A stretch of 64,000 nt of DNA from a virus. A program made the position numbers and the translations under genes. The stretch lies in IMG/VR virus record IMGVR_UViG_3300025009_000052; one strand, 5' to 3'. A model generated the notes under the pieces. It did not search any database. It saw nothing but the letters and a program-made list of their open reading frames with translations, and was not told the DNA's origin. Numbering within the stretch: position 1 is the stretch's first letter; each line of letters begins with the position of its first letter. Shown here in pieces: positions 1 to 64,000 of the stretch.

Positions 1-574
1 CGTAAATAATTTCAGTTGAGAATCTACCAAACGAAAGTCCGTTTCTAGCGCTTAAATCTAAAAACTCAGATAGGGTCATTTTTTCGTCTTCTTTAACCCC
101 TTCCGTATTACCACAATTAATCAATAATTTAGTAAAATTATCAATTCTTTCTTGAATTTTAACCATTTGTTCTGGTTCAATAAAATCTTTAAAATCACCT
201 CTTACGTCTACCTTAATACCCACATCAAAGCGGTCTTTTTTAGGGTGACCCATCATTGATAACGCATTGCCTCTAGTTCTTAAGATAGCGGCAATTAAAA
301 GGTTCTTAACCCTAATATCTTTAATTACAGCGTCGGGAAGTAGATCCCTCTTGATCTTATATATCCCAGCATAATTATTGTAATTATTGGGTTTTTCCAT
401 AAAAGCAAGTCTAGGAACATGCTTATTATTGTTGGAAGAACCCGTAGCTTTTTTAATAAAATCCATCATAGTAGGATTAGCAGAAGAACTCTTCATAATA
501 ATATCGTTTAGGTCGTCCTGGGCGTTTTGGATTTCTGATTGAGCATAGGTAATAGTATGTTTTTTATCTGCCAT
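1..574 (-). CDS. Portal protein, N-terminal part (runs off the window edge)
   Basis: Hand translation from ATG 574: MADKKHTITY...NLLIAAILRTRGNALS...INCGNTEG...EFLDLSARNGLSFGRFSTEII, open to base 1; resembles SPO1/Twort-like portals; two genes downstream of the terminase. Confidence 0.75.
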   Translation of the reverse strand, partial: MADKKHTITYAQSEIQNAQDDLNDIIMKSSSANPTMMDFIKKATGSSNNNKHVPRLAFMEKPNNYNNYAGIYKIKRDLLPDAVIKDIRVKNLLIAAILRTRGNALSMMGHPKKDRFDVGIKVDVRGDFKDFIEPEQMVKIQERIDNFTKLLINCGNTEGVKEDEKMTLSEFLDLSARNGLSFGRFSTEIIY

Positions 575-581
575 ATTTCAC

Positions 582-1538
582 CTATTCTGCTGTTATACAG
601 TAAACCCTACAAATATCAGTAGTTGGGTTTTCAATTGTTAAACTAGTTATATTGGATTTAGTTAAAAACATACCTGGCTTAACCACTCCATTGATAGAAA
701 AGGGCTCTATAATATTTGTTACTACTGACCCATTTATTTTAATATTTAATTTACCGTCTGATTCGATATAAACAAATTGTTGGCTAGATTGGTATATTGA
801 AATAGCACTAGGAGAATTACTTACAGCAGTTTCACTTGGCAAAACACCAATTGAACTAAACTCTATATAGTCATGACTTACGTCTGTAATTTCATAAGTT
901 CCTTGACTAACTAAGCTAAACCCATCTACGATGGCTAATTTATCACCAATTTGAACACCGGCGGAAGTATATATATTAACCTGTTGATCAAAATCCGCAC
1001 CTAAAACAATTGATGACTCTTCTACTCCCGTTTCGTTTTCAATACTAAAAGAAGTAGCGCTTCTGGCTATAATTTTAAACTCACCTTGATTACTTTGGTT
1101 AAATAATGTACCGATTCTAACTCTGTCACCAACCTGTACTAATCCGGTGACTAAACTAAAAGCGGTTCCAGAGGTAGAGGTAAATGTCAATACTTTACCA
1201 TTTTTAGTAACGCTAACTTCGGTATCGGCAGCAGCTCCAGAAACCCTAGGTGTTCTAAAAAGAGGGGCGGTTCCTGAATTATGAGAGATTACATATATAC
1301 TGGAAGTACCTGATTTTAAAGCAATATCATATGTAGTGGTAGCGTCGCTATTTAAAGAAACGGATCCAGAAAACAAATTTAAAGATTCTCCAGAAGCTAA
1401 AGAAATCAATTTACTAACCGGTTGATCTATTTCTAAACCTAAATATTCCCTATGCCACTTGAAGGAATTTAAGGTAGGATCGTTTTGATTATCGTTTTCA
1501 TATCCATTCATGTGTACGATTAGATTCATTTTACTCAT
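582..1538 (-). CDS. Beta-rich probable virion structural protein
   Basis: 318 aa, S/T/G-rich; between terminase and portal; preceded by the AATCTTTA motif. Confidence 0.55.
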   Translation of the reverse strand: MSKMNLIVHMNGYENDNQNDPTLNSFKWHREYLGLEIDQPVSKLISLASGESLNLFSGSVSLNSDATTTYDIALKSGTSSIYVISHNSGTAPLFRTPRVSGAAADTEVSVTKNGKVLTFTSTSGTAFSLVTGLVQVGDRVRIGTLFNQSNQGEFKIIARSATSFSIENETGVEESSIVLGADFDQQVNIYTSAGVQIGDKLAIVDGFSLVSQGTYEITDVSHDYIEFSSIGVLPSETAVSNSPSAISIYQSSQQFVYIESDGKLNIKINGSVVTNIIEPFSINGVVKPGMFLTKSNITSLTIENPTTDICRVYCITAE

Positions 1539-1631
1539 TTTTTCTCCAAAAATTAAAGGTCACTAGTTAAAGATTGGTATTATTAACCCAAATACCAATT
1601 AAAATCACTATTTTTTCGATAAAAAACATAT

Positions 1632-4600
1632 TTATATCCACAGAATCTTCTTTTTGTTGACATTTTGAGTAGGTTTAGGACTATTTGTCGCCAAACTACT
1701 AATTTGTTGTTGCATAATTTGTTGGTTAGTGTTTTTAGCAACTTCCTGTAAGGGTTTGTGTGTTTCCACCTTAACAGGTTTAGGAGAAGTTTCAGGTTTA
1801 ACAGTGTGGCACGAAATTTTAACACCACTTTTACAAAAAAGATTCTGAAAAGGATACCTAATCGCATCCATAATATCAGCTATTCCATCAGTATCGTGAT
1901 ATGGCTTACCTTCAACTGTATCTCCACTGCCATCTAAACTCCAACGATATTCACCAAAAGAATTAATAATTATTTGGTTGACCGGTGTTTTTAAAACAAA
2001 GAAAGATCTTTTATTGTTACTATCAACTATCTTACCTTGTACCGCTGCAATACCGTCCTCAACTACTTTTTTAAATTTAGGACATTTCATTCCTTTTCTT
2101 TTAAAAGTTTTAATATAGGCAGGGTAGGCTTGGTCAACAAACCATTTGGATATCCCATAGTTCTCTTGTAATTCAGAGGCGTATTTAACAATATCATCTA
2201 ATTCTAGTTTATTTTCTATAAAAGAGTCTACCAACCAAACATCTCCATTGGGTAATAAAGCCAATACGATTAGGGCAGTATAGTCCGTATATCCCCAGTC
2301 GGCACCACCTATAAATTGAATACCCAAATCTTTTAGTTGCTTAATTAAATACTCAAAAGGATTTAAAACGCCATCTGGAATCTCTTCTCCGATAAACCTT
2401 AAAACAGCTTGCTCAGCAGTTAGGGTGTTTAGTTCATCTATAAATCTAGGATAAACCAGTCCAGAGGCCGAGGGTTTGTTACAGAGTAACTGTGCGTCGG
2501 CCATGTCGATAGGGGTGGTTTTAAAGTTGTTGTGGACGGCAACGGCGGATTTAAACAGACCCCCATGAGCATCTTGTGGTCGGTCAACCAGATAGTTTCT
2601 CATAACAGATAGCATTTTGTGTTTGGCTATTCCGGCATATGCTTCAAATTTTTCATATCTATTTTTTTGCTCGTCGTTAAGGGCTTCCCACTCTTCTGGA
2701 GATAAATTTTCCATAGGAAGGTCACGGGAAATATAGCGAGTAACTTTGGGCTCATCTATTTTAGCGGTTTCGTGAGTAATTCTCTCGCAAACATCTAAGA
2801 TATTCCATCTTAAGATTTCACCACCGGCTTTTTCAACTTCCTTAAGCGTCTTCTCCATGAGACCACCGCTATACTTACGGGTACTTAGGTACACCGTGAG
2901 AGGGAAAAACCCTTGATATGTAGACGGTATCATCTTCGCTTCTTTTAGGGCTGTTGGGTTTTGAACAACGTCAACCTCGTCAATACAGTTATGGACTAAA
3001 TATTGGTTAGCAAAAAAATTATTATTGTCTTGAACCGTAAAGTCATACGAATCCTGTATCCCTATTGATTCTATTTTTAATATCTCACCTATGTGTAGTT
3101 GATTTTTATTAATATTTTGACAAGTTACTGAGTAACAGCTATGTGCATGATTATGAGTTTCCTTAGTGGTAAATTCGTTTCCACAGTATTTACACACTCT
3201 AATTGTCTTTTCAATTACATTTTTAAATTTATATATTAAGTCTGGGTGAATATAGTCTTTACATATTTTATATAATTTGTATTTTTCAGACACTCCTCCA
3301 TGCAGTATCCAATAATCCTCTCCACCCTTGTAATTCTTTCTTGACTGGACAGAGACGTCTATGTTAAAATTCTTCTTTAGAACTTGTCTTAATAAATCAT
3401 TCTGTTCATAAGTAAAAGACTGTGTGTGGAACTCTAAAGACATAGAGTTACTACCATCGTCCATAAACCAAATTGCCAACCCAAATGGGTTTAGCCTCCA
3501 AACCTTTTCGTCTATTTTTTTACGAAAATTAGCCCATTCATTTAACGAAGGTGAATTTCCCGTATACATCCTATATAATGGGGTTGATCCGTATCCCGGC
3601 TTTGTTTGGTAAAAACTTACCTTATATTGTTTCTCAAGAATAGATTGTTTCCATTTTAAATACTGTATTTGGGCTTGACCATGTTGTTCTGCAAAATAAG
3701 CATTATTCCCCTTTCTTTTATAACAGCCTCCATCGCCTAATAGAGAACCTAGTAATAATTGTTCAATCTCACTTGTTTCTATTTTTGGTACACTATACTC
3801 CGTGGACACCTTTTCTTTTACTAACAAATCTACCTTAGAACTCTGCTTTCCTAGTTTAAGTAATTTATCACCAACCTTACAATCTTTTAGTGGTCTATAT
3901 GTACCGTCTATACCACAAACTTCATGACTGGCTCCTAATTGTAATGACCTACCATTCAATAACGTTACTTCAAATAACTCTTGCTGTTGTTTATAAGCAT
4001 GGGTTATTTTTTTAAATTCAAATAAACCTGTTTGGTGGTTTAGAGAATACGCCTCTACATTGTCTCCCCTTATTATTCTTTTATAGAGAGCCATAGCAGA
4101 TACGTTCCTACGAACTCTATTGGTAGTAGAATTAGAGTTTTTACACATTACATCTACATTTCTCCCAATACACAGAATAGGTACATGTTCACTGTTAGCC
4201 CCTTGAATCGTACAGGTTACTATGTTTAAATAAACAGTTTGGTTAGTTTCTGTAATCCATTCAATATATGTCTTACTATCAGAGCTTTTTTTCCAACCAT
4301 GGTGTTCTAAATAAGGCCTAAGTTTTCTAAAAAAAGAGCTTACATATTGAATTGCCTTTGCTGATTGTTGCTTAATAGCTGCCATATGAGCCATTGGTAT
4401 TCTAAGATGTATCATTAATAAAACTTCGAGAGCAGCAGCAGAAAGTGTGTTGTGGCTGATACACCCATTAGACCAATAGGAGTGATCGTCCTCTACTGTT
4501 AGGTCAAAGAAATGCGCCGAATCTATCGTTTCTTTTTTAAATGAGAGCCATTGATTATTACCAACACAATTGCCCTCAATTAGGGGTTGATGACAAATTA

Positions 4601-5108
4601 AGTCATTATCTTGCAGTTCATTTACTTGACACCATTGTTCTGTTCCATTTCTTAATATCCAATATTTATGAATTGGGGTTGATGTTAGTTCTATTCCGTT
4701 ATTTAAAGTTAATTTGATTCCGTCTTTAAATCCGTCATCTATCCAATTAGTAACTTTTTTCCAATTCCAACCTGTCCAAACAATATCTCCTATTTTAATA
4801 TTTTCTATATTTACTAATCCATTTGGAGTTAATAATTTACTACCCTTGACCTGACACTTATAACTATCACGGCTAGCAAGCATAGCTACAGAAGGTATCT
4901 CCGCACTCTCCCCCGTCTTCATTAACTCGTAAATTCTCCACATAGCTTCGACGGGCCCATGTGTAGATGTGGGGTAAACTACCCCCATAGGGAAGCGTAT
5001 ATCTAAAAAAAGATCCATCCAATCCCTTAACTCTTCAGCCGAATTTAAAGGATCGAATATGATCTTCTTTTTATACTCTTCTAGTTCTTTCTTTTGATTT
5101 TCGTCCAT
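1632..5108 (-). CDS. terL: Terminase large subunit with two inteins (about 627 aa after splicing)
   Basis: Spliced Walker A-like ASRDSYK|T and Walker B VPIL|CIDEVD; C-terminal RNase H-like nuclease (GGADWGYTD...DIMDAIRY). Confidence 0.92.
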   Translation of the reverse strand: MDENQKKELEEYKKKIIFDPLNSAEELRDWMDLFLDIRFPMGVVYPTSTHGPVEAMWRIYELMKTGESAEIPSVAMLASRDSYKCQVKGSKLLTPNGLVNIENIKIGDIVWTGWNWKKVTNWIDDGFKDGIKLTLNNGIELTSTPIHKYWILRNGTEQWCQVNELQDNDLICHQPLIEGNCVGNNQWLSFKKETIDSAHFFDLTVEDDHSYWSNGCISHNTLSAAALEVLLMIHLRIPMAHMAAIKQQSAKAIQYVSSFFRKLRPYLEHHGWKKSSDSKTYIEWITETNQTVYLNIVTCTIQGANSEHVPILCIGRNVDVMCKNSNSTTNRVRRNVSAMALYKRIIRGDNVEAYSLNHQTGLFEFKKITHAYKQQQELFEVTLLNGRSLQLGASHEVCGIDGTYRPLKDCKVGDKLLKLGKQSSKVDLLVKEKVSTEYSVPKIETSEIEQLLLGSLLGDGGCYKRKGNNAYFAEQHGQAQIQYLKWKQSILEKQYKVSFYQTKPGYGSTPLYRMYTGNSPSLNEWANFRKKIDEKVWRLNPFGLAIWFMDDGSNSMSLEFHTQSFTYEQNDLLRQVLKKNFNIDVSVQSRKNYKGGEDYWILHGGVSEKYKLYKICKDYIHPDLIYKFKNVIEKTIRVCKYCGNEFTTKETHNHAHSCYSVTCQNINKNQLHIGEILKIESIGIQDSYDFTVQDNNNFFANQYLVHNCIDEVDVVQNPTALKEAKMIPSTYQGFFPLTVYLSTRKYSGGLMEKTLKEVEKAGGEILRWNILDVCERITHETAKIDEPKVTRYISRDLPMENLSPEEWEALNDEQKNRYEKFEAYAGIAKHKMLSVMRNYLVDRPQDAHGGLFKSAVAVHNNFKTTPIDMADAQLLCNKPSASGLVYPRFIDELNTLTAEQAVLRFIGEEIPDGVLNPFEYLIKQLKDLGIQFIGGADWGYTDYTALIVLALLPNGDVWLVDSFIENKLELDDIVKYASELQENYGISKWFVDQAYPAYIKTFKRKGMKCPKFKKVVEDGIAAVQGKIVDSNNKRSFFVLKTPVNQIIINSFGEYRWSLDGSGDTVEGKPYHDTDGIADIMDAIRYPFQNLFCKSGVKISCHTVKPETSPKPVKVETHKPLQEVAKNTNQQIMQQQISSLATNSPKPTQNVNKKKILWI
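2988..4172 (-). mobile_element. Intein (395 aa) with LAGLIDADG homing endonuclease at the terminase Walker B
   Basis: Starts CIGRN, ends YDFTVQDNNNFFANQYLVHN followed by Cys; LAGLIDADG helices LLGSLLGDGG and LAIWFMDDGS. Confidence 0.92.
4449..4856 (-). mobile_element. Mini-intein (136 aa) in the terminase Walker A
   Basis: Starts CQVKGSKLLTPNG, block B TPIHKYW, ends FFDLTVEDDHSYWSNGCISHN followed by Thr; no endonuclease domain. Confidence 0.92.
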
Positions 5109-5115
5109 TGTACCC

Positions 5116-5355
5116 TTAATTTTGGGATAATTTTCCTAATATATACTTACCTTCATAACATATACCATCTATCTCTACATCAGCATAAATTTCCATTTGT
5201 ATTTTAACTACTCGTTTTGCATGAAATTCAAGTTTAAGGAATTTAGCCATTAGTGGTCTATCGTCTAAGAAAACCTCAGTATTGTAACCGGCAGAAATTT
5301 GACCGGGGGCTTTGTTCTTAATTGTTAATTTGTGTACTTTGTTGGTCTGACTCAT
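5116..5355 (-). CDS. Hypothetical protein
   Basis: 79 aa, RBS AGGAG, in operon. Confidence 0.6.
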   Translation of the reverse strand: MSQTNKVHKLTIKNKAPGQISAGYNTEVFLDDRPLMAKFLKLEFHAKRVVKIQMEIYADVEIDGICYEGKYILGKLSQN

Positions 5356-5391
5356 TGGTCTCTCCTATATTTACTAGGCTTAATTGCCTAA

Positions 5392-5613
5392 TTATGGTCT
5401 CAAATTATTTTGTGTACTTTTAATTTTCATCCATAATTTTTTATACCAAGGCAGTTCGAGATATTCCACCCTAGCATGAATATCAACGTATTTTCTAGTG
5501 GTTTGGGCAAATACCTTATTCATTTCAACCACAGACTTAGCCAAGTCGGGGTCGTCGAGTACTTGGGACAATTTAATTTCTAAGTTTTTAAATATAATAT
5601 TACTTTTTTCCAT
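5392..5613 (-). CDS. Hypothetical protein
   Basis: 73 aa, start overlaps the chaperonin stop (TAATG). Confidence 0.6.
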   Translation of the reverse strand: MEKSNIIFKNLEIKLSQVLDDPDLAKSVVEMNKVFAQTTRKYVDIHARVEYLELPWYKKLWMKIKSTQNNLRP

Positions 5614-7376
5614 TATGGCCTCAAATTAGCTTCGTTTACTTGTGATTCTGGATTATCTATTATTCTTTTATGTTCCATTTCGTCAATAGCATGGCTTCTT
5701 TCTAAACTAGCATCTCTTGGGTAAGCCACTATACCGCCCAATGTTCCCATAACCATAGAGATACTTACCGCATTTTTTAAAGCCTGTTCTACGGCCCTAG
5801 TAGCATCTAAAACGCCCATTTTCTTAGCATCTCCAAACTTAGCATTTTCCACATCATAAGTAATATTAGGATCTTCTATCATCCTAGTTAGTATTTCTTG
5901 GATTTCCTCATAAGTATAACCTGCATTATCTAAAAGTCTATAAAACGGTGCAAATAAAGAAGGAATGATTATTTGTTGAGATACTAAGTCATTGTCGTCA
6001 TTAAGGGACATGGCTAAATTAATTAGAACTCGACAGCCGCCAGGTACGCATCCGTCTGTAATTGCGGCTCTAACGGCACAAACTGCATCTTCAGCTCTAT
6101 CAGCTTTTTCTTTTAACTCCCCATTAGACGAGCCAAATATTTTTAGTTTAGCTATTCCATTGGTTAATTTACCCAGTCTTTCTTCTAAAATTGATTTTTC
6201 GAGTTTAGATTCGGAAGTTTCTCTTTGGACCTCGAGTTCTCCAGCCCTGCTTTCAATATTAAGAGCGTCTGGGTCACCAACAATAGTAGTTCTAAAACGA
6301 GAAATTTCAATTCTTTCCATATCTTTGCCAAAATCTTCTATTTTAGCTTCTGTTAATGGATTAGACATATCAAATATTGATGCGCCAGTAAATGCCGACA
6401 CATCCTTTAAAAATTCCAATTCTGAATTTATAATTGGCATTATTGGTGTAGCTAAAGGAACAACGTTGATTGAATTAGGATTTTGAAAGTTAAAACTTAA
6501 TTGGGTTAATACCTGATCGCTAAATTTATGTGCAATAATAACTACGTTTTTAAAATCGGAATTACCACTTACATAGGCCTCGCCAATTCTTTGCAATATA
6601 TCCATTATTTGCACCATATCATTTATCTTACCGTCAAATAAAATAAACAATGGCTTATCCATCGTACATTTTTGATGGGCTTGATCGTTAATAAATGCGG
6701 CGTGAAACTTCCCAATACTTTCCTCATATCCTTTTGAAATTGGAAATCCCTCAATTAATTCAACCTGATAACCTCCTTGGCCAGATAACTCTTGAATCGT
6801 AACGTGTGAGCTTGCTCCGTACCCTACACTATCGAAAGCTGTAATTACGGCGTCTGCCATTTCAGAATCACCATTAGCTGAGATGGTAGCTACTTTTTTC
6901 AATAAAGATTTGTTTTTATCATTAATTACAATTGAAGCCGCTTTTATTTGAGGTATTAACTTATCGTTTAATATTTTTTGGATAAGTCTGGTGGTTTTCT
7001 GTGGACTGTATTTTCGATTATTTTCACAGAAATTGAATAAGTTCTTAATTAAGGCAGCGGCTATAATAGTTGCGGTTGTCGTTCCGTCTCCCGCTTCCGA
7101 TACAGTTCTAACCGCCACATCTCTAGTTTGCTCGGTTATTAAATGTTTATAGGCATTTTCATAGCCTAAAGATCTAAAAATAGTAACACCGTCTTTGGTA
7201 TTTTTGTTAGGAATTTCAGGTAGTTCTGACTCTATAATAACATTCCTTCCACCGGGCCCAAGGGACTTTCCTACAATATCATCTATTTCATCCACAGTAG
7301 AAATTATAATTTTTTTTAAATCCGCCGAATTACTTGTAAACATTTTAGATGGGGTTTTTACTTTTCTTACAGACAT
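5613..7376 (-). CDS. groEL: Phage GroEL-like chaperonin
   Basis: SLGPGGRNVII, NTKDGVTI, AGDGTTTAT, ERLGKL, VPGG motifs. Confidence 0.95.
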   Translation of the reverse strand: MSVRKVKTPSKMFTSNSADLKKIIISTVDEIDDIVGKSLGPGGRNVIIESELPEIPNKNTKDGVTIFRSLGYENAYKHLITEQTRDVAVRTVSEAGDGTTTATIIAAALIKNLFNFCENNRKYSPQKTTRLIQKILNDKLIPQIKAASIVINDKNKSLLKKVATISANGDSEMADAVITAFDSVGYGASSHVTIQELSGQGGYQVELIEGFPISKGYEESIGKFHAAFINDQAHQKCTMDKPLFILFDGKINDMVQIMDILQRIGEAYVSGNSDFKNVVIIAHKFSDQVLTQLSFNFQNPNSINVVPLATPIMPIINSELEFLKDVSAFTGASIFDMSNPLTEAKIEDFGKDMERIEISRFRTTIVGDPDALNIESRAGELEVQRETSESKLEKSILEERLGKLTNGIAKLKIFGSSNGELKEKADRAEDAVCAVRAAITDGCVPGGCRVLINLAMSLNDDNDLVSQQIIIPSLFAPFYRLLDNAGYTYEEIQEILTRMIEDPNITYDVENAKFGDAKKMGVLDATRAVEQALKNAVSISMVMGTLGGIVAYPRDASLERSHAIDEMEHKRIIDNPESQVNEANLRP

Positions 7377-7432
7377 GATTTTACCTCTTATTAATACTTA
7401 TAATAATATATACCATAAAATACTGTAATATA

Positions 7433-8134
7433 TTAAGCTTTATGTGTTTTATCTAAGACCTTTTCCCAATCAAAAACAAGGGCTCCTTCTTTTCTTGGAC
7501 TATAATACTCGTCTAATACAGATGCGTTAACAAATAAACACAACCCCTCCCACTTAGTTCCCCGAGCTTCATGAATATGACCAAATACATGCATTTTTAT
7601 ATTATTGCGCATAACGGTATCTAACAGAAGTTCGCACCCACAAAGATCGCCTCTAACTGTTTCATCTAAGATTCCATAAGGTGGTCCGTGTGTGATCAAA
7701 ATATCCGTATCTATGGGGATTTTATCCCAATCGTCACCAATAAAAGTTTGCCCCAATGCTTTGGCCCTACCCTTATTCGCATCTTCTATTGTTCTACTTC
7801 TGTTAAAAGCCCAATCACAAAAAATTGGCGTAGATGCCGATCCGTGTATTTTGATCCCTTCGATTACAATTGAGGTATTGTTAAGATAAATTATATTGTT
7901 TTTCTTACAAAGATCTTCAAAACTTTGGGGATATTTCTCGAAACCCCAGTCGTGATTGCCAGCACAAAAAATCTTATAGGTATGGGGTAAATTTCCAAAC
8001 CACTCTGTAAATTTCACTACTTCTTCAAAAGTACCTCTACCGGAACAGTCGCCAGCAAATAAAATCATATCGCCATCTGGTACTTTTATTAAATTATGTT
8101 TATTGTGGGTATCGGAAATAGTTACAATTTTCAT
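7433..8134 (-). CDS. Calcineurin-like metallophosphoesterase
   Basis: ISDTH, AGD, AGNHD, THGPP, FGHIHE motifs. Confidence 0.93.
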   Translation of the reverse strand: MKIVTISDTHNKHNLIKVPDGDMILFAGDCSGRGTFEEVVKFTEWFGNLPHTYKIFCAGNHDWGFEKYPQSFEDLCKKNNIIYLNNTSIVIEGIKIHGSASTPIFCDWAFNRSRTIEDANKGRAKALGQTFIGDDWDKIPIDTDILITHGPPYGILDETVRGDLCGCELLLDTVMRNNIKMHVFGHIHEARGTKWEGLCLFVNASVLDEYYSPRKEGALVFDWEKVLDKTHKA

Positions 8135-9123
8135 TTTCCAAATCCTATTGATTTAGTTTCTTTTTTAAAAGCATTTTGGAATCTTTTTTTATGCTTAACT
8201 AATTGATTAGTAGATTCTAATATTCCGATATCGTCTAATTTAGATCGAACAATGACTTCCTGCAAATGAGCTATACTAAAATGATTTTCAGCAGCTAATT
8301 TGGCACTTTGCTTATCTTCCTCGGTAGCTTCGGATATTTTTTGAATAAATACTAGCAATTCCTCACACTCTTTAGTATTAGGGTGTTTTAGTTCAATAAC
8401 CTTATCGAAACGACCGGGCCTGTCTATTAAGGCTTCGACTGAGGTTTCTGGATTATTAGTAGTAGCTAAAATAAATGTCGGAACTCCTTTAAATGGAGAT
8501 CCAACCCCATCTAATAAATTTAGCAATGCCGATTCAGCACCTCGAGGTCCATAATCGCCATCTGTAGAGCCTCCGCCAATATCTTCGATAACCAAAATCA
8601 ATCTGGTAACGGTAGGTAAGAATTTGGCATGGCTTAGGAATAGCGAACTAACTGACTGGGACTTGACCGAAGATGTGTCCCAAATAACAACACAAGTACC
8701 TGGATCTATTAGAAACTTCTTACAAACTTCATTTAAACTAGCAGATTTTCCACACCCTGGCTGGGAACATAATAAGACAGCTCTTTTCTTATCTCTATTA
8801 AGTTGTTCGTAAACATATAGTCTATCGAAAAATGTATTAGCTTCTTTTAAGATAATCGCCGTATTGTCTATTGATTTAAGTAAATCATAGTCTCTTAATT
8901 GAAACGGTTGTAGTTTTAAGCCACACTGTGTATTTTCAAATGAAAAACAGCCAGGCTTAATTTCAACATTTTCTACCCTTTCTTCTTCTTCAACAAATTT
9001 ATATTGAATTATCTCCTCACCTGTTTGAATTGTCAGGTCTGATTCTGGGATACTAGTTCCTTTCCCTAAATCAGACAGTTTTGTAACTTGCAATACTTCA
9101 AATCTGTTTTTTAATTCTGACAT
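8131..9123 (-). CDS. AAA+ ATPase
   Basis: Walker A QPGCGKS, Walker B LVIEDI, ATTN...ALIDRPGRFD second region of homology. Confidence 0.92.
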   Translation of the reverse strand: MSELKNRFEVLQVTKLSDLGKGTSIPESDLTIQTGEEIIQYKFVEEEERVENVEIKPGCFSFENTQCGLKLQPFQLRDYDLLKSIDNTAIILKEANTFFDRLYVYEQLNRDKKRAVLLCSQPGCGKSASLNEVCKKFLIDPGTCVVIWDTSSVKSQSVSSLFLSHAKFLPTVTRLILVIEDIGGGSTDGDYGPRGAESALLNLLDGVGSPFKGVPTFILATTNNPETSVEALIDRPGRFDKVIELKHPNTKECEELLVFIQKISEATEEDKQSAKLAAENHFSIAHLQEVIVRSKLDDIGILESTNQLVKHKKRFQNAFKKETKSIGFGK

Positions 9124-9132
9124 TTAAATCTC

Positions 9133-9357
9133 CTATTTTGCCTCATTTTTTCTAGTATATCTATTAAAAAGGTATTGATGTGGCCGGCTCAATCTATGAT
9201 ATCTTTTATGTGTGCCAACCAACTTCACACTATTTTCGGATCTTCCTACTTCCCAACTAAAACGAAACTCAAATTTATTGATAGACATATTGCGTTTCAT
9301 TATTCGACCGTTTCTTACATATATATGGTTCGATCCTTTAACCTTTGCTTTTGACAT
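9133..9357 (-). CDS. Hypothetical basic protein
   Basis: RBS AGGAG, in operon. Confidence 0.55.
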   Translation of the reverse strand: MSKAKVKGSNHIYVRNGRIMKRNMSINKFEFRFSWEVGRSENSVKLVGTHKRYHRLSRPHQYLFNRYTRKNEAK

Positions 9358-9367
9358 TTAAATCTCC

Positions 9368-9583
9368 TTAAGCCTCGCCCCTATGGAATAAAATTATAAG
9401 ATATTCAAAAATACCAAGTTCCGCTCTATTAATTCTTCTGGATTCTTTTTGGGTTCCTAATTTTACTTCTAATTTTCCTATAGGGTGAAAGTCGCTACAA
9501 GTGTAATGATCGGTTTTTTTGAAATTAGTCCTTCGGCTCTTACCGTACATATCAATAGCGTCTTTGTATTTGAAATATTTCAT
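9368..9583 (-). CDS. Hypothetical protein
   Basis: In operon; weak VKL.GT.K similarity to the neighbouring ORF. Confidence 0.5.
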   Translation of the reverse strand: MKYFKYKDAIDMYGKSRRTNFKKTDHYTCSDFHPIGKLEVKLGTQKESRRINRAELGIFEYLIILFHRGEA

Positions 9584-9601
9584 AAAATCCTGTTTATAAT
9601 T

Positions 9602-9853
9602 TCAATACCACTTTATATAAAAATCATAACAATCTTCAAAATAATTTATTTTATCAACTTCCTTATTAATTCCAAATGTTAATTCGTTGGAGCAATCTGG
9701 TGGTCCGTCACGGTCAGTATTATATATTTCCACACCAATGATATCATTATCAAATCGATATCTTCTCCTATTTATTTCATATGACCACTTATTTTTAATA
9801 CGCTTATTGTGTATGTCAGAGGTTTTCCAAGTAAAGCAGGTGTTTTTAATCAT
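9602..9853 (-). CDS. Hypothetical protein
   Basis: ATGA overlap with the upstream gene. Confidence 0.55.
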   Translation of the reverse strand: MIKNTCFTWKTSDIHNKRIKNKWSYEINRRRYRFDNDIIGVEIYNTDRDGPPDCSNELTFGINKEVDKINYFEDCYDFYIKWY

Positions 9854-10278
9854 TCTTTTCCTTTCAACATACTATCTATTAACTTATCGGATTCACTTAA
9901 TACATCTTCTATATATTGCTCTGGATTTTGTTCGACTTTTTTCTGCTTATCCTCAATTTTGTGTTTTTCGGTATATTTTTTAACTATAATAGCTTTTTTA
10001 TGTTTCATCTCTATTTTAAGCTTTTGTTGGATTTTTCTCAATTTAATTTCATAATACTTAACTCTAAGCCTAGATAGTTCTAGCATATGAAAACATTCGC
10101 TAGCATCCATTTCTAGGTCAGTAGGAAATCCGCTTTTGTATTTTTCGTACTCTTCGCTCACAGGAACTCCGTTGGTCCAATTATGAAGCTCGTCTTGGTC
10201 GCTAATATAATCCCGACCAATAACCTTGGTCTTATAATGAGAATTTTCGCCGGTAAAGATACAATTTCTTTTGCCCAT
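9850..10278 (-). CDS. Hypothetical protein, probably leaderless
   Basis: 142 aa; extended -10 promoter 5 nt before the ATG. Confidence 0.65.
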   Translation of the reverse strand: MGKRNCIFTGENSHYKTKVIGRDYISDQDELHNWTNGVPVSEEYEKYKSGFPTDLEMDASECFHMLELSRLRVKYYEIKLRKIQQKLKIEMKHKKAIIVKKYTEKHKIEDKQKKVEQNPEQYIEDVLSESDKLIDSMLKGKE

Positions 10279-10472
10279 ACCTTATATTACCACAAAATAA
10301 CAATATTTATCAAACTTTTTTGATCTAAAACCACGATTTCCCTATTTATAGATACATAGCGATCTTTGGCTTTTACTAAGGATCTATGTGTAGATGATTT
10401 GTGCTTGGTTAATAAGGAAAGATATAGCATGGTAATTTCGCCATGTAAACACAGGAATTATTATGAAAAAAA

Positions 10473-10586
10473 ATGAAAAAAGTTTCTTTAAACAATTGGC
10501 TACCAACAATACTAACTATATTACAAATAGTCCAAATAATATGGCAGTTGTGGATTGGCATATTACCACATTTTACAATAAAATAG
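10473..10586 (+). CDS. Putative 37-aa hydrophobic peptide
   Basis: Hand translation MKKVSLNNWLPTILTILQIVQIIWQLWIGILPHFTIK; fills an intergenic gap. Confidence 0.35.
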   Translation: MKKVSLNNWLPTILTILQIVQIIWQLWIGILPHFTIK

Positions 10587-12156
10587 ACCATCTTTTTTTA
10601 CCACAATCCCAAATTCTGTATAATTCTAAGGACATGGCTAATTCTTTTTCAGTATTAGCCATAGTTCCTACAGCGCCTTTCTTTAAAAGTAAATCTTTTT
10701 TATTGCTTTGTTTGCTTTGTCTAGTCATATCTGGAGCGACGTAACTGTAATCTGGAAGCAAGTGTTCAACAAGCTTAAAACCGCATTTTTCATAAACAGT
10801 CCCTTCTGAGTATCTATTATCTGACCAGGAGATCAATTCTTTATAGCCCATATCTTTAGCATATTCCGTTAGTTTTTTAACTAATCTAGAAGCCCCTCCT
10901 AATATTTGAACGCCGTCTTTAAAAACTAAACGATTTAAAACAAACGGAGTTCCTTCACCCTTCTGTCTATGGTGAATGTTTCCAGTAACTAATCCTAACA
11001 ATTCGTCTTCAAAATAAAGGCCAAAAGCAATTTTAAAAGTGGTTTTACCTTGTATATGATGGTCGTCTAGGAATTTAGCAGCAATTGATCTTTCAACTTC
11101 TTTTAATTCGCATTTTCTAGCGTAGATTTTTCTATCATAAATCCCTAAAACAGACTTGAGATAGTTTTTAACTTGGGAGTTTCTATCTAACCACTCGTCT
11201 TCAAATATAGTTATAAGGCGAATTCCTTGTTCGTTAGCTTGTTTCATTTTGTCGTAGTGATAGTTGTGGTTTTCAGCATGTTTGGGTATTCGTTCCGAAT
11301 GCCAGTGTAATCCATTATACTCAATGGCCAAATTTAAAGATGGGATGTAAATATCAAGTTCTTTACCTTTAGTTTTCCCCTTAAATCTTAATTTTTCAGC
11401 ATGGAACCCAAATGAAGTTATCCAATTGTGGACTATCCCTTCGGTTTTAGAGGTTCCGTTACAAGAACAATGACCACAATCTTGTGAGTAAAAATTAGTT
11501 AATCTATTTTCTCTTATAAAACCACATTTATCATGTATAGCTTTTAATGGAAACCTTTTTATAGAATAAGACTCTTCTATTAGCGTATATCCTAGGGCTT
11601 TTAACTGATCACGAACTTGATCGATAGTTAGGGTTTTTCCGCATTTGTTTCTAGGATCTCCTTGGAATATTTTAGCAAACGCTTTTTCGTAAATAAATCC
11701 GTCAGGTGCCAATATTGTGACGAATGTATTCTGGGAACTTATTATTTTATGAGATTGGTCTGGTAGTCTTTGTTGTAATATATCTATAGGAAGGGAACAA
11801 TCTTCCTTGTGGGCGTCAAACTTACCTCTTATAACCGCCCTATATTGTGGATGTTGATTTAATATCTTTTTAGCGGTTTCTGGGTGTATTTCTAATTGCC
11901 TAATGGTTTGATTTAATTTTATTTTTTGATTATCTTTTAGGGCTTGTTCTAACACTAATAGAAATTTATTTTGTTTGTCGTAATGCTTTTTGCCTAACCT
12001 ACTGACCATATTTATATTGTATTTTTTTATCCAATAGTTAATGTTTTGTCGGTCAATTTTTAACTCAGCCCCTATTTCATTTTGATTATAGCCCTCGGAT
12101 GCCATTTGTGTAATTTTTTCTAAAATTTCTGGTGTTAGTTGTGATTGATAAGACAT
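10573..12156 (-). CDS. Hef-like free-standing homing endonuclease (HTH + PD-(D/E)XK/Vsr-like + C-terminal domain)
   Basis: ELDIYIPSLNLAIEYNGLHWHSE, LITIFEDEW, IYARKC, SWSDNRYSEG, IWDCGK; start at MSYQ with RBS and own TGTGGTATAAT promoter. Confidence 0.8.
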   Translation of the reverse strand: MSYQSQLTPEILEKITQMASEGYNQNEIGAELKIDRQNINYWIKKYNINMVSRLGKKHYDKQNKFLLVLEQALKDNQKIKLNQTIRQLEIHPETAKKILNQHPQYRAVIRGKFDAHKEDCSLPIDILQQRLPDQSHKIISSQNTFVTILAPDGFIYEKAFAKIFQGDPRNKCGKTLTIDQVRDQLKALGYTLIEESYSIKRFPLKAIHDKCGFIRENRLTNFYSQDCGHCSCNGTSKTEGIVHNWITSFGFHAEKLRFKGKTKGKELDIYIPSLNLAIEYNGLHWHSERIPKHAENHNYHYDKMKQANEQGIRLITIFEDEWLDRNSQVKNYLKSVLGIYDRKIYARKCELKEVERSIAAKFLDDHHIQGKTTFKIAFGLYFEDELLGLVTGNIHHRQKGEGTPFVLNRLVFKDGVQILGGASRLVKKLTEYAKDMGYKELISWSDNRYSEGTVYEKCGFKLVEHLLPDYSYVAPDMTRQSKQSNKKDLLLKKGAVGTMANTEKELAMSLELYRIWDCGKKRWSILL

Positions 12157-12295
12157 AAAACCTCTTTTGTTATATAATCTATTATACCACAAACTAATAT
12201 AAAATGATCTATATTTTATAAAAATAATTTAAAATAAAAACGAACCTTCGCGTCTATTTGTTAATTTAAAGGTCGTAATTGGCTAATTGTTAGAA

Positions 12296-12320
12296 ATAAA
12301 AAAGGGGAGCTAAGCCCCCC
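12296..12320 (-). terminator. Rho-independent terminator after the major capsid gene
   Basis: Minus strand GGGGGGC-TTA-GCTCCCC followed by a T run. Confidence 0.8.
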
Positions 12321-12346
12321 TAAATACTTGAAATTAATAGAATCTA

Positions 12347-13735
12347 TTAACTTAATTGACCAGAAATGTTTTCAAAAAGGACGTTTTTCCTTGGCTGATA
12401 GCCCGCGAGGCATTTGAAAGAAAAGTGCGCCTCGGGCAAGCTTAAATCGTGGAGAGCAAGTTTTAATCGTGAATATGGAGCTAATTGGTGAAAACCAAAA
12501 GTATTGGTTTGGAGCAAGAAACCAGTTACAGAACCTGGCTCTTTAAAGCCCAAATCTACGAAACTAGTTGCGCCTGATCCACTAGCTTTTACTCTACCGA
12601 TAAATTTAGCAGCAGCGGCAGTTCCACCATCAGCAGATCGGTATACGTTAAAATATTTACAACCGGTTACGGCAGCGATAGCTAAAGTAACTTTTTGGCC
12701 AGCAGTAGGAGATACTTGAGCAGAAGATGTAGAAACACTCTCGCCTCTTTCGTTACAAGCGGTAGCTTTATAGTAATAATCTCCAGCAGCCAAAATAGAA
12801 GCTGCATCGTTAGCTGCGGTAGGAGTTACTGTAGCAGGGGCAGCAGGTGAGCCGGCTCTACTTCTAGCAGGAGCGGTTTTACCAGAAAGAAATCTTGAAG
12901 GTTCTAAACTAATTGTACCGTTGGATGTCCATTGGGTTCTTAGGTTAGCGCCCATAGCTTCCTGAGCAGAACCAGCAAGCATGATTCTTTCTTTTGCGTG
13001 AGCAATTTTATTATAAGCAGAAAGAGAAATCGGGTCTAGCATCAATTTATCAGCAGAACCATGATTCATAGCACTTTTAACAGCTCCGTCCTCGATAAAC
13101 GATTCGGTCAAAGTACCGTTAACTGCGATAACTACTGTTTGGTTTGATCCGTATTCTGCAAACATAAGGTCTTGAGTGTTAGAAAGAGAATCTGAAAGTC
13201 TAACTTGCATATCGACGCCTTGCATTCCAGGTACGTCAGCGATTACAGCAGGGTTTCCATCGAAAACACCTGAGTTAGAAAAATCAGCTTGTCCTCTAAA
13301 ACCGTCAAATTCGATATCAGCAGATAGTTTTATAGCAGCGTCGTTTCCGGCTCTGGTTTCAGCTTTTTGGCCATCAAATGCGGCAACTAAATTAGCAGCA
13401 ACACTTACTCTACGAACTGTAGAATAATAAGCCATAGGTATGGTGATTCTTGAATAATTAGAAGTATCCTCTTCGCCAATTCCACCCTCATACTGAGCAG
13501 ATCCGCCGAAAATTCCGTAATCTAATTGACGGTTAAATTGTACCAAAGTACCTTTTGCGTCTTTAACTGAGAACATTTTTTGCAATTTAATTTGTTTGTC
13601 GTCAAAACAAACATTTTCCATAACTGGGGATAGATCTTCAATCTGAAGAGCCGATCCTTGTTGTAAAGAACTTGGTGCTGCGTTGTAACTACCAGCTTCC
13701 AAGGCTTTCATAAGGTCATTCAATTGGTTTACCAT
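12347..13735 (-). CDS. Major capsid protein (SPO1/Twort-like)
   Basis: LMKALEAG...GSALQIEDLS N-terminus, 462 aa, C-terminal Ig-like insertion, follows the scaffold. Confidence 0.9.
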   Translation of the reverse strand: MVNQLNDLMKALEAGSYNAAPSSLQQGSALQIEDLSPVMENVCFDDKQIKLQKMFSVKDAKGTLVQFNRQLDYGIFGGSAQYEGGIGEEDTSNYSRITIPMAYYSTVRRVSVAANLVAAFDGQKAETRAGNDAAIKLSADIEFDGFRGQADFSNSGVFDGNPAVIADVPGMQGVDMQVRLSDSLSNTQDLMFAEYGSNQTVVIAVNGTLTESFIEDGAVKSAMNHGSADKLMLDPISLSAYNKIAHAKERIMLAGSAQEAMGANLRTQWTSNGTISLEPSRFLSGKTAPARSRAGSPAAPATVTPTAANDAASILAAGDYYYKATACNERGESVSTSSAQVSPTAGQKVTLAIAAVTGCKYFNVYRSADGGTAAAAKFIGRVKASGSGATSFVDLGFKEPGSVTGFLLQTNTFGFHQLAPYSRLKLALHDLSLPEAHFSFKCLAGYQPRKNVLFENISGQLS

Positions 13736-13744
13736 GTAATCCTC

Positions 13745-14407
13745 CTATAAAAGATGTTTTATTAATTCAATTGATTGAGTGTTATTATAATAAGTATCAA
13801 TAGCTTCTCTGTCTTTCTTCTCTAACTTTTCAGATCTGATTTTTTCACAAAGAATGTTTGAAATTTCTTTCTGACTTAATTGACTTGCATCTTTTTTAGT
13901 AGGAGCTACGGTAGCTTCAGCTTCGGTCTTTTTGATGTATTCAATTTTAGTAATTGCTTTTCTTTGTGGAGCTTCTTTCTTAATAAATTTTGTAAAAGCT
14001 TCGGTCAGTTTTTCCAAATTTTTCTTAAGCTCAGTGTTTTCTTCTTTAAGAGACTCTATCTCAGCTTTGGCTAATTTGTCTTCTTTCTTTTCAATTTTAA
14101 CTTCCTTTACTTCTTCAGTTTTATTGATAGTGTCAGATCCAAATATAGTCTTTTTAATAGCTTGATAGTGTGCGTCTTGCTCAGCTTTGCTCATTGATTG
14201 GTAGAGTTTGTCCATTTCGGCAAAATCCTCTTCGTCATAATCAAATTCACTTTCTTGTTTAGCTACTTCTTCTGTTTTTTGAACTTTAACTTCTTCAGTT
14301 TTAGGTTCTTCTATTTTAGCCTCTTGTTCGGCTTTAGCTAAAGATTCAGCAAATTGAGTTTCTACCTCACTAATGAGAGCTGCCATTTCTTGTTCTGAAT
14401 ATTTCAC
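13745..14407 (-). CDS. Probable head scaffolding protein
   Basis: E/K-rich coiled coil directly upstream of the capsid gene; many LxKA/xxKT motifs. Confidence 0.7.
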   Translation of the reverse strand: MKYSEQEMAALISEVETQFAESLAKAEQEAKIEEPKTEEVKVQKTEEVAKQESEFDYDEEDFAEMDKLYQSMSKAEQDAHYQAIKKTIFGSDTINKTEEVKEVKIEKKEDKLAKAEIESLKEENTELKKNLEKLTEAFTKFIKKEAPQRKAITKIEYIKKTEAEATVAPTKKDASQLSQKEISNILCEKIRSEKLEKKDREAIDTYYNNTQSIELIKHLL

Positions 14408-14440
14408 GGGCGACTCCTTTGTTAAAAGTTAATGGGTAGA

Positions 14441-14827
14441 TTACATTCCTTTAGTTGGCCACTGAATATCGGCTTCAACTTCAGTAGCGGCGGCAACTTT
14501 GGCATCTGCTAATGTAGCATCTGTAGAAACATACATTTTAATACCAAGTTTTACGACTTCGGCATAAATTTTTGCCAAAACACCAGCATCAATTCCATTA
14601 TCATAAGCAAGAACTAACTTATGGGGTGCGAAAGCAATGAGGTCTTGGCCGAAGATATCTTTGCTCACATTATTGACAGCTTCGATTTGAATGTAGGCTT
14701 GATCTGTGTTAATTGTTAATTCTGGCCATGCATTAGCATCTTTTGATTCAACGATTGTCATGCCTCGAATTACCAACTTGTCTTTAAGATCTCTTGCCCA
14801 AGCATAAGCTTTAGCGGTACTTTTCAT
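14441..14827 (-). CDS. Probable head protein (decoration/minor capsid)
   Basis: First gene of the capsid operon; AGGAG RBS before MKSTAK. Confidence 0.5.
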   Translation of the reverse strand: MKSTAKAYAWARDLKDKLVIRGMTIVESKDANAWPELTINTDQAYIQIEAVNNVSKDIFGQDLIAFAPHKLVLAYDNGIDAGVLAKIYAEVVKLGIKMYVSTDATLADAKVAAATEVEADIQWPTKGM

Positions 14828-15066
14828 ACTTGACTCCTTTATAAAAAGTTGATTAATATACAAGAAATTGTATATTTGTTTACAATATATTACTGATTAC
14901 CATTTTTGTTAATAATTAAACAATTTCAAGTAGTTATAAGTAATAAATGAAATGAGACTAGTTGTGATTTCAATAAATTGCGACGTGAAAATAGGTAATG
15001 ACAATCTTTAATCTATGAAATGTCAAGAAATAGATGGGAAAATATATAAAATCACTAATATGATTA

Positions 15067-15249
15067 ATGGAAAGATCTAATGGGGGAAGTTCTGTGTTTG
15101 CTAAAAACATCGAAACCGGTAAAACAATAGAGTTTGAATCGGTCGCATATTGTTCTAGGGTTTTAAACATCAGGACTTCAGATATATATGGTTGTATTTC
15201 TGGTAGACAAAAGACGGCTAAAAAATATTCTTTTATAAAAAATATATAA
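15067..15249 (+). CDS. Stand-alone NUMOD1-like DNA-binding domain (homing endonuclease remnant)
   Basis: NIETGKTIEFESVAYCSRVLNI...IYGCISGRQKTAKKYSF. Confidence 0.6.
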   Translation: MERSNGGSSVFAKNIETGKTIEFESVAYCSRVLNIRTSDIYGCISGRQKTAKKYSFIKNI

Positions 15250-15262
15250 TAAGAGGAAAACA

Positions 15263-16417
15263 ATGGATACTTTATTAGGTACTTATTTGCATGGCATTGG
15301 GTCTACTACCGATTTGGATTCAAGTGGTGAAAGAGTTAAAATAGAAGGAATTGATATATCTTCAGCTACACAGGATGGAACGATAAACTTTGAGCATAAG
15401 TCCGAAGAGCCATCGCAGATTGTTGGGAAGATCCTTGAGGTTAAAAAAATATTGAAAAAAGACGATTGTGAAAATGAACACCATGAGTATTTTTGGAAAA
15501 AAGCCGGTGAAAGGCCCTATCTATATGTTGCAGGAGTATTGTTCGACAAGTTCAATCACCCCGGAGCTATCAGTATAGCAGCTATGTTAAAGTTCGATCA
15601 GTTAACTGATAAGAAAAATACCAAACATGTTGTTAATTTTAGTATTGAAGGTTCTAGACTAGATAAGAAAGGTATTTGGATAGAAAAATGTATAATGAGA
15701 AAAATAACTGTAACCACCGCTGCATGTAATAAAATGTGTATAGCGGAATTACTAGAGAAACCGTCAAAAACCAAACTTATATCGAAAGAGTCATTATTTG
15801 ACATTTTTAAGAAATGTGAGGAAGTGGAAAGTAATTTAAACAAATCCGACACTCAACCCAAATTTAAAAGTAAACTATCGTTTAAACTAAAGCCAACAAT
15901 TTCACCTAAAGAAAATTTTAAGCCACTAACCCCTATGTCTACCCCGGCAAAAGAGGGCAAACCTATAATACCTAAAAGAACAATATCCTCTCAATCAAAT
16001 AAAGAATGGAAGTTAGGAGACAGGATAGTTCCGTCAAAAACCACTAAACCAAAAACTGGTAAGGATATTTATAGTAATCCTAATACTTGGAAATCTGAAG
16101 GAAAAAAGAAAAAATTCTATATGTCTAATATTCAAAAGGCCTTAATAGCTAGCTGTAGTGACTCTGCCCCATCTAACTTAACAGGTATGTCGGCTCTAAC
16201 TAAAGAATGTTTCGGTAAAAAACAACTTGATAAAATTTTTAAAACACTGTCAGACAGTGCTTTTGAAAGGTTGGACAAAAAAGAAGATTTAGTTAAGTTT
16301 ATTTCGGAAAAGTTACCAAAACTTAATGAAAACGAGGTTTTAGCTATCGCTAAGGCTGTAGCCTATATTAAGGAAAAAAAGAACGAATTGAAATTATCCG
16401 AAATGATTAAGGAATAA
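15263..16417 (+). CDS. Prohead (maturation) protease with C-terminal extension
   Basis: GIGSTTDLDSSGE, INFEH, IVGKI, FSIEG (His/Ser of caudoviral prohead proteases). Confidence 0.82.
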   Translation: MDTLLGTYLHGIGSTTDLDSSGERVKIEGIDISSATQDGTINFEHKSEEPSQIVGKILEVKKILKKDDCENEHHEYFWKKAGERPYLYVAGVLFDKFNHPGAISIAAMLKFDQLTDKKNTKHVVNFSIEGSRLDKKGIWIEKCIMRKITVTTAACNKMCIAELLEKPSKTKLISKESLFDIFKKCEEVESNLNKSDTQPKFKSKLSFKLKPTISPKENFKPLTPMSTPAKEGKPIIPKRTISSQSNKEWKLGDRIVPSKTTKPKTGKDIYSNPNTWKSEGKKKKFYMSNIQKALIASCSDSAPSNLTGMSALTKECFGKKQLDKIFKTLSDSAFERLDKKEDLVKFISEKLPKLNENEVLAIAKAVAYIKEKKNELKLSEMIKE

Positions 16418-16419
16418 TT

Positions 16420-16821
16420 ATGGCTAAGGAAGGAAGGGATTCTAATCGAGTTGCTGCTATTTTAATTAGAGACTGTCTGGACAATATATTAATGGGCCAA
16501 AGGAACGATGGTAGTGGTTGGGCTAATCCTGGCGGTCATTTGAAAGTTGGCGAACAGTATTTTGAAGGAGCGCTAAGGGAACTTAAAGAAGAAACTGGGC
16601 TAGACGCTGTTGAGTTAAAACTAATTAAAATGCATAAATACGGGAAAATATTGGTTTATTTGTTTGAAGCTAAAGTTGGTATAGAACAAGATATAGACAC
16701 ATCTGGTGACCCGGATAAAGAATTTTCCACCCTAAAATACTGTGACCCTAACGATATTAAAGAAGATCTACACGTTCCTTTAGAAAGGAATGCTGTTATG
16801 CAATATTGGATGGAGAGTTAA
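16420..16821 (+). CDS. Nudix hydrolase
   Basis: Nudix box GGHLKVGEQYFEGALRELKEETGL. Confidence 0.93.
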   Translation: MAKEGRDSNRVAAILIRDCLDNILMGQRNDGSGWANPGGHLKVGEQYFEGALRELKEETGLDAVELKLIKMHKYGKILVYLFEAKVGIEQDIDTSGDPDKEFSTLKYCDPNDIKEDLHVPLERNAVMQYWMES

Positions 16822-16994
16822 TTACAACAAAGTTCAATACCCTTCTCATCGTCATTAAGTAATCTTAGAAACGCCTCTTCATATTCTTCTTTTACACAAT
16901 AACTAATATCTATATAGTGTATTTCCTTGTCCAAAACATTGTCGGGCAGATCATTCAGTATTTTTACAAGATCCCTTAATGTTGCAAATTTCAT
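16818..16994 (-). CDS. Hypothetical protein
   Basis: Start MKFATL; last gene of the early cluster. Confidence 0.5.
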   Translation of the reverse strand: MKFATLRDLVKILNDLPDNVLDKEIHYIDISYCVKEEYEEAFLRLLNDDEKGIELCCN

Positions 16995-16995
16995 A

Positions 16996-17277
16996 TTAAT
17001 AGTCTCCCCAATTATAAGAATCAATACCTTTTAACTTACCACTTTCGGTAAATCTAAATACAGTAGTTGCATCGTCACAGTTGTTATTTTCGACTATAGT
17101 TAATATGATTTCAGTTACTGTGTTGGCTGGATATACAGTATCTTGCGTCCAATATCCATTGGTAGATATATAGGGCGCCGAGCATATTGCAGAATGCTCA
17201 ACGGTTTTGTTTTCGATTATGAATTGAATATTTCTTTGATTGAATAGATTTTTTAATATTTCTAAGTCAGTTTTCAT
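16996..17277 (-). CDS. Hypothetical protein, paralog of 17876..18157
   Basis: Shared GYW...TTVF.FTE.G.L..I.SYN.GDY. Confidence 0.7.
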   Translation of the reverse strand: MKTDLEILKNLFNQRNIQFIIENKTVEHSAICSAPYISTNGYWTQDTVYPANTVTEIILTIVENNNCDDATTVFRFTESGKLKGIDSYNWGDY

Positions 17278-17516
17278 GGTGACTCCTTATTTTTTTCTAA
17301 CTTATCTATATCTAGGTATCCTCCATCTTCTGGATTATCCCAGTAAGCCATTTTAAAAGACATTAGATAAAATCCCATTTTTTCTTCTACCTCAATACAT
17401 TCTGATATTAGATCAGTTAACATTTCTTCTAACCCACCGTGTTCCTCGTCATCTGGAAATTTTTCACACAATACCCATCTTCCGTCTATTCCGACGAAAA
17501 CCTTTAGTTTCTTCAT
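17274..17516 (-). CDS. Hypothetical acidic protein
   Basis: Start MKKLKV with ATGA overlap. Confidence 0.6.
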   Translation of the reverse strand: MKKLKVFVGIDGRWVLCEKFPDDEEHGGLEEMLTDLISECIEVEEKMGFYLMSFKMAYWDNPEDGGYLDIDKLEKNKESP

Positions 17517-17671
17517 CTTATTCGCTCTCCTTTGATTCCCATGCACTTACCAAATAACCATGGTGCGAACCCCTTAGGTGTTATTAAATGTACGGGTAAT
17601 TTAAGGTATTCCCCTAATAGTTCCGTAGTGTTCCAAATAAAACAATATATATTATTTATAGGGAGATACAT
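17513..17671 (-). CDS. 52-aa hypothetical protein, paralog of 62707..62868
   Basis: Hand translation MYLPINNIYCFIWNTTELLG...PWLFGKCMG; not in the ORF track. Confidence 0.7.
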   Translation of the reverse strand: MYLPINNIYCFIWNTTELLGEYLKLPVHLITPKGFAPWLFGKCMGIKGERIR

Positions 17672-17874
17672 TATAACTCCTTGGTGTAAATATTATAAAA
17701 ACCATTGGTGATTTCGGTAACTTGTATTTTTCTAAATTTTCCCCTTATTATGCAGATATCGGAATAACGCTCAAAAATTATCATCAGCTCACACCTTGTT
17801 ACAGTGGTATTAAACGAAGGGATAGAGCATAGGTTTCTATATATTCTGTCTGCTGGAGTTTCACATTCTTTCAT
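17671..17874 (-). CDS. Hypothetical protein, paralog of 62868..63086
   Basis: RIYRNLCS...SDICI..GK.RKI...IYTKEL shared. Confidence 0.7.
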   Translation of the reverse strand: MKECETPADRIYRNLCSIPSFNTTVTRCELMIIFERYSDICIIRGKFRKIQVTEITNGFYNIYTKEL

Positions 17875-17875
17875 T

Positions 17876-18157
17876 TTAGTAATCTCCGTAATTATACGAG
17901 CTAATATTTATTAAACCACCGTCTTCGGTGAAATTAAATACCGTAGTACACCCACAATCTAAAGTATCTAGGGTGGCAATGGTCAGCACTATCTGTCGGT
18001 AATTCCTTTCTGGCTCTATTTCCTCTGATTTCCAATAACCGTCTTTTACGTAGTGTTTATGTACAGGCGGAATCGTTACCGTTTGGTTGCCCAATGTAAA
18101 GGCAATTCCTCTTTTGTTAAGCATCTCCCTTAATACCATTAAGTCGTCGGTTCCCAT
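17876..18157 (-). CDS. Hypothetical protein, paralog of 16996..17277
   Basis: See paralog; AGGAG RBS. Confidence 0.7.
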   Translation of the reverse strand: MGTDDLMVLREMLNKRGIAFTLGNQTVTIPPVHKHYVKDGYWKSEEIEPERNYRQIVLTIATLDTLDCGCTTVFNFTEDGGLINISSYNYGDY

Positions 18158-18166
18158 AGTAACTCC

Positions 18167-18460
18167 TTATAAATCAAAGCCTTGTTTTTCCGCTTCAGTT
18201 TTACTGAGCGAGCCTTTTGACTCAGATTCTTTCTTTGTACGGTCGTAGTCTATCTTTTTATACTCTACAAAAGTTCCAGTAGGTTGTGATATTTTATATA
18301 CCAACTTAGTAGCAGGATCTTGAAAATACGTTCCAATGCCAATTTGTTCCATTAGTTGATTCAATTCTGGATTGATCTTTTTCATCTCTTCCTTCAATTG
18401 CTCATATCTTTGGCTAAGTTCTAAAAATTTCTTTTGGGTTTCGGTCAATAAGTTACTCAT
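18167..18460 (-). CDS. Hypothetical coiled-coil protein
   Basis: Start MSNLL after promoter and AGGAG. Confidence 0.7.
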   Translation of the reverse strand: MSNLLTETQKKFLELSQRYEQLKEEMKKINPELNQLMEQIGIGTYFQDPATKLVYKISQPTGTFVEYKKIDYDRTKKESESKGSLSKTEAEKQGFDL

Positions 18461-18486
18461 TTTTAACTCCTTTATTGTGTTAATTA

Positions 18487-18515
18487 AATATACCACAAGG
18501 CGCAGTTCAAGTCAA
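18487..18515 (-). promoter_or_regulatory. Sigma70-type early promoter
   Basis: TTGACT-N17-TATATT with extended TG. Confidence 0.8.
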
Positions 18516-18517
18516 TA

Positions 18518-18706
18518 TTATTGTTCCAAAGAACTATCTTTGTAAATATCTAAAATCATTGAATCTATCACTTTTATTGTCCAAGTAACTACCTTATGGA
18601 CTACAGATAGTTTTTTGTAATAATCACTACAATGTATCTTGTCGCCACAAAGTTCTATTTCCATCAACTGTTTTTGCTTGACTAAAGAATGTTTTACAGA
18701 TTCCAT
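18518..18706 (-). CDS. Hypothetical protein
   Basis: Start MESVKH with GAGG RBS. Confidence 0.5.
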   Translation of the reverse strand: MESVKHSLVKQKQLMEIELCGDKIHCSDYYKKLSVVHKVVTWTIKVIDSMILDIYKDSSLEQ

Positions 18707-18711
18707 ATTGA

Positions 18712-18840
18712 TTACCTCGCACCTGCAAACCACTTAATTCCTTCTAGCGCATTTTGATAGTCTAGCTTAAGGAATTGAATTATGGCGACCACAAAGATAG
18801 TTAAGAAAAATAGAAAAAATAGTTTATCAAATTTATTCAT
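18712..18840 (-). CDS. 42-aa single-TM peptide
   Basis: Hand translation MNKFDKLFFLFFLTIFVVAIIQFLKLDY...; AGGAG RBS. Confidence 0.55.
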   Translation of the reverse strand: MNKFDKLFFLFFLTIFVVAIIQFLKLDYQNALEGIKWFAGAR

Positions 18841-18849
18841 ATAAGTCTC

Positions 18850-19104
18850 CTAAGTTGTCTGTTTACCGCAATTATAAGCAATCCTAGCCAATTCTACTAG
18901 GTTAAAATATTCTTTAAAAACACTATACATATCGTATCTATTTCTACTTTGACTATTATAATTAGCCATTATAAATACCTTATCGGTCATCTCTCTTGGC
19001 CAAGTTTCTATATCAAAATAATCCTCAACAACAAACCTGAATAGAGATGGGCTATTGTCGAATTCTCCATCTTTACAATTTTGTATTATTCTTTTAGTAT
19101 CCAC
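18850..19104 (-). CDS. Hypothetical protein
   Basis: In operon. Confidence 0.55.
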   Translation of the reverse strand: MDTKRIIQNCKDGEFDNSPSLFRFVVEDYFDIETWPREMTDKVFIMANYNSQSRNRYDMYSVFKEYFNLVELARIAYNCGKQTT

Positions 19105-19105
19105 A

Positions 19106-20101
19106 TTAAACCTCGCCCTCTACAAAAACCTTTCTGCACCTTACTTTTGTAATACACTTACTGTAAATTACCATGTCTTTTACTTTTACCCTACACTTCA
19201 ACAACTTACCCTGATTGTAGTTAAGTGCTAATTCTGGGGTTGGAGATAAGTGCAAGCCACCGCCACATTCTCTGTTTTTATCTGGGTCAAAATCTGGGCA
19301 ATCAATTGTTTTACCAATTTCATATTTAATTTTACCTGTTTTAAAGTCTGTTAGGTTAGTTGGGCTAACCGATTTATAGAGAATTATTTCACCGTCTACT
19401 ACGTTTTCTGGGTAAACCTCTTTAAAGGTTTTTAAATTATGCTCTACTTGTTTTTGTCTAACGACAGTAACCGTTTTTACTTTTTTAAATTTAATATTTT
19501 GTCGTAATATTATTACAGAGTTTAAACTAGCTTCTAGTTTAACAGATGTTGATTCTACGGTAATAATACTCATTTCGGTAGCTGTAACCGTTGAGTTATC
19601 GCAAGCTCTAACCGTTGAGTTACCGTAAGCTGTAACCGTTGAGTTACCGTAAGCTGTAACCGTTGAGTTACCGTAAGCTGTAACCGTTGAGTTACCGTAA
19701 GCTGTAACCGTTGAGTTACCGTAAGCTGTAACCGTTGAGTTATCGCAAGCTCTAACCGTTGAGTTACCGTAAGCTGTAACCGTTGAGTTACCGTAAGCTG
19801 TAACCGTTGAGTTACCGTAAGCTGTAACCGTTGAGTTATCGCAAGCTCTAACCGTTGAGTTATCGCAAGCTCTAACCGTTGAGTTACCGTAAGCTGTAAC
19901 CGTTGAGTTATCGTAAGCTGTAACCGTTGAGTTATCGCAAGCTCTAACCGTTGAGTTACCGTAAGCTGTAACCGTTGAGTTATCGCAAGCTTTTCTGATT
20001 TCAATAACTTCTGAGCTTCTAATCTCTATTTCAGTAAATTCTTTGAAAGTTAAGGGTAAATTGTCTAAGTCTTTTTGTGTTTTAATCGTAATTATTTTCA
20101 T
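19106..20101 (-). CDS. Octapeptide-repeat (beta-solenoid) protein with C-terminal ECGGGLH domain
   Basis: 17 x A(Y/C)(G/D)NSTV(T/R); C-terminal YK...CGGGLH...KVRC domain common in phages. Confidence 0.8.
   Translation of the reverse strand: MKIITIKTQKDLDNLPLTFKEFTEIEIRSSEVIEIRKACDNSTVTAYGNSTVRACDNSTVTAYDNSTVTAYGNSTVRACDNSTVRACDNSTVTAYGNSTVTAYGNSTVTAYGNSTVRACDNSTVTAYGNSTVTAYGNSTVTAYGNSTVTAYGNSTVTAYGNSTVRACDNSTVTATEMSIITVESTSVKLEASLNSVIILRQNIKFKKVKTVTVVRQKQVEHNLKTFKEVYPENVVDGEIILYKSVSPTNLTDFKTGKIKYEIGKTIDCPDFDPDKNRECGGGLHLSPTPELALNYNQGKLLKCRVKVKDMVIYSKCITKVRCRKVFVEGEV
19583..19990. repeat. 24-bp tandem repeat, 17 copies
   Basis: Unit GTTGAGTTACCGTAAGCTGTAACC with few variant positions and no spacers. 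Confidence 0.95.
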
Positions 20102-20128
20102 TTTAATTCTCCTTTTATGTGTTAATTA

Positions 20129-20157
20129 AATATACCATACCTCATTTAATATTGCAA
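20129..20157 (-). promoter_or_regulatory. Sigma70-type early promoter
   Basis: TTGCAA-N17-TATATT with extended TG. Confidence 0.78.
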
Positions 20158-20234
20158 GTAAATAATAATCTATATGTTATCAACAGGATAGTCCTCAGAT
20201 TAACTGAGCGTCCATTTTTCCACAGGAGGAAAAA

Positions 20235-20639
20235 ATGAGTCTATCAAGAGAAGCAAGAGACATTCTAATTGTAGCAATGGCCAATAGAGCCAAGGCTAAT
20301 GAAGTAGCGGATGCAATTGACGCCGCTTCAGTCGCAAGTGTAGCTACTGTAGTAGCTGCTATTAGTTCTACCAACATGACCGCCGCTGTAGTTGCTGCAA
20401 CTACCTTTACAGCATCTGCTGGTACATTTGTTAATGCCGCTGAGCCAACTGGTGCCGAAATAGACACCGCCATTGACGAAGCTACCGCTAAGGTAAAAGC
20501 CGTAGTTGATATTAAGGCTGATAATGCAGATTTAGAAACCCTTAGAACAGAGGCCGAAGGAAGACTAGACGCTATTGAAACCAAAATCAATGCTGTTTTA
20601 ACTTCGTTAAAAGCTGCTGGAGTTATGGCGTCTGCATAG
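20235..20639 (+). CDS. Probable head fibre/decoration protein
   Basis: Ala-rich; C-terminal KINAVLTSLKAAGVMA typical of head fibres; strong RBS and own terminator. Confidence 0.6.
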   Translation: MSLSREARDILIVAMANRAKANEVADAIDAASVASVATVVAAISSTNMTAAVVAATTFTASAGTFVNAAEPTGAEIDTAIDEATAKVKAVVDIKADNADLETLRTEAEGRLDAIETKINAVLTSLKAAGVMASA

Positions 20640-20672
20640 TATTTAATAATTTCAAGTATTTAGGTTGTAGGG

Positions 20673-20701
20673 AAGCCCTTCTAAATGGAGGGCTTTATTT
20701 T
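20673..20701. terminator. Terminator between convergent genes
   Basis: AAGCCCT...AGGGCTT hairpin followed by T-rich tail. Confidence 0.7.
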
Positions 20702-21261
20702 AGTAATTTCAGTATTTTACTATGAACATCTAAGGCTTTTTCTTCACAAAAGACTTCCATATGCTCTATGTTAATCCCACTACTTAATATGTGAGAATTA
20801 ACAATTTTATACATATCCATTATTGTTTTCTGTTCTTGAAAGTCCCAAAACAATATATTAGGGATTATAGAGTGTCGTCCCAATAAATTTACCCGACATG
20901 TTTTCAGATTATTAGGTAACAATACTAAATGTAATGATTGAAACTCATGAAGTAAAACCCTGTATCTATATAGACAATCTTTGTATTTTTCTAAAACCAT
21001 TTGGTCAGTACTTCCTTGAGTTAAGTCGTAAATCATTGATTTTATAAAAGTCTTGTCCCACAAAACAATTAAGTCAGGATGTATAGATAATAAATCACGA
21101 ATCAAAATATAATCCTGGATAGATTCGTTAATTTCTCCATGGCCAAAAACCATTACTTTGTATCCTGATTTTTGCAATTCTAATCGCAATAATCGAATTT
21201 GAGTAGAGACACCAACCCCGCTCAGCCCGTCAATGGAAATTAGCCTTTCATTAATCTTCAT
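20695..21261 (-). CDS. Thymidylate-kinase-like protein with degenerate P-loop
   Basis: LISIDGLSGVGVSTQI (Val in place of the P-loop Lys); LWDK in place of DR. Confidence 0.65.
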   Translation of the reverse strand: MKINERLISIDGLSGVGVSTQIRLLRLELQKSGYKVMVFGHGEINESIQDYILIRDLLSIHPDLIVLWDKTFIKSMIYDLTQGSTDQMVLEKYKDCLYRYRVLLHEFQSLHLVLLPNNLKTCRVNLLGRHSIIPNILFWDFQEQKTIMDMYKIVNSHILSSGINIEHMEVFCEEKALDVHSKILKLLK

Positions 21262-21332
21262 ACTTTATATTACCACAATTTACCCTAAAAAGACAATCTT
21301 TAACCAGATATATATAAAATTAAGGAGATAAA

Positions 21333-21740
21333 ATGAGATTATCGGCTAAAATATTGGAAAATGTATCTAGTATAAATCATTGGAATTATGCTAATGAAGC
21401 TTATGTTTATGAGGGCCAAGCCAATACTATTTACTTACAACTAGTTGATTTATCTAAGCCAATTCAAGCTAGTTCGGAATTTCCAATGAGATATTCACCA
21501 ACGTCGGCTACTTTTTCTTTATCGGCTAAGTTTTCATCTGTAGATTCAGCCAAAGAATTTACCATAGTAGCAACTAAACCTTTTGCTGATGATAAATCAA
21601 TATTTAAAATTGATATTCCGTCAACTCAATTTCCTAGAACTGGTAATTTAATTCTTATTTTAACCGAAAACGGAACATCTAAAACATTTTTGGTAAAATC
21701 TGCTATAGTAGCGGAATTATTGAATGTTGGAGGGTGTTAA
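21333..21740 (+). CDS. Probable virion protein
   Basis: AATCTTTA motif and AAGGAG upstream; beta-rich. Confidence 0.55.
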   Translation: MRLSAKILENVSSINHWNYANEAYVYEGQANTIYLQLVDLSKPIQASSEFPMRYSPTSATFSLSAKFSSVDSAKEFTIVATKPFADDKSIFKIDIPSTQFPRTGNLILILTENGTSKTFLVKSAIVAELLNVGGC

Positions 21741-21741
21741 G

Positions 21742-22560
21742 ATGGCTGACTATACTATTTCTAAGGAAATTACAAATAATGTTTATCCCGTTATCAGTTC
21801 GGCTACGTCTGATTTATTGGGTAGGTGTGAGCCCTTAATAACACCGGATAAATTAAAATTGCTTTATTTGAAGGGAATTGATCTTTCAGATTACTCTTCG
21901 GATGATTTAAAAATACTTATCGAATATGCTGTAAATACTTTTGAATCAGAAAGTAAGCTTTTTGTAAATAAAGTACAGATGAAAGAAAGGATTCCATACG
22001 ACCGAGCACTTTATGCAAAGTTTCTCTATATGAAAACCCAACATGGGCCCATAATTTCAGTTGAAGATTTATCGGTAGTTTCAAGTAATGGTGAGAATAT
22101 ATTTAGATTACCAGCTTCGTGGGTAGATATGGGTCAGTCACATAGGCGGCAATTGAATTTACTACCTATTTTAGCCTTATTAGGCGCTAATTCTCTTGTA
22201 GATGGAAGTCAAAATAACGCCGGGTTAGTTTTTTTACAAGCTATAAATGGATTCTCTTGGCTTCCTGCTTTCTGGACAGTTACCTACACGGTTGGATTAA
22301 GTCACATAGAAGGCCAGGTTCCTAAAATAGTTAATGAAATTATAGGTATGATAGCGGCTATCGATATTTTAAGCGCAAAACAAGCCCAAATAAAATACAA
22401 CAGTACGAGTATTAGCCAAGATTCTCTTGCACAATCTTCAAGTGGGCCCGGTAACCAAACCTACCAACCCAGAATTCAAATGTTAGAAGAAAAGAAAGCT
22501 AAAATGATGGGTCAAGTTAAGGCTAAGTTTTTTCAAAAATATTACCTTTCAAACGTATAA
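21742..22560 (+). CDS. Head-tail adaptor/neck protein
   Basis: LITPDKLK..YLKGI, WTVTYTVG...VPKIVNEIIG, STSISQDSLAQSSS resemble SPO1/Twort-like neck proteins. Confidence 0.65.
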   Translation: MADYTISKEITNNVYPVISSATSDLLGRCEPLITPDKLKLLYLKGIDLSDYSSDDLKILIEYAVNTFESESKLFVNKVQMKERIPYDRALYAKFLYMKTQHGPIISVEDLSVVSSNGENIFRLPASWVDMGQSHRRQLNLLPILALLGANSLVDGSQNNAGLVFLQAINGFSWLPAFWTVTYTVGLSHIEGQVPKIVNEIIGMIAAIDILSAKQAQIKYNSTSISQDSLAQSSSGPGNQTYQPRIQMLEEKKAKMMGQVKAKFFQKYYLSNV

Positions 22561-22620
22561 AGTAATTTTATTTATAGTATAAATATGTGGACTTATTCGT
22601 AAAGTATGGTATAATAAGGT

Positions 22621-24489
22621 ATGGGTAGGGGAATCAAAATACTAATAGATAAAGACCGACTAATAGATTTATATCTAAACCAAAACAAGACTATACCCGA
22701 AACAGCTAAGGAATTGAATTGTGGCCACACTAGTATTATAAGATATCTCAAGAAATACAATATTACTAAACCCTTAGAGTTAAAACACCAAAATGTTTCG
22801 AGATCAAATCGAAGAATAGATCATCAAAAGTTAATTGACGACTATTTGGTTAATAAAATGCTTACTCCTGAAATAGCTAAAAAATATAACACCAATGTAT
22901 CGTCTGTTGCAAGGATATTGTCCGATCACAATGTTGATGTGGACGATCGATATAGGCAATACCGAAAAAAAGTAGCCGACGACAATATTCCCTATAAAGA
23001 TATTATTGAATTGTATATTAATCAAAATAAGACAGCTTTAGAGGTGGCAAATATTCTTAAAATAAGTGAATTTAAAATTAGAAAGTGTATGGATAAAATA
23101 GGCACAAAGAAAACGAAAGAAATGTGGACTAAGTTAAATACTAATAAAGACACGCAATGGGATTTACTAAAAAATCCAGAATGGTTTTACCAAAAATATA
23201 TTTCAGAAAACAAGACTATAATTGAGGTTGCTAAGGAGGCTGGGTCAACCATTAGAATGGCTAGGCTTTATCGGATTAAGTATGGTTTTAAAAAGAGTAC
23301 CGAGCAGAAGGGTAGTTTTTTACAAAAAAATAACAGTAATGTTAAAGATAAAGAATGGCTATATCAAAAGTATATTGTAGAGAATACTAGAATTATCGAA
23401 ATAGCCGAACAGGAAAATATTAGTATGTGGTTGGTTGAATATTATATTCATAAGTTTAACCTACACAAAAGCCATGCGCTCAAAAGAAAGCTTAGGATAG
23501 AAACTAATATAAGCAGGGGGAACCAGACTTGTATTTTTGGGCAAACGATCGATGAATTGGCGGAACAATACAAATTATCACATTCTTTTACTTGGTCTTT
23601 GTTTAAGAGGAATTCCTTCTCCACCTATGAAGAATTACACTCTTTTTTGGCTAAAATCAGTATAGATAGATTTACTAGTTTAGAACTGTATACCAATAAG
23701 CTTTTGGGGCTAGAGAATTATAATCAAAAAGCACACCTCACATTAAACTATAAGCCGGATTTCAAAATAAGTGACATTTTATATTTAAACGTTGATGGTT
23801 TGTATTGGCACTGTGAAAAAGAGGTGGACGATAGTTACTATCATTTTACCATGAGACAAAAATATGAGGAGTTAGGTCTGCAAATTCTCCAATTCCGTGA
23901 AAACGATATTTATAAAAATCCTGAAATAGTCAAGTCTATTGTGAATAATAAGACAAATACTAATATTGCAACTATCTACGGTCGTAAAACTGAAATTAAA
24001 GAAGTAAAAACTGAGGACGCTAAAGAATTCCTAACTAGGTGCCATTTAAAGGGCTATTTTTCGGGAAAACACATAGGTCTGTATTATAATGGCAATCTTA
24101 AGAGTGTGCTAAGTTATAAGATTTACGATAAAAACACCCTTAAAGTTGAAAGATTCTGTACAGATTTGAATACTAGAATTATTGGTGGGTTCTCTAAGTT
24201 ATTAAAATATTTAGAAAGAAATGAGAGTTTTAAAGAAGTTTATTATTGGGTTGATTTAAAGTATGGAACTGGTAAATTTTTAGAGCAATTGGGATTCCAA
24301 CACTCTCACGATACTTTAGGTTGGGAATGGACGGATAAGTTTGATACCTTTAATCGTAGAAGGTGTCGGGCTAATATGGATGAGAGGAAGCTTAAAGAAC
24401 GTGAATATGCCAATGAATTAAAATGGTATAAGATTTACGATGCTGGTCAGAGGTTATTTGTGAGGAAATATGTACAAACTACTACTTAA
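22621..24489 (+). CDS. Second Hef-like homing endonuclease with repeated HTH modules
   Basis: Repeated LYQKYI..NKT..EIA units; KPDF...NVDGLYWH, IYGRKT, YWVDLKYGTG, IYDAGQ. Confidence 0.78.
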   Translation: MGRGIKILIDKDRLIDLYLNQNKTIPETAKELNCGHTSIIRYLKKYNITKPLELKHQNVSRSNRRIDHQKLIDDYLVNKMLTPEIAKKYNTNVSSVARILSDHNVDVDDRYRQYRKKVADDNIPYKDIIELYINQNKTALEVANILKISEFKIRKCMDKIGTKKTKEMWTKLNTNKDTQWDLLKNPEWFYQKYISENKTIIEVAKEAGSTIRMARLYRIKYGFKKSTEQKGSFLQKNNSNVKDKEWLYQKYIVENTRIIEIAEQENISMWLVEYYIHKFNLHKSHALKRKLRIETNISRGNQTCIFGQTIDELAEQYKLSHSFTWSLFKRNSFSTYEELHSFLAKISIDRFTSLELYTNKLLGLENYNQKAHLTLNYKPDFKISDILYLNVDGLYWHCEKEVDDSYYHFTMRQKYEELGLQILQFRENDIYKNPEIVKSIVNNKTNTNIATIYGRKTEIKEVKTEDAKEFLTRCHLKGYFSGKHIGLYYNGNLKSVLSYKIYDKNTLKVERFCTDLNTRIIGGFSKLLKYLERNESFKEVYYWVDLKYGTGKFLEQLGFQHSHDTLGWEWTDKFDTFNRRRCRANMDERKLKEREYANELKWYKIYDAGQRLFVRKYVQTTT

Positions 24490-25681
24490 AACAATCGAAA
24501 AGCAAAAAGAAGATAAACTCAATTTTATCAACAATTTACATAAAAGTATTGGTGAAAAACCCAATGCTATTTTAAATCGACAACCTCACTTTATATTTTC
24601 CACTGAAAATCCCAGATACCCTACTAAAACCAAAATGACTCATGAGGATGTCTTAGATCTTTTGAGAGACAAGGGTTATGATGCTCACGAAATGTATGGG
24701 GTGGATGAGATTGAGGGAAAATATGGAGATAAAGAAAAAAGTATTTTAATTCACAATCCACATATTAGATCAATACCTCATTTACACCAATTAGTTCAAG
24801 CACTTGGACAAGAATCAAGCCTATATTCTTCAGGACTAAACAGCGAACTTCACTTCCATTCAGGCCCAAATGCCGGTCAACATATGAAAGGAACTGGAAC
24901 AGATATTCCTAAAGTTAAGCCAAATGATAATTATTCCGAAACAAAAGACGGTATGGTTTTCCAACACAACATGGATCACGAAAATCTATATCCGATGTCC
25001 GAATCTATGTTAAAAATGAAACCTACTAAGATTAACAAATCAGAGTTTTATGCTAAAAATGGATTTTATTTATGTAAAAATCAGGATAAGCATCCTTTAG
25101 AAGACCATAATCCAGATACTAAATTGATCCACTACTCCCCCCAACAAGGATTAACCGAATTGGATCCAGAACATCACGGGGTCAGGGGAATAGGTTCCGA
25201 AGCTAAACAAGGTAAACCGGAACATCCAATGTCTTTCTTTTATTTAGAAAATACTGAGCCAGAACATATTGTAACATCTGGATCTAAAAGTAAATACATT
25301 ACTTCTTTAGGTAGTAAAAAACTTTATGATATTGGCAAAGATAGTCATAATTTGTGGAGTCAAGCTGAAGAAATTGCTCAGAAAAGACAGACCAATCCTG
25401 GTGTAGTTAGAAAAGAAGATTTCCACAATGCTATTAGAAATGCTGGTTACCATGGAATCTATAATTCTAGCTTAGGCGATACCATGAAAAATGTGGTCGG
25501 GATGTTTGAAAAAATGCCAATTGAAAAAGAAGTTCCAATGCATCCGATGGATTTTAAAAGAACTACTAGTTTTGATCACAACAGTAATAAACAGATTCAC
25601 AGTAGTGCAGAACAATACGCTAATGAATTTGGACACCACGATCCTAAGTTTTTGGCAAAATTGAAAATGTCCTTGAGGTAG
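24470..25681 (+). CDS. Putative internal head protein: SAM-lyase-like + ART-PolyVal-like domains
   Basis: FIFSTEN..H..VL..LR..EGKYG..EKSIL..GQESSLY; then LIHYS...LDP...FFY...LYD...AGYHGI; LHKS/INKS junctions. Confidence 0.55.
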   Translation: MYKLLLKTIEKQKEDKLNFINNLHKSIGEKPNAILNRQPHFIFSTENPRYPTKTKMTHEDVLDLLRDKGYDAHEMYGVDEIEGKYGDKEKSILIHNPHIRSIPHLHQLVQALGQESSLYSSGLNSELHFHSGPNAGQHMKGTGTDIPKVKPNDNYSETKDGMVFQHNMDHENLYPMSESMLKMKPTKINKSEFYAKNGFYLCKNQDKHPLEDHNPDTKLIHYSPQQGLTELDPEHHGVRGIGSEAKQGKPEHPMSFFYLENTEPEHIVTSGSKSKYITSLGSKKLYDIGKDSHNLWSQAEEIAQKRQTNPGVVRKEDFHNAIRNAGYHGIYNSSLGDTMKNVVGMFEKMPIEKEVPMHPMDFKRTTSFDHNSNKQIHSSAEQYANEFGHHDPKFLAKLKMSLR

Positions 25682-25683
25682 TT

Positions 25684-28491
25684 ATGGCAGTTAGAAAAAT
25701 AAAACACCCTATATTGAATCCCGATAAATCTATTAACCATACAAAAGTTAGGAAACATATTAAATCCGACCTGTTTACTCCCGAGGAATATGTCAATATG
25801 CTTTCTGGGCATTATCATGACGACCTTACTGCCGATGCGGTTCCAGAGCCATATTTAAAAAACAAACACAATACACCAGAAAACAACGCAAAGGTTTTAA
25901 ACAAGTATCTAAAAAGATTAAAAAATAGCGGTAAAAAGTCTGAATATGGGAACCCTAATTCAGAAAATATCAATAAACTAATTAGGCGATATAAGCTACC
26001 TAGTTCCACTATACATAAGTTTATTGAGAATCCAAAGTCTTTTGGAAGTAATCCTAAAGATAAGTACTGGACACCTCAAGTATCGGAGATAAATCCAGAT
26101 AGCTTGGAAAAAGAGCACCTATATAAAATCGCAGCTAAACATCCTGATAAGTTAAGTGATTATATTGACCATCAACATTTTGACGATAATTTAATTAAAA
26201 ACCATTTACTCCACAATAACAAATCTCTAGGTGGTTTAGATAGTGGTGTTATTTCAAAACTGGCCGCTAATCCAAATTTACACGGTGGAGATGCTTTAAA
26301 AATCTTAGAAAGTTCGCCTACCCATCAGATTAGTAGTGAGACGGCAGGGAGGTTATTAGATAAAATACCTGAAAACGAACGTCACGAATTTATCGATAAA
26401 ACCTTAGGTATAACTGGTGGACACCACAATGACGAATTTGATGAAGAAAGCCTGAGAGAGGGTGGGGTAAGTGAAGAAGATATTCAGAAGGCTAAGGATA
26501 ATTGGAATGAGGATGATAATTGGGACGCATGGAGAGATGGAATTAATCATAGCCCACAATTAAGTGCTAAATTTGCTGGTTACGATAAATTAAAAGACCA
26601 TCAAATAGACCATATTATGAGACATGGAGATACTGACTCTAAGATCAAACTGTACCACAATGAAAAAATAGATCCTAAATATGGCTCTAAAATGTTGGAA
26701 AAATGGTATAACGACGATAGTCATCATGGTTATGACTCAGAACATTTGAAGGATTTTTTAAAAGAAGAAAATAGAGATTTTGTTTGGGAAGATTCTTTTG
26801 AAGAGGGTACTGAAAAAGCTAGGAATGATTATTCGATAGGTGAATATCTTAGTGATAATAGAAACGATGGTATGAGTGATGAGGATATTGCGGAATATGA
26901 AGAAAATGGGAATCTCCCAGATCATGTCTATGAGGGCTATGATCAAGTTATAGACGAAAGAGCTCAGGATTATATAGACGGCATTATGGACGATCATTTT
27001 GATAATTCTTTAGAAAACGAAGATTATATTCCCAATCATATTAAAGAACACTCACCGATTGTAAAGCAGCTTAGAGAAAAAAGAAGAGCTAGGGAAGATA
27101 ATAAAGCCCTAGAACAGGCCCAAGAAGAAGAGGATAACAATAAAGACTTTTTGGACCAGTCTGTACCAAAAAGAACTCACGAACATGAATACGGCGAAAA
27201 TCTACACCAACATGAAATGCTTAAGGATTATGCAGATCAAAACGGTGGTTCTATTGATGTAGGTAAAATGCACAAAATGTTTCCTAATTTAAAAGATACT
27301 TGGAAGCAAATATTTGGAAACCAAGGGAAGCTTTCTTCTAAGGAAATTCAAGAAAAGATAGACCAAATTCCTAAAACCAAATACAACGTATCCTATCGGA
27401 ATTGGGATGGAATGCAGAGAACCAATGGTAATGAGCAGGTGGTTTTTAGATTAGACCATAGTCCAGAATCTTTATCTAAGCTAAAGGAAGATCCTGAATT
27501 GTACGATACTTTTAAGAAAGTACAAGAGGTTTCTCAAAGAAGCGGTCACCCAACTAACTTAAATACTATTGGATGGGCTCGGGTTGACACAAGTAATCCA
27601 AAACACTGGCTTACAGATGAATTACAAAGCGACTTCGGGTCCACTGCTAGGGATTATTTAAAAAGAGAAGGAGCCCATGATAAGGCTGGACACATGGATA
27701 AGATAATTCAACACCATAAAGATTGGCGTGAAAATTTATTAAATTTAGTTATCAAAGAAGCTAAAAAACACGGTGTTGAGAAGGTATCTACCCATTCTCC
27801 TGAAAGTAAAGCCGCCCATACTGGAGCCGATAAAGCCCATTCTGTCTACAATGATAGTTACAAGAAAGTACCTCGTAAGATGGGTTTTTTACCATCTAAA
27901 GCTGATAGCTTACCATTAGATGACGAAGGTAGGGAAGTTTTCATGAGTAAGAAGGGAAATGCAGATGATTTTGAAAATCACCAAAATGCTTTTAATTTTC
28001 ACAATAATATGTACCACGCTCACCATAGTAATAATCTAGATCAAGGTGCTTTTGACGATCCTCATATGGGTACTAGATTTAGTTTAGCAAATAGCCATAA
28101 AACATTAGCTACTCAGCATTTAGATAGGATGCGACAAATTGATCCTACTATTAAATACAATAGTTTAAAAAATCAATTAAAACCCGAAGCTATTAGTTTT
28201 AACTCAAAGCCATATGCTGGTGAATATAAAAACAGGGCTGACGAAAATCTATCTGCTAATAAGGTAGAGAGCCATAGTCATGACCTCCTATTAGAAAACA
28301 AACCTATTGTAGCCGAATCTCACCCAGCCCATACCCTTGACCTAAGACCTAAAATAATGCAAAAAACTATGCAAATAGCTGATTTATTGTTAAAAACGGA
28401 ATTAGCTTACTTCTTAGGCAAACAAAAGAATTTAGAAGTTAACCATTTGCTTAAGAATGTGGTAGAATTAAGGAAGAGCTTAGGTTATTAG
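25684..28491 (+). CDS. Large putative internal head protein: helical repeats + GNAT-like domain
   Basis: KLAANPNL-type repeats; IGWARV...DELQSD...LLNLVIKEAKKHGVEKV...RKMGF; C-terminal MQKT/LLKT/LRKS. Confidence 0.5.
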   Translation: MAVRKIKHPILNPDKSINHTKVRKHIKSDLFTPEEYVNMLSGHYHDDLTADAVPEPYLKNKHNTPENNAKVLNKYLKRLKNSGKKSEYGNPNSENINKLIRRYKLPSSTIHKFIENPKSFGSNPKDKYWTPQVSEINPDSLEKEHLYKIAAKHPDKLSDYIDHQHFDDNLIKNHLLHNNKSLGGLDSGVISKLAANPNLHGGDALKILESSPTHQISSETAGRLLDKIPENERHEFIDKTLGITGGHHNDEFDEESLREGGVSEEDIQKAKDNWNEDDNWDAWRDGINHSPQLSAKFAGYDKLKDHQIDHIMRHGDTDSKIKLYHNEKIDPKYGSKMLEKWYNDDSHHGYDSEHLKDFLKEENRDFVWEDSFEEGTEKARNDYSIGEYLSDNRNDGMSDEDIAEYEENGNLPDHVYEGYDQVIDERAQDYIDGIMDDHFDNSLENEDYIPNHIKEHSPIVKQLREKRRAREDNKALEQAQEEEDNNKDFLDQSVPKRTHEHEYGENLHQHEMLKDYADQNGGSIDVGKMHKMFPNLKDTWKQIFGNQGKLSSKEIQEKIDQIPKTKYNVSYRNWDGMQRTNGNEQVVFRLDHSPESLSKLKEDPELYDTFKKVQEVSQRSGHPTNLNTIGWARVDTSNPKHWLTDELQSDFGSTARDYLKREGAHDKAGHMDKIIQHHKDWRENLLNLVIKEAKKHGVEKVSTHSPESKAAHTGADKAHSVYNDSYKKVPRKMGFLPSKADSLPLDDEGREVFMSKKGNADDFENHQNAFNFHNNMYHAHHSNNLDQGAFDDPHMGTRFSLANSHKTLATQHLDRMRQIDPTIKYNSLKNQLKPEAISFNSKPYAGEYKNRADENLSANKVESHSHDLLLENKPIVAESHPAHTLDLRPKIMQKTMQIADLLLKTELAYFLGKQKNLEVNHLLKNVVELRKSLGY

Positions 28492-28538
28492 CTATCTATT
28501 AAATCTTAATCTATAATCTATTGTGAGGATTTATTAAA

Positions 28539-31500
28539 ATGGATAAGTTACAGGATTTACTAGAAAAAATAGAAGAAGTAATAGAGCAAGATCTTCAGAA
28601 ACAACATATTTCCGATCTCTTCAAAGGTGGTAAAAAAGCTAATATCGGCGAAACCAGAACTTGGGATGGAAAAGACTATATCAAAACCCAAGATGGTTGG
28701 GACTATGTTGCTCAGGGGCATGAGCCAAAAACTAATGAGCAGCCTAAACAACCTCCAGAAGTTCAAAAACCAGTTTCAGATATTAAAACTCCTCATGAAG
28801 TAAAATCTCCAGAGCCTCAAGTATCAAAGCCCCAGGAAGAAACAGAACAAACGAAAGAAGTTGTTGAGTCACCAAGACAAGAAATTTCCGAAACCTCAGA
28901 AGAAAAACAAGAAGAATATGTAAACGCTCGTAAATCCAAGGTTTCTAACTTGGGTAAAGATATAAAAGGCTCAGCTAGACATAAAAGACAATATAGCTCT
29001 ATTAAAGATATGGGAACTGCCGAAATATCCGATATTACCGTTAAAAACCTATTGAAACAATTCCCTATCAATCTAATAGACGATGTAGCTAAGGACAATC
29101 CAATTATCCCCTATGTAGCCAACCAAATTTTAAATAGATTTCCTGCTAGTCCAAAACACGAAGTTCAAAAAGAAATGTATTTGGAAACTTTTGAATATGT
29201 TAGAAATAGAGTTCAAGAGCTGTCTAAACAAAAAGACTTATTATTTACCGACGTTATTTCAGCTATCCAAAAAGAAATTGTTGCTAAGATTAAAGAAAAC
29301 AGGGCTTCTGAAAACTATGTAAGAGGTTCCGACGACTTCTTAGTTCCCTATGTAAATAAAACCTTAAATTTTAGAAAAACAAAGGGCTCTGTTGGTCAAG
29401 ACGTTGAGGATTTAGTAAATGCTTTTGCTAGAACACTACCTGAATCCGATCAGGATGGGTTAAGTGTTGGTTATATGCTTAAGGAAACTAGACAAGCTGC
29501 TATGGCTGAATTTTATACCGAAGAGGGCGTAAGAAAAATAAAAGACTTGGTGGAAGGAAAGTCTTTAAGTAAAGTTTTTGAAATAGTCTCAGAAGGTAAA
29601 AAATCTAAAAAGTTTTCTGTAGCCGAGATCTATACTCAAGACGCTAAAAGAACTGGCCCAGATACTAAATTAACTACCGAAGAAGACCAAGCTAATTTTA
29701 TTATAAAATCCTGTGAAATGAAGGGTTTACAGTGGGGAAATAGTGTTACTGACGAAGAAAGAAAACACCATTTGAAAATGTCTTCCGAAGCCTTTAAGGA
29801 TTTGGCAGATATATTAGACTTACCCGAAAAAATGATTTCATTTAATGGTAGGTTAGGGTTAGCAATTGGAGCCAGAGGCCACGGAACTGCTTTAGCTCAT
29901 TATGAACCAAAAGAAATTGCTATTAATTTAACTAGGTCGAAAGGTGTCGGATCATTGGCTCATGAATGGGGCCATTTTTTAGACAATATTTTATCCAAAA
30001 CTCATGGTGTAAATGCTCACCCAGAAAATCAATTCTTATCCGAATCTGCTGTTTGGAATATGGGTGATAAATCTCCGGTTCAAGAATCTATGAAAGAATT
30101 GGTTAAATCAGATGCTTGGAAAAGCTTTAAAGACTCTACCCGTGATGCTCTTAATGATTTAGCTAAACACGGAATTAAGGAAAAGCCTAGCTATTGGATG
30201 TCACCTAAGGAATTATTCGCCAGAGCTTTTGAAGGATATATTAGTTATAAATTAAAATCCAAAGACAGAGAAAATACATATTTATCTGGTGGCAGCGAAG
30301 GTTTAATGTGGTGTACCAAGGAACAAAAAGAAAAATTGGCACCATATTTCGATAAATTTTTTGAAGAATTGAAAAAATCAGATCATATTAAGAAGGCTAT
30401 GGATTTAGAAAACGATTTGCAGAAAGGAAGTCTTCAAAGTAAAATGGGTAATCCCAAAAAACAATTAAGACCTCAAGAGACTAATACTATGATCAATTGG
30501 GTATCAGAGCAGCAACCTAGGGAAAATATCCCAGAAGCCACCAATAAAGCCAAACAGAGGTTTTTTCATAAGCTACATTCTCAAACAGAAGTAAAAAAAC
30601 ATCCTAAAACTGGGGAGAGAATGTTTTTAATGCATAGGGGTACTGAGACTGATTCGGACACACACAATACATCACTATCATCTTGGACGCCAAACTACAA
30701 TATAGCTAATGATTTTGCCGACAGTATTGACGACGATGGTACGAAAAGTACAGTTCATTCTGCTTGGATACCAGAAAGTGCTATTCATAATTACATACCG
30801 AATTCAATTGATAGAGATATTAAAGAATACGATGAGTTAATCCCGAGAGAGCAGGAGTACATCGTTAAGCCACATAATTTTTTACATGCTAATTGGCAAA
30901 AATTACCTAACAAAGAAGGACTTGATCGTAAGATAAACTGGAAACAGCGAATATATGGTAAAGGGGGTAGGCTGGCAGCCGGCGAAAATATAGAAAATGA
31001 TTTGACTAAATCTAAAATTAACGCAGATGAAGAAGGTGAAATAATTAAGAAAAATAAAGAAAAAGCTGAGGCCAAAAGAAAACACAAATTTAAAGCTGCT
31101 CAGTGGACGCACCCAAATGGACACCCAAGATGTATTATTTGTGGTGACGAAGAAAGGATTGATGGATATTGTAGTCCATCTTTAGATAAATCCCAAACTA
31201 AATGGCATAAAAGAAACGGTATTTTACAGAAAAGTTGGAGAAAAGCTATTGCAACAGGAGCCGCCCTATCAACAATGTTAGTGGGAGCCCACAATATGGG
31301 TCAAAACAAAGAACCTGGCAGGCAACCTTCTTCTGTTGATCAGTCTCAAATAAACCAAGTAAAAATTGCCCCAGACCATGGTTTAAAATCTGACATGTTA
31401 CATAATATTAAGAATAATCCTATTGTTGAAAACAATGTTTTACCTAAAGGTAGGTTTGGACAATATAGCCTGTCTCAAAACGCTATTAAAAGTGTTTTTA

Positions 31501-31781
31501 ATAAAAACCAAACATTAGGTGAAAGGTATGGCCATTTATTAAAACTTTCCCCCAATGAATTAGATCAACAACTAAAAAACGATCCTAATTTAGACCATCA
31601 ATTGGCAGATTCTCATTGGCATAATTTACAGAGTGAGTTTGGAAACAAACCTGACCATATAGCCCATGCTTGGTATCAAAATCCAGAGAATACCAGACAG
31701 GAAAGCCAACTTAAGGGAGGTGATTCTAATTTTAATAATCACTTCTATGTGTCCAAAATCATTAAGAATCTTAAAAAATAG
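28539..31781 (+). CDS. Large polyvalent protein: DdrB/LPD1 zincin + R-S-E ADP-ribosyltransferase + lysozyme-like domain
   Basis: LQWGN...LAIGARG...AHYEP...SLAHEWGHFLD...ELFARAFE; HRG...SSWT...EQEYIV; FGQYSL...AHAWYQ...YVSKI. Confidence 0.75.
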   Translation: MDKLQDLLEKIEEVIEQDLQKQHISDLFKGGKKANIGETRTWDGKDYIKTQDGWDYVAQGHEPKTNEQPKQPPEVQKPVSDIKTPHEVKSPEPQVSKPQEETEQTKEVVESPRQEISETSEEKQEEYVNARKSKVSNLGKDIKGSARHKRQYSSIKDMGTAEISDITVKNLLKQFPINLIDDVAKDNPIIPYVANQILNRFPASPKHEVQKEMYLETFEYVRNRVQELSKQKDLLFTDVISAIQKEIVAKIKENRASENYVRGSDDFLVPYVNKTLNFRKTKGSVGQDVEDLVNAFARTLPESDQDGLSVGYMLKETRQAAMAEFYTEEGVRKIKDLVEGKSLSKVFEIVSEGKKSKKFSVAEIYTQDAKRTGPDTKLTTEEDQANFIIKSCEMKGLQWGNSVTDEERKHHLKMSSEAFKDLADILDLPEKMISFNGRLGLAIGARGHGTALAHYEPKEIAINLTRSKGVGSLAHEWGHFLDNILSKTHGVNAHPENQFLSESAVWNMGDKSPVQESMKELVKSDAWKSFKDSTRDALNDLAKHGIKEKPSYWMSPKELFARAFEGYISYKLKSKDRENTYLSGGSEGLMWCTKEQKEKLAPYFDKFFEELKKSDHIKKAMDLENDLQKGSLQSKMGNPKKQLRPQETNTMINWVSEQQPRENIPEATNKAKQRFFHKLHSQTEVKKHPKTGERMFLMHRGTETDSDTHNTSLSSWTPNYNIANDFADSIDDDGTKSTVHSAWIPESAIHNYIPNSIDRDIKEYDELIPREQEYIVKPHNFLHANWQKLPNKEGLDRKINWKQRIYGKGGRLAAGENIENDLTKSKINADEEGEIIKKNKEKAEAKRKHKFKAAQWTHPNGHPRCIICGDEERIDGYCSPSLDKSQTKWHKRNGILQKSWRKAIATGAALSTMLVGAHNMGQNKEPGRQPSSVDQSQINQVKIAPDHGLKSDMLHNIKNNPIVENNVLPKGRFGQYSLSQNAIKSVFNKNQTLGERYGHLLKLSPNELDQQLKNDPNLDHQLADSHWHNLQSEFGNKPDHIAHAWYQNPENTRQESQLKGGDSNFNNHFYVSKIIKNLKK

Positions 31782-31816
31782 TTTGATTTGAATTAGCTTC
31801 TGTGGTAATATATAGT

Positions 31817-32299
31817 ATGGGATTTAAATATTTTTTAACCACCGCCTTATTATTAGTTACAATATGTACTTTTGGGGAAAACGATAACCCAAAACGAACC
31901 TACAGACAGATCTTAAAAAATAAGCCCAATATAGATAAGAAATATGCGACTAAATTAGCTAAACTTATTGATAGACATAGCATAAAACATAAGATACCAG
32001 CCCATATCTATACCGCCATATTAATGCAAGAAAGTGGGTATAAATTGGGCGCTAAAAGGTGTATTAAGAAGTGTACTGATTTTGGGATTAGCCAAATTAA
32101 CCATAGAACAGCGAAAAGCTACAACCTAGATAGGTCTAAATTACTGAAAGACTTAGACTATTCGATTTGGGCCGGTGCTATGGTGTTGGCAGATTTTAAA
32201 AGATACAAAAAAACTGAAAAGCGTTGGTGGTCAAGATATAATGCGTCAAGTAAACATAAAAGACTGGAGTATGAAAAACTAGTTAAAAGGTATTTTTAA
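31817..32299 (+). CDS. Lytic transglycosylase (SLT) with N-terminal signal peptide
   Basis: AILMQESGY (catalytic Glu), DFGISQIN, RYN; MGFKYFLTTALLLVTICTFG leader; own leaderless promoter. Confidence 0.88.
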   Translation: MGFKYFLTTALLLVTICTFGENDNPKRTYRQILKNKPNIDKKYATKLAKLIDRHSIKHKIPAHIYTAILMQESGYKLGAKRCIKKCTDFGISQINHRTAKSYNLDRSKLLKDLDYSIWAGAMVLADFKRYKKTEKRWWSRYNASSKHKRLEYEKLVKRYF

Positions 32300-32550
32300 T
32301 GAACAAAAAAGATCAAGCTATTGTGGATAAAGCTATCTCTATGGATTGGGACGATCTTGCCCATTCTATTATTAAATTAGAAATAGAATCAGATAAGATA
32401 CAGTCTGGTGAAATAGAAGGGAACTTAAAACTAATACTTAAAACAATTTATATTTATGAATCTGTTAAATATCACAGAATACTGGAAACTTCTGGCCAAT
32501 GGAAAGTGCCTGAATTTGAGTTTCCTTATGGCGACGATTTCGACCTATAA
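32299..32550 (+). CDS. Hypothetical protein
   Basis: TAATG coupling to the SLT gene. Confidence 0.6.
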   Translation: MNKKDQAIVDKAISMDWDDLAHSIIKLEIESDKIQSGEIEGNLKLILKTIYIYESVKYHRILETSGQWKVPEFEFPYGDDFDL

Positions 32551-32608
32551 TCCTTAAGAATCAAATAAATACGGTTAAAAGACAATCTTTAGCGTTAAGG
32601 AGATAATA

Positions 32609-33136
32609 ATGGATATTAAACCAGCAGATATAGAAAAAATTGACGTTTTAGGTGAACTAAATGATGAAAACGTAAAAATCATAAAAACCTTTGGTGGCTA
32701 TTTCCTAGCAGTTGGCAATAAAAAGAAAGGTCAAAAAAGCCCCGAAGTATTGGCCGCAGGTAGTCATCCAGCCTTAGTATCTCATCAATTATGTAAGGAG
32801 TTTGAATCTTTTAAACCAGCCTTGCAGAAGTCAGAGCATACAAATACTATTGTTGAGGAGGTTACCTCTAAGCTTGACCCTACTATTGTAAATAAAGGAT
32901 TTGAAGCTTTTATCTTATCTGAAAATAACAAAATTAACTTTATAGTTTCTAGGTTTAATTTGGATATTGTTAAGTACGAGGCTGAAATTAGCAATAACTG
33001 TTTATCTTTTTCTAAACATAGTAGTAACGATATCGCTAAGAATTATCCCGAATTACAAAAAAACTTAGCATCCATTATGAACGATAAGTGTACGGAATTA
33101 AACATAAATAAGCTGGATTTAATTAAAGGCAAATAA
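32609..33136 (+). CDS. Hypothetical late protein
   Basis: AATCTTTA and AAGGAG upstream; internal LQKS. Confidence 0.6.
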   Translation: MDIKPADIEKIDVLGELNDENVKIIKTFGGYFLAVGNKKKGQKSPEVLAAGSHPALVSHQLCKEFESFKPALQKSEHTNTIVEEVTSKLDPTIVNKGFEAFILSENNKINFIVSRFNLDIVKYEAEISNNCLSFSKHSSNDIAKNYPELQKNLASIMNDKCTELNINKLDLIKGK

Positions 33137-33137
33137 T

Positions 33138-33398
33138 ATGGCGGTTGATTTTAAAAAGATCTATGAACTTAGAGAGCAACTAAATGAGTTGCTAGAACAA
33201 AGACCTGAGATGAAATATTATCAGGAATTTATTGATAAAGAATTGGAAAAAGCCGGTGATAATCCACATAATAGGTGTGCGGTTCTAGAAAACCTTCTAA
33301 GAGATAATCAAAAAAAGCTAAGAGAGGCCTGGCAAGAATTACAACATGATTGTAAAAAACTTAAAAAATTAGCAGATAGACTAAAAGAAGATGAGTAA
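33138..33398 (+). CDS. Hypothetical coiled-coil protein
   Basis: In operon. Confidence 0.6.
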   Translation: MAVDFKKIYELREQLNELLEQRPEMKYYQEFIDKELEKAGDNPHNRCAVLENLLRDNQKKLREAWQELQHDCKKLKKLADRLKEDE

Positions 33399-34266
33399 GA
33401 TTAACGTACTTCCAATCGAAATACCAGATATCGGCTTCACTTTTGAGGCTCAAGAGCAGTTTGCTACAGACAAGGGAATTTTACTTGAGCATTGGGTAGC
33501 TATACCTTCTCCTATTGGTTTAAAAGATAGGGGTGACTATCGAAGATCTGGCGAACTAGACGTTGTTTCTGAAAACGGGTTTATCTATAAAAAAGTAGGT
33601 GAATTTAAGGGTACTATTGTTAGTAATAGTAAACACAATACCAACACAGACGGTGGAATTTACGATAATTCAACGGCTAGATTAGTATTGCCTAAATATT
33701 ATCAATGTCATATTAATGGCCCAGACAAAAAAGAAATATCTCTATTGCCTGGCGATCGTATTTATGCCAAAAATATAGAATTAAAAGTAGATAACTATCA
33801 AAGAGCTGAATATGGTGTTAAACATAATGACTATCTACAATTTCCAGCTAAATGTGTAAGTTACTTAATAGATTCTCAAAATATTGAGTACATATACAAT
33901 GTCGATTTCACGACCGACCAGTATGGTAATATTCAGTGGATATCTGGTAATCGAAATCCAGGTATTGATATTTCTACAGGAAAAGGTAGGGTTTATTCTA
34001 TTAGATATACATATTTAGCATATTGGTATGTTTCCCAACTAATAAACGAAATTAGAGTTACTAATGATGGTGTAAATCCAGTTAGGCTCCCTTATCAATG
34101 TATGATTCAAAGAGAGTATGTTTACCATAACGCAATTAGAAAGGCAACGGAAAATATCAATTCAACCAAAGAACAGCCGAAAAGTAGAACGCAAGTTAAA
34201 CCGGACGATTCTTTAGATCCTAATAAATATGATGTAAAGGTTGATATGGGGCAGTTTGAGGAATAA
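33391..34266 (+). CDS. Probable neck/head-closure protein
   Basis: PSP.G...G.IY, DRI, RVYSIRYTY...WYV motifs resemble SPO1/Twort-like neck proteins. Confidence 0.55.
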   Translation: MSKINVLPIEIPDIGFTFEAQEQFATDKGILLEHWVAIPSPIGLKDRGDYRRSGELDVVSENGFIYKKVGEFKGTIVSNSKHNTNTDGGIYDNSTARLVLPKYYQCHINGPDKKEISLLPGDRIYAKNIELKVDNYQRAEYGVKHNDYLQFPAKCVSYLIDSQNIEYIYNVDFTTDQYGNIQWISGNRNPGIDISTGKGRVYSIRYTYLAYWYVSQLINEIRVTNDGVNPVRLPYQCMIQREYVYHNAIRKATENINSTKEQPKSRTQVKPDDSLDPNKYDVKVDMGQFEE

Positions 34267-34309
34267 TACTAATCTTTAGAATAGTAAAAATAATGGAGTT
34301 AACATAACT

Positions 34310-34726
34310 ATGAAGCTAAAAAACAGAAGAAAAGCCAACAATAATTATGACCCATCTAGTGTAGATTCAAATAGTTACAACGATGCTGCTGGGGCTAGAA
34401 AAACTATAGAAGTCGGCCACCACCTAAAGCCTATTAAAACAGGGGCTACCACCTTTACTACTGACTGTTCTACAAAAACTAAAGTTGGGAAAGGCATTTC
34501 TCTAGCTATTTTTGGTGTAGCAGACGGAAGTGTAACTATTGGCGACTCAACTGTCGCTATATTAGCTACTGGGGTTACGGACGCCAATGGATTTGTAGGG
34601 ATTCCAGTAATGGCGGAACATTGGATATACCTTAACACCTACACTTATGACTATATTATTACAAGCTCTGCCGATATTAAAGTTTTTATAATTGAAGACG
34701 ATACTTATATAATAAATACACCATAA
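34310..34726 (+). CDS. Probable virion protein
   Basis: AATCTTTA upstream; beta-rich. Confidence 0.5.
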   Translation: MKLKNRRKANNNYDPSSVDSNSYNDAAGARKTIEVGHHLKPIKTGATTFTTDCSTKTKVGKGISLAIFGVADGSVTIGDSTVAILATGVTDANGFVGIPVMAEHWIYLNTYTYDYIITSSADIKVFIIEDDTYIINTP

Positions 34727-35619
34727 TGAAAGAAAAAGAAAGAAATCTAATTAAAAGACTCTTAGGAGAGGATATCCTAGACAAATTGGAGAAATCTGAA
34801 ATTTCTGGTGGTATTCTTAAGCTTAATACAAATACAGTTACCGACCCTAACGATATTAAAATAGCCTTACAAATCGTACCTAGATCTGTTTTAAGCTATC
34901 TGTTTATGAACTTAAAAGATAAACAAATAGGCGATATTATTGATTTGGACTTGCCATTTGCTGAAGCTAAGCTACATATTAATAAACTATCTCCTGATAA
35001 TTATAGTGGCGATTTAGTTAAAGAGGGTAAGAAAATAGCAGAATTTAAATATAGATCATTGCCATCTATTGGTTTGATCTTAATGTCCAGTTTGGAACTA
35101 TATGATACTGATCAGCTTAACAGATTGGGACCTGCCGACTATCAATCCGATAAGGCTGAAAGTTTACAAAATCTAATAGATGAAAGACTTAAGCTATACG
35201 ATTTGGTTCATAGTGTTGTTGATAAGAAGATTTCAGAAAGAGAAGCTATAAAAGATTTAATTCATCAAAGGATTACTTCTGAGTTATTTAGACCTCAAAT
35301 AACAATTGCTCCACAACCTGAAGAGCCAGAGCCTGATAAGAAAAGTAAGTTAAAACAATTCTTAGAAGATAGAGTAAATAGGGCTCCAGTAAAAGAAGAA
35401 TCTATTGAAATGGACAAGAAAGAAATTAAATGTCCTGATTGTGGTGGGATTTTATGTAAGGGCGATGATAAGATAAGTCCCTGTATTTGCTTTGGTGAAA
35501 ATATGGGTAAAGAGATAAAGGTAAAAAAAATAGAAAACGGTAGGGTAAAAATAAAATTCCCCAAAGATTTTGGTGCTGAAAATATTGAGATGTTACTTGA
35601 AGCTTTAAAAAATAAATAA
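34726..35619 (+). CDS. Hypothetical protein with C-terminal Zn ribbon
   Basis: CPDCGG...CIC; N-terminal LEKS. Confidence 0.6.
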   Translation: MKEKERNLIKRLLGEDILDKLEKSEISGGILKLNTNTVTDPNDIKIALQIVPRSVLSYLFMNLKDKQIGDIIDLDLPFAEAKLHINKLSPDNYSGDLVKEGKKIAEFKYRSLPSIGLILMSSLELYDTDQLNRLGPADYQSDKAESLQNLIDERLKLYDLVHSVVDKKISEREAIKDLIHQRITSELFRPQITIAPQPEEPEPDKKSKLKQFLEDRVNRAPVKEESIEMDKKEIKCPDCGGILCKGDDKISPCICFGENMGKEIKVKKIENGRVKIKFPKDFGAENIEMLLEALKNK

Positions 35620-35629
35620 GGATCGATAT

Positions 35630-37042
35630 ATGGATAAAATTTATGTTAGTATTAATGGTGATAATATCGGTTCTGAACTTGGCCAAGCTATTGCTTCTGA
35701 CGATCACGAAGGTCTGGGCAAATTATCCCAATCAATTAAAGATAACCATTCTGAAATAGACCAATGGGTTGAATCTAAACAAGGTCGAGTGATAGTGTCG
35801 TCTGGGGACGAATCAATATTTGAGATTCCAATTGAAGCTGCTCAAGAATTAGAAGGAATTCGTGATAGATATAAAGAGATGTCTGGCCATAGTTTAACTA
35901 TTGGCGTTGGTTCAACAATGAGCGAGTCTTCCAAGGCTTTAATCTACGGTAAGATGAATGGAAAGAACCAAATTGTTGAGTATTCACCAGAAGTAGATAA
36001 ATTTTTAGCAGAAAACAATGTAGATGAAGATTCTGAAATTCCAGAAGATGAAAATATTCAGGAAAATGCAGATTCCTCAATTGAGGACGACTCCGATGTT
36101 CCAGAAGAGTCAGAAGATAGTGATTTAGAAGGTATACCTGAGGAAGATAATATTCCAGCAAGCGAAGAAGTCTCTGAAGAAGTCTCTGAAGAAGATATGT
36201 CCGAAGGTGATACTGTTCCAGAAGATGAAGTTAAGGAAACTGGTTTTGACGAGGAATCTACGGAACCAGAAATTGACAATATTGATGAGTCCACAGAAGG
36301 CGAAGAAATGCCTGAAGAGGATGTGTCCGAGGAAGGTGAAGAAAATTCAGAGGAAAATTTAGAAGATATATCTGAAGAAGCTCCAGAATTATCCGAAGAT
36401 GACGAGAATTATTTCGATATAAATCCAGACGAAATAGAAGAATTAAAACCCGAACACGTTGCTAATGGTGACTTAACATATCAAGGCGATCAACAAGAAA
36501 ATTCAAAAGACGAAGAGGACTATGTTGGCCCACAAGATGAGGATGGTTTAGAGGGAGACTCTGAGGGTGAAGAGATGCCTGAAGAAAATTCAGAAGAAGG
36601 TGGCGATAGATATGATATGTTATCTAATATGATACATGGCCATTTATCTGACCAACAAGACCCTAATGAATCCGAAGAAATGTCAGAAGGCGAAGAAATA
36701 CCTGAAGATATGCAAGACGGTCAAGAAGATAATAGTTCTGAATTAAAACAAGATATTTTCAATGCATTGCAGGGTTTTAAGCAAAATAAGGCTATGTTAG
36801 AAGACGCTAAAGAAAATAATCCAGAATTATATCAATCTCTCATTACTATGCTTAGGTCTATGATTCAAATGGCCAAACAACTAAATGGTTATGATCCAGA
36901 AGAAGATATGCAAGATGCCGATGGTCGTAGTGAGATTGAAGAAAGTTTACCTCATGCTGGGGAGTTTCAAGATGATTCTGAAATGCCAGAAGATGCTTTA
37001 CAAAACCCAGATGACGTAAAAAAAAACCCCTTAAATCAATAA
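35630..37042 (+). CDS. mCpol-like palm domain + acidic disordered linker + helical C-terminal domain
   Basis: YVSINGDNIG...GRVIVSSGDE...LTIGVG.TMSES.KALIYGK.NGKNQI. Confidence 0.7.
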   Translation: MDKIYVSINGDNIGSELGQAIASDDHEGLGKLSQSIKDNHSEIDQWVESKQGRVIVSSGDESIFEIPIEAAQELEGIRDRYKEMSGHSLTIGVGSTMSESSKALIYGKMNGKNQIVEYSPEVDKFLAENNVDEDSEIPEDENIQENADSSIEDDSDVPEESEDSDLEGIPEEDNIPASEEVSEEVSEEDMSEGDTVPEDEVKETGFDEESTEPEIDNIDESTEGEEMPEEDVSEEGEENSEENLEDISEEAPELSEDDENYFDINPDEIEELKPEHVANGDLTYQGDQQENSKDEEDYVGPQDEDGLEGDSEGEEMPEENSEEGGDRYDMLSNMIHGHLSDQQDPNESEEMSEGEEIPEDMQDGQEDNSSELKQDIFNALQGFKQNKAMLEDAKENNPELYQSLITMLRSMIQMAKQLNGYDPEEDMQDADGRSEIEESLPHAGEFQDDSEMPEDALQNPDDVKKNPLNQ

Positions 37043-37332
37043 GTTCACTTCCAGACAATCCAACTAAACACATTCCTATACCACAATCTCCAGTAGGTGC
37101 TGAAAAAGACGGTAAAATGAAAGTGGTTGATGGTACAACGGGGCGTGAATCCTGGAGAGGCGTGAGGCGTGGAATTCTGCGTGATTTTGATTCTGATCCT
37201 ACCTCTAAAAACTACAATAAATCCCAAATGAAAAAAGCTCCTCACCATTCTGCCCACGAAGGTGGGAAGCGTAGAGGGTCGGTTCCTCATATGGGATATA
37301 GGGATACTAAAGAAGGGCCAGAGGAACAATAG
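37021..37332 (+). CDS. -1 frame extension of 35630..37042 (probable frameshift product)
   Basis: The -1 frame opens just after TGA 37012 at the A9 run and reads KKPLKSISSLPDNPTKHIP...GPEEQ; weak RBS for the internal ATG 37117. Confidence 0.6.
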   Translation, partial: KKPLKSISSLPDNPTKHIPIPQSPVGAEKDGKMKVVDGTTGRESWRGVRRGILRDFDSDPTSKNYNKSQMKKAPHHSAHEGGKRRGSVPHMGYRDTKEGPEEQ

Positions 37333-37335
37333 AAG

Positions 37336-38091
37336 ATGTCTAATTTAAAACTTGATATTGATATTGAATCTATTGTAAAAGACTTCAAAGAAGTTAAGAA
37401 ACAGGTTGAAGCTGAGTTGGTGCAGGGGGTACAAGCGTTGGCTTCGATGACAAACGCACGACTTTATGAGGTGTCAAGAGACGGTTTAAAATCCCTTAGA
37501 AAAAAATACCAAGATGCTATAGAATTTACCAACCCTGAGGCTAATCTATGGATAGTTTCACTAAAAGAAGAAGCTATGTTTATTGAGTCGGGGAGGAAAA
37601 GTGGATGGATGTCTGAATTACTTAATGGTAAATCTGCTAAAACAAGTAAAGATGGAAAAAAATATGCTATTATCCCATTCGAGATGTCTAAAAATCCATC
37701 GGAACAAACACCAAAAGCCCAGGACTTAACCAATCAAATCAAAGCTTTTTTAAAGCAGCAAGGTGTTAGTTATAAGAAAATAGAACATAATCAAGATGGT
37801 AGTCCTAGACTTGGATTACTCCATAAATTTGATATAGACTCTGCTAGGCCTAGTCCGATGGCTAAAGATCCGGCATTGAAGGGACTTTCTATTTATCAAC
37901 ATAAAATGAGTGATGGAAGTATTAAAAGACAACATATGGTTTTTAGAATTATACACGAATCTCACCAATCTCAGGGGAAATGGGTCCATCCTGGTCTAGA
38001 GGCGAAGAATTTTATGGATTCGGTGTTTTCATGGGCGTGTGAGCAGTGGGAACAAACCATCCTACCGTCTATCTTAAAAGACTACAAATAG
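37336..38091 (+). CDS. Virion morphogenesis/neck protein
   Basis: A.FIE.G...GKKYAIIPF...FR.......W.HPG...NFMD pattern of SPO1/Twort-like structural proteins. Confidence 0.6.
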   Translation: MSNLKLDIDIESIVKDFKEVKKQVEAELVQGVQALASMTNARLYEVSRDGLKSLRKKYQDAIEFTNPEANLWIVSLKEEAMFIESGRKSGWMSELLNGKSAKTSKDGKKYAIIPFEMSKNPSEQTPKAQDLTNQIKAFLKQQGVSYKKIEHNQDGSPRLGLLHKFDIDSARPSPMAKDPALKGLSIYQHKMSDGSIKRQHMVFRIIHESHQSQGKWVHPGLEAKNFMDSVFSWACEQWEQTILPSILKDYK

Positions 38092-38119
38092 CAATCTTTA
38101 ACAAAACAAAGGGATTAGA

Positions 38120-39118
38120 ATGTCTATTTTTGCCGGAGATCTTATCGTAAAAACAGCAATCGAACTTGCTATTGAGGACATGCGTAAAAATCCTTGGCTT
38201 ATTGAGGATATTTTCAGCTCATTAATAGAAAACCCATTTTTAAAAGAAAAATACGGATTAGCCGAAATCAATAGAGCCAAAGAATTTATTTTAAATAATA
38301 AAATACCGGTATATTTAAAAGGCCGTATAGATAAAGAGGAATTCCCTTGCATAACCCTATCTATTGGGTCTAGTGAAGAAATGGACTCTTTAGCTACTTT
38401 GGGTGATTTATCCGATGAAGTTGTTGATTTACTACCTAGCAATATTAACAAGTCCATTAGATTTATAGTTCCTCCGTTTAATATCGTTTCTTACGATAAA
38501 GACAATGGAATTGTTGAAGTACCTGAATCTATTGAAGAATATAGATATATTGGTGCGGGAATGATTTTAGTTGACCCAAATACTGGTGAGGGATTTACAG
38601 TACTAGATAAAGCAGGAACTAATGGATTACAAATAGCTGCCGGGTCTGATTTAAAAAGCAGTAAAATGGGAATTATTCCGCAATATCAACTATATAGGGC
38701 TAGAAGAGAAAGAATAATTTCCAAAGAATCCTATAACATTGGATGTCATGCTCATGGTGATCCCAGTTCTTTGATTTTTCTATATTCTGTCGTAAAATAC
38801 GGATTGTTGAGATATCGAGAGTCTTTATTGGAAAGAGAGAATTTTCAATTATCTTCAATATCTTGTACGGATATGGTTCCAAATGAAGCTTTTGGAGTAG
38901 AAAATGTATTTTCTAGATACATAGTGTTAAGAGGCCAAACAGAAGAGTCTTGGATTAAAGGGCCCAAGAGAATAATTGAGGCTGTTGATCTTTCTGAAAA
39001 TATTGGAATTAACGAAGTCGTTTTAGATAAGGGTATTAAGATATTAAGTCAAGATGCTCCAGAAGAATATAGTGGGGACGATCAAACTTGGATTACAATT
39101 GACGACGATGAGGAATAA
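38120..39118 (+). CDS. Probable tail completion/terminator protein
   Basis: EFPCITLSIG, YNIGCHAHGDP; position before the sheath. Confidence 0.55.
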   Translation: MSIFAGDLIVKTAIELAIEDMRKNPWLIEDIFSSLIENPFLKEKYGLAEINRAKEFILNNKIPVYLKGRIDKEEFPCITLSIGSSEEMDSLATLGDLSDEVVDLLPSNINKSIRFIVPPFNIVSYDKDNGIVEVPESIEEYRYIGAGMILVDPNTGEGFTVLDKAGTNGLQIAAGSDLKSSKMGIIPQYQLYRARRERIISKESYNIGCHAHGDPSSLIFLYSVVKYGLLRYRESLLERENFQLSSISCTDMVPNEAFGVENVFSRYIVLRGQTEESWIKGPKRIIEAVDLSENIGINEVVLDKGIKILSQDAPEEYSGDDQTWITIDDDEE

Positions 39119-39171
39119 TAATCTTTAATTTATATTTATTTACGAAAATAATAAGGTAACTGGTTGAATTT

Positions 39172-39453
39172 ATGGATAAAAAAACCTATACACCGTTAGA
39201 AGTCGCTTTAGAACTCAAAAAAAGCCTATATAAATCTGTTAAAAAAGCCCTAAATTCTAAGGAAGGCTATAAAGAAAAAACTAAAGATGTGGTAGCCGAT
39301 GTTCTAGATCCTGATTTTGTAGCGGAAGCCCCAGCTAGTGATGTTCCACCTTCCAAAGAAGGTGTTTTGTGGAAAAACAAAGGAATTGGTAAGCTTAAGA
39401 AGTTTAAAAACAATATAAAAATCAAGAAAAGTCAAAATAATAGTAATCTTTAG
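39172..39453 (+). CDS. Small putative internal head protein
   Basis: Dense LKKS/LYKS/VKKA/IKKS motifs; leader similar to the next gene. Confidence 0.55.
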   Translation: MDKKTYTPLEVALELKKSLYKSVKKALNSKEGYKEKTKDVVADVLDPDFVAEAPASDVPPSKEGVLWKNKGIGKLKKFKNNIKIKKSQNNSNL

Positions 39454-39479
39454 GAAGTTACAAATAACGAGGATAAAGT

Positions 39480-40781
39480 ATGGAAAATATTAACAAAAAG
39501 TATACAGCAGCAGAAGCGGCTATTAAGATTTTAGACCATGTTAAAAAAATGTATCAAAATAGTAACTTAAAAAAATCAAATACTGCTCATGAAATTGAAG
39601 CTGGATCGGAGCCCGTTACTCAAAATACTGAATGTCCCGAGCAATTAGCTGCTAGTAAATCACTTAAATCTGCTAAGAAAAAACATAATGATAGTGGAAA
39701 TACTGAATTAGATGGTGAGTCAGAAGACATTGATAATGAAGATGTTGAGTCAGAAGATGGTGAAGAGATTCCAGATCATGAGCAAGGCTTATCTCCTGAG
39801 GAAAAAGAAATTCATGACTCTACCGAGTCCGAAAGTGACGAAGAAGAATTAGAACAGCAAGCAGATGCGGAAGCTCACGAAAGAGACGAATATGACGACG
39901 ACGATATTGAAGAGGAAAGTGAGTCTCCAGAACAACAAGAGGGTGACGAGAACGTAGAAGAACATGAAAAATTAGAATCCGAAGTGGAAGACAATGAAAA
40001 AGATGAAAAAAAAGACGGCGAAAAAATAATTGATAAAGTAACTAAGGACAAAAAACCAGCTTTTATGAAAGCCGAAGTAGATAAAGCTTGTGGATTAAAG
40101 TCCCCTAAATTAGGTTCTTTTTTAAAAAAGAGGGAATTAAAGAAAGCTATAGTTGACGAGGGCAAGTCCGATGATAAAAAAAGAGAAGATAGAATAAAAA
40201 GAGGAAACGATAGAATAGTTGTTGGTTCTCAGAAAGTTTTTGGTAGAGATAAAGGTGTTCATAAGCCGTACCATGGAGAAGGATCTTCAAACGTAGGTGA
40301 AAAAACCAGATTTTCTAGGAAATATAAAGAAGTTCCTGCGATTAGACGTGCAACACAAGAATCTGCCAAGGATGAGGTTAAATTAAAAATAAATGAACAA
40401 AAACAAATGAAAAAACCCAACCTTCCTAAGTCAGAAGAGGCTAGTTTAGAAAAAGCTAAGCCAGCTAATAAGCCAAGTAAGGATATTAAACATATTTCTG
40501 AAAAAAGATTACAAGATAGGGATAAATTTAAAGAACAAAGAGAAGCTGGCAAAGACCCTATCCAACAAATGAGAATTGCCAATAATAAAAAGAAAGCTGC
40601 TAAAAAAGTAGTTATTGTAGATAAAGAAAGGGGTAATAAACAATCAAGAAAAGTGGTAGCCACTAAGAAAGTGGAAAAAATGTTAGGGATGAGTAATTTA
40701 CCTAGCAATTCTGGTAACCCCAAAGATGCTTATAAGAAACCAGAAACCCCAAAACCACCTAAAGTAAACGAAGGGTATTAA
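39480..40781 (+). CDS. Disordered acidic/basic putative internal head protein
   Basis: LKKS, FMKA, VDKA, LKKA, LPKS, LEKA punctuate low-complexity segments. Confidence 0.6.
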   Translation: MENINKKYTAAEAAIKILDHVKKMYQNSNLKKSNTAHEIEAGSEPVTQNTECPEQLAASKSLKSAKKKHNDSGNTELDGESEDIDNEDVESEDGEEIPDHEQGLSPEEKEIHDSTESESDEEELEQQADAEAHERDEYDDDDIEEESESPEQQEGDENVEEHEKLESEVEDNEKDEKKDGEKIIDKVTKDKKPAFMKAEVDKACGLKSPKLGSFLKKRELKKAIVDEGKSDDKKREDRIKRGNDRIVVGSQKVFGRDKGVHKPYHGEGSSNVGEKTRFSRKYKEVPAIRRATQESAKDEVKLKINEQKQMKKPNLPKSEEASLEKAKPANKPSKDIKHISEKRLQDRDKFKEQREAGKDPIQQMRIANNKKKAAKKVVIVDKERGNKQSRKVVATKKVEKMLGMSNLPSNSGNPKDAYKKPETPKPPKVNEGY

Positions 40782-40782
40782 T

Positions 40783-41067
40783 ATGGCAAAAATAAGAAAA
40801 ATAGAGAAAATTGAGGAAAATATTATGAGTCCTGAAGATAAAGTAAAGATAGCTAGAGATAGAAGGATTAGAAAAGCTGGTCTAACTATTAAGCAAGTTG
40901 AAGAAAATGTTAGAGAAGAGTTTAGAAAGTATTTTAGCAAAGTTAAAAGACAATTAAAACTTTCTAACGAACTAGAAGAAATAATCTGGCTACACTTTAA
41001 AGCTATGGGTTTTGATAGTTCAAGTAAGTTTAACGAAGGTTTATGTCATTTTGGGTACAAAATATAA
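40783..41067 (+). CDS. Hypothetical pre-sheath protein
   Basis: In operon directly before the sheath. Confidence 0.6.
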   Translation: MAKIRKIEKIEENIMSPEDKVKIARDRRIRKAGLTIKQVEENVREEFRKYFSKVKRQLKLSNELEEIIWLHFKAMGFDSSSKFNEGLCHFGYKI

Positions 41068-41085
41068 TTAATAAGGAGATATAAT

Positions 41086-43671
41086 ATGTCACAACGCTTA
41101 ACAGAATCTTTTGTAAATACGAATTTACCCGGTTCATATATTGACCCAAAAGTAAAATCGACACCAGTTGGAGTCTCTAGTTCTGGTAATATTGTTATTA
41201 TTGGTGAGGCTTCTGGTGGAGCTGTTTGTAAAGGAATTGATAGTGTAAATGGAGATATCTTAAAAGATAATTACTTTACACCAACTCAAGCCGATAGGGT
41301 TATTCGTAAATATATTAGTGGCCCAATCGTAGATGCTTTTATGGCTTTAGCTTCTCCTAGCTCAGACGCCAACATTAGTGGATCGGCTAATAAAATTTAT
41401 ATCGCTAAAACCAATCAAGGCGAACAGGCTTCCGCACTTATGGACGCTAGTTATGGAACACTTACTGATAAAAATTACGGAATTGATGGTAATAAATATT
41501 ACTACAATGTAACCCAAACAAAATCAGAAGTCGCCCCCTCTATTACTTCAGACGCCATTACTTTTAATGCTACGGAAGAAGAAGGAAGTATTTCTGTAGA
41601 TCAAGCAGGAATGGCTGATGGGGATTATTTTTATATTGCAGCTCAAGATGGCACTAAATATGCCGTTGCTTTAGATACTACTGGTGGAGCCCTTGTAGTT
41701 CCTACCGGCGCACATTATGTTGCTGCTACCCATAAAGTAGTTTTAGATGTTTCAAGTATTGGAACGGACGCCGATTTAGCAACTGCTATTATTGGTGCTT
41801 TTAATGGACTTACTAGTTTTACGGCTAAAGTAACTCTTGTAGATAATACCTCCGCTGTAATTGGAATTAATCAAATAGTTGCTGGTGTTGTTGCAGAATT
41901 ACCAAATGCTTATGATGATAACGATTCTGTCAGTGGCGCTTCTGTTGGCGCATGTGCAGTAGCTTATGTTGCTTCACAAACTGGTGATAGTGCAGACGGC
42001 TCAATTTTTAACGGACTATCTTTTTCAGTAAGAGTTAATGGCGGTGCAATTACCGTGGTTACCTTAAGTAGTGTTGAATCTGCTCACGATACTGTAGCCG
42101 AATTAGCTTCTGAAATAGATGCATTGCTTCCTTCTGGTATTTCATGCGTTGCTTCTGGAAACCAATTGGTATTTGCTTTAGATACTTTAACTGACGATCA
42201 AGCAAACGTTCTAGGATATGGAAGAAGTTTTGAATTAATCGATTCTTCACTTGGTGATTTGGCCGCTATAGAATTAGCCGCTGGATTAGTAGTATCTAGT
42301 CAAGAACCTGAAATTCAATTAGATATTAACAGAAAAGACAATAATACTAATGAACAATATTTGGTAGCTGCTGAAATAGCTATGAAAATTGGATATGCTG
42401 GAACTACCGCTACTTGTACTATTAATAGTACGAATTTAACCACTACTGTAGTTGGCGGAGCTGGGGCCAATTTAAACATTATTCTTTCTCAATTTAATAC
42501 TATTAAAGATTTGGCTGATTTTATCAATTCACAAACCGACTATACCGCTTCTGTGGTAGAATCTTCAACACAAAAATCTCCATCTGCATTAGATCAGGTT
42601 TCTGCTGTAGGAATTTGTGGGGATGAAGCTGGTAGAATTAAACGAGCTCTTTATAATTTTGAATCTAAAGTCGGTGAGTCTTCTGTATTGGATTTTGTGG
42701 CTATAGCCGTAAAAGGATTACCTTTAAAGAAATCTTCTGTTTCTTACTTAGAAGATGGAGAAAAAGGTGCTACTTCTGCCTCTAATATAGTTTCTGCAAT
42801 AGCTGATTTGGAAGGTATTAAAGCTAACTTTGTAATTCCACTGTTCTCAAGAGACGCTTCTGATGATATTGCTGATGGATTGACGGATTCCGCATCTACA
42901 TACTCTATCGATGCTATTAACGCATTGGTTAAATCCCATGTGTTAAAAATGTCTACTCCTAAGATTAAAAAATATCGACAAGCTTTCTTGTCTTTCTGGG
43001 GATCTTATGCAGACGCTAAAGCTAAATCTAGCTCATTAGCACATTATAGAGCTGCGGTTTGTATGCAAAAAACCAGTCAAGTTAATAGTTTTGGAACAGT
43101 AGTTAGCTATTTACCGTGGCATACTGCATGTATAGCTGCTGGAATGCAAGCTGGCGGTTTCTACAAGGCAATTGTTAATAAATTTGCTAACGTAATTAGC
43201 TTTGAAGACCCAACCGGTTTTGATAGTGGAAATCCAAGTGATTTAGAAGACGCTTTGGATGCTGGACTTTTAGTTCTTGAAAAAGCTGTTGTTGGGAATA
43301 AATTCGTAAGTGATCAGACCACCTACGGTGTTGATACAAACTTTGTGTACAATAGTATCCAAGCCGTTTATGCTGCTGATTTAGTTTCTCTAGATTTAGT
43401 AGAAAGTTTTGGAGCCGCTTTTGTTGGTCAATCACTAGCAGATGTAGATGCTGCAACTGGACTTTCATTTTTAGCCTATAAAATGGATAGTTATAAAAAA
43501 CAAAAACTTATAGCCGCAAGTAGTGATGCTCCATTGGGTTTTAAAAATGCTAAGGTTGAGTCTGTTGGGCCAATTTTAAGAGTTTCTGTTGAGATAAAAT
43601 TGGCAACAGCGATATATTTTATTCCTATTAATTTAGATATTAGTCAAATATCAAGTAGCGCAGAAGCGTAA
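41086..43671 (+). CDS. Tail sheath protein
   Basis: PGSYID...IVIIGEASGG N-terminus; DQTTY...FVYNSIQ...IYFIPI C-terminus; followed by the tube gene. Confidence 0.92.
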   Translation: MSQRLTESFVNTNLPGSYIDPKVKSTPVGVSSSGNIVIIGEASGGAVCKGIDSVNGDILKDNYFTPTQADRVIRKYISGPIVDAFMALASPSSDANISGSANKIYIAKTNQGEQASALMDASYGTLTDKNYGIDGNKYYYNVTQTKSEVAPSITSDAITFNATEEEGSISVDQAGMADGDYFYIAAQDGTKYAVALDTTGGALVVPTGAHYVAATHKVVLDVSSIGTDADLATAIIGAFNGLTSFTAKVTLVDNTSAVIGINQIVAGVVAELPNAYDDNDSVSGASVGACAVAYVASQTGDSADGSIFNGLSFSVRVNGGAITVVTLSSVESAHDTVAELASEIDALLPSGISCVASGNQLVFALDTLTDDQANVLGYGRSFELIDSSLGDLAAIELAAGLVVSSQEPEIQLDINRKDNNTNEQYLVAAEIAMKIGYAGTTATCTINSTNLTTTVVGGAGANLNIILSQFNTIKDLADFINSQTDYTASVVESSTQKSPSALDQVSAVGICGDEAGRIKRALYNFESKVGESSVLDFVAIAVKGLPLKKSSVSYLEDGEKGATSASNIVSAIADLEGIKANFVIPLFSRDASDDIADGLTDSASTYSIDAINALVKSHVLKMSTPKIKKYRQAFLSFWGSYADAKAKSSSLAHYRAAVCMQKTSQVNSFGTVVSYLPWHTACIAAGMQAGGFYKAIVNKFANVISFEDPTGFDSGNPSDLEDALDAGLLVLEKAVVGNKFVSDQTTYGVDTNFVYNSIQAVYAADLVSLDLVESFGAAFVGQSLADVDAATGLSFLAYKMDSYKKQKLIAASSDAPLGFKNAKVESVGPILRVSVEIKLATAIYFIPINLDISQISSSAEA

Positions 43672-43676
43672 TATAA

Positions 43677-43698
43677 GGGGCTTCGGCCCCTATTTTTT
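43677..43698 (+). terminator. Terminator after the sheath gene
   Basis: GGGGC-TTCG-GCCCC-TATTTTTT. Confidence 0.88.
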
Positions 43699-43706
43699 GA
43701 TAAAAT

Positions 43707-44675
43707 ATGGTAATATATAAAATTACAAACACTATCAATGGTAAGATCTATATTGGTCAAACCGTCAACTTAAAGATGAGGTGGAAAGCTCACTTGAAAT
43801 GTGCATTAAAATCTAAATACCCCCTCTATCGGGCTATGAGAAGATATGGAACCCATGTTTTTAAAATAAGCCAAATATCAAAATGCGACAGTAAAGAAAT
43901 GATGAACCATCGTGAAATATATTATACTAATTTATTTAATAGTACTATTCCTAATGGATATAATATATCTATCGGGCCCAACGATCGTTCATCTGATATT
44001 GCTTTAAAATGGAGGAAGTGTAGGTGGTTTAACATATGGTCTTTAGAAACGGGACATATTATAAATATGATGAGAAATCAGTCAGAAGCTGCTAGAAAAT
44101 ATAATGTCCAACAAAATGGGATTTACTTAAATCTAAATAAAAAACAGCCTTATTGTGGTAGGTATATTTTTTCATATATAGAAGATAAGGAAAAAATAGA
44201 ACATAGTATTAAAAGTACGATGTTAAAAGCTAGGCACAGAAAATTCAAAGTGTTTGATTCTAATAAGAATTTTATCGGAGAGTGGTCTAATATTAGTAGA
44301 TGTGCCAATTATTTAAAAATTTGCTTATCTGAATTATCCGAGGTAATGACCAATAATATTGGTTTTTACCATAATTACATATTTATATACTCCAACACGC
44401 CTAATTTCGAGCAAGTTTTGGTAGAAAAATTAGAACAGTCTAAAAAATATGTAAACAAACACTCAGATAAAAAAGTTAGGGTGTTTAAATCGTTATTACT
44501 AGTTAAACCAACTGTTAAAAATAAAGCAGTATACTCCAAAGGACAATTTGTTGGCGAATGGCTAAGTGTAGATGAGTGTTCCAAATCAATCAATATTAAT
44601 AAGGGATATGTGAAAGATTGTTTGTCTGGTCGAAGAATACATCGCAAGGGCTATATGTTTGAATATATTGATTAA
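43707..44675 (+). CDS. GIY-YIG homing endonuclease with NUMOD1-like repeats
   Basis: VIYKITNTINGKIYIGQT...RWKAH...GYN; three GEW/HTH modules. Confidence 0.9.
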   Translation: MVIYKITNTINGKIYIGQTVNLKMRWKAHLKCALKSKYPLYRAMRRYGTHVFKISQISKCDSKEMMNHREIYYTNLFNSTIPNGYNISIGPNDRSSDIALKWRKCRWFNIWSLETGHIINMMRNQSEAARKYNVQQNGIYLNLNKKQPYCGRYIFSYIEDKEKIEHSIKSTMLKARHRKFKVFDSNKNFIGEWSNISRCANYLKICLSELSEVMTNNIGFYHNYIFIYSNTPNFEQVLVEKLEQSKKYVNKHSDKKVRVFKSLLLVKPTVKNKAVYSKGQFVGEWLSVDECSKSININKGYVKDCLSGRRIHRKGYMFEYID

Positions 44676-44763
44676 TTAACAAAAACAACTAAGAAAGGTA
44701 ATCTTAAACGTATAATTGACTTTAAATAACAATCTTTAACTTAATATTTTAAGGAGTTTAGAT

Positions 44764-45219
44764 ATGGGTAAAGTATTAGTTGGACCATCGGCTGTAATAA
44801 AAGTTGATAACGTAACCGTAGGTCTTTTTGATAGTTGTAATTGGGCGGTTAATCACGGTGCAGAGGCAATTCATATTTTAGGTAGATTTAGTCCTGCTGA
44901 GATTGCTCTGACAAGTTACGAAGCTATTACTGTTAATTGTTCTGGATTTAGAATAGTTGGCAATGGTGGTCATATACTTCCTAAAGTACCGAAACTTCAA
45001 GATCTTCTAAACTTAGAAGGTGTAACTATTTCTATAGTTGATAGACAGCACCCAGAAAAACCCATTATGACCGTTATTGGTTGTGTACCTGTTAATTACG
45101 CTACTGGGGTAAATGCAAAAGCAACGTCTAGAATTCAAGTTACTTATTTGGGCCTAAAGCACTTCGACGAAAGCTCGGATTCCCAAGACGAATCTGCTGG
45201 CGCATCTAATCTTCCATAA
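44764..45219 (+). CDS. Tail tube protein
   Basis: 151 aa after the sheath; IHILGRFSPAEI...CSGFR pattern. Confidence 0.8.
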   Translation: MGKVLVGPSAVIKVDNVTVGLFDSCNWAVNHGAEAIHILGRFSPAEIALTSYEAITVNCSGFRIVGNGGHILPKVPKLQDLLNLEGVTISIVDRQHPEKPIMTVIGCVPVNYATGVNAKATSRIQVTYLGLKHFDESSDSQDESAGASNLP

Positions 45220-45231
45220 TTATATTTATAG

Positions 45232-45606
45232 GTGGATAAAATGGATAACCAAGTGCTTTACGATTTACTGAAAGAAGTTAGAGACGAACAAAGACGACAC
45301 GGCGATGAGTTAAGTTATCAGAGTGCTGCTTTGAATTTTATTCGTGAAGAAGTTAAAGTAAATACGGTAGATCTTAAAGAACATAAAGAAGGGGTTATCC
45401 AAAATCGTGAAGCATTAAGGATATTGAAAGAAGATTTTGAAAAGTCTAAAAAAGAAATAGATTCAGAAATAGATAAATTAAAAGAACCAGATAAATTTAA
45501 AAGTTGGATGTACGGTAAGTATGTTAAAATAGCTGGTATTATAACAGTTACGACAGGGGTCATAGCCGGTATATTTAAAGTTCTATCTTATTTTAAAGTA
45601 ATTTAA
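45232..45606 (+). CDS. Coiled-coil protein with C-terminal TM segment
   Basis: IAGIITVTTGVIAGIFKVL terminal helix. Confidence 0.6.
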   Translation: MDKMDNQVLYDLLKEVRDEQRRHGDELSYQSAALNFIREEVKVNTVDLKEHKEGVIQNREALRILKEDFEKSKKEIDSEIDKLKEPDKFKSWMYGKYVKIAGIITVTTGVIAGIFKVLSYFKVI

Positions 45607-45628
45607 GCCCTTTAAGTAGGGCTTTTTT
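45605..45628 (+). terminator. Terminator
   Basis: AAGCCCT-TTAAGT-AGGGCTT followed by a T run. Confidence 0.75.
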
Positions 45629-45661
45629 CGGAACTGAAGGGTCAGTTCTTAGAGGTTTGGG

Positions 45662-46372
45662 ATGGCGTTTGAAAAGACTTGGCTTCAAGTGGGGCCTCAA
45701 GTATTTATAGTAGATGGAAACGCCAACGGAACCGTCATAATATCTTCCACTAGTGGCTTCAAAGTAAAGCAAACCGTTAAAATTACAGCAATTGGTGAAA
45801 CCACACTAACTCTTGAAGTTAAAAGAGTCTTATCGCCTACCACACTTTTAGTTGGACCTAGAGATAAAGATTTCAATACCAGAACTGATTTAACTAATTA
45901 TACATTAGCTAAGTTTAGTTCTATTAGCGCAGAAGAACAAAGAAAATCTACACCAGTTTTAAATGATCGTGAAGCTGCAATCTATGAGCAAGAGCCTACT
46001 GTTGCTAAAAGAGTTATCCAAGTTGATGAGTGGGGTAGATTTTATAACAATAACAATCCAATATCAGTCAATCCAGTCGTAGATAACTCCATATCCGAAT
46101 CATATACCGGACTAATAATAAGCAATATTACTGTTGTTAATATATCACACACTTCAGGAAATAATATTAGATTCTTTTTCTTAGAATGTCCTAGTACTAG
46201 AGATCCTGATTTACCAAATGGAATTAATGACGCAATTAAATATAGTTTGGATGGGGTGGTTTATTTAGCTTTAATGAGCGGAGAGAGTATTTTTTTACCA
46301 GCTAATTGCACCAATATAAAACTTATGACTAATTTGGCAAATACTAGTTATAGAATTATAATTTGGGGATAA
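45662..46372 (+). CDS. Probable tail/fibre-associated protein
   Basis: Beta-rich, upstream of the fibre gene. Confidence 0.5.
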   Translation: MAFEKTWLQVGPQVFIVDGNANGTVIISSTSGFKVKQTVKITAIGETTLTLEVKRVLSPTTLLVGPRDKDFNTRTDLTNYTLAKFSSISAEEQRKSTPVLNDREAAIYEQEPTVAKRVIQVDEWGRFYNNNNPISVNPVVDNSISESYTGLIISNITVVNISHTSGNNIRFFFLECPSTRDPDLPNGINDAIKYSLDGVVYLALMSGESIFLPANCTNIKLMTNLANTSYRIIIWG

Positions 46373-46373
46373 T

Positions 46374-46625
46374 ATGAAAACAGGTGGAAAACAAAAAATA
46401 CAAACAGCTATTGAGACCCCTTTTGATAATAGTACAAACGGTATGGAGTCAGATAACGTTCAAGATGCTATAGAAGAGGCGTCGATAGATAATTTTTCTT
46501 ATGACGTTGTTGATGAAGATAGTATTATTACTATACCTGCTGGCCAACAAATGATAGTGGATGAGGCTATAGATATTGAAGGTGTGTTAGATATTGAAGG
46601 TAAATGTGTGATTTTAGGAGAATAA
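46374..46625 (+). CDS. Small fibre-associated protein
   Basis: FDNSTNG...NVQDAIEE motif common in tail fibres. Confidence 0.55.
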   Translation: MKTGGKQKIQTAIETPFDNSTNGMESDNVQDAIEEASIDNFSYDVVDEDSIITIPAGQQMIVDEAIDIEGVLDIEGKCVILGE

Positions 46626-46626
46626 G

Positions 46627-49600
46627 ATGAGCGAAATTAGATTTAGAAATAAAATTCCACCTAGTGCTGCTGCTTTAGGGAAAACAAAGGTTTTTGTAGA
46701 CTCTACTACAAAACAGTTAGCCTCTATTGATGAGAACGGCTTAGTATCTTACTATGGCGCTAATATTAACGACCCTAAAGTAATCACTGTTGCTAAAGTT
46801 GGCGGAGAATTTACTACAATCTCAGCAGCTTTAGACTCTATAATAGATTCAAGCATTACTAATCCATATGTCGTTATGGTTGGTCCTGGGGAATTCGTAG
46901 AACCTTTGTTGGTTGTTCCAGACGGAGTAGTGGTTACTGGATTTGATAATATATCTACAATAGTTGTGAGTGATGGTGGGGCACATAGTGTGTTTGACTT
47001 ACAAGGTCAAAGAGCATCCCTATCGTTTTTATCTATAAAAAATACTGCCTCTGGATATGCCGGTGTTATTCGTACTGGAAATTCTGAATGGGCACTAATA
47101 CACAAAATATCTTTTTATAATTGTGATATTGGGGTTCTAATTGATGCTAGTGGTGGAGATCAAGAATTTTATTTAGAATATGTAGATATGAGTGGTTCTT
47201 ATACAAATGCTGTAAAAATCACATCTTCTGGTGGAAATTATGCGTTTTGTAATCTAGAGAATTTTTATACTTATCCTACCGGAACCGGAACTAGCCCAGA
47301 AATACATTTAGAGGGCGTTAACTCTTCATTAGAGATCATAGGGGCTGCCATATCGGGCAACACAAACAATTGTGGAATATTAGTTACAGATGGTGCTTCG
47401 CTATTTGGAAACTCAATAGTATTCAATAATTGTGATAAGGGTGTCTGCTCGGACACTTCTGGAACTGGGGCTAGTATAATACTAACCGGAACTCAATTTC
47501 GTAATTGCACATTGAATTTAGATATAGATAACGCAAATACAGTTGGATACTATTCCGGCTATATGGAATATAGTAAAGCAAATATTGATTCGGACTCTGT
47601 ATTTTTCATAACCAATCGAGATACTAAGATAGTTACGGTTGCAAAAAAAGGTGGAGATTTTATTTCTATAGAAGATGCTTTAGATGCGATAGTAGACTCA
47701 TCTAATTCAAATAGGTATCTTATCACTATTGGGCCAGGAACTTTTACAGAAAATCCCTTGATTTTTAAAGAAGGTATAAGCTTAGAAGGTGCGGGCGAAA
47801 AAAATACAATAATTTCTTGCAATACATCTACGGGTACGGCAATTACAGGTATCCCCAGAGGTTACATTTCTAATTTGACACTTACTGGAACTTCAGGTGT
47901 AGGTGGAAAATTAATACAACTTTATGGCTCAGCTTCTTTTGATTCGATGACGATATCCCGATGCACAATTGATAGTGGAGAAACTTTAGTAAATTTAGAT
48001 TCTAGTTTAGGTGGTGTTGGTCAATTATTATTCAATGATTGTACCTTTGGAACAGATTGGACAACTTGCTTTAAAATTGTTGGGGCTGGAAATCCAGCAT
48101 ATCCTTCTATTATAAGTGTTATTAATACAAATATGAGTAATACTAATACAAGTGGATCACCAGTTGGTATTGATATTTCTGGCTTAGGTGTTCAATTCAT
48201 TTTATCTACGGCGTTATCAGCACAATATAGTGGTTTAGGTACTTTTGCTAAAGTATCTGATGGTGCTGTTTTAAGGAGTAGTGGTATAGGCGTAGAAGGT
48301 TTTAATATAGGAATTAATACATTAAATCAAGGTAGTGCCCCTGTAATTCAGTTTTTAGGAGATATAAATTGCATTTCATATGATTATTTAATAGATCATC
48401 CTGGTACAACAGGATTTGGCTCTGGCTCTGCTCACAAAGAGAAAATATCAGTTGATGAAAGTTCAAGTTTTGCTTTAAATATTTCTGGTGGAAACGATGC
48501 TGGACAGGTTGTATTACAAAGCATATATCAAGGAGATAGATACGATAGACTTATTAATTTAAGTAAATTGGTTCGTGAAGAGGCTACTGTTGGTTTAATA
48601 TATGGAGGAGAATTAACAGTTGGAAGTGGAGAAAGAGAGGTAGATATTGCTGCTGGATCAGGATTTTTAATTGATTCTACTGGCAATTTTATTAAAGAGA
48701 TTATGTGGGAGGATACTACGCTTATAGTACCAGCTTTATCAGAATCTTATATATATATCAATACAAACTCAGTTGTTTCTCAATCATCTAGTCAGCCTAA
48801 TACCTTGAATAACATTTTTTTAGGAAGAGTGTTGTCTGATACTACAGATTTTGACATCGTTGCTCAGTCTCCCATAATTATGAAACAAATGAGCAATAAT
48901 GTTGAGGATATGCTAAGGATTGCATTTGGCGGTATCTTTGTTTCTGGTAGTATTGTCTCTGAAAACACCACAACTCCAAGACAATTAGATGTATCTAATG
49001 GTCAATATTATTTTGGAACATTAACTTTTAACCCTTCTGGAGGTACATCTGTACCTTTCATTCAATATTATAAAACAGCAACAACTGGGTATCACCATAT
49101 TGATAATGTAACTACAATTAATGATAAGTACGATGACGGTAGTGGTACTTTAGCTGATTTGGGTGCTGGTGAATTTGCCAAACATTCATTATACTTGGTT
49201 GGGGATGGGGTTAATGAAAAATATCTTTTTGTTTATTCTCAAAATAAATACGCAAGTTTAGTTTTAGCTACAAACGCTGGTATTCCTATACCCCCATCTC
49301 ACATAACAGACTCTATAGTCTTAATAGCTACAATAATTACTCAAGGCGGAGAAGTAAATTTAGAGCAAATTTCTGATGAGAGACCTAGATTAGGTTTTAA
49401 ACCTAGTAATTTAAGTGCAGTATCGAATCATGGTGATTTAACTGGTTTGACAGCCGATGACCATACTCATTATTTCTTAGTCTCTGGTGGTAGGGCTATG
49501 GCTGGTACTTTAGACATGGGAACTAATAATATCACTAATGCTGGAACAGTTAACGGTGTTACCATTGAAACACACCAATCCAGACACCTTCCTAATGGTG

Positions 49601-50418
49601 GAGATCCCTTAACTACAGCAGCTCCAACAACAAATTTAACCTTATCTACCACTAATGGAGAGGGTAATGCAAATTCATTGGCGAGATCAAACCACTCTCA
49701 TGCCTTAACCGCTGGTGTTGTATCTAGTCAGATTCCAGATCAAGCCAATGCAGAAGGTTCTAGCGCCAATATAGCTAGGGCAGATCATATTCATAATATT
49801 CCCACTGCTACTGTAAGCTCCGTAGGTTCCGCAAACGCTAAAGGAAGTGCTGCTAGTTTTGCTCTTTCTGATCATGTACATAATCATGGAGACCAAACAG
49901 TTACTACTCACCATGCTGTTGCCACTACAAGTGCTAATGGTTTTATGTCTAGTACTGACAAGACAAAACTTGATAATATGCAAGCATTGGTTACATCTAC
50001 AACGCAAGCATCTACAGTAATTACTTATGAAAGTATAGTTCAACTTACCACCCCATCTCTTGCTATAGGGACATACACATTCAAAGCTATTGTAATAGCA
50101 CAAAGCGTTGCAACACAAACAGGTAGTGGTTTTAGATTAGGAGTAGGTACGGCTAGTATAGGCTCAGTAGGAGCAAAATGGCACCTTCCACAGTCAGGAA
50201 ATGGCACAGATCAAGCATATGTTTATGACCAAACTTCACCGACAGACGATGTTTCTTCTACTACTTTTCCAGCAGCTAATACTAATCAAATAGTTATTGG
50301 AGATGGTGTATTTACTATTTCCTCTCCAGGTACTATTGCTATACAATTTAGAAGTGAAACTGGCGGTGCAATTACTGTTCAAACAAATTCTGTATTTCAG
50401 TTATGGAAGGTAGCTTAA
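46627..50418 (+). CDS. Tail fibre/spike with two pectin-lyase-like beta-helix modules
   Basis: Duplicated ITVAK.GG.F..I..ALD.I.DSS..N.Y....GPG.F.E; HGDLTGLTADDH, ARADHIH, GFMSSTDKTKLD fibre motifs. Confidence 0.8.
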   Translation: MSEIRFRNKIPPSAAALGKTKVFVDSTTKQLASIDENGLVSYYGANINDPKVITVAKVGGEFTTISAALDSIIDSSITNPYVVMVGPGEFVEPLLVVPDGVVVTGFDNISTIVVSDGGAHSVFDLQGQRASLSFLSIKNTASGYAGVIRTGNSEWALIHKISFYNCDIGVLIDASGGDQEFYLEYVDMSGSYTNAVKITSSGGNYAFCNLENFYTYPTGTGTSPEIHLEGVNSSLEIIGAAISGNTNNCGILVTDGASLFGNSIVFNNCDKGVCSDTSGTGASIILTGTQFRNCTLNLDIDNANTVGYYSGYMEYSKANIDSDSVFFITNRDTKIVTVAKKGGDFISIEDALDAIVDSSNSNRYLITIGPGTFTENPLIFKEGISLEGAGEKNTIISCNTSTGTAITGIPRGYISNLTLTGTSGVGGKLIQLYGSASFDSMTISRCTIDSGETLVNLDSSLGGVGQLLFNDCTFGTDWTTCFKIVGAGNPAYPSIISVINTNMSNTNTSGSPVGIDISGLGVQFILSTALSAQYSGLGTFAKVSDGAVLRSSGIGVEGFNIGINTLNQGSAPVIQFLGDINCISYDYLIDHPGTTGFGSGSAHKEKISVDESSSFALNISGGNDAGQVVLQSIYQGDRYDRLINLSKLVREEATVGLIYGGELTVGSGEREVDIAAGSGFLIDSTGNFIKEIMWEDTTLIVPALSESYIYINTNSVVSQSSSQPNTLNNIFLGRVLSDTTDFDIVAQSPIIMKQMSNNVEDMLRIAFGGIFVSGSIVSENTTTPRQLDVSNGQYYFGTLTFNPSGGTSVPFIQYYKTATTGYHHIDNVTTINDKYDDGSGTLADLGAGEFAKHSLYLVGDGVNEKYLFVYSQNKYASLVLATNAGIPIPPSHITDSIVLIATIITQGGEVNLEQISDERPRLGFKPSNLSAVSNHGDLTGLTADDHTHYFLVSGGRAMAGTLDMGTNNITNAGTVNGVTIETHQSRHLPNGGDPLTTAAPTTNLTLSTTNGEGNANSLARSNHSHALTAGVVSSQIPDQANAEGSSANIARADHIHNIPTATVSSVGSANAKGSAASFALSDHVHNHGDQTVTTHHAVATTSANGFMSSTDKTKLDNMQALVTSTTQASTVITYESIVQLTTPSLAIGTYTFKAIVIAQSVATQTGSGFRLGVGTASIGSVGAKWHLPQSGNGTDQAYVYDQTSPTDDVSSTTFPAANTNQIVIGDGVFTISSPGTIAIQFRSETGGAITVQTNSVFQLWKVA

Positions 50419-50807
50419 TGATTGTAAATGGGATCACCATATTATCTCCTACACATTTAGAACAAATTATTGTTGATATGGATAATCCAAATAAAGACTG
50501 TTTGAGAATGTGTTATTGTAAGGAATTAGAAGAAATTACACTAAAGATAAATGATAGAATCCAATACTTTCAATCTGTAGCTACCCCATTGTTAATAGAT
50601 TTATATTCTACAAATACCACAGCAGGAATTACATTAGAACAATCAGATCAGATGTTTGATGATTATGCAGATGTATTAACTAGAATAAAAGAAGGCGCTT
50701 TTCCAACAGCTTATTATAGATTGTGCCAAAAACAACCTGAAGGGTTTGTAACGCAAGGTCTTATTGATTCTTGGAAATCCAAGATTTTGAAATACTTACA
50801 AGGATAA
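50418..50807 (+). CDS. Probable tail fibre assembly protein
   Basis: Coupled (TAATG) to the fibre gene. Confidence 0.5.
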   Translation: MIVNGITILSPTHLEQIIVDMDNPNKDCLRMCYCKELEEITLKINDRIQYFQSVATPLLIDLYSTNTTAGITLEQSDQMFDDYADVLTRIKEGAFPTAYYRLCQKQPEGFVTQGLIDSWKSKILKYLQG

Positions 50808-50809
50808 TT

Positions 50810-51304
50810 ATGAAAAAAATGATAATAGGATTCTCAAGACCTAAGGGAAAAGCTTTTCCTTGGTTTAGTTGGGTAATAAGGGCTAAACAGGGATTTACTC
50901 GATATTCTCATGTGTATGTAAAATTCTCTTCATTATCTATCCAAAGAGAGATTATATATCAGGCTAGTGGAACACAGGTTAACTATATCGGTAGTGTTTT
51001 ATTTTATAAGCACGTTCATGTTGTTGAGGAATTTGAAATAGAAATCAGTGACGAGCAATACCTTAAAATGATGCAATATATGGTGGATAATGCTGGAAAA
51101 CCGTATAGTATAAAAAATATACTTGCCAATGTTTTTAGAAGCGAAAAATTACTAGACGGAGATGAAGGATTTGTTTGTTCTGAATTGGCAGGAGATATTT
51201 TAGAAAAATTTAAAGGACTTGTTTTTGACAAGCCATTGGATATAATACAGCCAAAAGATGTTTATATCGTTTTAAAAACACTCCAAAACAACGACCTTAT
51301 TTAG
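50810..51304 (+). CDS. Permuted papain-like (NlpC/P60, YiiX-like) amidase/peptidase
   Basis: RYSHVYV (His), AGKPY, FVCSELA (Cys). Confidence 0.8.
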   Translation: MKKMIIGFSRPKGKAFPWFSWVIRAKQGFTRYSHVYVKFSSLSIQREIIYQASGTQVNYIGSVLFYKHVHVVEEFEIEISDEQYLKMMQYMVDNAGKPYSIKNILANVFRSEKLLDGDEGFVCSELAGDILEKFKGLVFDKPLDIIQPKDVYIVLKTLQNNDLI

Positions 51305-51677
51305 CGGCTTGGCCAATAGCCCAACCACTTAAAATTGTTAAAACAACCCCACCACCAAAGTATAGATAATCATTGTAGGTTGACCAACGTTTTTGTTTCA
51401 TAACTCTTTCTTCTAATTCATAACTAGTATCTCTCCAGTTCTTAATTCTTTCGTCGGCTATTTTAATAGTCAAGTCCTTTAATTCTATGGACTTATTAAG
51501 TTCTTGAACCTGTTGTTCCCTTAGCTTACTTTCTTCAACAAGTTTACCCACCTTCAAATGACAGTTTTTGGGATAAAGAAACCCGTCTTTTGTTTCTACT
51601 ATTGCTGACCATTGACACTCAGCTAAGCAATTAAAACTCAGAAACATTGTTAATAATACTATTATTATTTTTTTCAT
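51297..51677 (-). CDS. Secreted coiled-coil protein with C-terminal TM (spanin-like)
   Basis: Signal peptide MKKIIIVLL..., coiled coil, C-terminal YLYFGGGVVLTILSGW. Confidence 0.5.
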   Translation of the reverse strand: MKKIIIVLLTMFLSFNCLAECQWSAIVETKDGFLYPKNCHLKVGKLVEESKLREQQVQELNKSIELKDLTIKIADERIKNWRDTSYELEERVMKQKRWSTYNDYLYFGGGVVLTILSGWAIGQAAK

Positions 51678-52278
51678 TTTCTTTCTCCTTATTTTCTATT
51701 TTTGAGATTAAACTAGCTACCTCATCTTCACTAACAAATCTTCCCCAAGCATCCCACCCCACATGGATCATATTGTCTTTTACTTTTTCTAAAGAATGAA
51801 CATGACCGTGAATCAATATATTGCCATTATCTATGGGCATTAAATCTTTAAACCTTACCTTATCTAAATCAAAAGCCCCTTCTAATTCGGGCGTAGTTTT
51901 CATATTGATATAGTACTTGAGATAAGGCAAATGACTAATTTTAACCAAACGGCCCTGTATTTTAATTGTCATTTCTTCACAAACCCAATCGAAACCTAAG
52001 GATAACATTCTGCTAGATGATCTATCATGATTACCCCTCACAAGTATTTTTTTTCCTGGCCTATCGTGAATATCTGGATAATCGCTAGAACCAAAAGTAA
52101 AGTCCCCTACAATTATGATTGTATCTTCTGGTTTTACGATTTTAAACCAATGATCCCTAATTGCTTTGTCCATTTCTTCTATAGTACTAAACTTACGGTT
52201 AGGACAGTACTTCAAAATATTTTTGTGTTTTTCGTGCAAATCAGAACTAAGCCATATTCTGCCTATTTTTTGTGCCAA
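51631..52278 (-). CDS. Calcineurin-like metallophosphoesterase
   Basis: SSDLH, VGDF, RGNHD, SHLP, IHGHVH. Confidence 0.92.
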   Translation of the reverse strand: MAQKIGRIWLSSDLHEKHKNILKYCPNRKFSTIEEMDKAIRDHWFKIVKPEDTIIIVGDFTFGSSDYPDIHDRPGKKILVRGNHDRSSSRMLSLGFDWVCEEMTIKIQGRLVKISHLPYLKYYINMKTTPELEGAFDLDKVRFKDLMPIDNGNILIHGHVHSLEKVKDNMIHVGWDAWGRFVSEDEVASLISKIENKEKENEKNNNSIINNVSEF

Positions 52279-52547
52279 TTTACATCTCCTTCTGAATTAT
52301 TACTACTGTTTATTTGATTTTGAATACCTTGAGCGTTTTCTTGATGTACACTTGCGGCTCCAGTAGCCGAAGCTTGTTGTTGAGCCAACGTGTTATCTGT
52401 CTGTTGGGTATTATTAATAGTATCAGTAGCTTTACCTGAATTATAATCTAACACTAACTTAACAATAAAACCAAAAGCTACTAAGGGTAAAAAAACATAA
52501 AACAAAACTCTATTTTTATTCCATAAATTTGTTAACCACTCTATCAT
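52263..52547 (-). CDS. i-spanin-like membrane protein
   Basis: N-terminal TM followed by a Q/N-rich helical segment. Confidence 0.45.
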   Translation of the reverse strand: MIEWLTNLWNKNRVLFYVFLPLVAFGFIVKLVLDYNSGKATDTINNTQQTDNTLAQQQASATGAASVHQENAQGIQNQINSSNNSEGDVNWHKK

Positions 52548-52557
52548 AATTTACTCC

Positions 52558-52803
52558 TTAAGGTTTAACATTAGTACTATCCTGTTTATTTGTTGGATCG
52601 GTATTTCTTCTTAAAACGTATACCCCACCTAAGGCACATACCGATGCTGAGAAGTCTACTCCAGTAAAGACCGCAAAAGAAAAACCCTTGATGGTTAATC
52701 CAGATAATAACAATTTAATACAGACCACAATAAATCCTAAAACAAAAGCTGTCATGGTTACAGAAGGATCTCCCTTAGAATCTTTAATTAAAGGTAAGCT
52801 CAT
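52558..52803 (-). CDS. Holin-like protein with 2 TM segments
   Basis: DSKGDPSVTMT + TM, second TM, charged tail. Confidence 0.55.
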   Translation of the reverse strand: MSLPLIKDSKGDPSVTMTAFVLGFIVVCIKLLLSGLTIKGFSFAVFTGVDFSASVCALGGVYVLRRNTDPTNKQDSTNVKP

Positions 52804-52814
52804 TTTTATCTCCT

Positions 52815-53024
52815 TTAGGCTACCAAATCATATTGAAAAGTACTAGTTCTTTCATTTTCTTTTTCTTTCATGCTAATAGCTAGATTACAACACTCTATGC
52901 CCTGATTAATATAAGTCACTGCGATATCAAAACAACCCTTATTTTGCATTGCTTTGGCTATAAGCATGTATGACCTAGCCTGGCCTTCTAGAAGCTCAAT
53001 TTTAGTCCATTTTTCATCTTTCAT
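52815..53024 (-). CDS. Hypothetical protein
   Basis: AAGGAG before MKDEKW. Confidence 0.55.
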   Translation of the reverse strand: MKDEKWTKIELLEGQARSYMLIAKAMQNKGCFDIAVTYINQGIECCNLAISMKEKENERTSTFQYDLVA

Positions 53025-53068
53025 ACAATCTCTCCTTACGGAGATCTTACCACACAAAAGTAATTTAG

Positions 53069-53578
53069 TCAAATTCGCCTCCAATTTGGCTCTTTTGCTT
53101 CAAAAATCCATTTACTAGAAAACGTCTCAATTAAGAATTGAACATTCAAATAAGAACCTGGGGTATGGGCCAATTTAGTAATCTCACTAGGAACTTTTCC
53201 AAACTTAGCTTTAAGCCAATTGTCAATCCAAGGATCTTCGATCAATAAAATATTAGATTCTTGCACTTGTTCTTCTTTTTTGGGAGAATCTAATTCAACA
53301 TATTCACTTGCTAAGGCCCCTCGATAGTCGTCTTCAACACATTCTTTCCATCCGGCATGTTTTCCTTTTCCTTTTCTCCCTTCTTCTGTTGTAAGGGCTA
53401 AGACAACTTTTTTTAAATAAGATAGGGCTTCTTCGTAGGAAATATCGCCAGACTTAAAACTAGAAGCTAATTCTCCTACTATTTCAAGCCTTTCTTTATG
53501 GATATACCGAATGTTATCATTTTCTCTAACATAATTAAGCCATAAATCAAATAATTGGTCGGAGGTATACTTACTCAT
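53069..53578 (-). CDS. Hypothetical protein
   Basis: Coupled to the upstream gene. Confidence 0.6.
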   Translation of the reverse strand: MSKYTSDQLFDLWLNYVRENDNIRYIHKERLEIVGELASSFKSGDISYEEALSYLKKVVLALTTEEGRKGKGKHAGWKECVEDDYRGALASEYVELDSPKKEEQVQESNILLIEDPWIDNWLKAKFGKVPSEITKLAHTPGSYLNVQFLIETFSSKWIFEAKEPNWRRI

Positions 53579-54134
53579 CTTTTTTATTCCTTAACTCTTC
53601 CTTAACTTTTTTCCACTTTTCAGTAGCGGTCGTCTTTTTGGTTTTATTAGTTTTTTTAGCGTAAGACAATCCGGTGTCATAATAAGCCAATACCTTATCT
53701 TCCTGAGCTTTGAAAAAATCCCTAGAACACTTTTTATTTAAAATTTCTACGGTATTTGGGTGAATTAACTTATAAACACCACCTTTTCTATTAGTAGGTT
53801 CCCTAAGAGTTTCAATATACTGAGACTGATGTAATTTACTTTTAAAGTCAATATATTTGCTACCGGATATTTTATCGCCTCTTCCATTAGTGTCTTCTTT
53901 TAAAAGCTTAATAAACCCTCTTTGTGATAAAACAAAGGTCATACTTTTTTGGGTAAAGATAGAGTTTAGTAGGGTTGCTAATAATCTTCCATCTACATTG
54001 TCTGATGAATAAGCTTCTTTTAAAATCAACATAAGCTCTGGATCTTTAATTTCAGACAATTTAGTTGTGTATTTAAGTAACAAAGAATTGGTCTTGTCTA
54101 AAAAGTCTCCAAAAATATCGGTGTATGTGAACAT
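53571..54134 (-). CDS. Hypothetical basic protein, possible winged-helix origin-binding protein
   Basis: Helix-rich with wing-like IETLREPTNRKGGVYKL; adjacent to iteron-like repeats. Confidence 0.4.
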   Translation of the reverse strand: MFTYTDIFGDFLDKTNSLLLKYTTKLSEIKDPELMLILKEAYSSDNVDGRLLATLLNSIFTQKSMTFVLSQRGFIKLLKEDTNGRGDKISGSKYIDFKSKLHQSQYIETLREPTNRKGGVYKLIHPNTVEILNKKCSRDFFKAQEDKVLAYYDTGLSYAKKTNKTKKTTATEKWKKVKEELRNKKDE

Positions 54135-54189
54135 AAAACCCCTTTCAAACTAATATACCACAAATTTACAAAGTTTTTAATTTTTTACA

Positions 54190-54350
54190 TAAAGTAAGTA
54201 AATTAAAATAAAGTATAAATATATATAAAGTAAAGTAAGTAAAGTAACATGAACAAAATCGTCTACCAAATCAACACTTTTTCTTCTACCCAACTCACAC
54301 TTTTTCTTCTACCAAATAGTCTACCCAGATGTCTACCCAGATGTCTACCT
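54190..54350. repeat. AT-rich AAAGTA repeats plus six TCTACC iteron-like repeats (putative origin)
   Basis: TCTACC at 54262, 54285, 54308, 54320, 54332, 54344; between divergent promoters. Confidence 0.7.
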
Positions 54351-54468
54351 AAAATTGTGTTCCATTTCTTCTTTGAAGTCTTACATTAATTAACGATGGT
54401 TCTCAATAAATCTTATTGTATATCTATTTTACTAATTTTTGTGGTATATAGATGTATATGGAGGAATT

Positions 54469-54912
54469 ATGTCGAAAATTTCCTTAAATGACGATGGAAC
54501 TGCAACGTTTTATATCAATGTAGTTGGTGAAAATTCTAAAGAAACATACTTAGGTACATTTACTGTAAAGTGTTTTTTATCCCCTTTAGAGTTTGTAAAG
54601 GCCGATAAGCTTTATAGAGATTTACTGGGCCCAGATTTACAGAATGCTCATTCAGTAGCTAGAAGTACTAGTTTTGCGTTCGCCCAATTACAACAAAGAG
54701 TTATTAAATGTCCTCCCTTTTGGGAAAATAAAGAGATTGGCGGTGGACATATAAAAGATAATAACGTTTTATCAGAAGTTTTAGAGCTATCATTCATGGC
54801 CCAAGACGAGTTTGTAAAAAGTAAAGAAAGGGAAGTTGAAGATATGCAGAAATCTTTAACAGATAGTATAAGAAACGGCAAAATAGCTAAGGAAGATACT
54901 GGCGATGAGTAA
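54469..54912 (+). CDS. Probable tail assembly chaperone
   Basis: Y.GTFTVKC.LS......D...R.LLG...L..RVI..P.FW pattern of myophage pre-tape-measure chaperones. Confidence 0.5.
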   Translation: MSKISLNDDGTATFYINVVGENSKETYLGTFTVKCFLSPLEFVKADKLYRDLLGPDLQNAHSVARSTSFAFAQLQQRVIKCPPFWENKEIGGGHIKDNNVLSEVLELSFMAQDEFVKSKEREVEDMQKSLTDSIRNGKIAKEDTGDE

Positions 54913-55297
54913 GAGTTTTGACATTTTTTATGCCTCTCAGTTGGAAGCTATTTACCATAAGTTAAATAGTTCCGATATTACACTTGAAGGTAAGGTTCGT
55001 AGGTGGTACGCATCTACCCTAGGAATATCATTTTCGGATACATTTAATTTGAGTTGGCCACATTTATTACAACAGTATTATCAAAATCAGGTTGAGAGTT
55101 CTGATTATAATAAGATTTACGATTTAGCTATACAAACTTATATTCCAGAATTAGCTACCGAAATTGAAGAGGAATTGCAAGATTTTGCAGATTCTTTAGC
55201 TGACGAACAAGAAAGAACTCTCAATAGGAAAAACAAAAAGGAATTGAAAGTACCTGAGTATAATATTGATTTTGAGGAGGAAGATTTAGATGAGTAA
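54905..55297 (+). CDS. Probable second tail assembly chaperone
   Basis: RRWYA..LGI......L....LL..YY plus acidic tail. Confidence 0.4.
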   Translation: MSKSFDIFYASQLEAIYHKLNSSDITLEGKVRRWYASTLGISFSDTFNLSWPHLLQQYYQNQVESSDYNKIYDLAIQTYIPELATEIEEELQDFADSLADEQERTLNRKNKKELKVPEYNIDFEEEDLDE

Positions 55298-55568
55298 TGA
55301 ATCTTATTTGTTTCGTGTTGGTATGAAGAAAATGAAAGAAGGCGAGTATTTTTCTGAGATAGTTATTTCTAACGAAATTTTCGAGAAACTTATTTGTGAG
55401 TCTAATAATCAAAGAACCTATAGAAACAGAGGTTTCAAAGATATTATTGGAGAATCATATTTTCTTGAAACCGAAGTTGGTCAGATATATAAAACAGAAG
55501 TTGTTAGGGTTTGGAACGAGGATAAGTTATTGGAATATATGAAAACAGGAAGGAAGGTCTGCTCATGA
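55290..55568 (+). CDS. Hypothetical protein
   Basis: Overlap-coupled in operon. Confidence 0.55.
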   Translation: MSNESYLFRVGMKKMKEGEYFSEIVISNEIFEKLICESNNQRTYRNRGFKDIIGESYFLETEVGQIYKTEVVRVWNEDKLLEYMKTGRKVCS

Positions 55569-56455
55569 TAAATATACTTTCTTTATTTTCTGGTATAGAG
55601 GGAACTACTTGTAATTTACCTAAAGATAAGTTTAAGGTAGTGGCTTTTTCTGAAATATGGGCACCGGCTATTTCCGTTCTAAAGTACAACTATACCCAAG
55701 TCCCTAACCTTGGAGATATAACTAAAATTGATGAGAAATCTCTGTCCAATATTCCTAAAATCGATATGATTACAGGGGGTTGGCCATGTTCGGGGAATAG
55801 TTATCAAGGGTCTAGGCTAGGACTAGATAATGTTGAGACCAAGCTATTTTACGAGATTGTTAGGCTATTAAAATTAATTCAGCCCAAGTATTTTTTATTA
55901 GAAAACGTTAAGGGATTGATTACCGTAAACGGAGGAAAAGATTATGAAATCGTCCAAAGAGAACTTAGAGATGCCGGATATGAAATCGATTGTGAGTTAT
56001 TCAACTCAGTACATTTTGGAACAAGACAAGCAAGGGAGCGAGTGTTTATATTGGGAACCAGAAAAGACCTTGAACAAGTTAGATTATATCGCACTTTACA
56101 TGATTACGAAGAGCCTAAGCAAATTAAAAATAAGAAAATAGTTGCCGTTTCTAAATCTAATAGAATAGATCACTTGGACGCTAGAATTCGTGAAGACGGA
56201 TATATAAATACTCTAACTAAAGGAATAGGAGGTAGAGGACAAAGTACCTGCAATTATGTTGTAGAAGGTAGTAAAATCAGACTGTTGAATACAGAAGAAT
56301 GTGAACTACTAATGACACTTCCAATTGAATGGACTAAGTTTGGCTTAACGCCGGATTTAAAGATCGTTGAAATATCAGAAATAAATCGGTATAAAATGCT
56401 TGGAAATTCTATTGTAGCAAATATTCCCCCACATATTCTTAAAAATATTTCTTGA
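55565..56455 (+). CDS. DNA (cytosine-5) methyltransferase
   Basis: LSLFSGI, GDIT, GGWPC, LENV, QARERVF, LGNS motifs. Confidence 0.93.
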   Translation: MINILSLFSGIEGTTCNLPKDKFKVVAFSEIWAPAISVLKYNYTQVPNLGDITKIDEKSLSNIPKIDMITGGWPCSGNSYQGSRLGLDNVETKLFYEIVRLLKLIQPKYFLLENVKGLITVNGGKDYEIVQRELRDAGYEIDCELFNSVHFGTRQARERVFILGTRKDLEQVRLYRTLHDYEEPKQIKNKKIVAVSKSNRIDHLDARIREDGYINTLTKGIGGRGQSTCNYVVEGSKIRLLNTEECELLMTLPIEWTKFGLTPDLKIVEISEINRYKMLGNSIVANIPPHILKNIS

Positions 56456-56480
56456 CTTTTTTATTGATTTCGGTTAGTAT
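56452..56480 (+). promoter_or_regulatory. Sigma70-type promoter
   Basis: TTGACT-N17-TAGTAT. Confidence 0.7.
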
Positions 56481-56497
56481 TAAATAACGGAGTCAAT

Positions 56498-56644
56498 ATG
56501 AAAGAAAATCAAGAAAATATCGTTTATGTAGTAGATTTTAAAAACAAACAAGTTCTTATGGTAGTTAAAGATGCATTACCTAGGGATGTTGAAACCATCA
56601 ATCAATTGGTTGAAAAACTAGAAGAAGAATTGAAAGCAGCGTAA
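56498..56644 (+). CDS. 48-aa hypothetical protein
   Basis: Hand translation MKENQENIVYVVDFKNKQ...EELKAA; GGAG RBS. Confidence 0.6.
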   Translation: MKENQENIVYVVDFKNKQVLMVVKDALPRDVETINQLVEKLEEELKAA

Positions 56645-56663
56645 TAGTTAATAGGAGGAACGT

Positions 56664-57029
56664 ATGATGAAATTAACTACAATTGCTTTATTATTACTTA
56701 TGGTATCTTGTGGACAACAGCAAGGAATTAACGGAATTAATGGCTTAAATGGAACTAATGGCCAAGATGGTATCGATGGCATTAATGGACAGGACGGTCA
56801 AGATGCTCAATTAGAAACTATTAAGTTTTGCCCTGATTTAGAAGATGTTTATCCAAAATCGTTCCCTGAGTATGGACTTTGTATAGGCAATAAAGTATAT
56901 GCTGTCTACTCGACAAATAACACGGCTTTTCTGTCTTATTTGACCCCAGGAACTTATATAACAACTTCAAATGGTATTAATTGTAGATTCCAAGTCGTTG
57001 TAGATAGTTGTGAAGTAATTAATTTATAG
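56664..57029 (+). CDS. Collagen-like lipoprotein
   Basis: Lipobox LMVS-C, about 10 G-X-Y triplets, Cys-containing C-terminal domain. Confidence 0.75.
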   Translation: MMKLTTIALLLLMVSCGQQQGINGINGLNGTNGQDGIDGINGQDGQDAQLETIKFCPDLEDVYPKSFPEYGLCIGNKVYAVYSTNNTAFLSYLTPGTYITTSNGINCRFQVVVDSCEVINL

Positions 57030-57037
57030 GAGATCTT

Positions 57038-57292
57038 ATGGAACAAGAAGACAAATTCGACGATAATGACACCAAATTATTTGATATTTTAAATGATAGT
57101 TGTTTACAATGGAATAGATCAACTGAAGATGAAGTCTATGTCTGGGTAAGTGGATATAAAATGCCAGACTGTTATACTGTTGAGAAAGCCGCAATGAGTT
57201 GTAGATACGTATGTATAGATATGCAATACGACAGTCATTCAATGAAAACACTGGTAACCCTTAAAAAGAGAAAAACTAAGGAGTCCTTATGA
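57038..57292 (+). CDS. Hypothetical protein
   Basis: AGGAG RBS, in operon. Confidence 0.55.
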   Translation: MEQEDKFDDNDTKLFDILNDSCLQWNRSTEDEVYVWVSGYKMPDCYTVEKAAMSCRYVCIDMQYDSHSMKTLVTLKKRKTKESL

Positions 57293-57810
57293 TGCCTACG
57301 GCAAACCATACGTTGGAACAAATGAAGAAATATATTGGACATGTGGCTATATATTCAGACCCCCTAATACCAGTTGGCCTAATTCCATATAGAATAGAAG
57401 ATTTTGAAGAAAGATGGATAGGCTACGATCTTCATATATTTATTACCCTACATAGTATACCATTAAACAAAATAGTTGCTCTACAATCAATTCGCTTAAT
57501 ATCGGACTACAAACCCGAACAGATAGTAGAACATACAGATAGCTATATTACCACGATAGAGAGTGTTGTTTATAAGGGTCTTGATGTTTTTGAGTATAGG
57601 GTGATTCAAGCCAATTCCTCAGACGGCAGTAAGTTTGTAGCCACCTACACAGCACAGGACATAGCCGATACTATTAAGCGAGGTAAGGCTCCGATAGATC
57701 TGTTTATGTGCCATAATCAGTGTTCTCACCCCAACAAACGTGAAGTTCACTTAATAACTAGTAAATATTTGTATTGCCCCGACTGTAAACAGGATTTAGG
57801 AGATATATGA
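57289..57810 (+). CDS. Hypothetical protein with C-terminal Zn ribbon
   Basis: CSHP...YCPDCKQD. Confidence 0.6.
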   Translation: MMPTANHTLEQMKKYIGHVAIYSDPLIPVGLIPYRIEDFEERWIGYDLHIFITLHSIPLNKIVALQSIRLISDYKPEQIVEHTDSYITTIESVVYKGLDVFEYRVIQANSSDGSKFVATYTAQDIADTIKRGKAPIDLFMCHNQCSHPNKREVHLITSKYLYCPDCKQDLGDI

Positions 57811-58100
57811 AAACACAAAAAGAACTATGGGATGGACTGGAAGAGGTGTTTAAAAACAAAGACAACCCTAAGTATTGGAAATATATGATATGGGATATCT
57901 ATCTATTTGGCCAATCTATCTCCATCTACAATAGCTCGAATGGACTTAAAATATATCTATGTGAAACATATCCATATAAAACAGATGGAGAAGTACCTCT
58001 GATCTTCATAGATCTGTGGTATATTAATATGACGATCGATAGTTTATTTCTATATAAAATAGCTTATTGGCTTAAATATAGGGAGTGGATTAAGGATTAA
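57807..58100 (+). CDS. Hypothetical protein
   Basis: ATGA overlap. Confidence 0.55.
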   Translation: MKTQKELWDGLEEVFKNKDNPKYWKYMIWDIYLFGQSISIYNSSNGLKIYLCETYPYKTDGEVPLIFIDLWYINMTIDSLFLYKIAYWLKYREWIKD

Positions 58101-58101
58101 C

Positions 58102-58338
58102 ATGGGAAAGCGTGAAATATATAAACTAATAAATAATGGTGAAACCTTTCAAGAGTGGGATATGTCTGACTGGCAGTGCAGTGGGGCATTGGGCTACCAA
58201 CCTATAAATGAATCCTGTGGTGGGTGTGTAGGATGTTTATTAGCTCAAGCTATATATGCTGGAATTGAGTTTGAGGTAGAGTACGAAGACAATGAAAGAA
58301 TAGTGTATAAAAGCACTGAGGATTTAAATGAGGGTTAA
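58102..58338 (+). CDS. Hypothetical Cys-cluster protein
   Basis: C...CGGCVGC. Confidence 0.55.
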   Translation: MGKREIYKLINNGETFQEWDMSDWQCSGALGYQPINESCGGCVGCLLAQAIYAGIEFEVEYEDNERIVYKSTEDLNEG

Positions 58339-58519
58339 TATAGAAGTAGTTCTATTCCGTAAATCTATCCCCGGCTTAATCAATATTTTTCATATCGAGG
58401 TAAATAGGTTACGGTTTACAATAACATATTGTAAAAACTTTAATCATCTCTTGATTAGTGTAAGTATTTGGAATTACTATAGAAGGAAGGTATTTAAGTT
58501 GAATAATAAAAAACATTGA
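58328..58519 (+). CDS. Hypothetical protein
   Basis: In operon. Confidence 0.45.
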   Translation: MRVNIEVVLFRKSIPGLINIFHIEVNRLRFTITYCKNFNHLLISVSIWNYYRRKVFKLNNKKH

Positions 58520-58544
58520 CGGCTTAATTATCGTATGTTATTAT
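58516..58544 (+). promoter_or_regulatory. Sigma70-type promoter
   Basis: TTGACG-N17-TATTAT with extended TG. Confidence 0.75.
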
Positions 58545-58565
58545 TAAGATAACATAGGAGATTAT

Positions 58566-58913
58566 ATGAGAATGTGGATGGTTGATCCTAAAATTCTTTG
58601 TAAAAATCATTTGTTAGGGGAACACGGCGAAATACACAAGTTCTTTAAACAGTTTGTTAAGAAATATAATATGAACGGTAGGGCTGGCCAGATTGAACCC
58701 AAAAGCATGAAACAAAGACACGATGAATTGGTTAATGAAATGATAAACAGAGGCTATAACCATAATTCACCCTATAGCCAACCTGATGTAGATTATTTAA
58801 ATCATATGTGCTCTGTTGATAAAGATAAGTCATTAGAGCTGTTACTAGATAGATGTGAACATTGTAGTGAGAGACTTAGGAGGATGAATGAAAATAGTAT
58901 TGGGAGACGGTAA
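58566..58913 (+). CDS. Pyrimidine-dimer DNA glycosylase (DenV-like family)
   Basis: MRMWMVDPKILCKNHLLGEHGEIH...RHDELVNEMINRGYNH. Confidence 0.8.
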   Translation: MRMWMVDPKILCKNHLLGEHGEIHKFFKQFVKKYNMNGRAGQIEPKSMKQRHDELVNEMINRGYNHNSPYSQPDVDYLNHMCSVDKDKSLELLLDRCEHCSERLRRMNENSIGRR

Positions 58914-59112
58914 ACATTCTATTAGTGTAAATCTAAATACACTTATTATTGAAGAATTGCCTGAGCAATTAGATGTAGGAGATATAGTTCCTAATTTTGT
59001 TGAAAAGAAAGAGGTTCTAAAAATCGCAGTTACCGACTTAAGTGTTTTTAAAATATTAAGAGATGCTGTAGACCAAATGGAAAAAAACTCAATAAAAAGT
59101 ATGGCATGTTAG
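58888..59112 (+). CDS. Hypothetical protein
   Basis: AGGAGG RBS. Confidence 0.55.
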   Translation: MKIVLGDGKHSISVNLNTLIIEELPEQLDVGDIVPNFVEKKEVLKIAVTDLSVFKILRDAVDQMEKNSIKSMAC

Positions 59113-59119
59113 GATAAAA

Positions 59120-59908
59120 ATGATTAATCTAATCCATGGTGACTGTATAGAAAAATTAAAGGATATTCCTAGTGAATCCGTAGATTTAGTTGTTACCTCA
59201 CCGCCTTACGATAATTTAAGAACTTATAATAATTCGTCAATGTGGAATTTTGATCTCTTCAAGCAAATAGCCCAAGAGTTAACCCGCACACTAAAACAAG
59301 GTGGTGTAATCGTATGGGTAATTGGAGATGCTACAGTTAAAGGAACCGAAACTCTTTCAAGCTTCAAACAAGCTATTTTCTTCAAAGAGCAGTGTAATTT
59401 AAATCTACACGATACCATGATTTATCATAAAGATAATCCACCTCCAGTAGGTGGAAGTAACCGATATTATTCAGCTTTTGAATACATGTTTGTATTCTCC
59501 AAGGGTAAGCCTAAAACCTTCAACCCAATCATACAGCCAAGAAGAAATAAGCACTGCGATAAAAGAACCCATAGAACTAAGGTAATGAATAGAGAATCAG
59601 ATGGCACCTTCAAAATAAAGAACGTTAAAATCAATGAAAACGTTAAAGTACAAAATGTCTGGACATATGTGGTAAGTGGTGGCTCAAGTTCAACGGATAA
59701 AATAGCGCACCAGCATCCAGCTATATTCCCAGAAAAACTGGCTCAAGACCATATCTTAAGTTGGTCAAATGAATTGGATTTGGTTTTGGATCCGTTTATG
59801 GGATCTAATACAACGGGTAAGATGTGTAAGATTTTAAATCGTAACTTCATAGGGATTGAAATAGACGAAACCTATTATAACATAGCTAAGCAAAGATTGG
59901 AGTTGTAA
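59120..59908 (+). CDS. Beta-class N4-cytosine/N6-adenine DNA methyltransferase
   Basis: VTSPPY, HPAIFP, VLDPFMGS, FIGIE. Confidence 0.93.
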   Translation: MINLIHGDCIEKLKDIPSESVDLVVTSPPYDNLRTYNNSSMWNFDLFKQIAQELTRTLKQGGVIVWVIGDATVKGTETLSSFKQAIFFKEQCNLNLHDTMIYHKDNPPPVGGSNRYYSAFEYMFVFSKGKPKTFNPIIQPRRNKHCDKRTHRTKVMNRESDGTFKIKNVKINENVKVQNVWTYVVSGGSSSTDKIAHQHPAIFPEKLAQDHILSWSNELDLVLDPFMGSNTTGKMCKILNRNFIGIEIDETYYNIAKQRLEL

Positions 59909-60255
59909 TGTTATTTTGGACATTTGTAATACTGAATACGTTACTATATGGATTTTATTCTTATTTAGGATATCAAACTTCTTTTAAATCAAGTATTTAC
60001 TATATACCCCTATGCTTGTTCATAGCACTAATAGGAAATGCCATGTGGCTAATATTTACTAAAGTAGAAACCCAATCTAATCAAATATTCGTAGGTGGAA
60101 TAATATGGGACTTTTTACTAAGTCTTTCATTTATAATAGTTCCATTTTTGTTTTGTAGTATTAAGTTAAATAAGGTTTCTTTAGTAGGATTATTTATTTG
60201 CATAATCGGTTTAATCCTATTGAAGGGCGGAGATTGGATAGAACAGAATTTATAA
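59908..60255 (+). CDS. 4-TM membrane protein (SMR/DMT-like)
   Basis: Four hydrophobic helices; terminal GLFICIIGLILLK. Confidence 0.6.
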   Translation: MLFWTFVILNTLLYGFYSYLGYQTSFKSSIYYIPLCLFIALIGNAMWLIFTKVETQSNQIFVGGIIWDFLLSLSFIIVPFLFCSIKLNKVSLVGLFICIIGLILLKGGDWIEQNL

Positions 60256-60270
60256 ACAAAGGAGATTAAA

Positions 60271-60711
60271 GTGAAATTAGGATATTCAACAAATATTATG
60301 GAATTAAGGTGTTTTATAGGAAAATACGTTTGTTTCCGTAAAAGTAGAGAGTATGGAGACTCCAAGACAATTGACAATTACGCTGTGGAACAGATAGATT
60401 CGTTTCAAATTTATGCAAATCCACTATTAGTAACTTGTCTTGATAGTCGTATTGATTTTAGCGATATTATGGGAATATCTATTTTTAGTCCGGGCGAAGT
60501 AATGGATACAGGGAAAACGCTCTATACAGTATTGGATATACGACAGGTATTTGTGGGCAACCCTGTCCGACAGATGAAAAATATTCATACTTTTGAATAC
60601 TTGGTAAGAAGGGAGCCTTATTTTAAAGAAGATGATGAGGTTACAGAGTATTGGTTCACAGAGCGGGAGCTTGTTCGTCTAACTCAACATGATGATAATG
60701 AGGAAGCTTAA
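60271..60711 (+). CDS. Hypothetical protein
   Basis: AAGGAG RBS, GTG start. Confidence 0.55.
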   Translation: MKLGYSTNIMELRCFIGKYVCFRKSREYGDSKTIDNYAVEQIDSFQIYANPLLVTCLDSRIDFSDIMGISIFSPGEVMDTGKTLYTVLDIRQVFVGNPVRQMKNIHTFEYLVRREPYFKEDDEVTEYWFTERELVRLTQHDDNEEA

Positions 60712-60712
60712 G

Positions 60713-61003
60713 ATGATAGATAAACTAAAGAAAATACTTAGTGCTGTTAAAGAAATGACAGTAGAAGATTTAAATGATAGGTTAGTAAATGTGCCTAAAG
60801 AAGAATCTATGATTGATCTAGCAAATAAATTAAACAATGAGGTTATCGCTTACGAACACGAATACTATATAGGTTCAACACATTGCTGGGCAGTTAACAC
60901 TTGGACATGGGAGGAATATAGAGACGATAGCTATGGCCAGCACTACCCCACGGTAATAAGACATATAAGAACTAGAGAGTTAGTATATAAACAAACTTTA
61001 TAG
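60713..61003 (+). CDS. Hypothetical protein
   Basis: Last gene of the + strand array. Confidence 0.55.
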   Translation: MIDKLKKILSAVKEMTVEDLNDRLVNVPKEESMIDLANKLNNEVIAYEHEYYIGSTHCWAVNTWTWEEYRDDSYGQHYPTVIRHIRTRELVYKQTL

Positions 61004-61699
61004 TAATCCTTATAATTAGCTAAAACTACTAAATAATCTACCATACTAAAATAAGTTTTTTACGTTAAAAACATATTTAACATCTATTTTTACTTAATAA
61101 TTTTTACTTAATAATTTATACTTTAAGCATAGTTATGACTAAAAACCTATACTATGTATGTATAAAAGCAATTTAAGTTAACCGTATCAGTTGGAAATCA
61201 TTTGGTTTTAGGAATTATACATACATTTAAACAACTATGCCTAAGCCATGTATATACATCATAATGCTTATAGTTATAAATAAACAGCATTATCTTGCTT
61301 ACAATTACAATCTTTAGATAGCCTAGATAAAGAACCATTTACTTGACATCACGAAAATGGTATAACAGGTAAAGCATTTTGTTGACCTCGACAATATGGT
61401 TTAATCACGATGAGGGCTATAGGTAGGTTTACAGTAAACTATAAACTATAAACCATTAGCGGTAAGTAAGCGGTAAGGTAAGGGATAGTGGCGGTAAGGT
61501 AATGAGGGGTTTATGCAGGTAGATAGCCTGGCCAGAGTGCGAAGTAAGCTAACTTGTTGATTATACGACTACTAAAGATTTTACTGAGATTAACAATATC
61601 GCTAATATAGGTAAAAAGTTTAGTTTGCTAAATTCCACCTAATTTCAACTACTTAGCAAGATCACCTTTTAAGCCGTGATTTTGTATTCGTGCGCCTAA
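61004..61699. other. Structured non-coding junction between convergent gene arrays
   Basis: No long ORF; nested inverted repeats, GCGGTAAG x3, IHF-like sites. Confidence 0.7.
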
Positions 61700-61915
61700 C
61701 TACGTCTTATTACAGACATTTCTTTGAATATAATCTTGGTACAATATCACTACAAAACTAAACACCCTAAATATCAAAACTATAGAGAAAATCAATAAAA
61801 CTCTATTATCTGGGTGTAGAATAACATCTTCGATAACTTTAAGTATCTTACCCCAGTAGGCTACAAGTAATATGATCAATAGCAAAATTGACGATTCTGA
61901 TATAAATTTAAGCAT
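61700..61915 (-). CDS. 2-TM membrane protein
   Basis: Two hydrophobic segments; GAGGAG RBS. Confidence 0.55.
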   Translation of the reverse strand: MLKFISESSILLLIILLVAYWGKILKVIEDVILHPDNRVLLIFSIVLIFRVFSFVVILYQDYIQRNVCNKT

Positions 61916-61918
61916 AGA

Positions 61919-62191
61919 TTACTCCTCTAGTTTTATATATTTAGAAATACCATCAACTATCGCTCTTTGAAGTTGTTCAATACTCAACTCATTTTTTGTC
62001 ATAATTTGGTGACAAAGAACGGTAGCAAGTGTTTTACAGGTAATATCTTCTTTAGATCTGTCATTAATAACTTGGATATTTTCGCCTAGTTTAATCAATA
62101 TTCCTATCTCTTCTAGGGTCACATATTTACCTTGAATGGTATCGTAAAGTTTACGGTTTTGGTATCTTTTAATAAGATGTGTATTTTTCAT
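61919..62191 (-). CDS. PhaR-like (PHA accumulation regulator) DNA-binding domain protein
   Basis: IKRYQNRKLYDT...YVTLEEI...DIT..TL signature. Confidence 0.88.
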   Translation of the reverse strand: MKNTHLIKRYQNRKLYDTIQGKYVTLEEIGILIKLGENIQVINDRSKEDITCKTLATVLCHQIMTKNELSIEQLQRAIVDGISKYIKLEE

Positions 62192-62376
62192 AAGTCCCTC
62201 CACTGGTTATAGATATCAATGACCACATATCCTAATACCCAACCAGATACTAAAATAGTCACTACTAAAAAGGCCATATATAGTAAATCACCCGGTATGA
62301 GACTTAGTAGAAGATATATCCCAAGAAATACAGCAAAAACTACTAATCCAACTAATGGAGCCCATTTAAAACTCAT
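62188..62376 (-). CDS. 2-TM membrane protein
   Basis: Hydrophobic MSFKWAPLVGLVVFAVF... Confidence 0.55.
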   Translation of the reverse strand: MSFKWAPLVGLVVFAVFLGIYLLLSLIPGDLLYMAFLVVTILVSGWVLGYVVIDIYNQWRDL

Positions 62377-62536
62377 AATCCCCCACATATTCATAATCAT
62401 CCAACCATTTTTTAAAATTATTATTGTAGTATAATATACAGCAATCGCTGTACGTTACGAGTCCTAAATCATCTTGGGGGTCATAATCTACACATACTAT
62501 CTCGTCCTTTATTTTATGCACATAAATTTTAATCAT
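62366..62536 (-). CDS. 56-aa hypothetical protein, tandem paralog of 62533..62697
   Basis: Hand translation MIKIYVHKIKDEIVCVDYD...DYEYVGDYEF. Confidence 0.6.
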   Translation of the reverse strand: MIKIYVHKIKDEIVCVDYDPQDDLGLVTYSDCCILYYNNNFKKWLDDYEYVGDYEF

Positions 62537-62697
62537 AATTCCCCCACTAGTTCGTAACCCTCTAATATTCTGTTGAAATCGTGGTCATCATAGACTTGAA
62601 CCGTATATTCACTAAATCTGATATAGCCAGTATCTAGGTAGTAATCGTAATCGGTTACTATAATTTCATCGCCTCTTTTATGTATGTAGATTTTCAT
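62533..62697 (-). CDS. 54-aa hypothetical protein
   Basis: Hand translation MKIYIHKRGDEIIVTDYD...GYELVGEL; AAGGAG RBS. Confidence 0.65.
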   Translation of the reverse strand: MKIYIHKRGDEIIVTDYDYYLDTGYIRFSEYTVQVYDDHDFNRILEGYELVGEL

Positions 62698-62706
62698 AAC
62701 TACTCC

Positions 62707-62868
62707 TTATTTAATCTCTTGACCTTCACACCCAATACACTTGCCAAATAGCCAAGGTATAAGGCCGGGACACATCTTGTGAATAATTGTTAATTTAATA
62801 CCCACTGAGCCTAATAATTCAGTGGTGTTCCAAATAAAACAATAAATATTACTTATAGGAAAGTACAT
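62707..62868 (-). CDS. 53-aa hypothetical protein, paralog of 17513..17671
   Basis: Hand translation MYFPISNIYCFIWNTTELLG...PWLFGKCIG. Confidence 0.7.
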   Translation of the reverse strand: MYFPISNIYCFIWNTTELLGSVGIKLTIIHKMCPGLIPWLFGKCIGCEGQEIK

Positions 62869-63086
62869 TAGAGCTCCTTGGTGTAGATTTTAAATAAATC
62901 CGTAGTTATTGCCTCAGACCGTATCTTTCGGCACTTTCCATTTACGATACAGATATCAGAAAAACAACTATACAGGACCTCGAGGTCCGTCTTGGTTATT
63001 GTGGTGCTAAAGCAGGAAGCACTGCATAAGTTACGGTAAATACGCCTCACATTCTTTTCTTGTTTTGGATTTTGTGATTCTTTCAT
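62868..63086 (-). CDS. Hypothetical protein, paralog of 17671..17874
   Basis: Start MKESQ; shared motifs. Confidence 0.7.
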   Translation of the reverse strand: MKESQNPKQEKNVRRIYRNLCSASCFSTTITKTDLEVLYSCFSDICIVNGKCRKIRSEAITTDLFKIYTKEL

Positions 63087-63538
63087 TTTCTTATCCAGTT
63101 GGGTTTTAGTATTATATTTAAACAATCCGCACAGGGTTTGTCATAGGCCGATAAGCGAACGAACTTACAATCACCACATAGTCTTAGAATATCGTTTGGA
63201 GATTGTTTTTCTGGAGTGATTTCTGGGGGAACGTCAGCTTCTTTAGCCTCAAATTTAGTGTAACCACCAATCCACATACACAAACCACATACACCTTCGC
63301 CAGGTGAATTGTCAGAAAACTTACAATCACAACAAACACAAGGTGTTGTTTCTTCATCTATTTTTGGAACATCGACGACCACATTGTTAATTTCTAGAAG
63401 CTTGTCAACTGTTTTCTTAGCCCTATGCTGTAAACCATAATCTTGGTCTATATACTCATTATTAGTCCCTTCTTTAGCCACAATCCCACCTAATACAGTA
63501 GCTTGTAGTTTTAAATAGGCTTCTATTGAAATTTTCAT
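63083..63538 (-). CDS. Cys-rich hypothetical protein
   Basis: Two C..CKF.......C..C modules. Confidence 0.6.
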   Translation of the reverse strand: MKISIEAYLKLQATVLGGIVAKEGTNNEYIDQDYGLQHRAKKTVDKLLEINNVVVDVPKIDEETTPCVCCDCKFSDNSPGEGVCGLCMWIGGYTKFEAKEADVPPEITPEKQSPNDILRLCGDCKFVRLSAYDKPCADCLNIILKPNWIRK

Positions 63539-63561
63539 AATGATCCCCCTTAACAATATTT

Positions 63562-63831
63562 TTACAATCTAATCCCTGCATATGCACAATCTTGCCTTTG
63601 TATGGTCTTCCATTTTAAATAGTCTTTTTCTATACCAGCTTGACTATAAGCTGCGACAACAAAACCAGCCTGTACACATATTTCTATTTTATCTCCGCTT
63701 TTTATAGCTAATTTATATTGGTTAAGGAATTGTTTTATGACCTTTTCGTGAACGCCTTTCATAGTGGAGTTGGAATTGACACACCCTGTTAATACAATTG
63801 TCACGATCAATGCTAATAAAACACTTTTCAT
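63562..63831 (-). CDS. Lipoprotein
   Basis: Lipobox VLTG-C. Confidence 0.65.
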   Translation of the reverse strand: MKSVLLALIVTIVLTGCVNSNSTMKGVHEKVIKQFLNQYKLAIKSGDKIEICVQAGFVVAAYSQAGIEKDYLKWKTIQRQDCAYAGIRL

Positions 63832-64000
63832 ATTTTTTCCTTTATTTAGCGGTAATTATTTACTACTCTCCACAATATATCATCCTTTTAATAATATTTT
63901 TCTTCAAATTTATCTTGGCTCATACATAAAAGAATTATTAAGTCTATAAGGACTATAAAGAGTGGTAGAAAAGTCCAGAAGAAAAACAAGAAGAAAAAAA

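Follow-up and report, generated by a model that had tools for sequence, protein, structure and literature searches.

The mCpol-bearing gene is located on the plus strand of the window, that is, the whole 64,000-nt stretch analysed here from the virus record IMGVR_UViG_3300025009_000052, and it encodes a protein of 470 amino acid residues in its short form. The source record is complete (155,481 bp) and carries direct terminal repeats, in agreement with a first-pass annotation that had described the gene as phage-encoded. The features of the locus, numbered from the first position of the window, are listed below.

35630..37042, plus strand: mCpol-bearing open reading frame, short form of 470 aa
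35618..35622, plus strand: Shine-Dalgarno-like AAGGA, 7 nt ahead of the ATG, read from the sequence
35630..36004, plus strand: mCpol-type palm domain, aa 1-125 (Pfam, phmmer against PDB sequences, AF2, Foldseek, VIA, column counts)
35654-35656, plus strand: Asn9 of the mCpol domain
35660-35662, plus strand: Asp11 of the mCpol domain
35726-35728, plus strand: Ser33 of the mCpol domain, at the adenine-selector position
35801-35812, plus strand: Ser58-Gly-Asp60-Glu61 of the mCpol domain
35951-35953, plus strand: Lys108 of the mCpol domain
35963-35965, plus strand: Lys112 of the mCpol domain
36005..36718, plus strand: acidic disordered linker, aa 126-363 (composition; pLDDT about 42)
36719..36943, plus strand: C-terminal helical module (pLDDT 84-93; kept among relatives)
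36944..37042, plus strand: acidic C-terminus of the short form (aa 439-470), closed by the TAA stop of the 0 frame at 37040-37042
37018..37026, plus strand: A9 run, slippery site for a -1 shift (0-frame GTA AAA AAA AAC)
37015..37332, plus strand: -1 frame extension, basic tail (open -1 frame, conserved peptide)

The AAGGA at 35618-35622 overlaps the stop of the gene upstream, which encodes a 297-aa protein. Promoter and terminator scans gave matches at chance level only.

Based on both sequence and fold, residues 1-125 were confirmed as a genuine palm domain of the mCpol family. The Pfam model for mCpol (PF18182) matched at 62.5 bits (E 5.9e-17; cut-off 26.4 bits), with positions 1-114 of its 114 aligned to residues 5-118, and the PADLOC model CARF_HEPN_mCpol matched at 33 bits on its mCpol part. 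When the PDB sequences were searched by phmmer, two solved mCpols were the sole matches (E 1.3e-7). The motifs by which an mCpol-like domain had been proposed at 35630-35995 (residues 1-122) were all present, namely INGDNIG at residues 8-14, SSGDE at 57-61, IGVG at 91-94 and SKALIYGKMNGKN at 101-113, and their match to the mCpol pattern was far above chance. The AF2 model of the domain (pLDDT 96-98) was compared with solved structures by Foldseek; the best match was KpOptS (9mnr_A; TM 0.89, rmsd 1.5 Å, 116 residues), and the six best matches were all KpOptS or mCpol chains (TM 0.83-0.89, rmsd 1.5-2.7 Å). The palm fold that the first-pass annotation had expected was thus found.

As shown by VIA, the model was closer to 9mnr_A (Z 17.6) than to the best GGDEF domain (Z 13.7), for which Foldseek gave a TM of 0.55 versus 0.89 for the mCpol. 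Identity as a GGDEF diguanylate cyclase was rejected: the GGDEF model PF00990 gave no match in a Pfam search at E up to 1, and the TM normalised by target was 0.48-0.56, with the 160-170-aa targets partly covered. Cas10 was rejected as well, given that the protein holds a single palm of 125 aa, that the Cas10 palm2 match (24.3 bits) fell below its cut-off of 27, and that the remainder of the protein is linker and helices. PHROGs held no family for the 470-aa protein.

The roles of residues D6, D57, S30 and N34 of KpOptS have been described (PMC12657218, PMC12657230), and full activity of KpOptS requires the first metal-binding Asp, Asp6 (PMC12657218). According to the ungapped alignment with KpOptS, this catalytic residue is missing here and Asn9 takes its place, while the acidic residue of the hairpin (KpOptS Asp57, GGDEF-equivalent) is present as Asp60, followed by Glu61, in SSGDE. 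In 112 full-length relatives (24-48% identity), the only invariant columns were those of Asp11, Asp60, Gly92 and Lys108. Over 157 rows, Gly59 was kept in 152, Asp60 in 153, Glu61 in 140, Lys108 in 154 and Lys112 in 142; Ser33 was found in 122 rows, and Thr in 21 more. The active-site residues were the most conserved in the family and not decayed in all homologs, and these column counts argue that the mCpol active site of the phage family is under strong selection.

The first metal-site position was Asp in 79 of the 157 related rows and Asn in 74, with about 3 changes between the two states on the tree. The family comprises two orthologous clades, one canonical (DGD...GGDE) and one with NGD...SGDE, to which the phage studied here belongs, and an Asp-type ortholog (L023) sits in the same gene slot as the Asn-type gene. 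Asn9 was coupled to Ser58, His26 and His87, and 8 of the 13 most clade-coupled positions were located within a predicted interface of 20 residues (hypergeometric P 7.5e-5). The earlier remark that Asn replaces the first Asp was correct, but Asn9 is no private decay: one of the two clades is fixed for it. In the ortholog of Mx1 (WNM70340.1), Asp60-Glu61 and all three Lys were lost, yet the gene itself is retained in its usual position, complete with helices and tail; retention of the gene is thus not always dependent on catalysis.

A homodimer of the mCpol domain was predicted with a score of 0.82 (best of three controls 0.00), a pass that may stem from the predictor's knowledge of a like complex, which has been solved; at the mark used for this score, 20 of 30 solved pairs passed, and so did 1 of 23 proteins solved as single chains. 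The runs showed 100% contact agreement, with a partner pLDDT of at least 93, and in the predicted symmetric interface residue 33 lies against residue 58 of the other copy. As a prediction, the model favours binding between two such domains.

The fusion to a long acidic linker, also noted at first pass, was evident from the composition of residues 126-365, with 103 Asp/Glu and 4 Lys/Arg (43% and 2%). The length of the linker was hypervariable among orthologs, differing by roughly 100-450 aa in alignments. The module that follows it is formed by helices at residues 364-385, 387-396, 398-419 and 423-438, bears the motif L..FK.NK..LE..K..NP.LY....ML..MI.MAK, and was kept in 131 of 154 relatives, Mx1 included. 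Pfam held no family for this module or for the tail, and an Atlas look-up with residues 360-470 gave noise-level matches only (0.81).

The features of a frameshift cassette are present at the end of the gene, with a slippery run near the 0-frame stop and an overlapping -1 ORF that is conserved as protein. The -1 extension comprises about 102 codons after the slip, for a long form of about 567 aa, and stops 4 nt short of the next gene (37336). The tail is basic and has a conserved beta-hairpin, which AF2 placed at tail residues 34-49 (pLDDT about 83), the remainder being extended and mostly of low confidence. The slippery site of the orthologs is A AAA AAG; this site or an A-run, together with the conserved tail, was found in 13 of the 15 non-Mx1 IMG/VR loci tested, plus L023, and the tails of those loci showed a mean column identity of 47%. 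In L020, Mx1, P0012 and P0014, the tail was fused in frame. In this window, no stimulatory RNA hairpin was found after the A9 run (37027-37110 folded no better than shuffles, z +1.0), and because an A9 run stands there without a downstream hairpin, transcriptional slippage at the run is a possible alternative to ribosomal frameshifting. Fixed-ratio frameshifts mark phage structural and assembly genes, such as lambda G/GT and T7 10A/10B. The head-protease motif [LIMV]-x-K-[SAG] was absent from the 470-aa protein and modestly enriched in the neighbouring particle proteins (7 observed versus 2.1 in shuffles).

The gene lies in a plus-strand particle block, with cargo-type and virion proteins on one side and neck, terminator and sheath genes on the other. 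The first-pass placement among head genes was imprecise, as 22 kb separate the mCpol gene from the capsid gene (12347-13735, minus strand). The flanking genes encode the 297-aa protein, a zinc-ribbon protein, and a 251-aa HK97-gp10-like protein; the resemblance of the latter, encoded by the next gene, to HK97 gp10-like neck proteins serves as a lead only. Profiles of four flanking proteins gave no match to PDB sequences. Two further identities were rejected: a scaffold role is better fitted by a 220-aa acidic protein encoded directly upstream of the capsid gene, with three L/M-x-K-A-E motifs, and a tail chaperone of the G/GT type is at odds with a position upstream of the sheath gene rather than between tube and tape measure.

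The mCpol gene is located downstream of polyvalent-type cargo genes, and a neighbouring 1080-aa protein bears LPD1 and joins several domains in the polyvalent manner. The mCpol protein itself has one enzymatic domain and thus lacks the multi-enzyme feature of polyvalent proteins. Giant proteins joining several enzymatic domains were found among the relatives (P0139, P0104 and P0118): P0139 (1716 aa) combines mCpol with NUDIX and DUF5661 and also carries segments of the window's 935-aa and LPD1-bearing 1080-aa proteins, and P0104 combines the mCpol domain with a weak SAM-lyase match. Four Pfam models, for Tad2-like, 2H phosphoesterase, SAVED and AcrIII-1/DUF1874 proteins, detected no Panoptes-type effector, sponge or 2H phosphodiesterase in the phage genome, the SAVED control also giving no match. 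The first-pass ideas that the phage copy resupplies or spoofs a Panoptes signal, or serves as a decoy, thus found no support in the genomic context, and no Pfam or PHROG match to an S-2TM-beta, CARF-TM or SAVED-TM effector was obtained in the genes flanking the mCpol gene.

The phage studied here is large and uncultured and is related to Myxococcus phage Mx1. Gene order was identical in 22 loci (20 from IMG/VR, Mx1 and the Asp-type L023), and the mCpol gene belongs to the core of Mx1-like large myoviruses, in which its synteny is strict. Related proteins formed at least 559 clusters at 50% identity. When 50,697 cultured phage genomes were searched by tblastn with the mCpol protein, its 332-aa neighbour and an Asp-type ortholog, Mx1 alone was found, and it is the only cultured relative in that set. 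Two narrow family peptide patterns found no relatives in 185,579 species genomes. One further protein came from a word-based search that used the C-terminal region, and another, of 890 aa, from a longer search.

The fixed place in the particle module, in an identical gene order, and the conserved -1 frameshift suggest a role tied to the particle or its assembly, which was absent from the first-pass annotation; the link to cargo comes from the mCpol domains embedded in giant polyvalent-type proteins of relatives. The reading that we favour, at a little under an even chance, is a dimeric, probably ATP-using nucleotide synthase that is tethered to the particle or its assembly and likely delivered with the DNA. 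The gene would encode a late particle-module protein in two isoforms, the N-terminal 125 residues of which would be an mCpol-type nucleotidyltransferase that works or at least binds nucleotide and metal. Two N-domains are predicted to form a head-to-head pair like that of Panoptes OptS, and the metal/triphosphate site of one copy (Asn9, Asp11, Asp60-Glu61, Lys108, Lys112) would face the base-selecting helix (Ser33, Lys37) of the other. We infer that this dimer would turn ATP, the substrate suggested by the Ser at the adenine-selector position, into a cyclic di- or oligonucleotide. The long acidic linker would act as a flexible tether, and the C-terminal helices, joined in a minority of molecules by the basic frameshift tail, would anchor the enzyme to a partner in the particle or in its assembly. 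Through this anchoring, copies would probably travel in the virion and enter the next host together with the DNA, alongside the polyvalent-type cargo enzymes; there, the product would disturb the cyclic-nucleotide signalling of the host. Polyvalent proteins have been predicted to be packaged and injected, and GGDEF domains were noted in them (Iyer et al. 2017, PMC5512222).

Several findings weigh against this reading. The Asn at the first metal site and the retention of the gene in Mx1 despite the lost Asp60-Glu61 and three Lys (WNM70340.1) are two of them. Genes for counter-defence tend to be accessory and patchily distributed, unlike the mCpol gene, which is core and fixed in place. The absence of the [LIMV]-x-K-[SAG] motif, and of any cyclic-nucleotide receptor, sponge or phosphodiesterase detectable with the four Pfam models, also counts against it. 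It is rather improbable that the lineage injects a constitutively active virion mCpol cyclase, the product of which silences depletion-sensing, inverse guards such as Panoptes or otherwise jams or hijacks CBASS, type III or c-di-AMP signalling; under this reading the product would differ between the Asp-type and the Asn-type clade. If true, this would be the first phage-encoded Cas10-family signal synthase and a counter-move to inhibitory immune signalling.

A role in structure or assembly only, with the palm domain exapted as a dimerising, perhaps nucleotide-stabilised, neck or assembly-chaperone block and no product of importance, is unlikely, though several findings agree with it. The gene is core and invariably adjoins neck, terminator and sheath genes, its -1 frameshift is of a kind typical of structural and assembly genes, and its tail, an extended peptide with one hairpin, resembles arms that fold on a partner; Asn9 and the Mx1 ortholog, which keeps all but the catalytic residues, fit equally. 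However, the residues for metal, triphosphate and base selection are the most conserved across at least 150 clusters at 25-60% identity, and the mCpol domain also occurs as a module inside multi-enzyme proteins of polyvalent type, both of which argue against a purely structural domain.

The same conservation of the active site would be expected of an active cyclase that is not packaged and works late in the infected cell, for example by holding off an abortive-infection effector that senses depletion or by timing lysis, with the C-terminal parts serving localisation or regulation. The gene is co-oriented and tightly packed with late genes, and the protein has no cleavage or targeting motif; yet the frameshift tail, the fixed neighbourhood and the cargo-type fusions would be left unexplained, and we regard this reading as improbable. 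A catalytically dead decoy or sponge, with an Asn-type domain that would bind NTPs or cyclic nucleotides but not turn them over, would fit the replacement of the catalytic Asp by Asn9 in an otherwise intact pocket, but it is very improbable, since the orthologous Asp-type clade in the same gene slot is canonical (DGD...GGDE), the conserved residues hold the metal and triphosphate of the substrate rather than a cyclic product, and one cleft per dimer of a 470-aa protein would probably make a poor sponge beside those of Acb2/Tad type.

No description of a phage-encoded mCpol was found in the mCpol and phage literature searched, a set that did not cover the 2015 work in which Burroughs et al. reportedly defined mCpol. 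Within the same literature, the mCpols studied by experiment are all bacterial defence enzymes, and the cyclic nucleotide that they make constitutively holds a toxin in check. Here, the gene for the mCpol fold belongs to the core of a large phage lineage with hardly any cultured members and is built into the particle gene block. If the domain is active, phages themselves make Cas10-family nucleotide signals, which raises the questions of what is made, whether it silences guards of the Panoptes kind or other immunity based on cyclic nucleotides, and whether such enzymes travel in virions. If the domain is inactive, the gene clearly exemplifies how phage morphogenesis can recruit the fold of an immune-signalling enzyme. 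The split into Asp and Asn clades, with coupled changes at the predicted interface, amounts to a natural experiment on the catalytic requirements of mCpol.

Compared with known systems, the frameshift resembles those of lambda G/GT, T7 10A/10B and dnaX in having an A AAA AAG-type run a few codons before the 0-frame stop; its -1 extension is conserved as protein and occurs in natural in-frame fusions in relatives, whereas the mCpol gene encodes neither a tail chaperone nor a capsid protein. The Cas10 large subunit has two palm domains together with HD, D2 and D4, about 600-800 aa in all. The palm of Csm1/Cmr2 is homologous in fold to the phage domain (Foldseek E 2e-4 to 1e-3, VIA Z about 12) and shares its ATP-type Ser selector, but the phage protein has one palm rather than two and lacks HD, D2, D4 and an RNA-guided complex. 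The GGDEF and RelA/SpoT domains of phage polyvalent proteins (PMC5512222) are likewise nucleotide-signal synthases encoded within the particle gene region, with packaging and injection predicted for them, and relatives of the phage mCpol domain occur in giant polyvalent-like proteins with NUDIX and LPD1-type segments. Unlike polyvalent proteins, the usual phage mCpol form is stand-alone (350-800 aa), has anchor modules of its own and is core rather than sporadic; mCpol is not mentioned by Iyer et al. 2017 (PMC5512222).

The closest likeness is to the OptS/mCpol proteins of Panoptes (KpOptS 9MNR and 9PD0; mCpol 9NWN), with which the minimal palm domain of about 120 aa is shared. The alignment with KpOptS is gap-free over 116 residues (25% identity; TM 0.89, Z 17.6). 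The phage protein retains the second catalytic Asp, the Ser of the adenine selector and the K..GK motif, and a symmetric dimer with a composite site is predicted for it. Panoptes (optS-optE; type II with CARF-TM) is a system of bacterial and archaeal genomes, often located next to CBASS, in which the mCpol gene shares an operon with an S-2TM-beta, CARF-TM or SAVED-TM effector. The phage copy differs in being encoded in a lytic-type phage genome rather than a bacterial defence island, in having no adjoining S-2TM-beta or CARF-TM effector, and in the parts fused to it, namely the acidic linker, the helical module and the frameshift tail. In the Asn-type phage clade, Asn stands where KpOptS has its first catalytic Asp, while the hairpin motif of the phage proteins, (S/G)GDE, is nearer to GGDEF than the degenerate motif of KpOptS.

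The window belongs to a complete virus record of 155,481 bp that carries direct terminal repeats, in which it spans bases 74727-138726 on the minus strand. The gene carrying the mCpol (minimal CRISPR polymerase) domain and the parts of its product were mapped as follows.

Features of the mCpol gene and protein
35630-37042, + strand: mCpol gene, 470 aa
Residues 126-365: acidic linker, 43% Asp/Glu and 2% Lys/Arg, disordered (pLDDT ~42, AlphaFold2)
Residues ~364-438: helical module, four confident helices (AlphaFold2) with an NP-containing turn
37018-37026, + strand: run of nine A, with the 0-frame stop a few codons downstream
37015-37332, + strand: -1 open frame, ending 4 nt before the next gene

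The Pfam mCpol model (PF18182; cut-off 26.4 bits) was matched over its full length by residues 5-118, at 62.5 bits. The Cas10 palm2 Pfam model scored 24.3 bits, under its cut-off, Pfam GGDEF models gave zero matches, PHROGs returned no family, and the match to the PADLOC model CARF_HEPN_mCpol was confined to the mCpol part. When PDB sequences were searched, two solved mCpols were the sole matches (E 1.3e-7). The alignment with KpOptS, the solved mCpol of the Klebsiella Panoptes defence, was gap-free as far as the hairpin and paired its Asp6, Asp8, Ser30, Asn34 and Asp57 with Asn9, Asp11, Ser33, Lys37 and Asp60. In KpOptS, Asp6 and Asp57 hold metal and are required for full activity, and Ser30 and Asn34 read out adenine from the neighbouring protomer (PMC12657218; PMC12657230). 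The first-pass annotation had described an Asn in place of the first Asp and a long acidic linker fused to the domain, and both descriptions were borne out.

The protein was modelled with AlphaFold2 from an alignment of 112 full-length relatives. Residues 1-130 were predicted at pLDDT 96-98 with the element order beta-alpha-alpha-beta-beta-alpha-beta-alpha-beta. The top six Foldseek matches were KpOptS/mCpol chains (TM by target 0.83-0.89, rmsd 1.5-2.7 Å), followed by GGDEF domains (TM ~0.5) and Cas10; in an independent all-against-representatives structure search, 9mnr_A came first (Z 17.6) and a GGDEF domain second (13.7). With mCpols on top in both searches, a palm-fold match was present, and its absence, named in advance as grounds for dropping the proposal, does not apply.

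An exhaustive phmmer search with residues 1-127, clustered at 50% identity, returned 834 clusters at E <= 1e-3 and 559 at E <= 1e-10; the matches were mostly 350-800 aa long with the domain N-terminal. On sequence grounds the matches listed form a phage-type clade separate from the Panoptes enzymes, since KpOptS scored only 35 bits against the same query, whereas each of the best 150 clusters scored at least 87. Two family peptide patterns revealed no relative among species-representative prokaryote genomes. The best-kept columns among 157 aligned rows were the active-site positions: Asp11 (154/154), Asp60 (153 of the 157 rows), Gly59 (152), Glu61 (140), Lys102 (141), Lys108 (154), Lys112 (142) and Ser33 (122, plus Thr in 21), with Gly92 and Gly94 kept in nearly all rows. 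In the 112-row full-length alignment Asp11, Asp60, Gly92 and Lys108 were the sole invariant columns.

Two copies of residues 1-127 were modelled with ATP and Mg. The predicted dimer scored 0.82, versus 0.00 for the best of three controls, at a mark reached by 20/30 proteins solved as pairs and 1/23 solved as single chains; contacts agreed 100% between runs and partner pLDDT was at least 93. This supports an mCpol-domain homodimer as binding favoured by the model, not demonstrated, and the pass may reflect memory of the solved mCpol dimers. The predicted interface was symmetric (residues 17-18, 21-24, 26, 29-30, 33, 37, 55-56, 58-59, 63, 96-98 and 101). Position 9 was Asp in 79 and Asn in 74 of the 157 rows, with about three changes on the tree, and Asn9 was coupled with Ser58 (Gly58 in the Asp type), His26, His87, Ala22 and Ser101. 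Because the changes are few and the residues coupled, the family divides into two clades, DGD...GGDE and NGD...SGDE, with the window phage in the second, and Asn9 is a fixed, co-adapted state, not a private lesion. As 8 of the 13 best clade-separating positions fell inside the 20-residue predicted interface (P 7.5e-5), the Asp/Asn switch looks like a remodelled shared cleft.

The acidic linker differed in length by hundreds of residues among orthologs. The helical module was conserved in 131/154 relatives and in the cultured Myxococcus phage Mx1, and matched no Pfam family. At 13/15 non-Mx1 IMG/VR loci and the Asp-type locus L023, the 0-frame stop fell 1-5 codons past A AAA AAG or a longer stretch of A, and the -1 frame there encoded a conserved, basic peptide (mean column identity 47%; consensus SLPDK.TKHIP..PVGA.K.GK.KV.DG.TGK.SWR..DGD..NY..H.VH.G). 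The same tail was fused in frame in L020, Mx1, P0012, P0014 and others. Given the conserved tail at slip sites and these natural fusions, two isoforms of 470 and ~567 aa are very probably made. The tail was modelled as a single beta-hairpin with the remaining chain extended. No hairpin was found downstream of the A9 run in the window's sequence, so slippage here could be transcriptional. In the Mx1 ortholog (WNM70340.1; L002:7995-9401, annotated as a hypothetical protein) the GDE motif and all three conserved lysines are gone, and Asp11, the glycines that define the fold, the helical module and the in-frame tail remain; judged by the lost residues, it is a naturally inactivated copy.

The gene had been placed among head genes. 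The capsid, large terminase and GroEL-like genes proved to lie 22-34 kb away on the minus strand; what stood of the claim is that the gene lies inside a plus-strand particle block.

Gene neighbourhood
12347-13735, - strand: capsid gene (phrog_752)
13745-14407, - strand: acidic, Lys/Glu-rich 220-aa protein, encoded immediately upstream of the capsid gene (LAKAE, MSKAE, LAKAE)
21333-51304, + strand: block holding the mCpol gene, in the order below
24470-25681: 403-aa protein
935-aa protein
28539-31781: 1080-aa protein bearing LPD1 (PF18796, 52 bits), a domain of polyvalent proteins
31802-32299: SLT transglycosylase, 165 aa, directly following
291-aa "virion structural protein" (phrog_1004)
138-aa protein
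297-aa zinc-ribbon protein
mCpol protein
37336-38091: 251-aa protein
332-aa protein, weak likeness to PF23932 (Pfam: phage termination protein)
93-aa protein
39480-40781: 433-aa protein
94-aa protein
861-aa protein, probably sheath

Mx1, L023 and 20/20 IMG/VR loci, the last on contigs reaching 167 kb, all had this gene order; Mx1 was the only cultured phage carrying the mCpol gene or its neighbour. The 861-aa protein, for which PHROGs and Pfam gave no family, is probably the sheath because its Mx1 homolog (blastp) is annotated "tail sheath protein". The 251-aa protein had no Pfam or PDB sequence match; in the ESM Atlas it resembles, as a lead only, HK97 gp10-like/Phage_tail_S neck or tail-completion proteins, at a feature score of 0.91 and a structural TM of 0.70 taken over the smaller partner. 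LPD1 domains are typical of polyvalent proteins in phages and conjugative elements, and the LPD1 protein and transglycosylase look like a group of neighbouring virion proteins, internal or injected. Elsewhere in the window, a 1158-aa ORF (1632-5108, -) matched large terminase at residues 930-1098 and a LAGLIDADG homing endonuclease at 445-628, and is probably a terminase that bears an intein or has been invaded by an endonuclease; the GroEL-like chaperonin (5613-7376, -; phrog_5725, E 4e-93) is encoded between terminase and capsid. Free-standing homing endonucleases, two of the HNH type and one of the GIY-YIG type, were found at three sites, 10573-12192 (-), 22621-24489 (+) and 43707-44675 (+), the last between the sheath gene and a probable tube gene and missing from most related loci.

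In a few relatives the mCpol domain was a module of giant proteins. In P0139 (1716 aa), mCpol, DUF5661 and NUDIX occurred together with segments from two window proteins, those of 935 aa and 1080 aa, and P0118 joined mCpol to DUF5661. In P0104 (1165 aa; weak S-AdoMet lyase match, PF23780, 23.6 bits) mCpol was set inside a homolog of the window's 403-aa protein, which itself had no Pfam match at E <= 0.01. Phage polyvalent proteins were predicted by Iyer et al. (2017) to be packaged and injected, and include GGDEF and RelA/SpoT domains that possibly interfere with host nucleotide signalling; mCpol is not mentioned (PMC5512222). Some orthologs carried a basic N-terminal extension ending KP(N/S)LPK(S/A)E, then an acidic spacer, then the domain, and the motif recurred in the window's 433-aa protein. 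The ~60-aa basic module with this ending, which may serve in targeting or cleavage, was common to residues 258-319 of that protein and to N- or C-terminal extensions of mCpol orthologs (L019:8828-9400; P0006, P0008, P0046, P0097, P0120, P0143). The pattern [LIMV]-x-K-[SAG]-E was modestly enriched in 15 particle proteins (7 observed versus 2.1 in shuffles) and absent from the mCpol protein; with three copies, the 220-aa protein is a likely scaffold in which protease-type sites recur.

The results support a bifunctional protein, in which an mCpol-type enzyme domain would sit on a long acidic tether, conserved C-terminal modules would anchor the protein to some component of the particle or of particle assembly, and two forms would be produced in fixed ratio. 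Selection on the metal, triphosphate and adenine-selector residues speaks for NTP binding and probably for catalysis. The gene's core status, the frameshift and the decay of the catalytic residues in the Mx1 ortholog speak for a further role, independent of catalysis. Our tentative choice, a little short of an even call, is a particle-associated and probably delivered enzyme that is active or at a minimum binds NTP. A purely structural exaptation is rather doubtful. A late cytoplasmic enzyme that is never packaged is improbable. Spoofing of Panoptes, the most interesting reading, is about as improbable and without contextual support; four Pfam models found no effector, sponge or 2H phosphodiesterase in the phage genome, a search in which the SAVED control gave no signal. 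A decoy or sponge is very unlikely.

Automatic annotation already assigns PF18182 to these phage proteins, and the mCpol/Panoptes literature searched, which did not extend to the founding 2015 paper, covers bacterial and archaeal systems only. What is new is therefore the setting of the domain: a known enzyme family, here encoded by a core particle gene of a phage, in a new architecture and with an active-site variant shared across a clade. In the predicted dimer the base-selector residue 33 would lie opposite residue 58 of the partner copy, the trans geometry described for KpOptS.

Follow-up and report, generated by a model that had tools for sequence, protein, structure and literature searches.

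Among described systems with a −1 slip, E. coli dnaX (tau/gamma) and the IS911/IS3-type cassettes combine an SD-like tract with an A_AAA_AAG-type heptamer and, a few bases 3′ of it, a hairpin. Transcriptional slippage, which needs no RNA structure, is the mechanism in Thermus thermophilus dnaX, Shigella mxiE and the IS elements with A9/T9 runs (PMC1088944). The dnaX products are reached by two different routes, ribosomal frameshifting in E. coli and transcriptional slippage at an A9 run in Thermus thermophilus (PMC1088944). In phages, gene 10A/10B of T7/T3 and the tail-chaperone pair G/GT undergo a −1 shift near the 3′ end of a late gene, which places a C-terminal extension on a fixed fraction of the product. 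Here, we describe a phage gene family that resembles each of these systems in part, and whose members carry a domain related to mCpol, the signal synthase of the bacterial Panoptes defence system. Literature searches returned no report of recoding in mCpol genes; the mechanism is textbook and the gene family is new to recoding, making this a new case and not a new principle. The homologous gene of the cultured Myxococcus phage Mx1 (WNM70340.1; OR576727.2, 33963-35369) is found at the corresponding position of the late gene block; its N-terminus is mCpol-like and its C-terminus bears the same tail motifs, but it is annotated as a single ORF with the tail fused in frame and no slip site, in a G+C-rich genome. 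Our searches found no literature on the Mx1 genome or its virion proteins.

The gene under study comes from an uncultured phage, represented by a complete IMG/VR virus record of 155,481 bp with direct terminal repeats and 34.4% G+C; the DNA was assembled from groundwater metagenomes. We analysed 64,000 nucleotides of this genome, and "the window" refers to that whole stretch (features in Table 1). The 470-aa protein, encoded among virion genes, consists of an N-terminal mCpol domain (59 bits against PF18182, above the curated cut-off of 26.4), followed by a long acidic stretch and, towards the C-terminus, a conserved helical part. Its reading frame (the 0 frame) ends GAT GAC GTA AAA AAA AAC CCC TTA AAT CAA TAA. 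Two in-phase heptamers are found within the A9 site, A_AAA_AAA (37018-37024) and A_AAA_AAC (37021-27), both in the overlap between the 0-frame and −1 ORFs. The −1 frame is open from 37015 to 37332, a reading of 105 codons that ends in TAG (37330-32), just before the start of the next gene. An initial annotation, made from the sequence alone, had described the A9 run, its slippery heptamers, a −1 frame closed at 37012 and open to 37332, and an extension adjoining the next gene; reading the sequence again gave the same layout, and recomputation returned the same isoform sizes of 470 and 567 aa. The long isoform would comprise residues 1-465 plus the extension, with ...DDVKKK-PLKSISSLPD... as the predicted junction and DVKKKPLKSISSLPD as the predicted junction peptide. 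A message with ten As would read ...VKKKPLKS..., which is identical to the −1 product, so that one added base fuses both ORFs.

Table 1. Features of the recoding locus (positions are those of the window)
Feature	Position	Strand	Details
0-frame ORF, short isoform	35630..37042	+	470 aa, pI 4.05, 150 Asp+Glu
mCpol domain (minimal CRISPR polymerase), residues 5-118	35642..35983	+	Pfam PF18182, E=7.2e-16
TGA closing the −1 frame, just 5′ of the slip site	37012..37014	+	sequence read
Slip site	37018..37027	+	A9 run 37018-37026 with both in-phase heptamers
Predicted −1 frame extension	37024..37332	+	102 codons plus TAG; basic, pI 9.87
0-frame stop TAA	37040..37042	+	5 codons past the first heptamer
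Conserved N-terminal part of the extension, SLPDNPTKHIP..PVGAEKDGK	37045..37116	+	24 residues upstream of the first possible start
Internal ATG, likely gene-caller start	37117..37119	+	first ATG/GTG/TTG in the −1 frame
Next gene	37336..38091	+	251 aa, phrog_16819, function unknown; adjoins the end of the extension

Very probably, one late gene of the mCpol family gives rise to two proteins by a −1 slip near the end of its ORF. The family message would yield a short, acidic mCpol protein and a long form of the same protein with a basic tail of about 70-110 residues. For the window, we infer from the DNA sequence that a long form is made, and likewise its proportion and the machine responsible for it.

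Homopolymers are error-prone and fused relatives exist, and a sequencing or assembly error could hide a true A10 and, with it, a single 567-aa ORF. Across positions 36700-37500, contigs from four runs of four different studies (depths 250, 111, 24 and 4.9) show no difference of any kind, and all of them have A9 with no indel; the fourth of these contigs spans 36760-37261 only, and three of the four may themselves be the source of the window DNA. These are assembled contigs, where a minority of A10 molecules would not show. On record are 20 contigs that encode exactly this 470-aa product, and a split layout is the norm in the family. An A10 assembly error, which the initial annotation had raised against its own reading, is thus not borne out, and we regard a single ORF on a true A10 as very unlikely.

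The relatives of the extension indicate that it is real coding sequence and a member of a conserved family. A search of 1.84 billion representative proteins with the 105-residue −1 reading returned 29 relatives (best E=2e-31), and the extension is 81% identical to one relative, P0045. Common to the relatives is the pattern LP..TKHIP..Q.P.G..K.GK.KV.DG.TG..SWR.G..G..RD.DGDP. No start codon of this frame precedes the conserved N-terminal part of the extension, which could therefore be translated only by ribosomes coming from the mCpol ORF. This bears on the reading of the locus as two separate genes, in which the tail would be translated alone from ATG 37117 as a 71-aa protein. That ATG does exist, gene callers report such short ORFs in relatives, and about 6 of the 26 relatives described below have an ATG two codons before the Leu-Pro motif. 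A start at ATG 37117 would, however, drop 24 conserved residues, ahead of which there is no ATG, GTG or TTG. Its SD-like pairing is weak as well (−2.9 kcal/mol, no better than 36% of all ATG triplets), in line with the initial annotation, which had noted that this codon lacks a good ribosome-binding site. A separate start would also leave unexplained both the −1 frame of the extension in all 26 loci and the heptamer in every overlap, and homologues with the two parts fused exist. We therefore regard separate genes as very unlikely.

Extension and surroundings yielded little else by way of known features. The extension has no Pfam or PHROG family; an AlphaFold2 model of the tail, of modest confidence (pLDDT 69), predicts a small three-stranded sheet, for which Foldseek returned no match in the PDB. 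No tblastn match in the phage collection was found for the tail (P0002) or for that of a relative (P0050). Neither the terminator-like hairpin at 37167-82 nor the single promoter-like site exceeds chance expectation. The initial annotation had also read PLKS, YNKS and MKKA in the extension as protease cleavage-like sites, and here conservation lends no support: only MKKA fits [LIM]-x-K-[SAGT], and among 18 family members it recurs in the nearest relative only. In two larger proteins, P0061 (1122 aa) and P0066 (1027 aa), similarity to the tail motif recurs in 7-8 separate stretches, which may be repeats of the motif or mere low-complexity similarity.

How the arrangement behaves across the family was followed in loci gathered from IMG/VR and JGI/ENA metagenomes, using the mCpol alignment as the query for the metagenome scan. 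After removal of duplicates, this gave 26 distinct unfused loci, i.e. loci in which the extension forms an ORF distinct from the mCpol ORF. Throughout this set, the extension lies in the −1 frame and overlaps the end of the mCpol ORF by 10-88 nt, and in all of them the overlap contains an in-phase X_XXY_YYZ heptamer, followed within 0-8 codons by the 0-frame stop. The most common heptamer is A_AAA_AAG (19 loci), accompanied by A_AAA_AAA, G_GGA_AAG and C_CCA_AAG (two loci each) and G_GGA_AAC (one locus). Of the −1 motifs measured in E. coli, C_CCA_AAG, G_GGA_AAG and A_AAA_AAG rank as the top three in efficiency (PMC4066793). In the upstream parts of these genes, only 38 of 7722 in-phase codons carry an X_XXY_YYZ heptamer (0.0049 per codon), so their presence in every one of these short overlaps is more than chance. 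With the slippery heptamer and the −1 layout kept in 26/26 loci, and an ATG next to the conserved Leu-Pro in only the few loci mentioned above, the homologues offer no conserved independent start, the finding that the initial annotation had said would speak against it.

IMG/VR scans with the nearest relatives (P0003, P0045, P0034 and P0035) brought nothing new. The phage collection contained no nucleotide match to the window, and only Mx1 was matched there, in the mCpol domain alone; the bacterial genome collection contained no relative.

Most of the relatives also appear to carry elements that would stimulate slippage. A hairpin lies 3′ of the heptamer in 24 of the 26 loci, with folding energies of −11 to −24.5 kcal/mol, and usually starts 4-7 nt downstream. 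Compared with shuffled sequences, the fold z-scores are −4.46 for locus L015, −2.64 for L004 and −2.33 for L052. The conserved SLPDK motif supplies the 3′ arm of the hairpin through its Leu-Pro codons, and the 5′ arm varies with the Leu codon, resulting in compensating pairs of arms such as GGAAG/CUUCC, GGCAG/CUGCC, GGCAA/UUGCC and GGGUAGG/CCUACCC. In an arm-swap test, 5′ and 3′ arms from the same locus paired with a mean of −15.75 kcal/mol, against −10.29 kcal/mol for arms taken from other loci, and none of 10,000 permutations was as good. In a covariance-model alignment, 84.8% of cells pair versus 69.9% in shuffles, and the covariation score is 0.349 versus 0.159 (0/500 shuffles), being best at slide 0 and above all slid versions. 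Such an alignment leans towards structure, and the arm-swap permutation test is the more independent evidence. Aligned with MAFFT alone, the hairpin region gave no more than five pairs, as spacer length varies by one base between loci. On the other side of the heptamer, an SD-like tract is enriched 5-19 nt upstream (mean −4.58 kcal/mol versus −1.52 kcal/mol for the background). The typical family member has a predicted three-part cassette of the dnaX/IS911 type, in which an SD-like tract would be followed by the heptamer, the nearby 0-frame stop and the hairpin. In L004, L006, L031, L033, L038 and L005, the tail reads ..PMSLPDK, with the ATG sitting within the 3′ arm of the hairpin where a hairpin is present; this ATG is probably the start used by gene callers.

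The cassettes of the relatives differ from E. coli dnaX in that the shifted product is the shorter one in dnaX and would be the longer one here. They differ from both dnaX and the IS cassettes in that the gene is for an mCpol protein of a phage virion module. With regard to T7/T3 10A/10B and G/GT, the family described here is neither a capsid protein nor a tail chaperone, and its extension adds to a very acidic protein a tail that is basic and for the most part unstructured.

The window departs from this scheme. Its RNA downstream of the heptamer folds no better than shuffles (z +1.12 for 86 nt and +1.29 for 146 nt), and the covariance model (R1) has no match in the window, in keeping with the initial annotation, which had seen no obvious stimulatory hairpin. 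Compared with L052, the closest relative compared by DNA, the stretch that would form the 5′ arm is missing. The SD-like tract is absent upstream of the heptamer too, at +0.4 kcal/mol against the mean for the relatives given above. One other locus of the 26, L005, lacks a hairpin, and within this set only L005 shares A9 with the window; hairpin-bearing loci with A-rich heptamers have A runs of 6-8; this link between A9 and the missing hairpin rests on two loci, the window and L005. The window is therefore an atypical family member, and A9 without stimulators is the notable point here. In terms of the proposed mechanism, both stimulators would have been lost and the A run lengthened to nine.

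A different reading of the same facts is a recent inactivating frameshift, in which a fused ancestor, such as P0003 or the gene of Mx1, lost one A, leaving a tail that is no longer usefully made and is decaying. The best-scoring full-length homologue found, P0003, is indeed fused and has the same junction, VKKKP, as the window, and the window lacks both stimulators present in its relatives. Yet the tail ORF is unbroken for 105 codons at a genomic G+C content of 34% and is 81% identical to P0045, and assemblies of runs from several studies, with depths of up to 250x, contain the identical sequence. Moreover, the A9 run would still give some long form, and the split layout is not peculiar to the window but the norm in the family. 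Decay of this kind is quite improbable.

Two routes, alone or together, could produce the long form in the window, and each would give the same protein. The first is unstimulated ribosomal slippage on A_AAA_AAA or A_AAA_AAC, which is expected to be low: without stimulators, the best heptamers reach about 0.3% frameshifting in E. coli (PMC4066793), so that the long form of the window may be very rare if slippage by the polymerase is poor. The second is slippage of RNA polymerase that puts one extra A into the message, for which Thermus thermophilus dnaX, Shigella mxiE and some IS elements are precedents. As in those systems, the window has its A9 in the coding strand, and such runs are depleted elsewhere in its genome. 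Runs of at least nine A or T number 2 in the 155,481 bp, against about 18 expected under a first-order model, and runs of at least eight number 11 against about 50. Baranov et al. described such depletion as a sign of active transcriptional slippage, for which the usual threshold is nine bases (PMC1088944). For the window, by contrast, messages of mixed run length are a prediction. The earlier proposal of two isoforms, made by ribosomal or RNA polymerase slippage, is strengthened in its first half by the conservation of frame and heptamer in the family and by the fused homologues; its second half names both ribosome and polymerase, of which we regard the polymerase as somewhat the likelier. 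We give transcriptional slippage close to an even chance of being the main source of the long form in the window. Ribosomal slippage is a somewhat less likely main source.

The second of the two runs of at least nine is a T9 at G000:C1:70788-70796, which lies outside the window and reads as A9 on the coding strand. It falls at codons 3-5 of a minus-strand gene whose product starts MTEKKILIK..., where slippage would abort most translation early and might thus tune expression.

Relatives in which the extension is fused in frame provide a view of the predicted product from another angle. Fusions are found in L019/L043, P0003, P0008 and P0038, besides Mx1 WNM70340.1, and their junctions, e.g. KKKALKKAKDAKSLPDK, resemble the predicted trans-frame products. 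The fused homologues show that the joined protein, as predicted here, is a functional unit. A9 itself is kept in two close relatives, L019 (L019:2131-2181, the same as L043) and L005 (L005:4395-4413). In L019, A9 is accompanied by a tail fused in frame, whereas L005 is unfused and has one extra T upstream that places the tail in the −1 frame. Slippage at A9 in these two loci would yield short and long forms in both, with the default reversed between them. Other layouts were seen as well. P0034 (429 aa, from a JGI contig of 163,760 nt) ends its 0 frame with ...DVKKKPLKTE; this end matches the −1 frame of the window (DVKKKPLKS) and not its 0 frame, so the frame layout at the Lys run flips among near relatives. 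In L049 (L049:4260-4835) and L058 (L058:1758-2040), the mCpol ORF ends without a tail and the next gene follows directly.

One scenario is that recoding changed level within this family, in which most members would use a dnaX-like ribosomal cassette. At least two separate lineages, the window and L005, would have lost both stimulators, with slippage of the polymerase on A9 now setting the ratio of short to long form; the fused L019 may likewise produce both forms, but with the opposite default. We offer this tentatively, as somewhat less than an even proposition. As for dnaX, homologous genes would here seem to arrive at one pair of products along different routes, and, if true, the family would repeat in nature, in a gene of a phage virion module, what distinguishes dnaX of E. 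coli from that of Thermus. Irrespective of the machine, the family forms a natural series for comparing mechanisms, comprising stimulated ribosomal cassettes, A9 without stimulators, and fused genes.

For annotation, this means that the mCpol gene and the small ORF that follows it should be treated as one recoded gene in the Mx1-like phages of about 150 kb. If that holds, the small ORF called from an internal or alternative start codon is an artefact of gene calling. Two forms would have been kept through at least five heptamer types and several frame layouts, which suggests that their ratio matters. Our guess is that the basic tail acts as a packaging or anchoring tag for the acidic protein, and that the slip sets the ratio of tagged to untagged protein. 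The late/structural block of the window further contains two genes resembling homing endonucleases, at 22621-24489 and 43707-44675; one of these endonuclease-like genes is HNH-like (phrog_3339, E=1e-35) and one is GIY-YIG-like (phrog_7168, E=9e-23).
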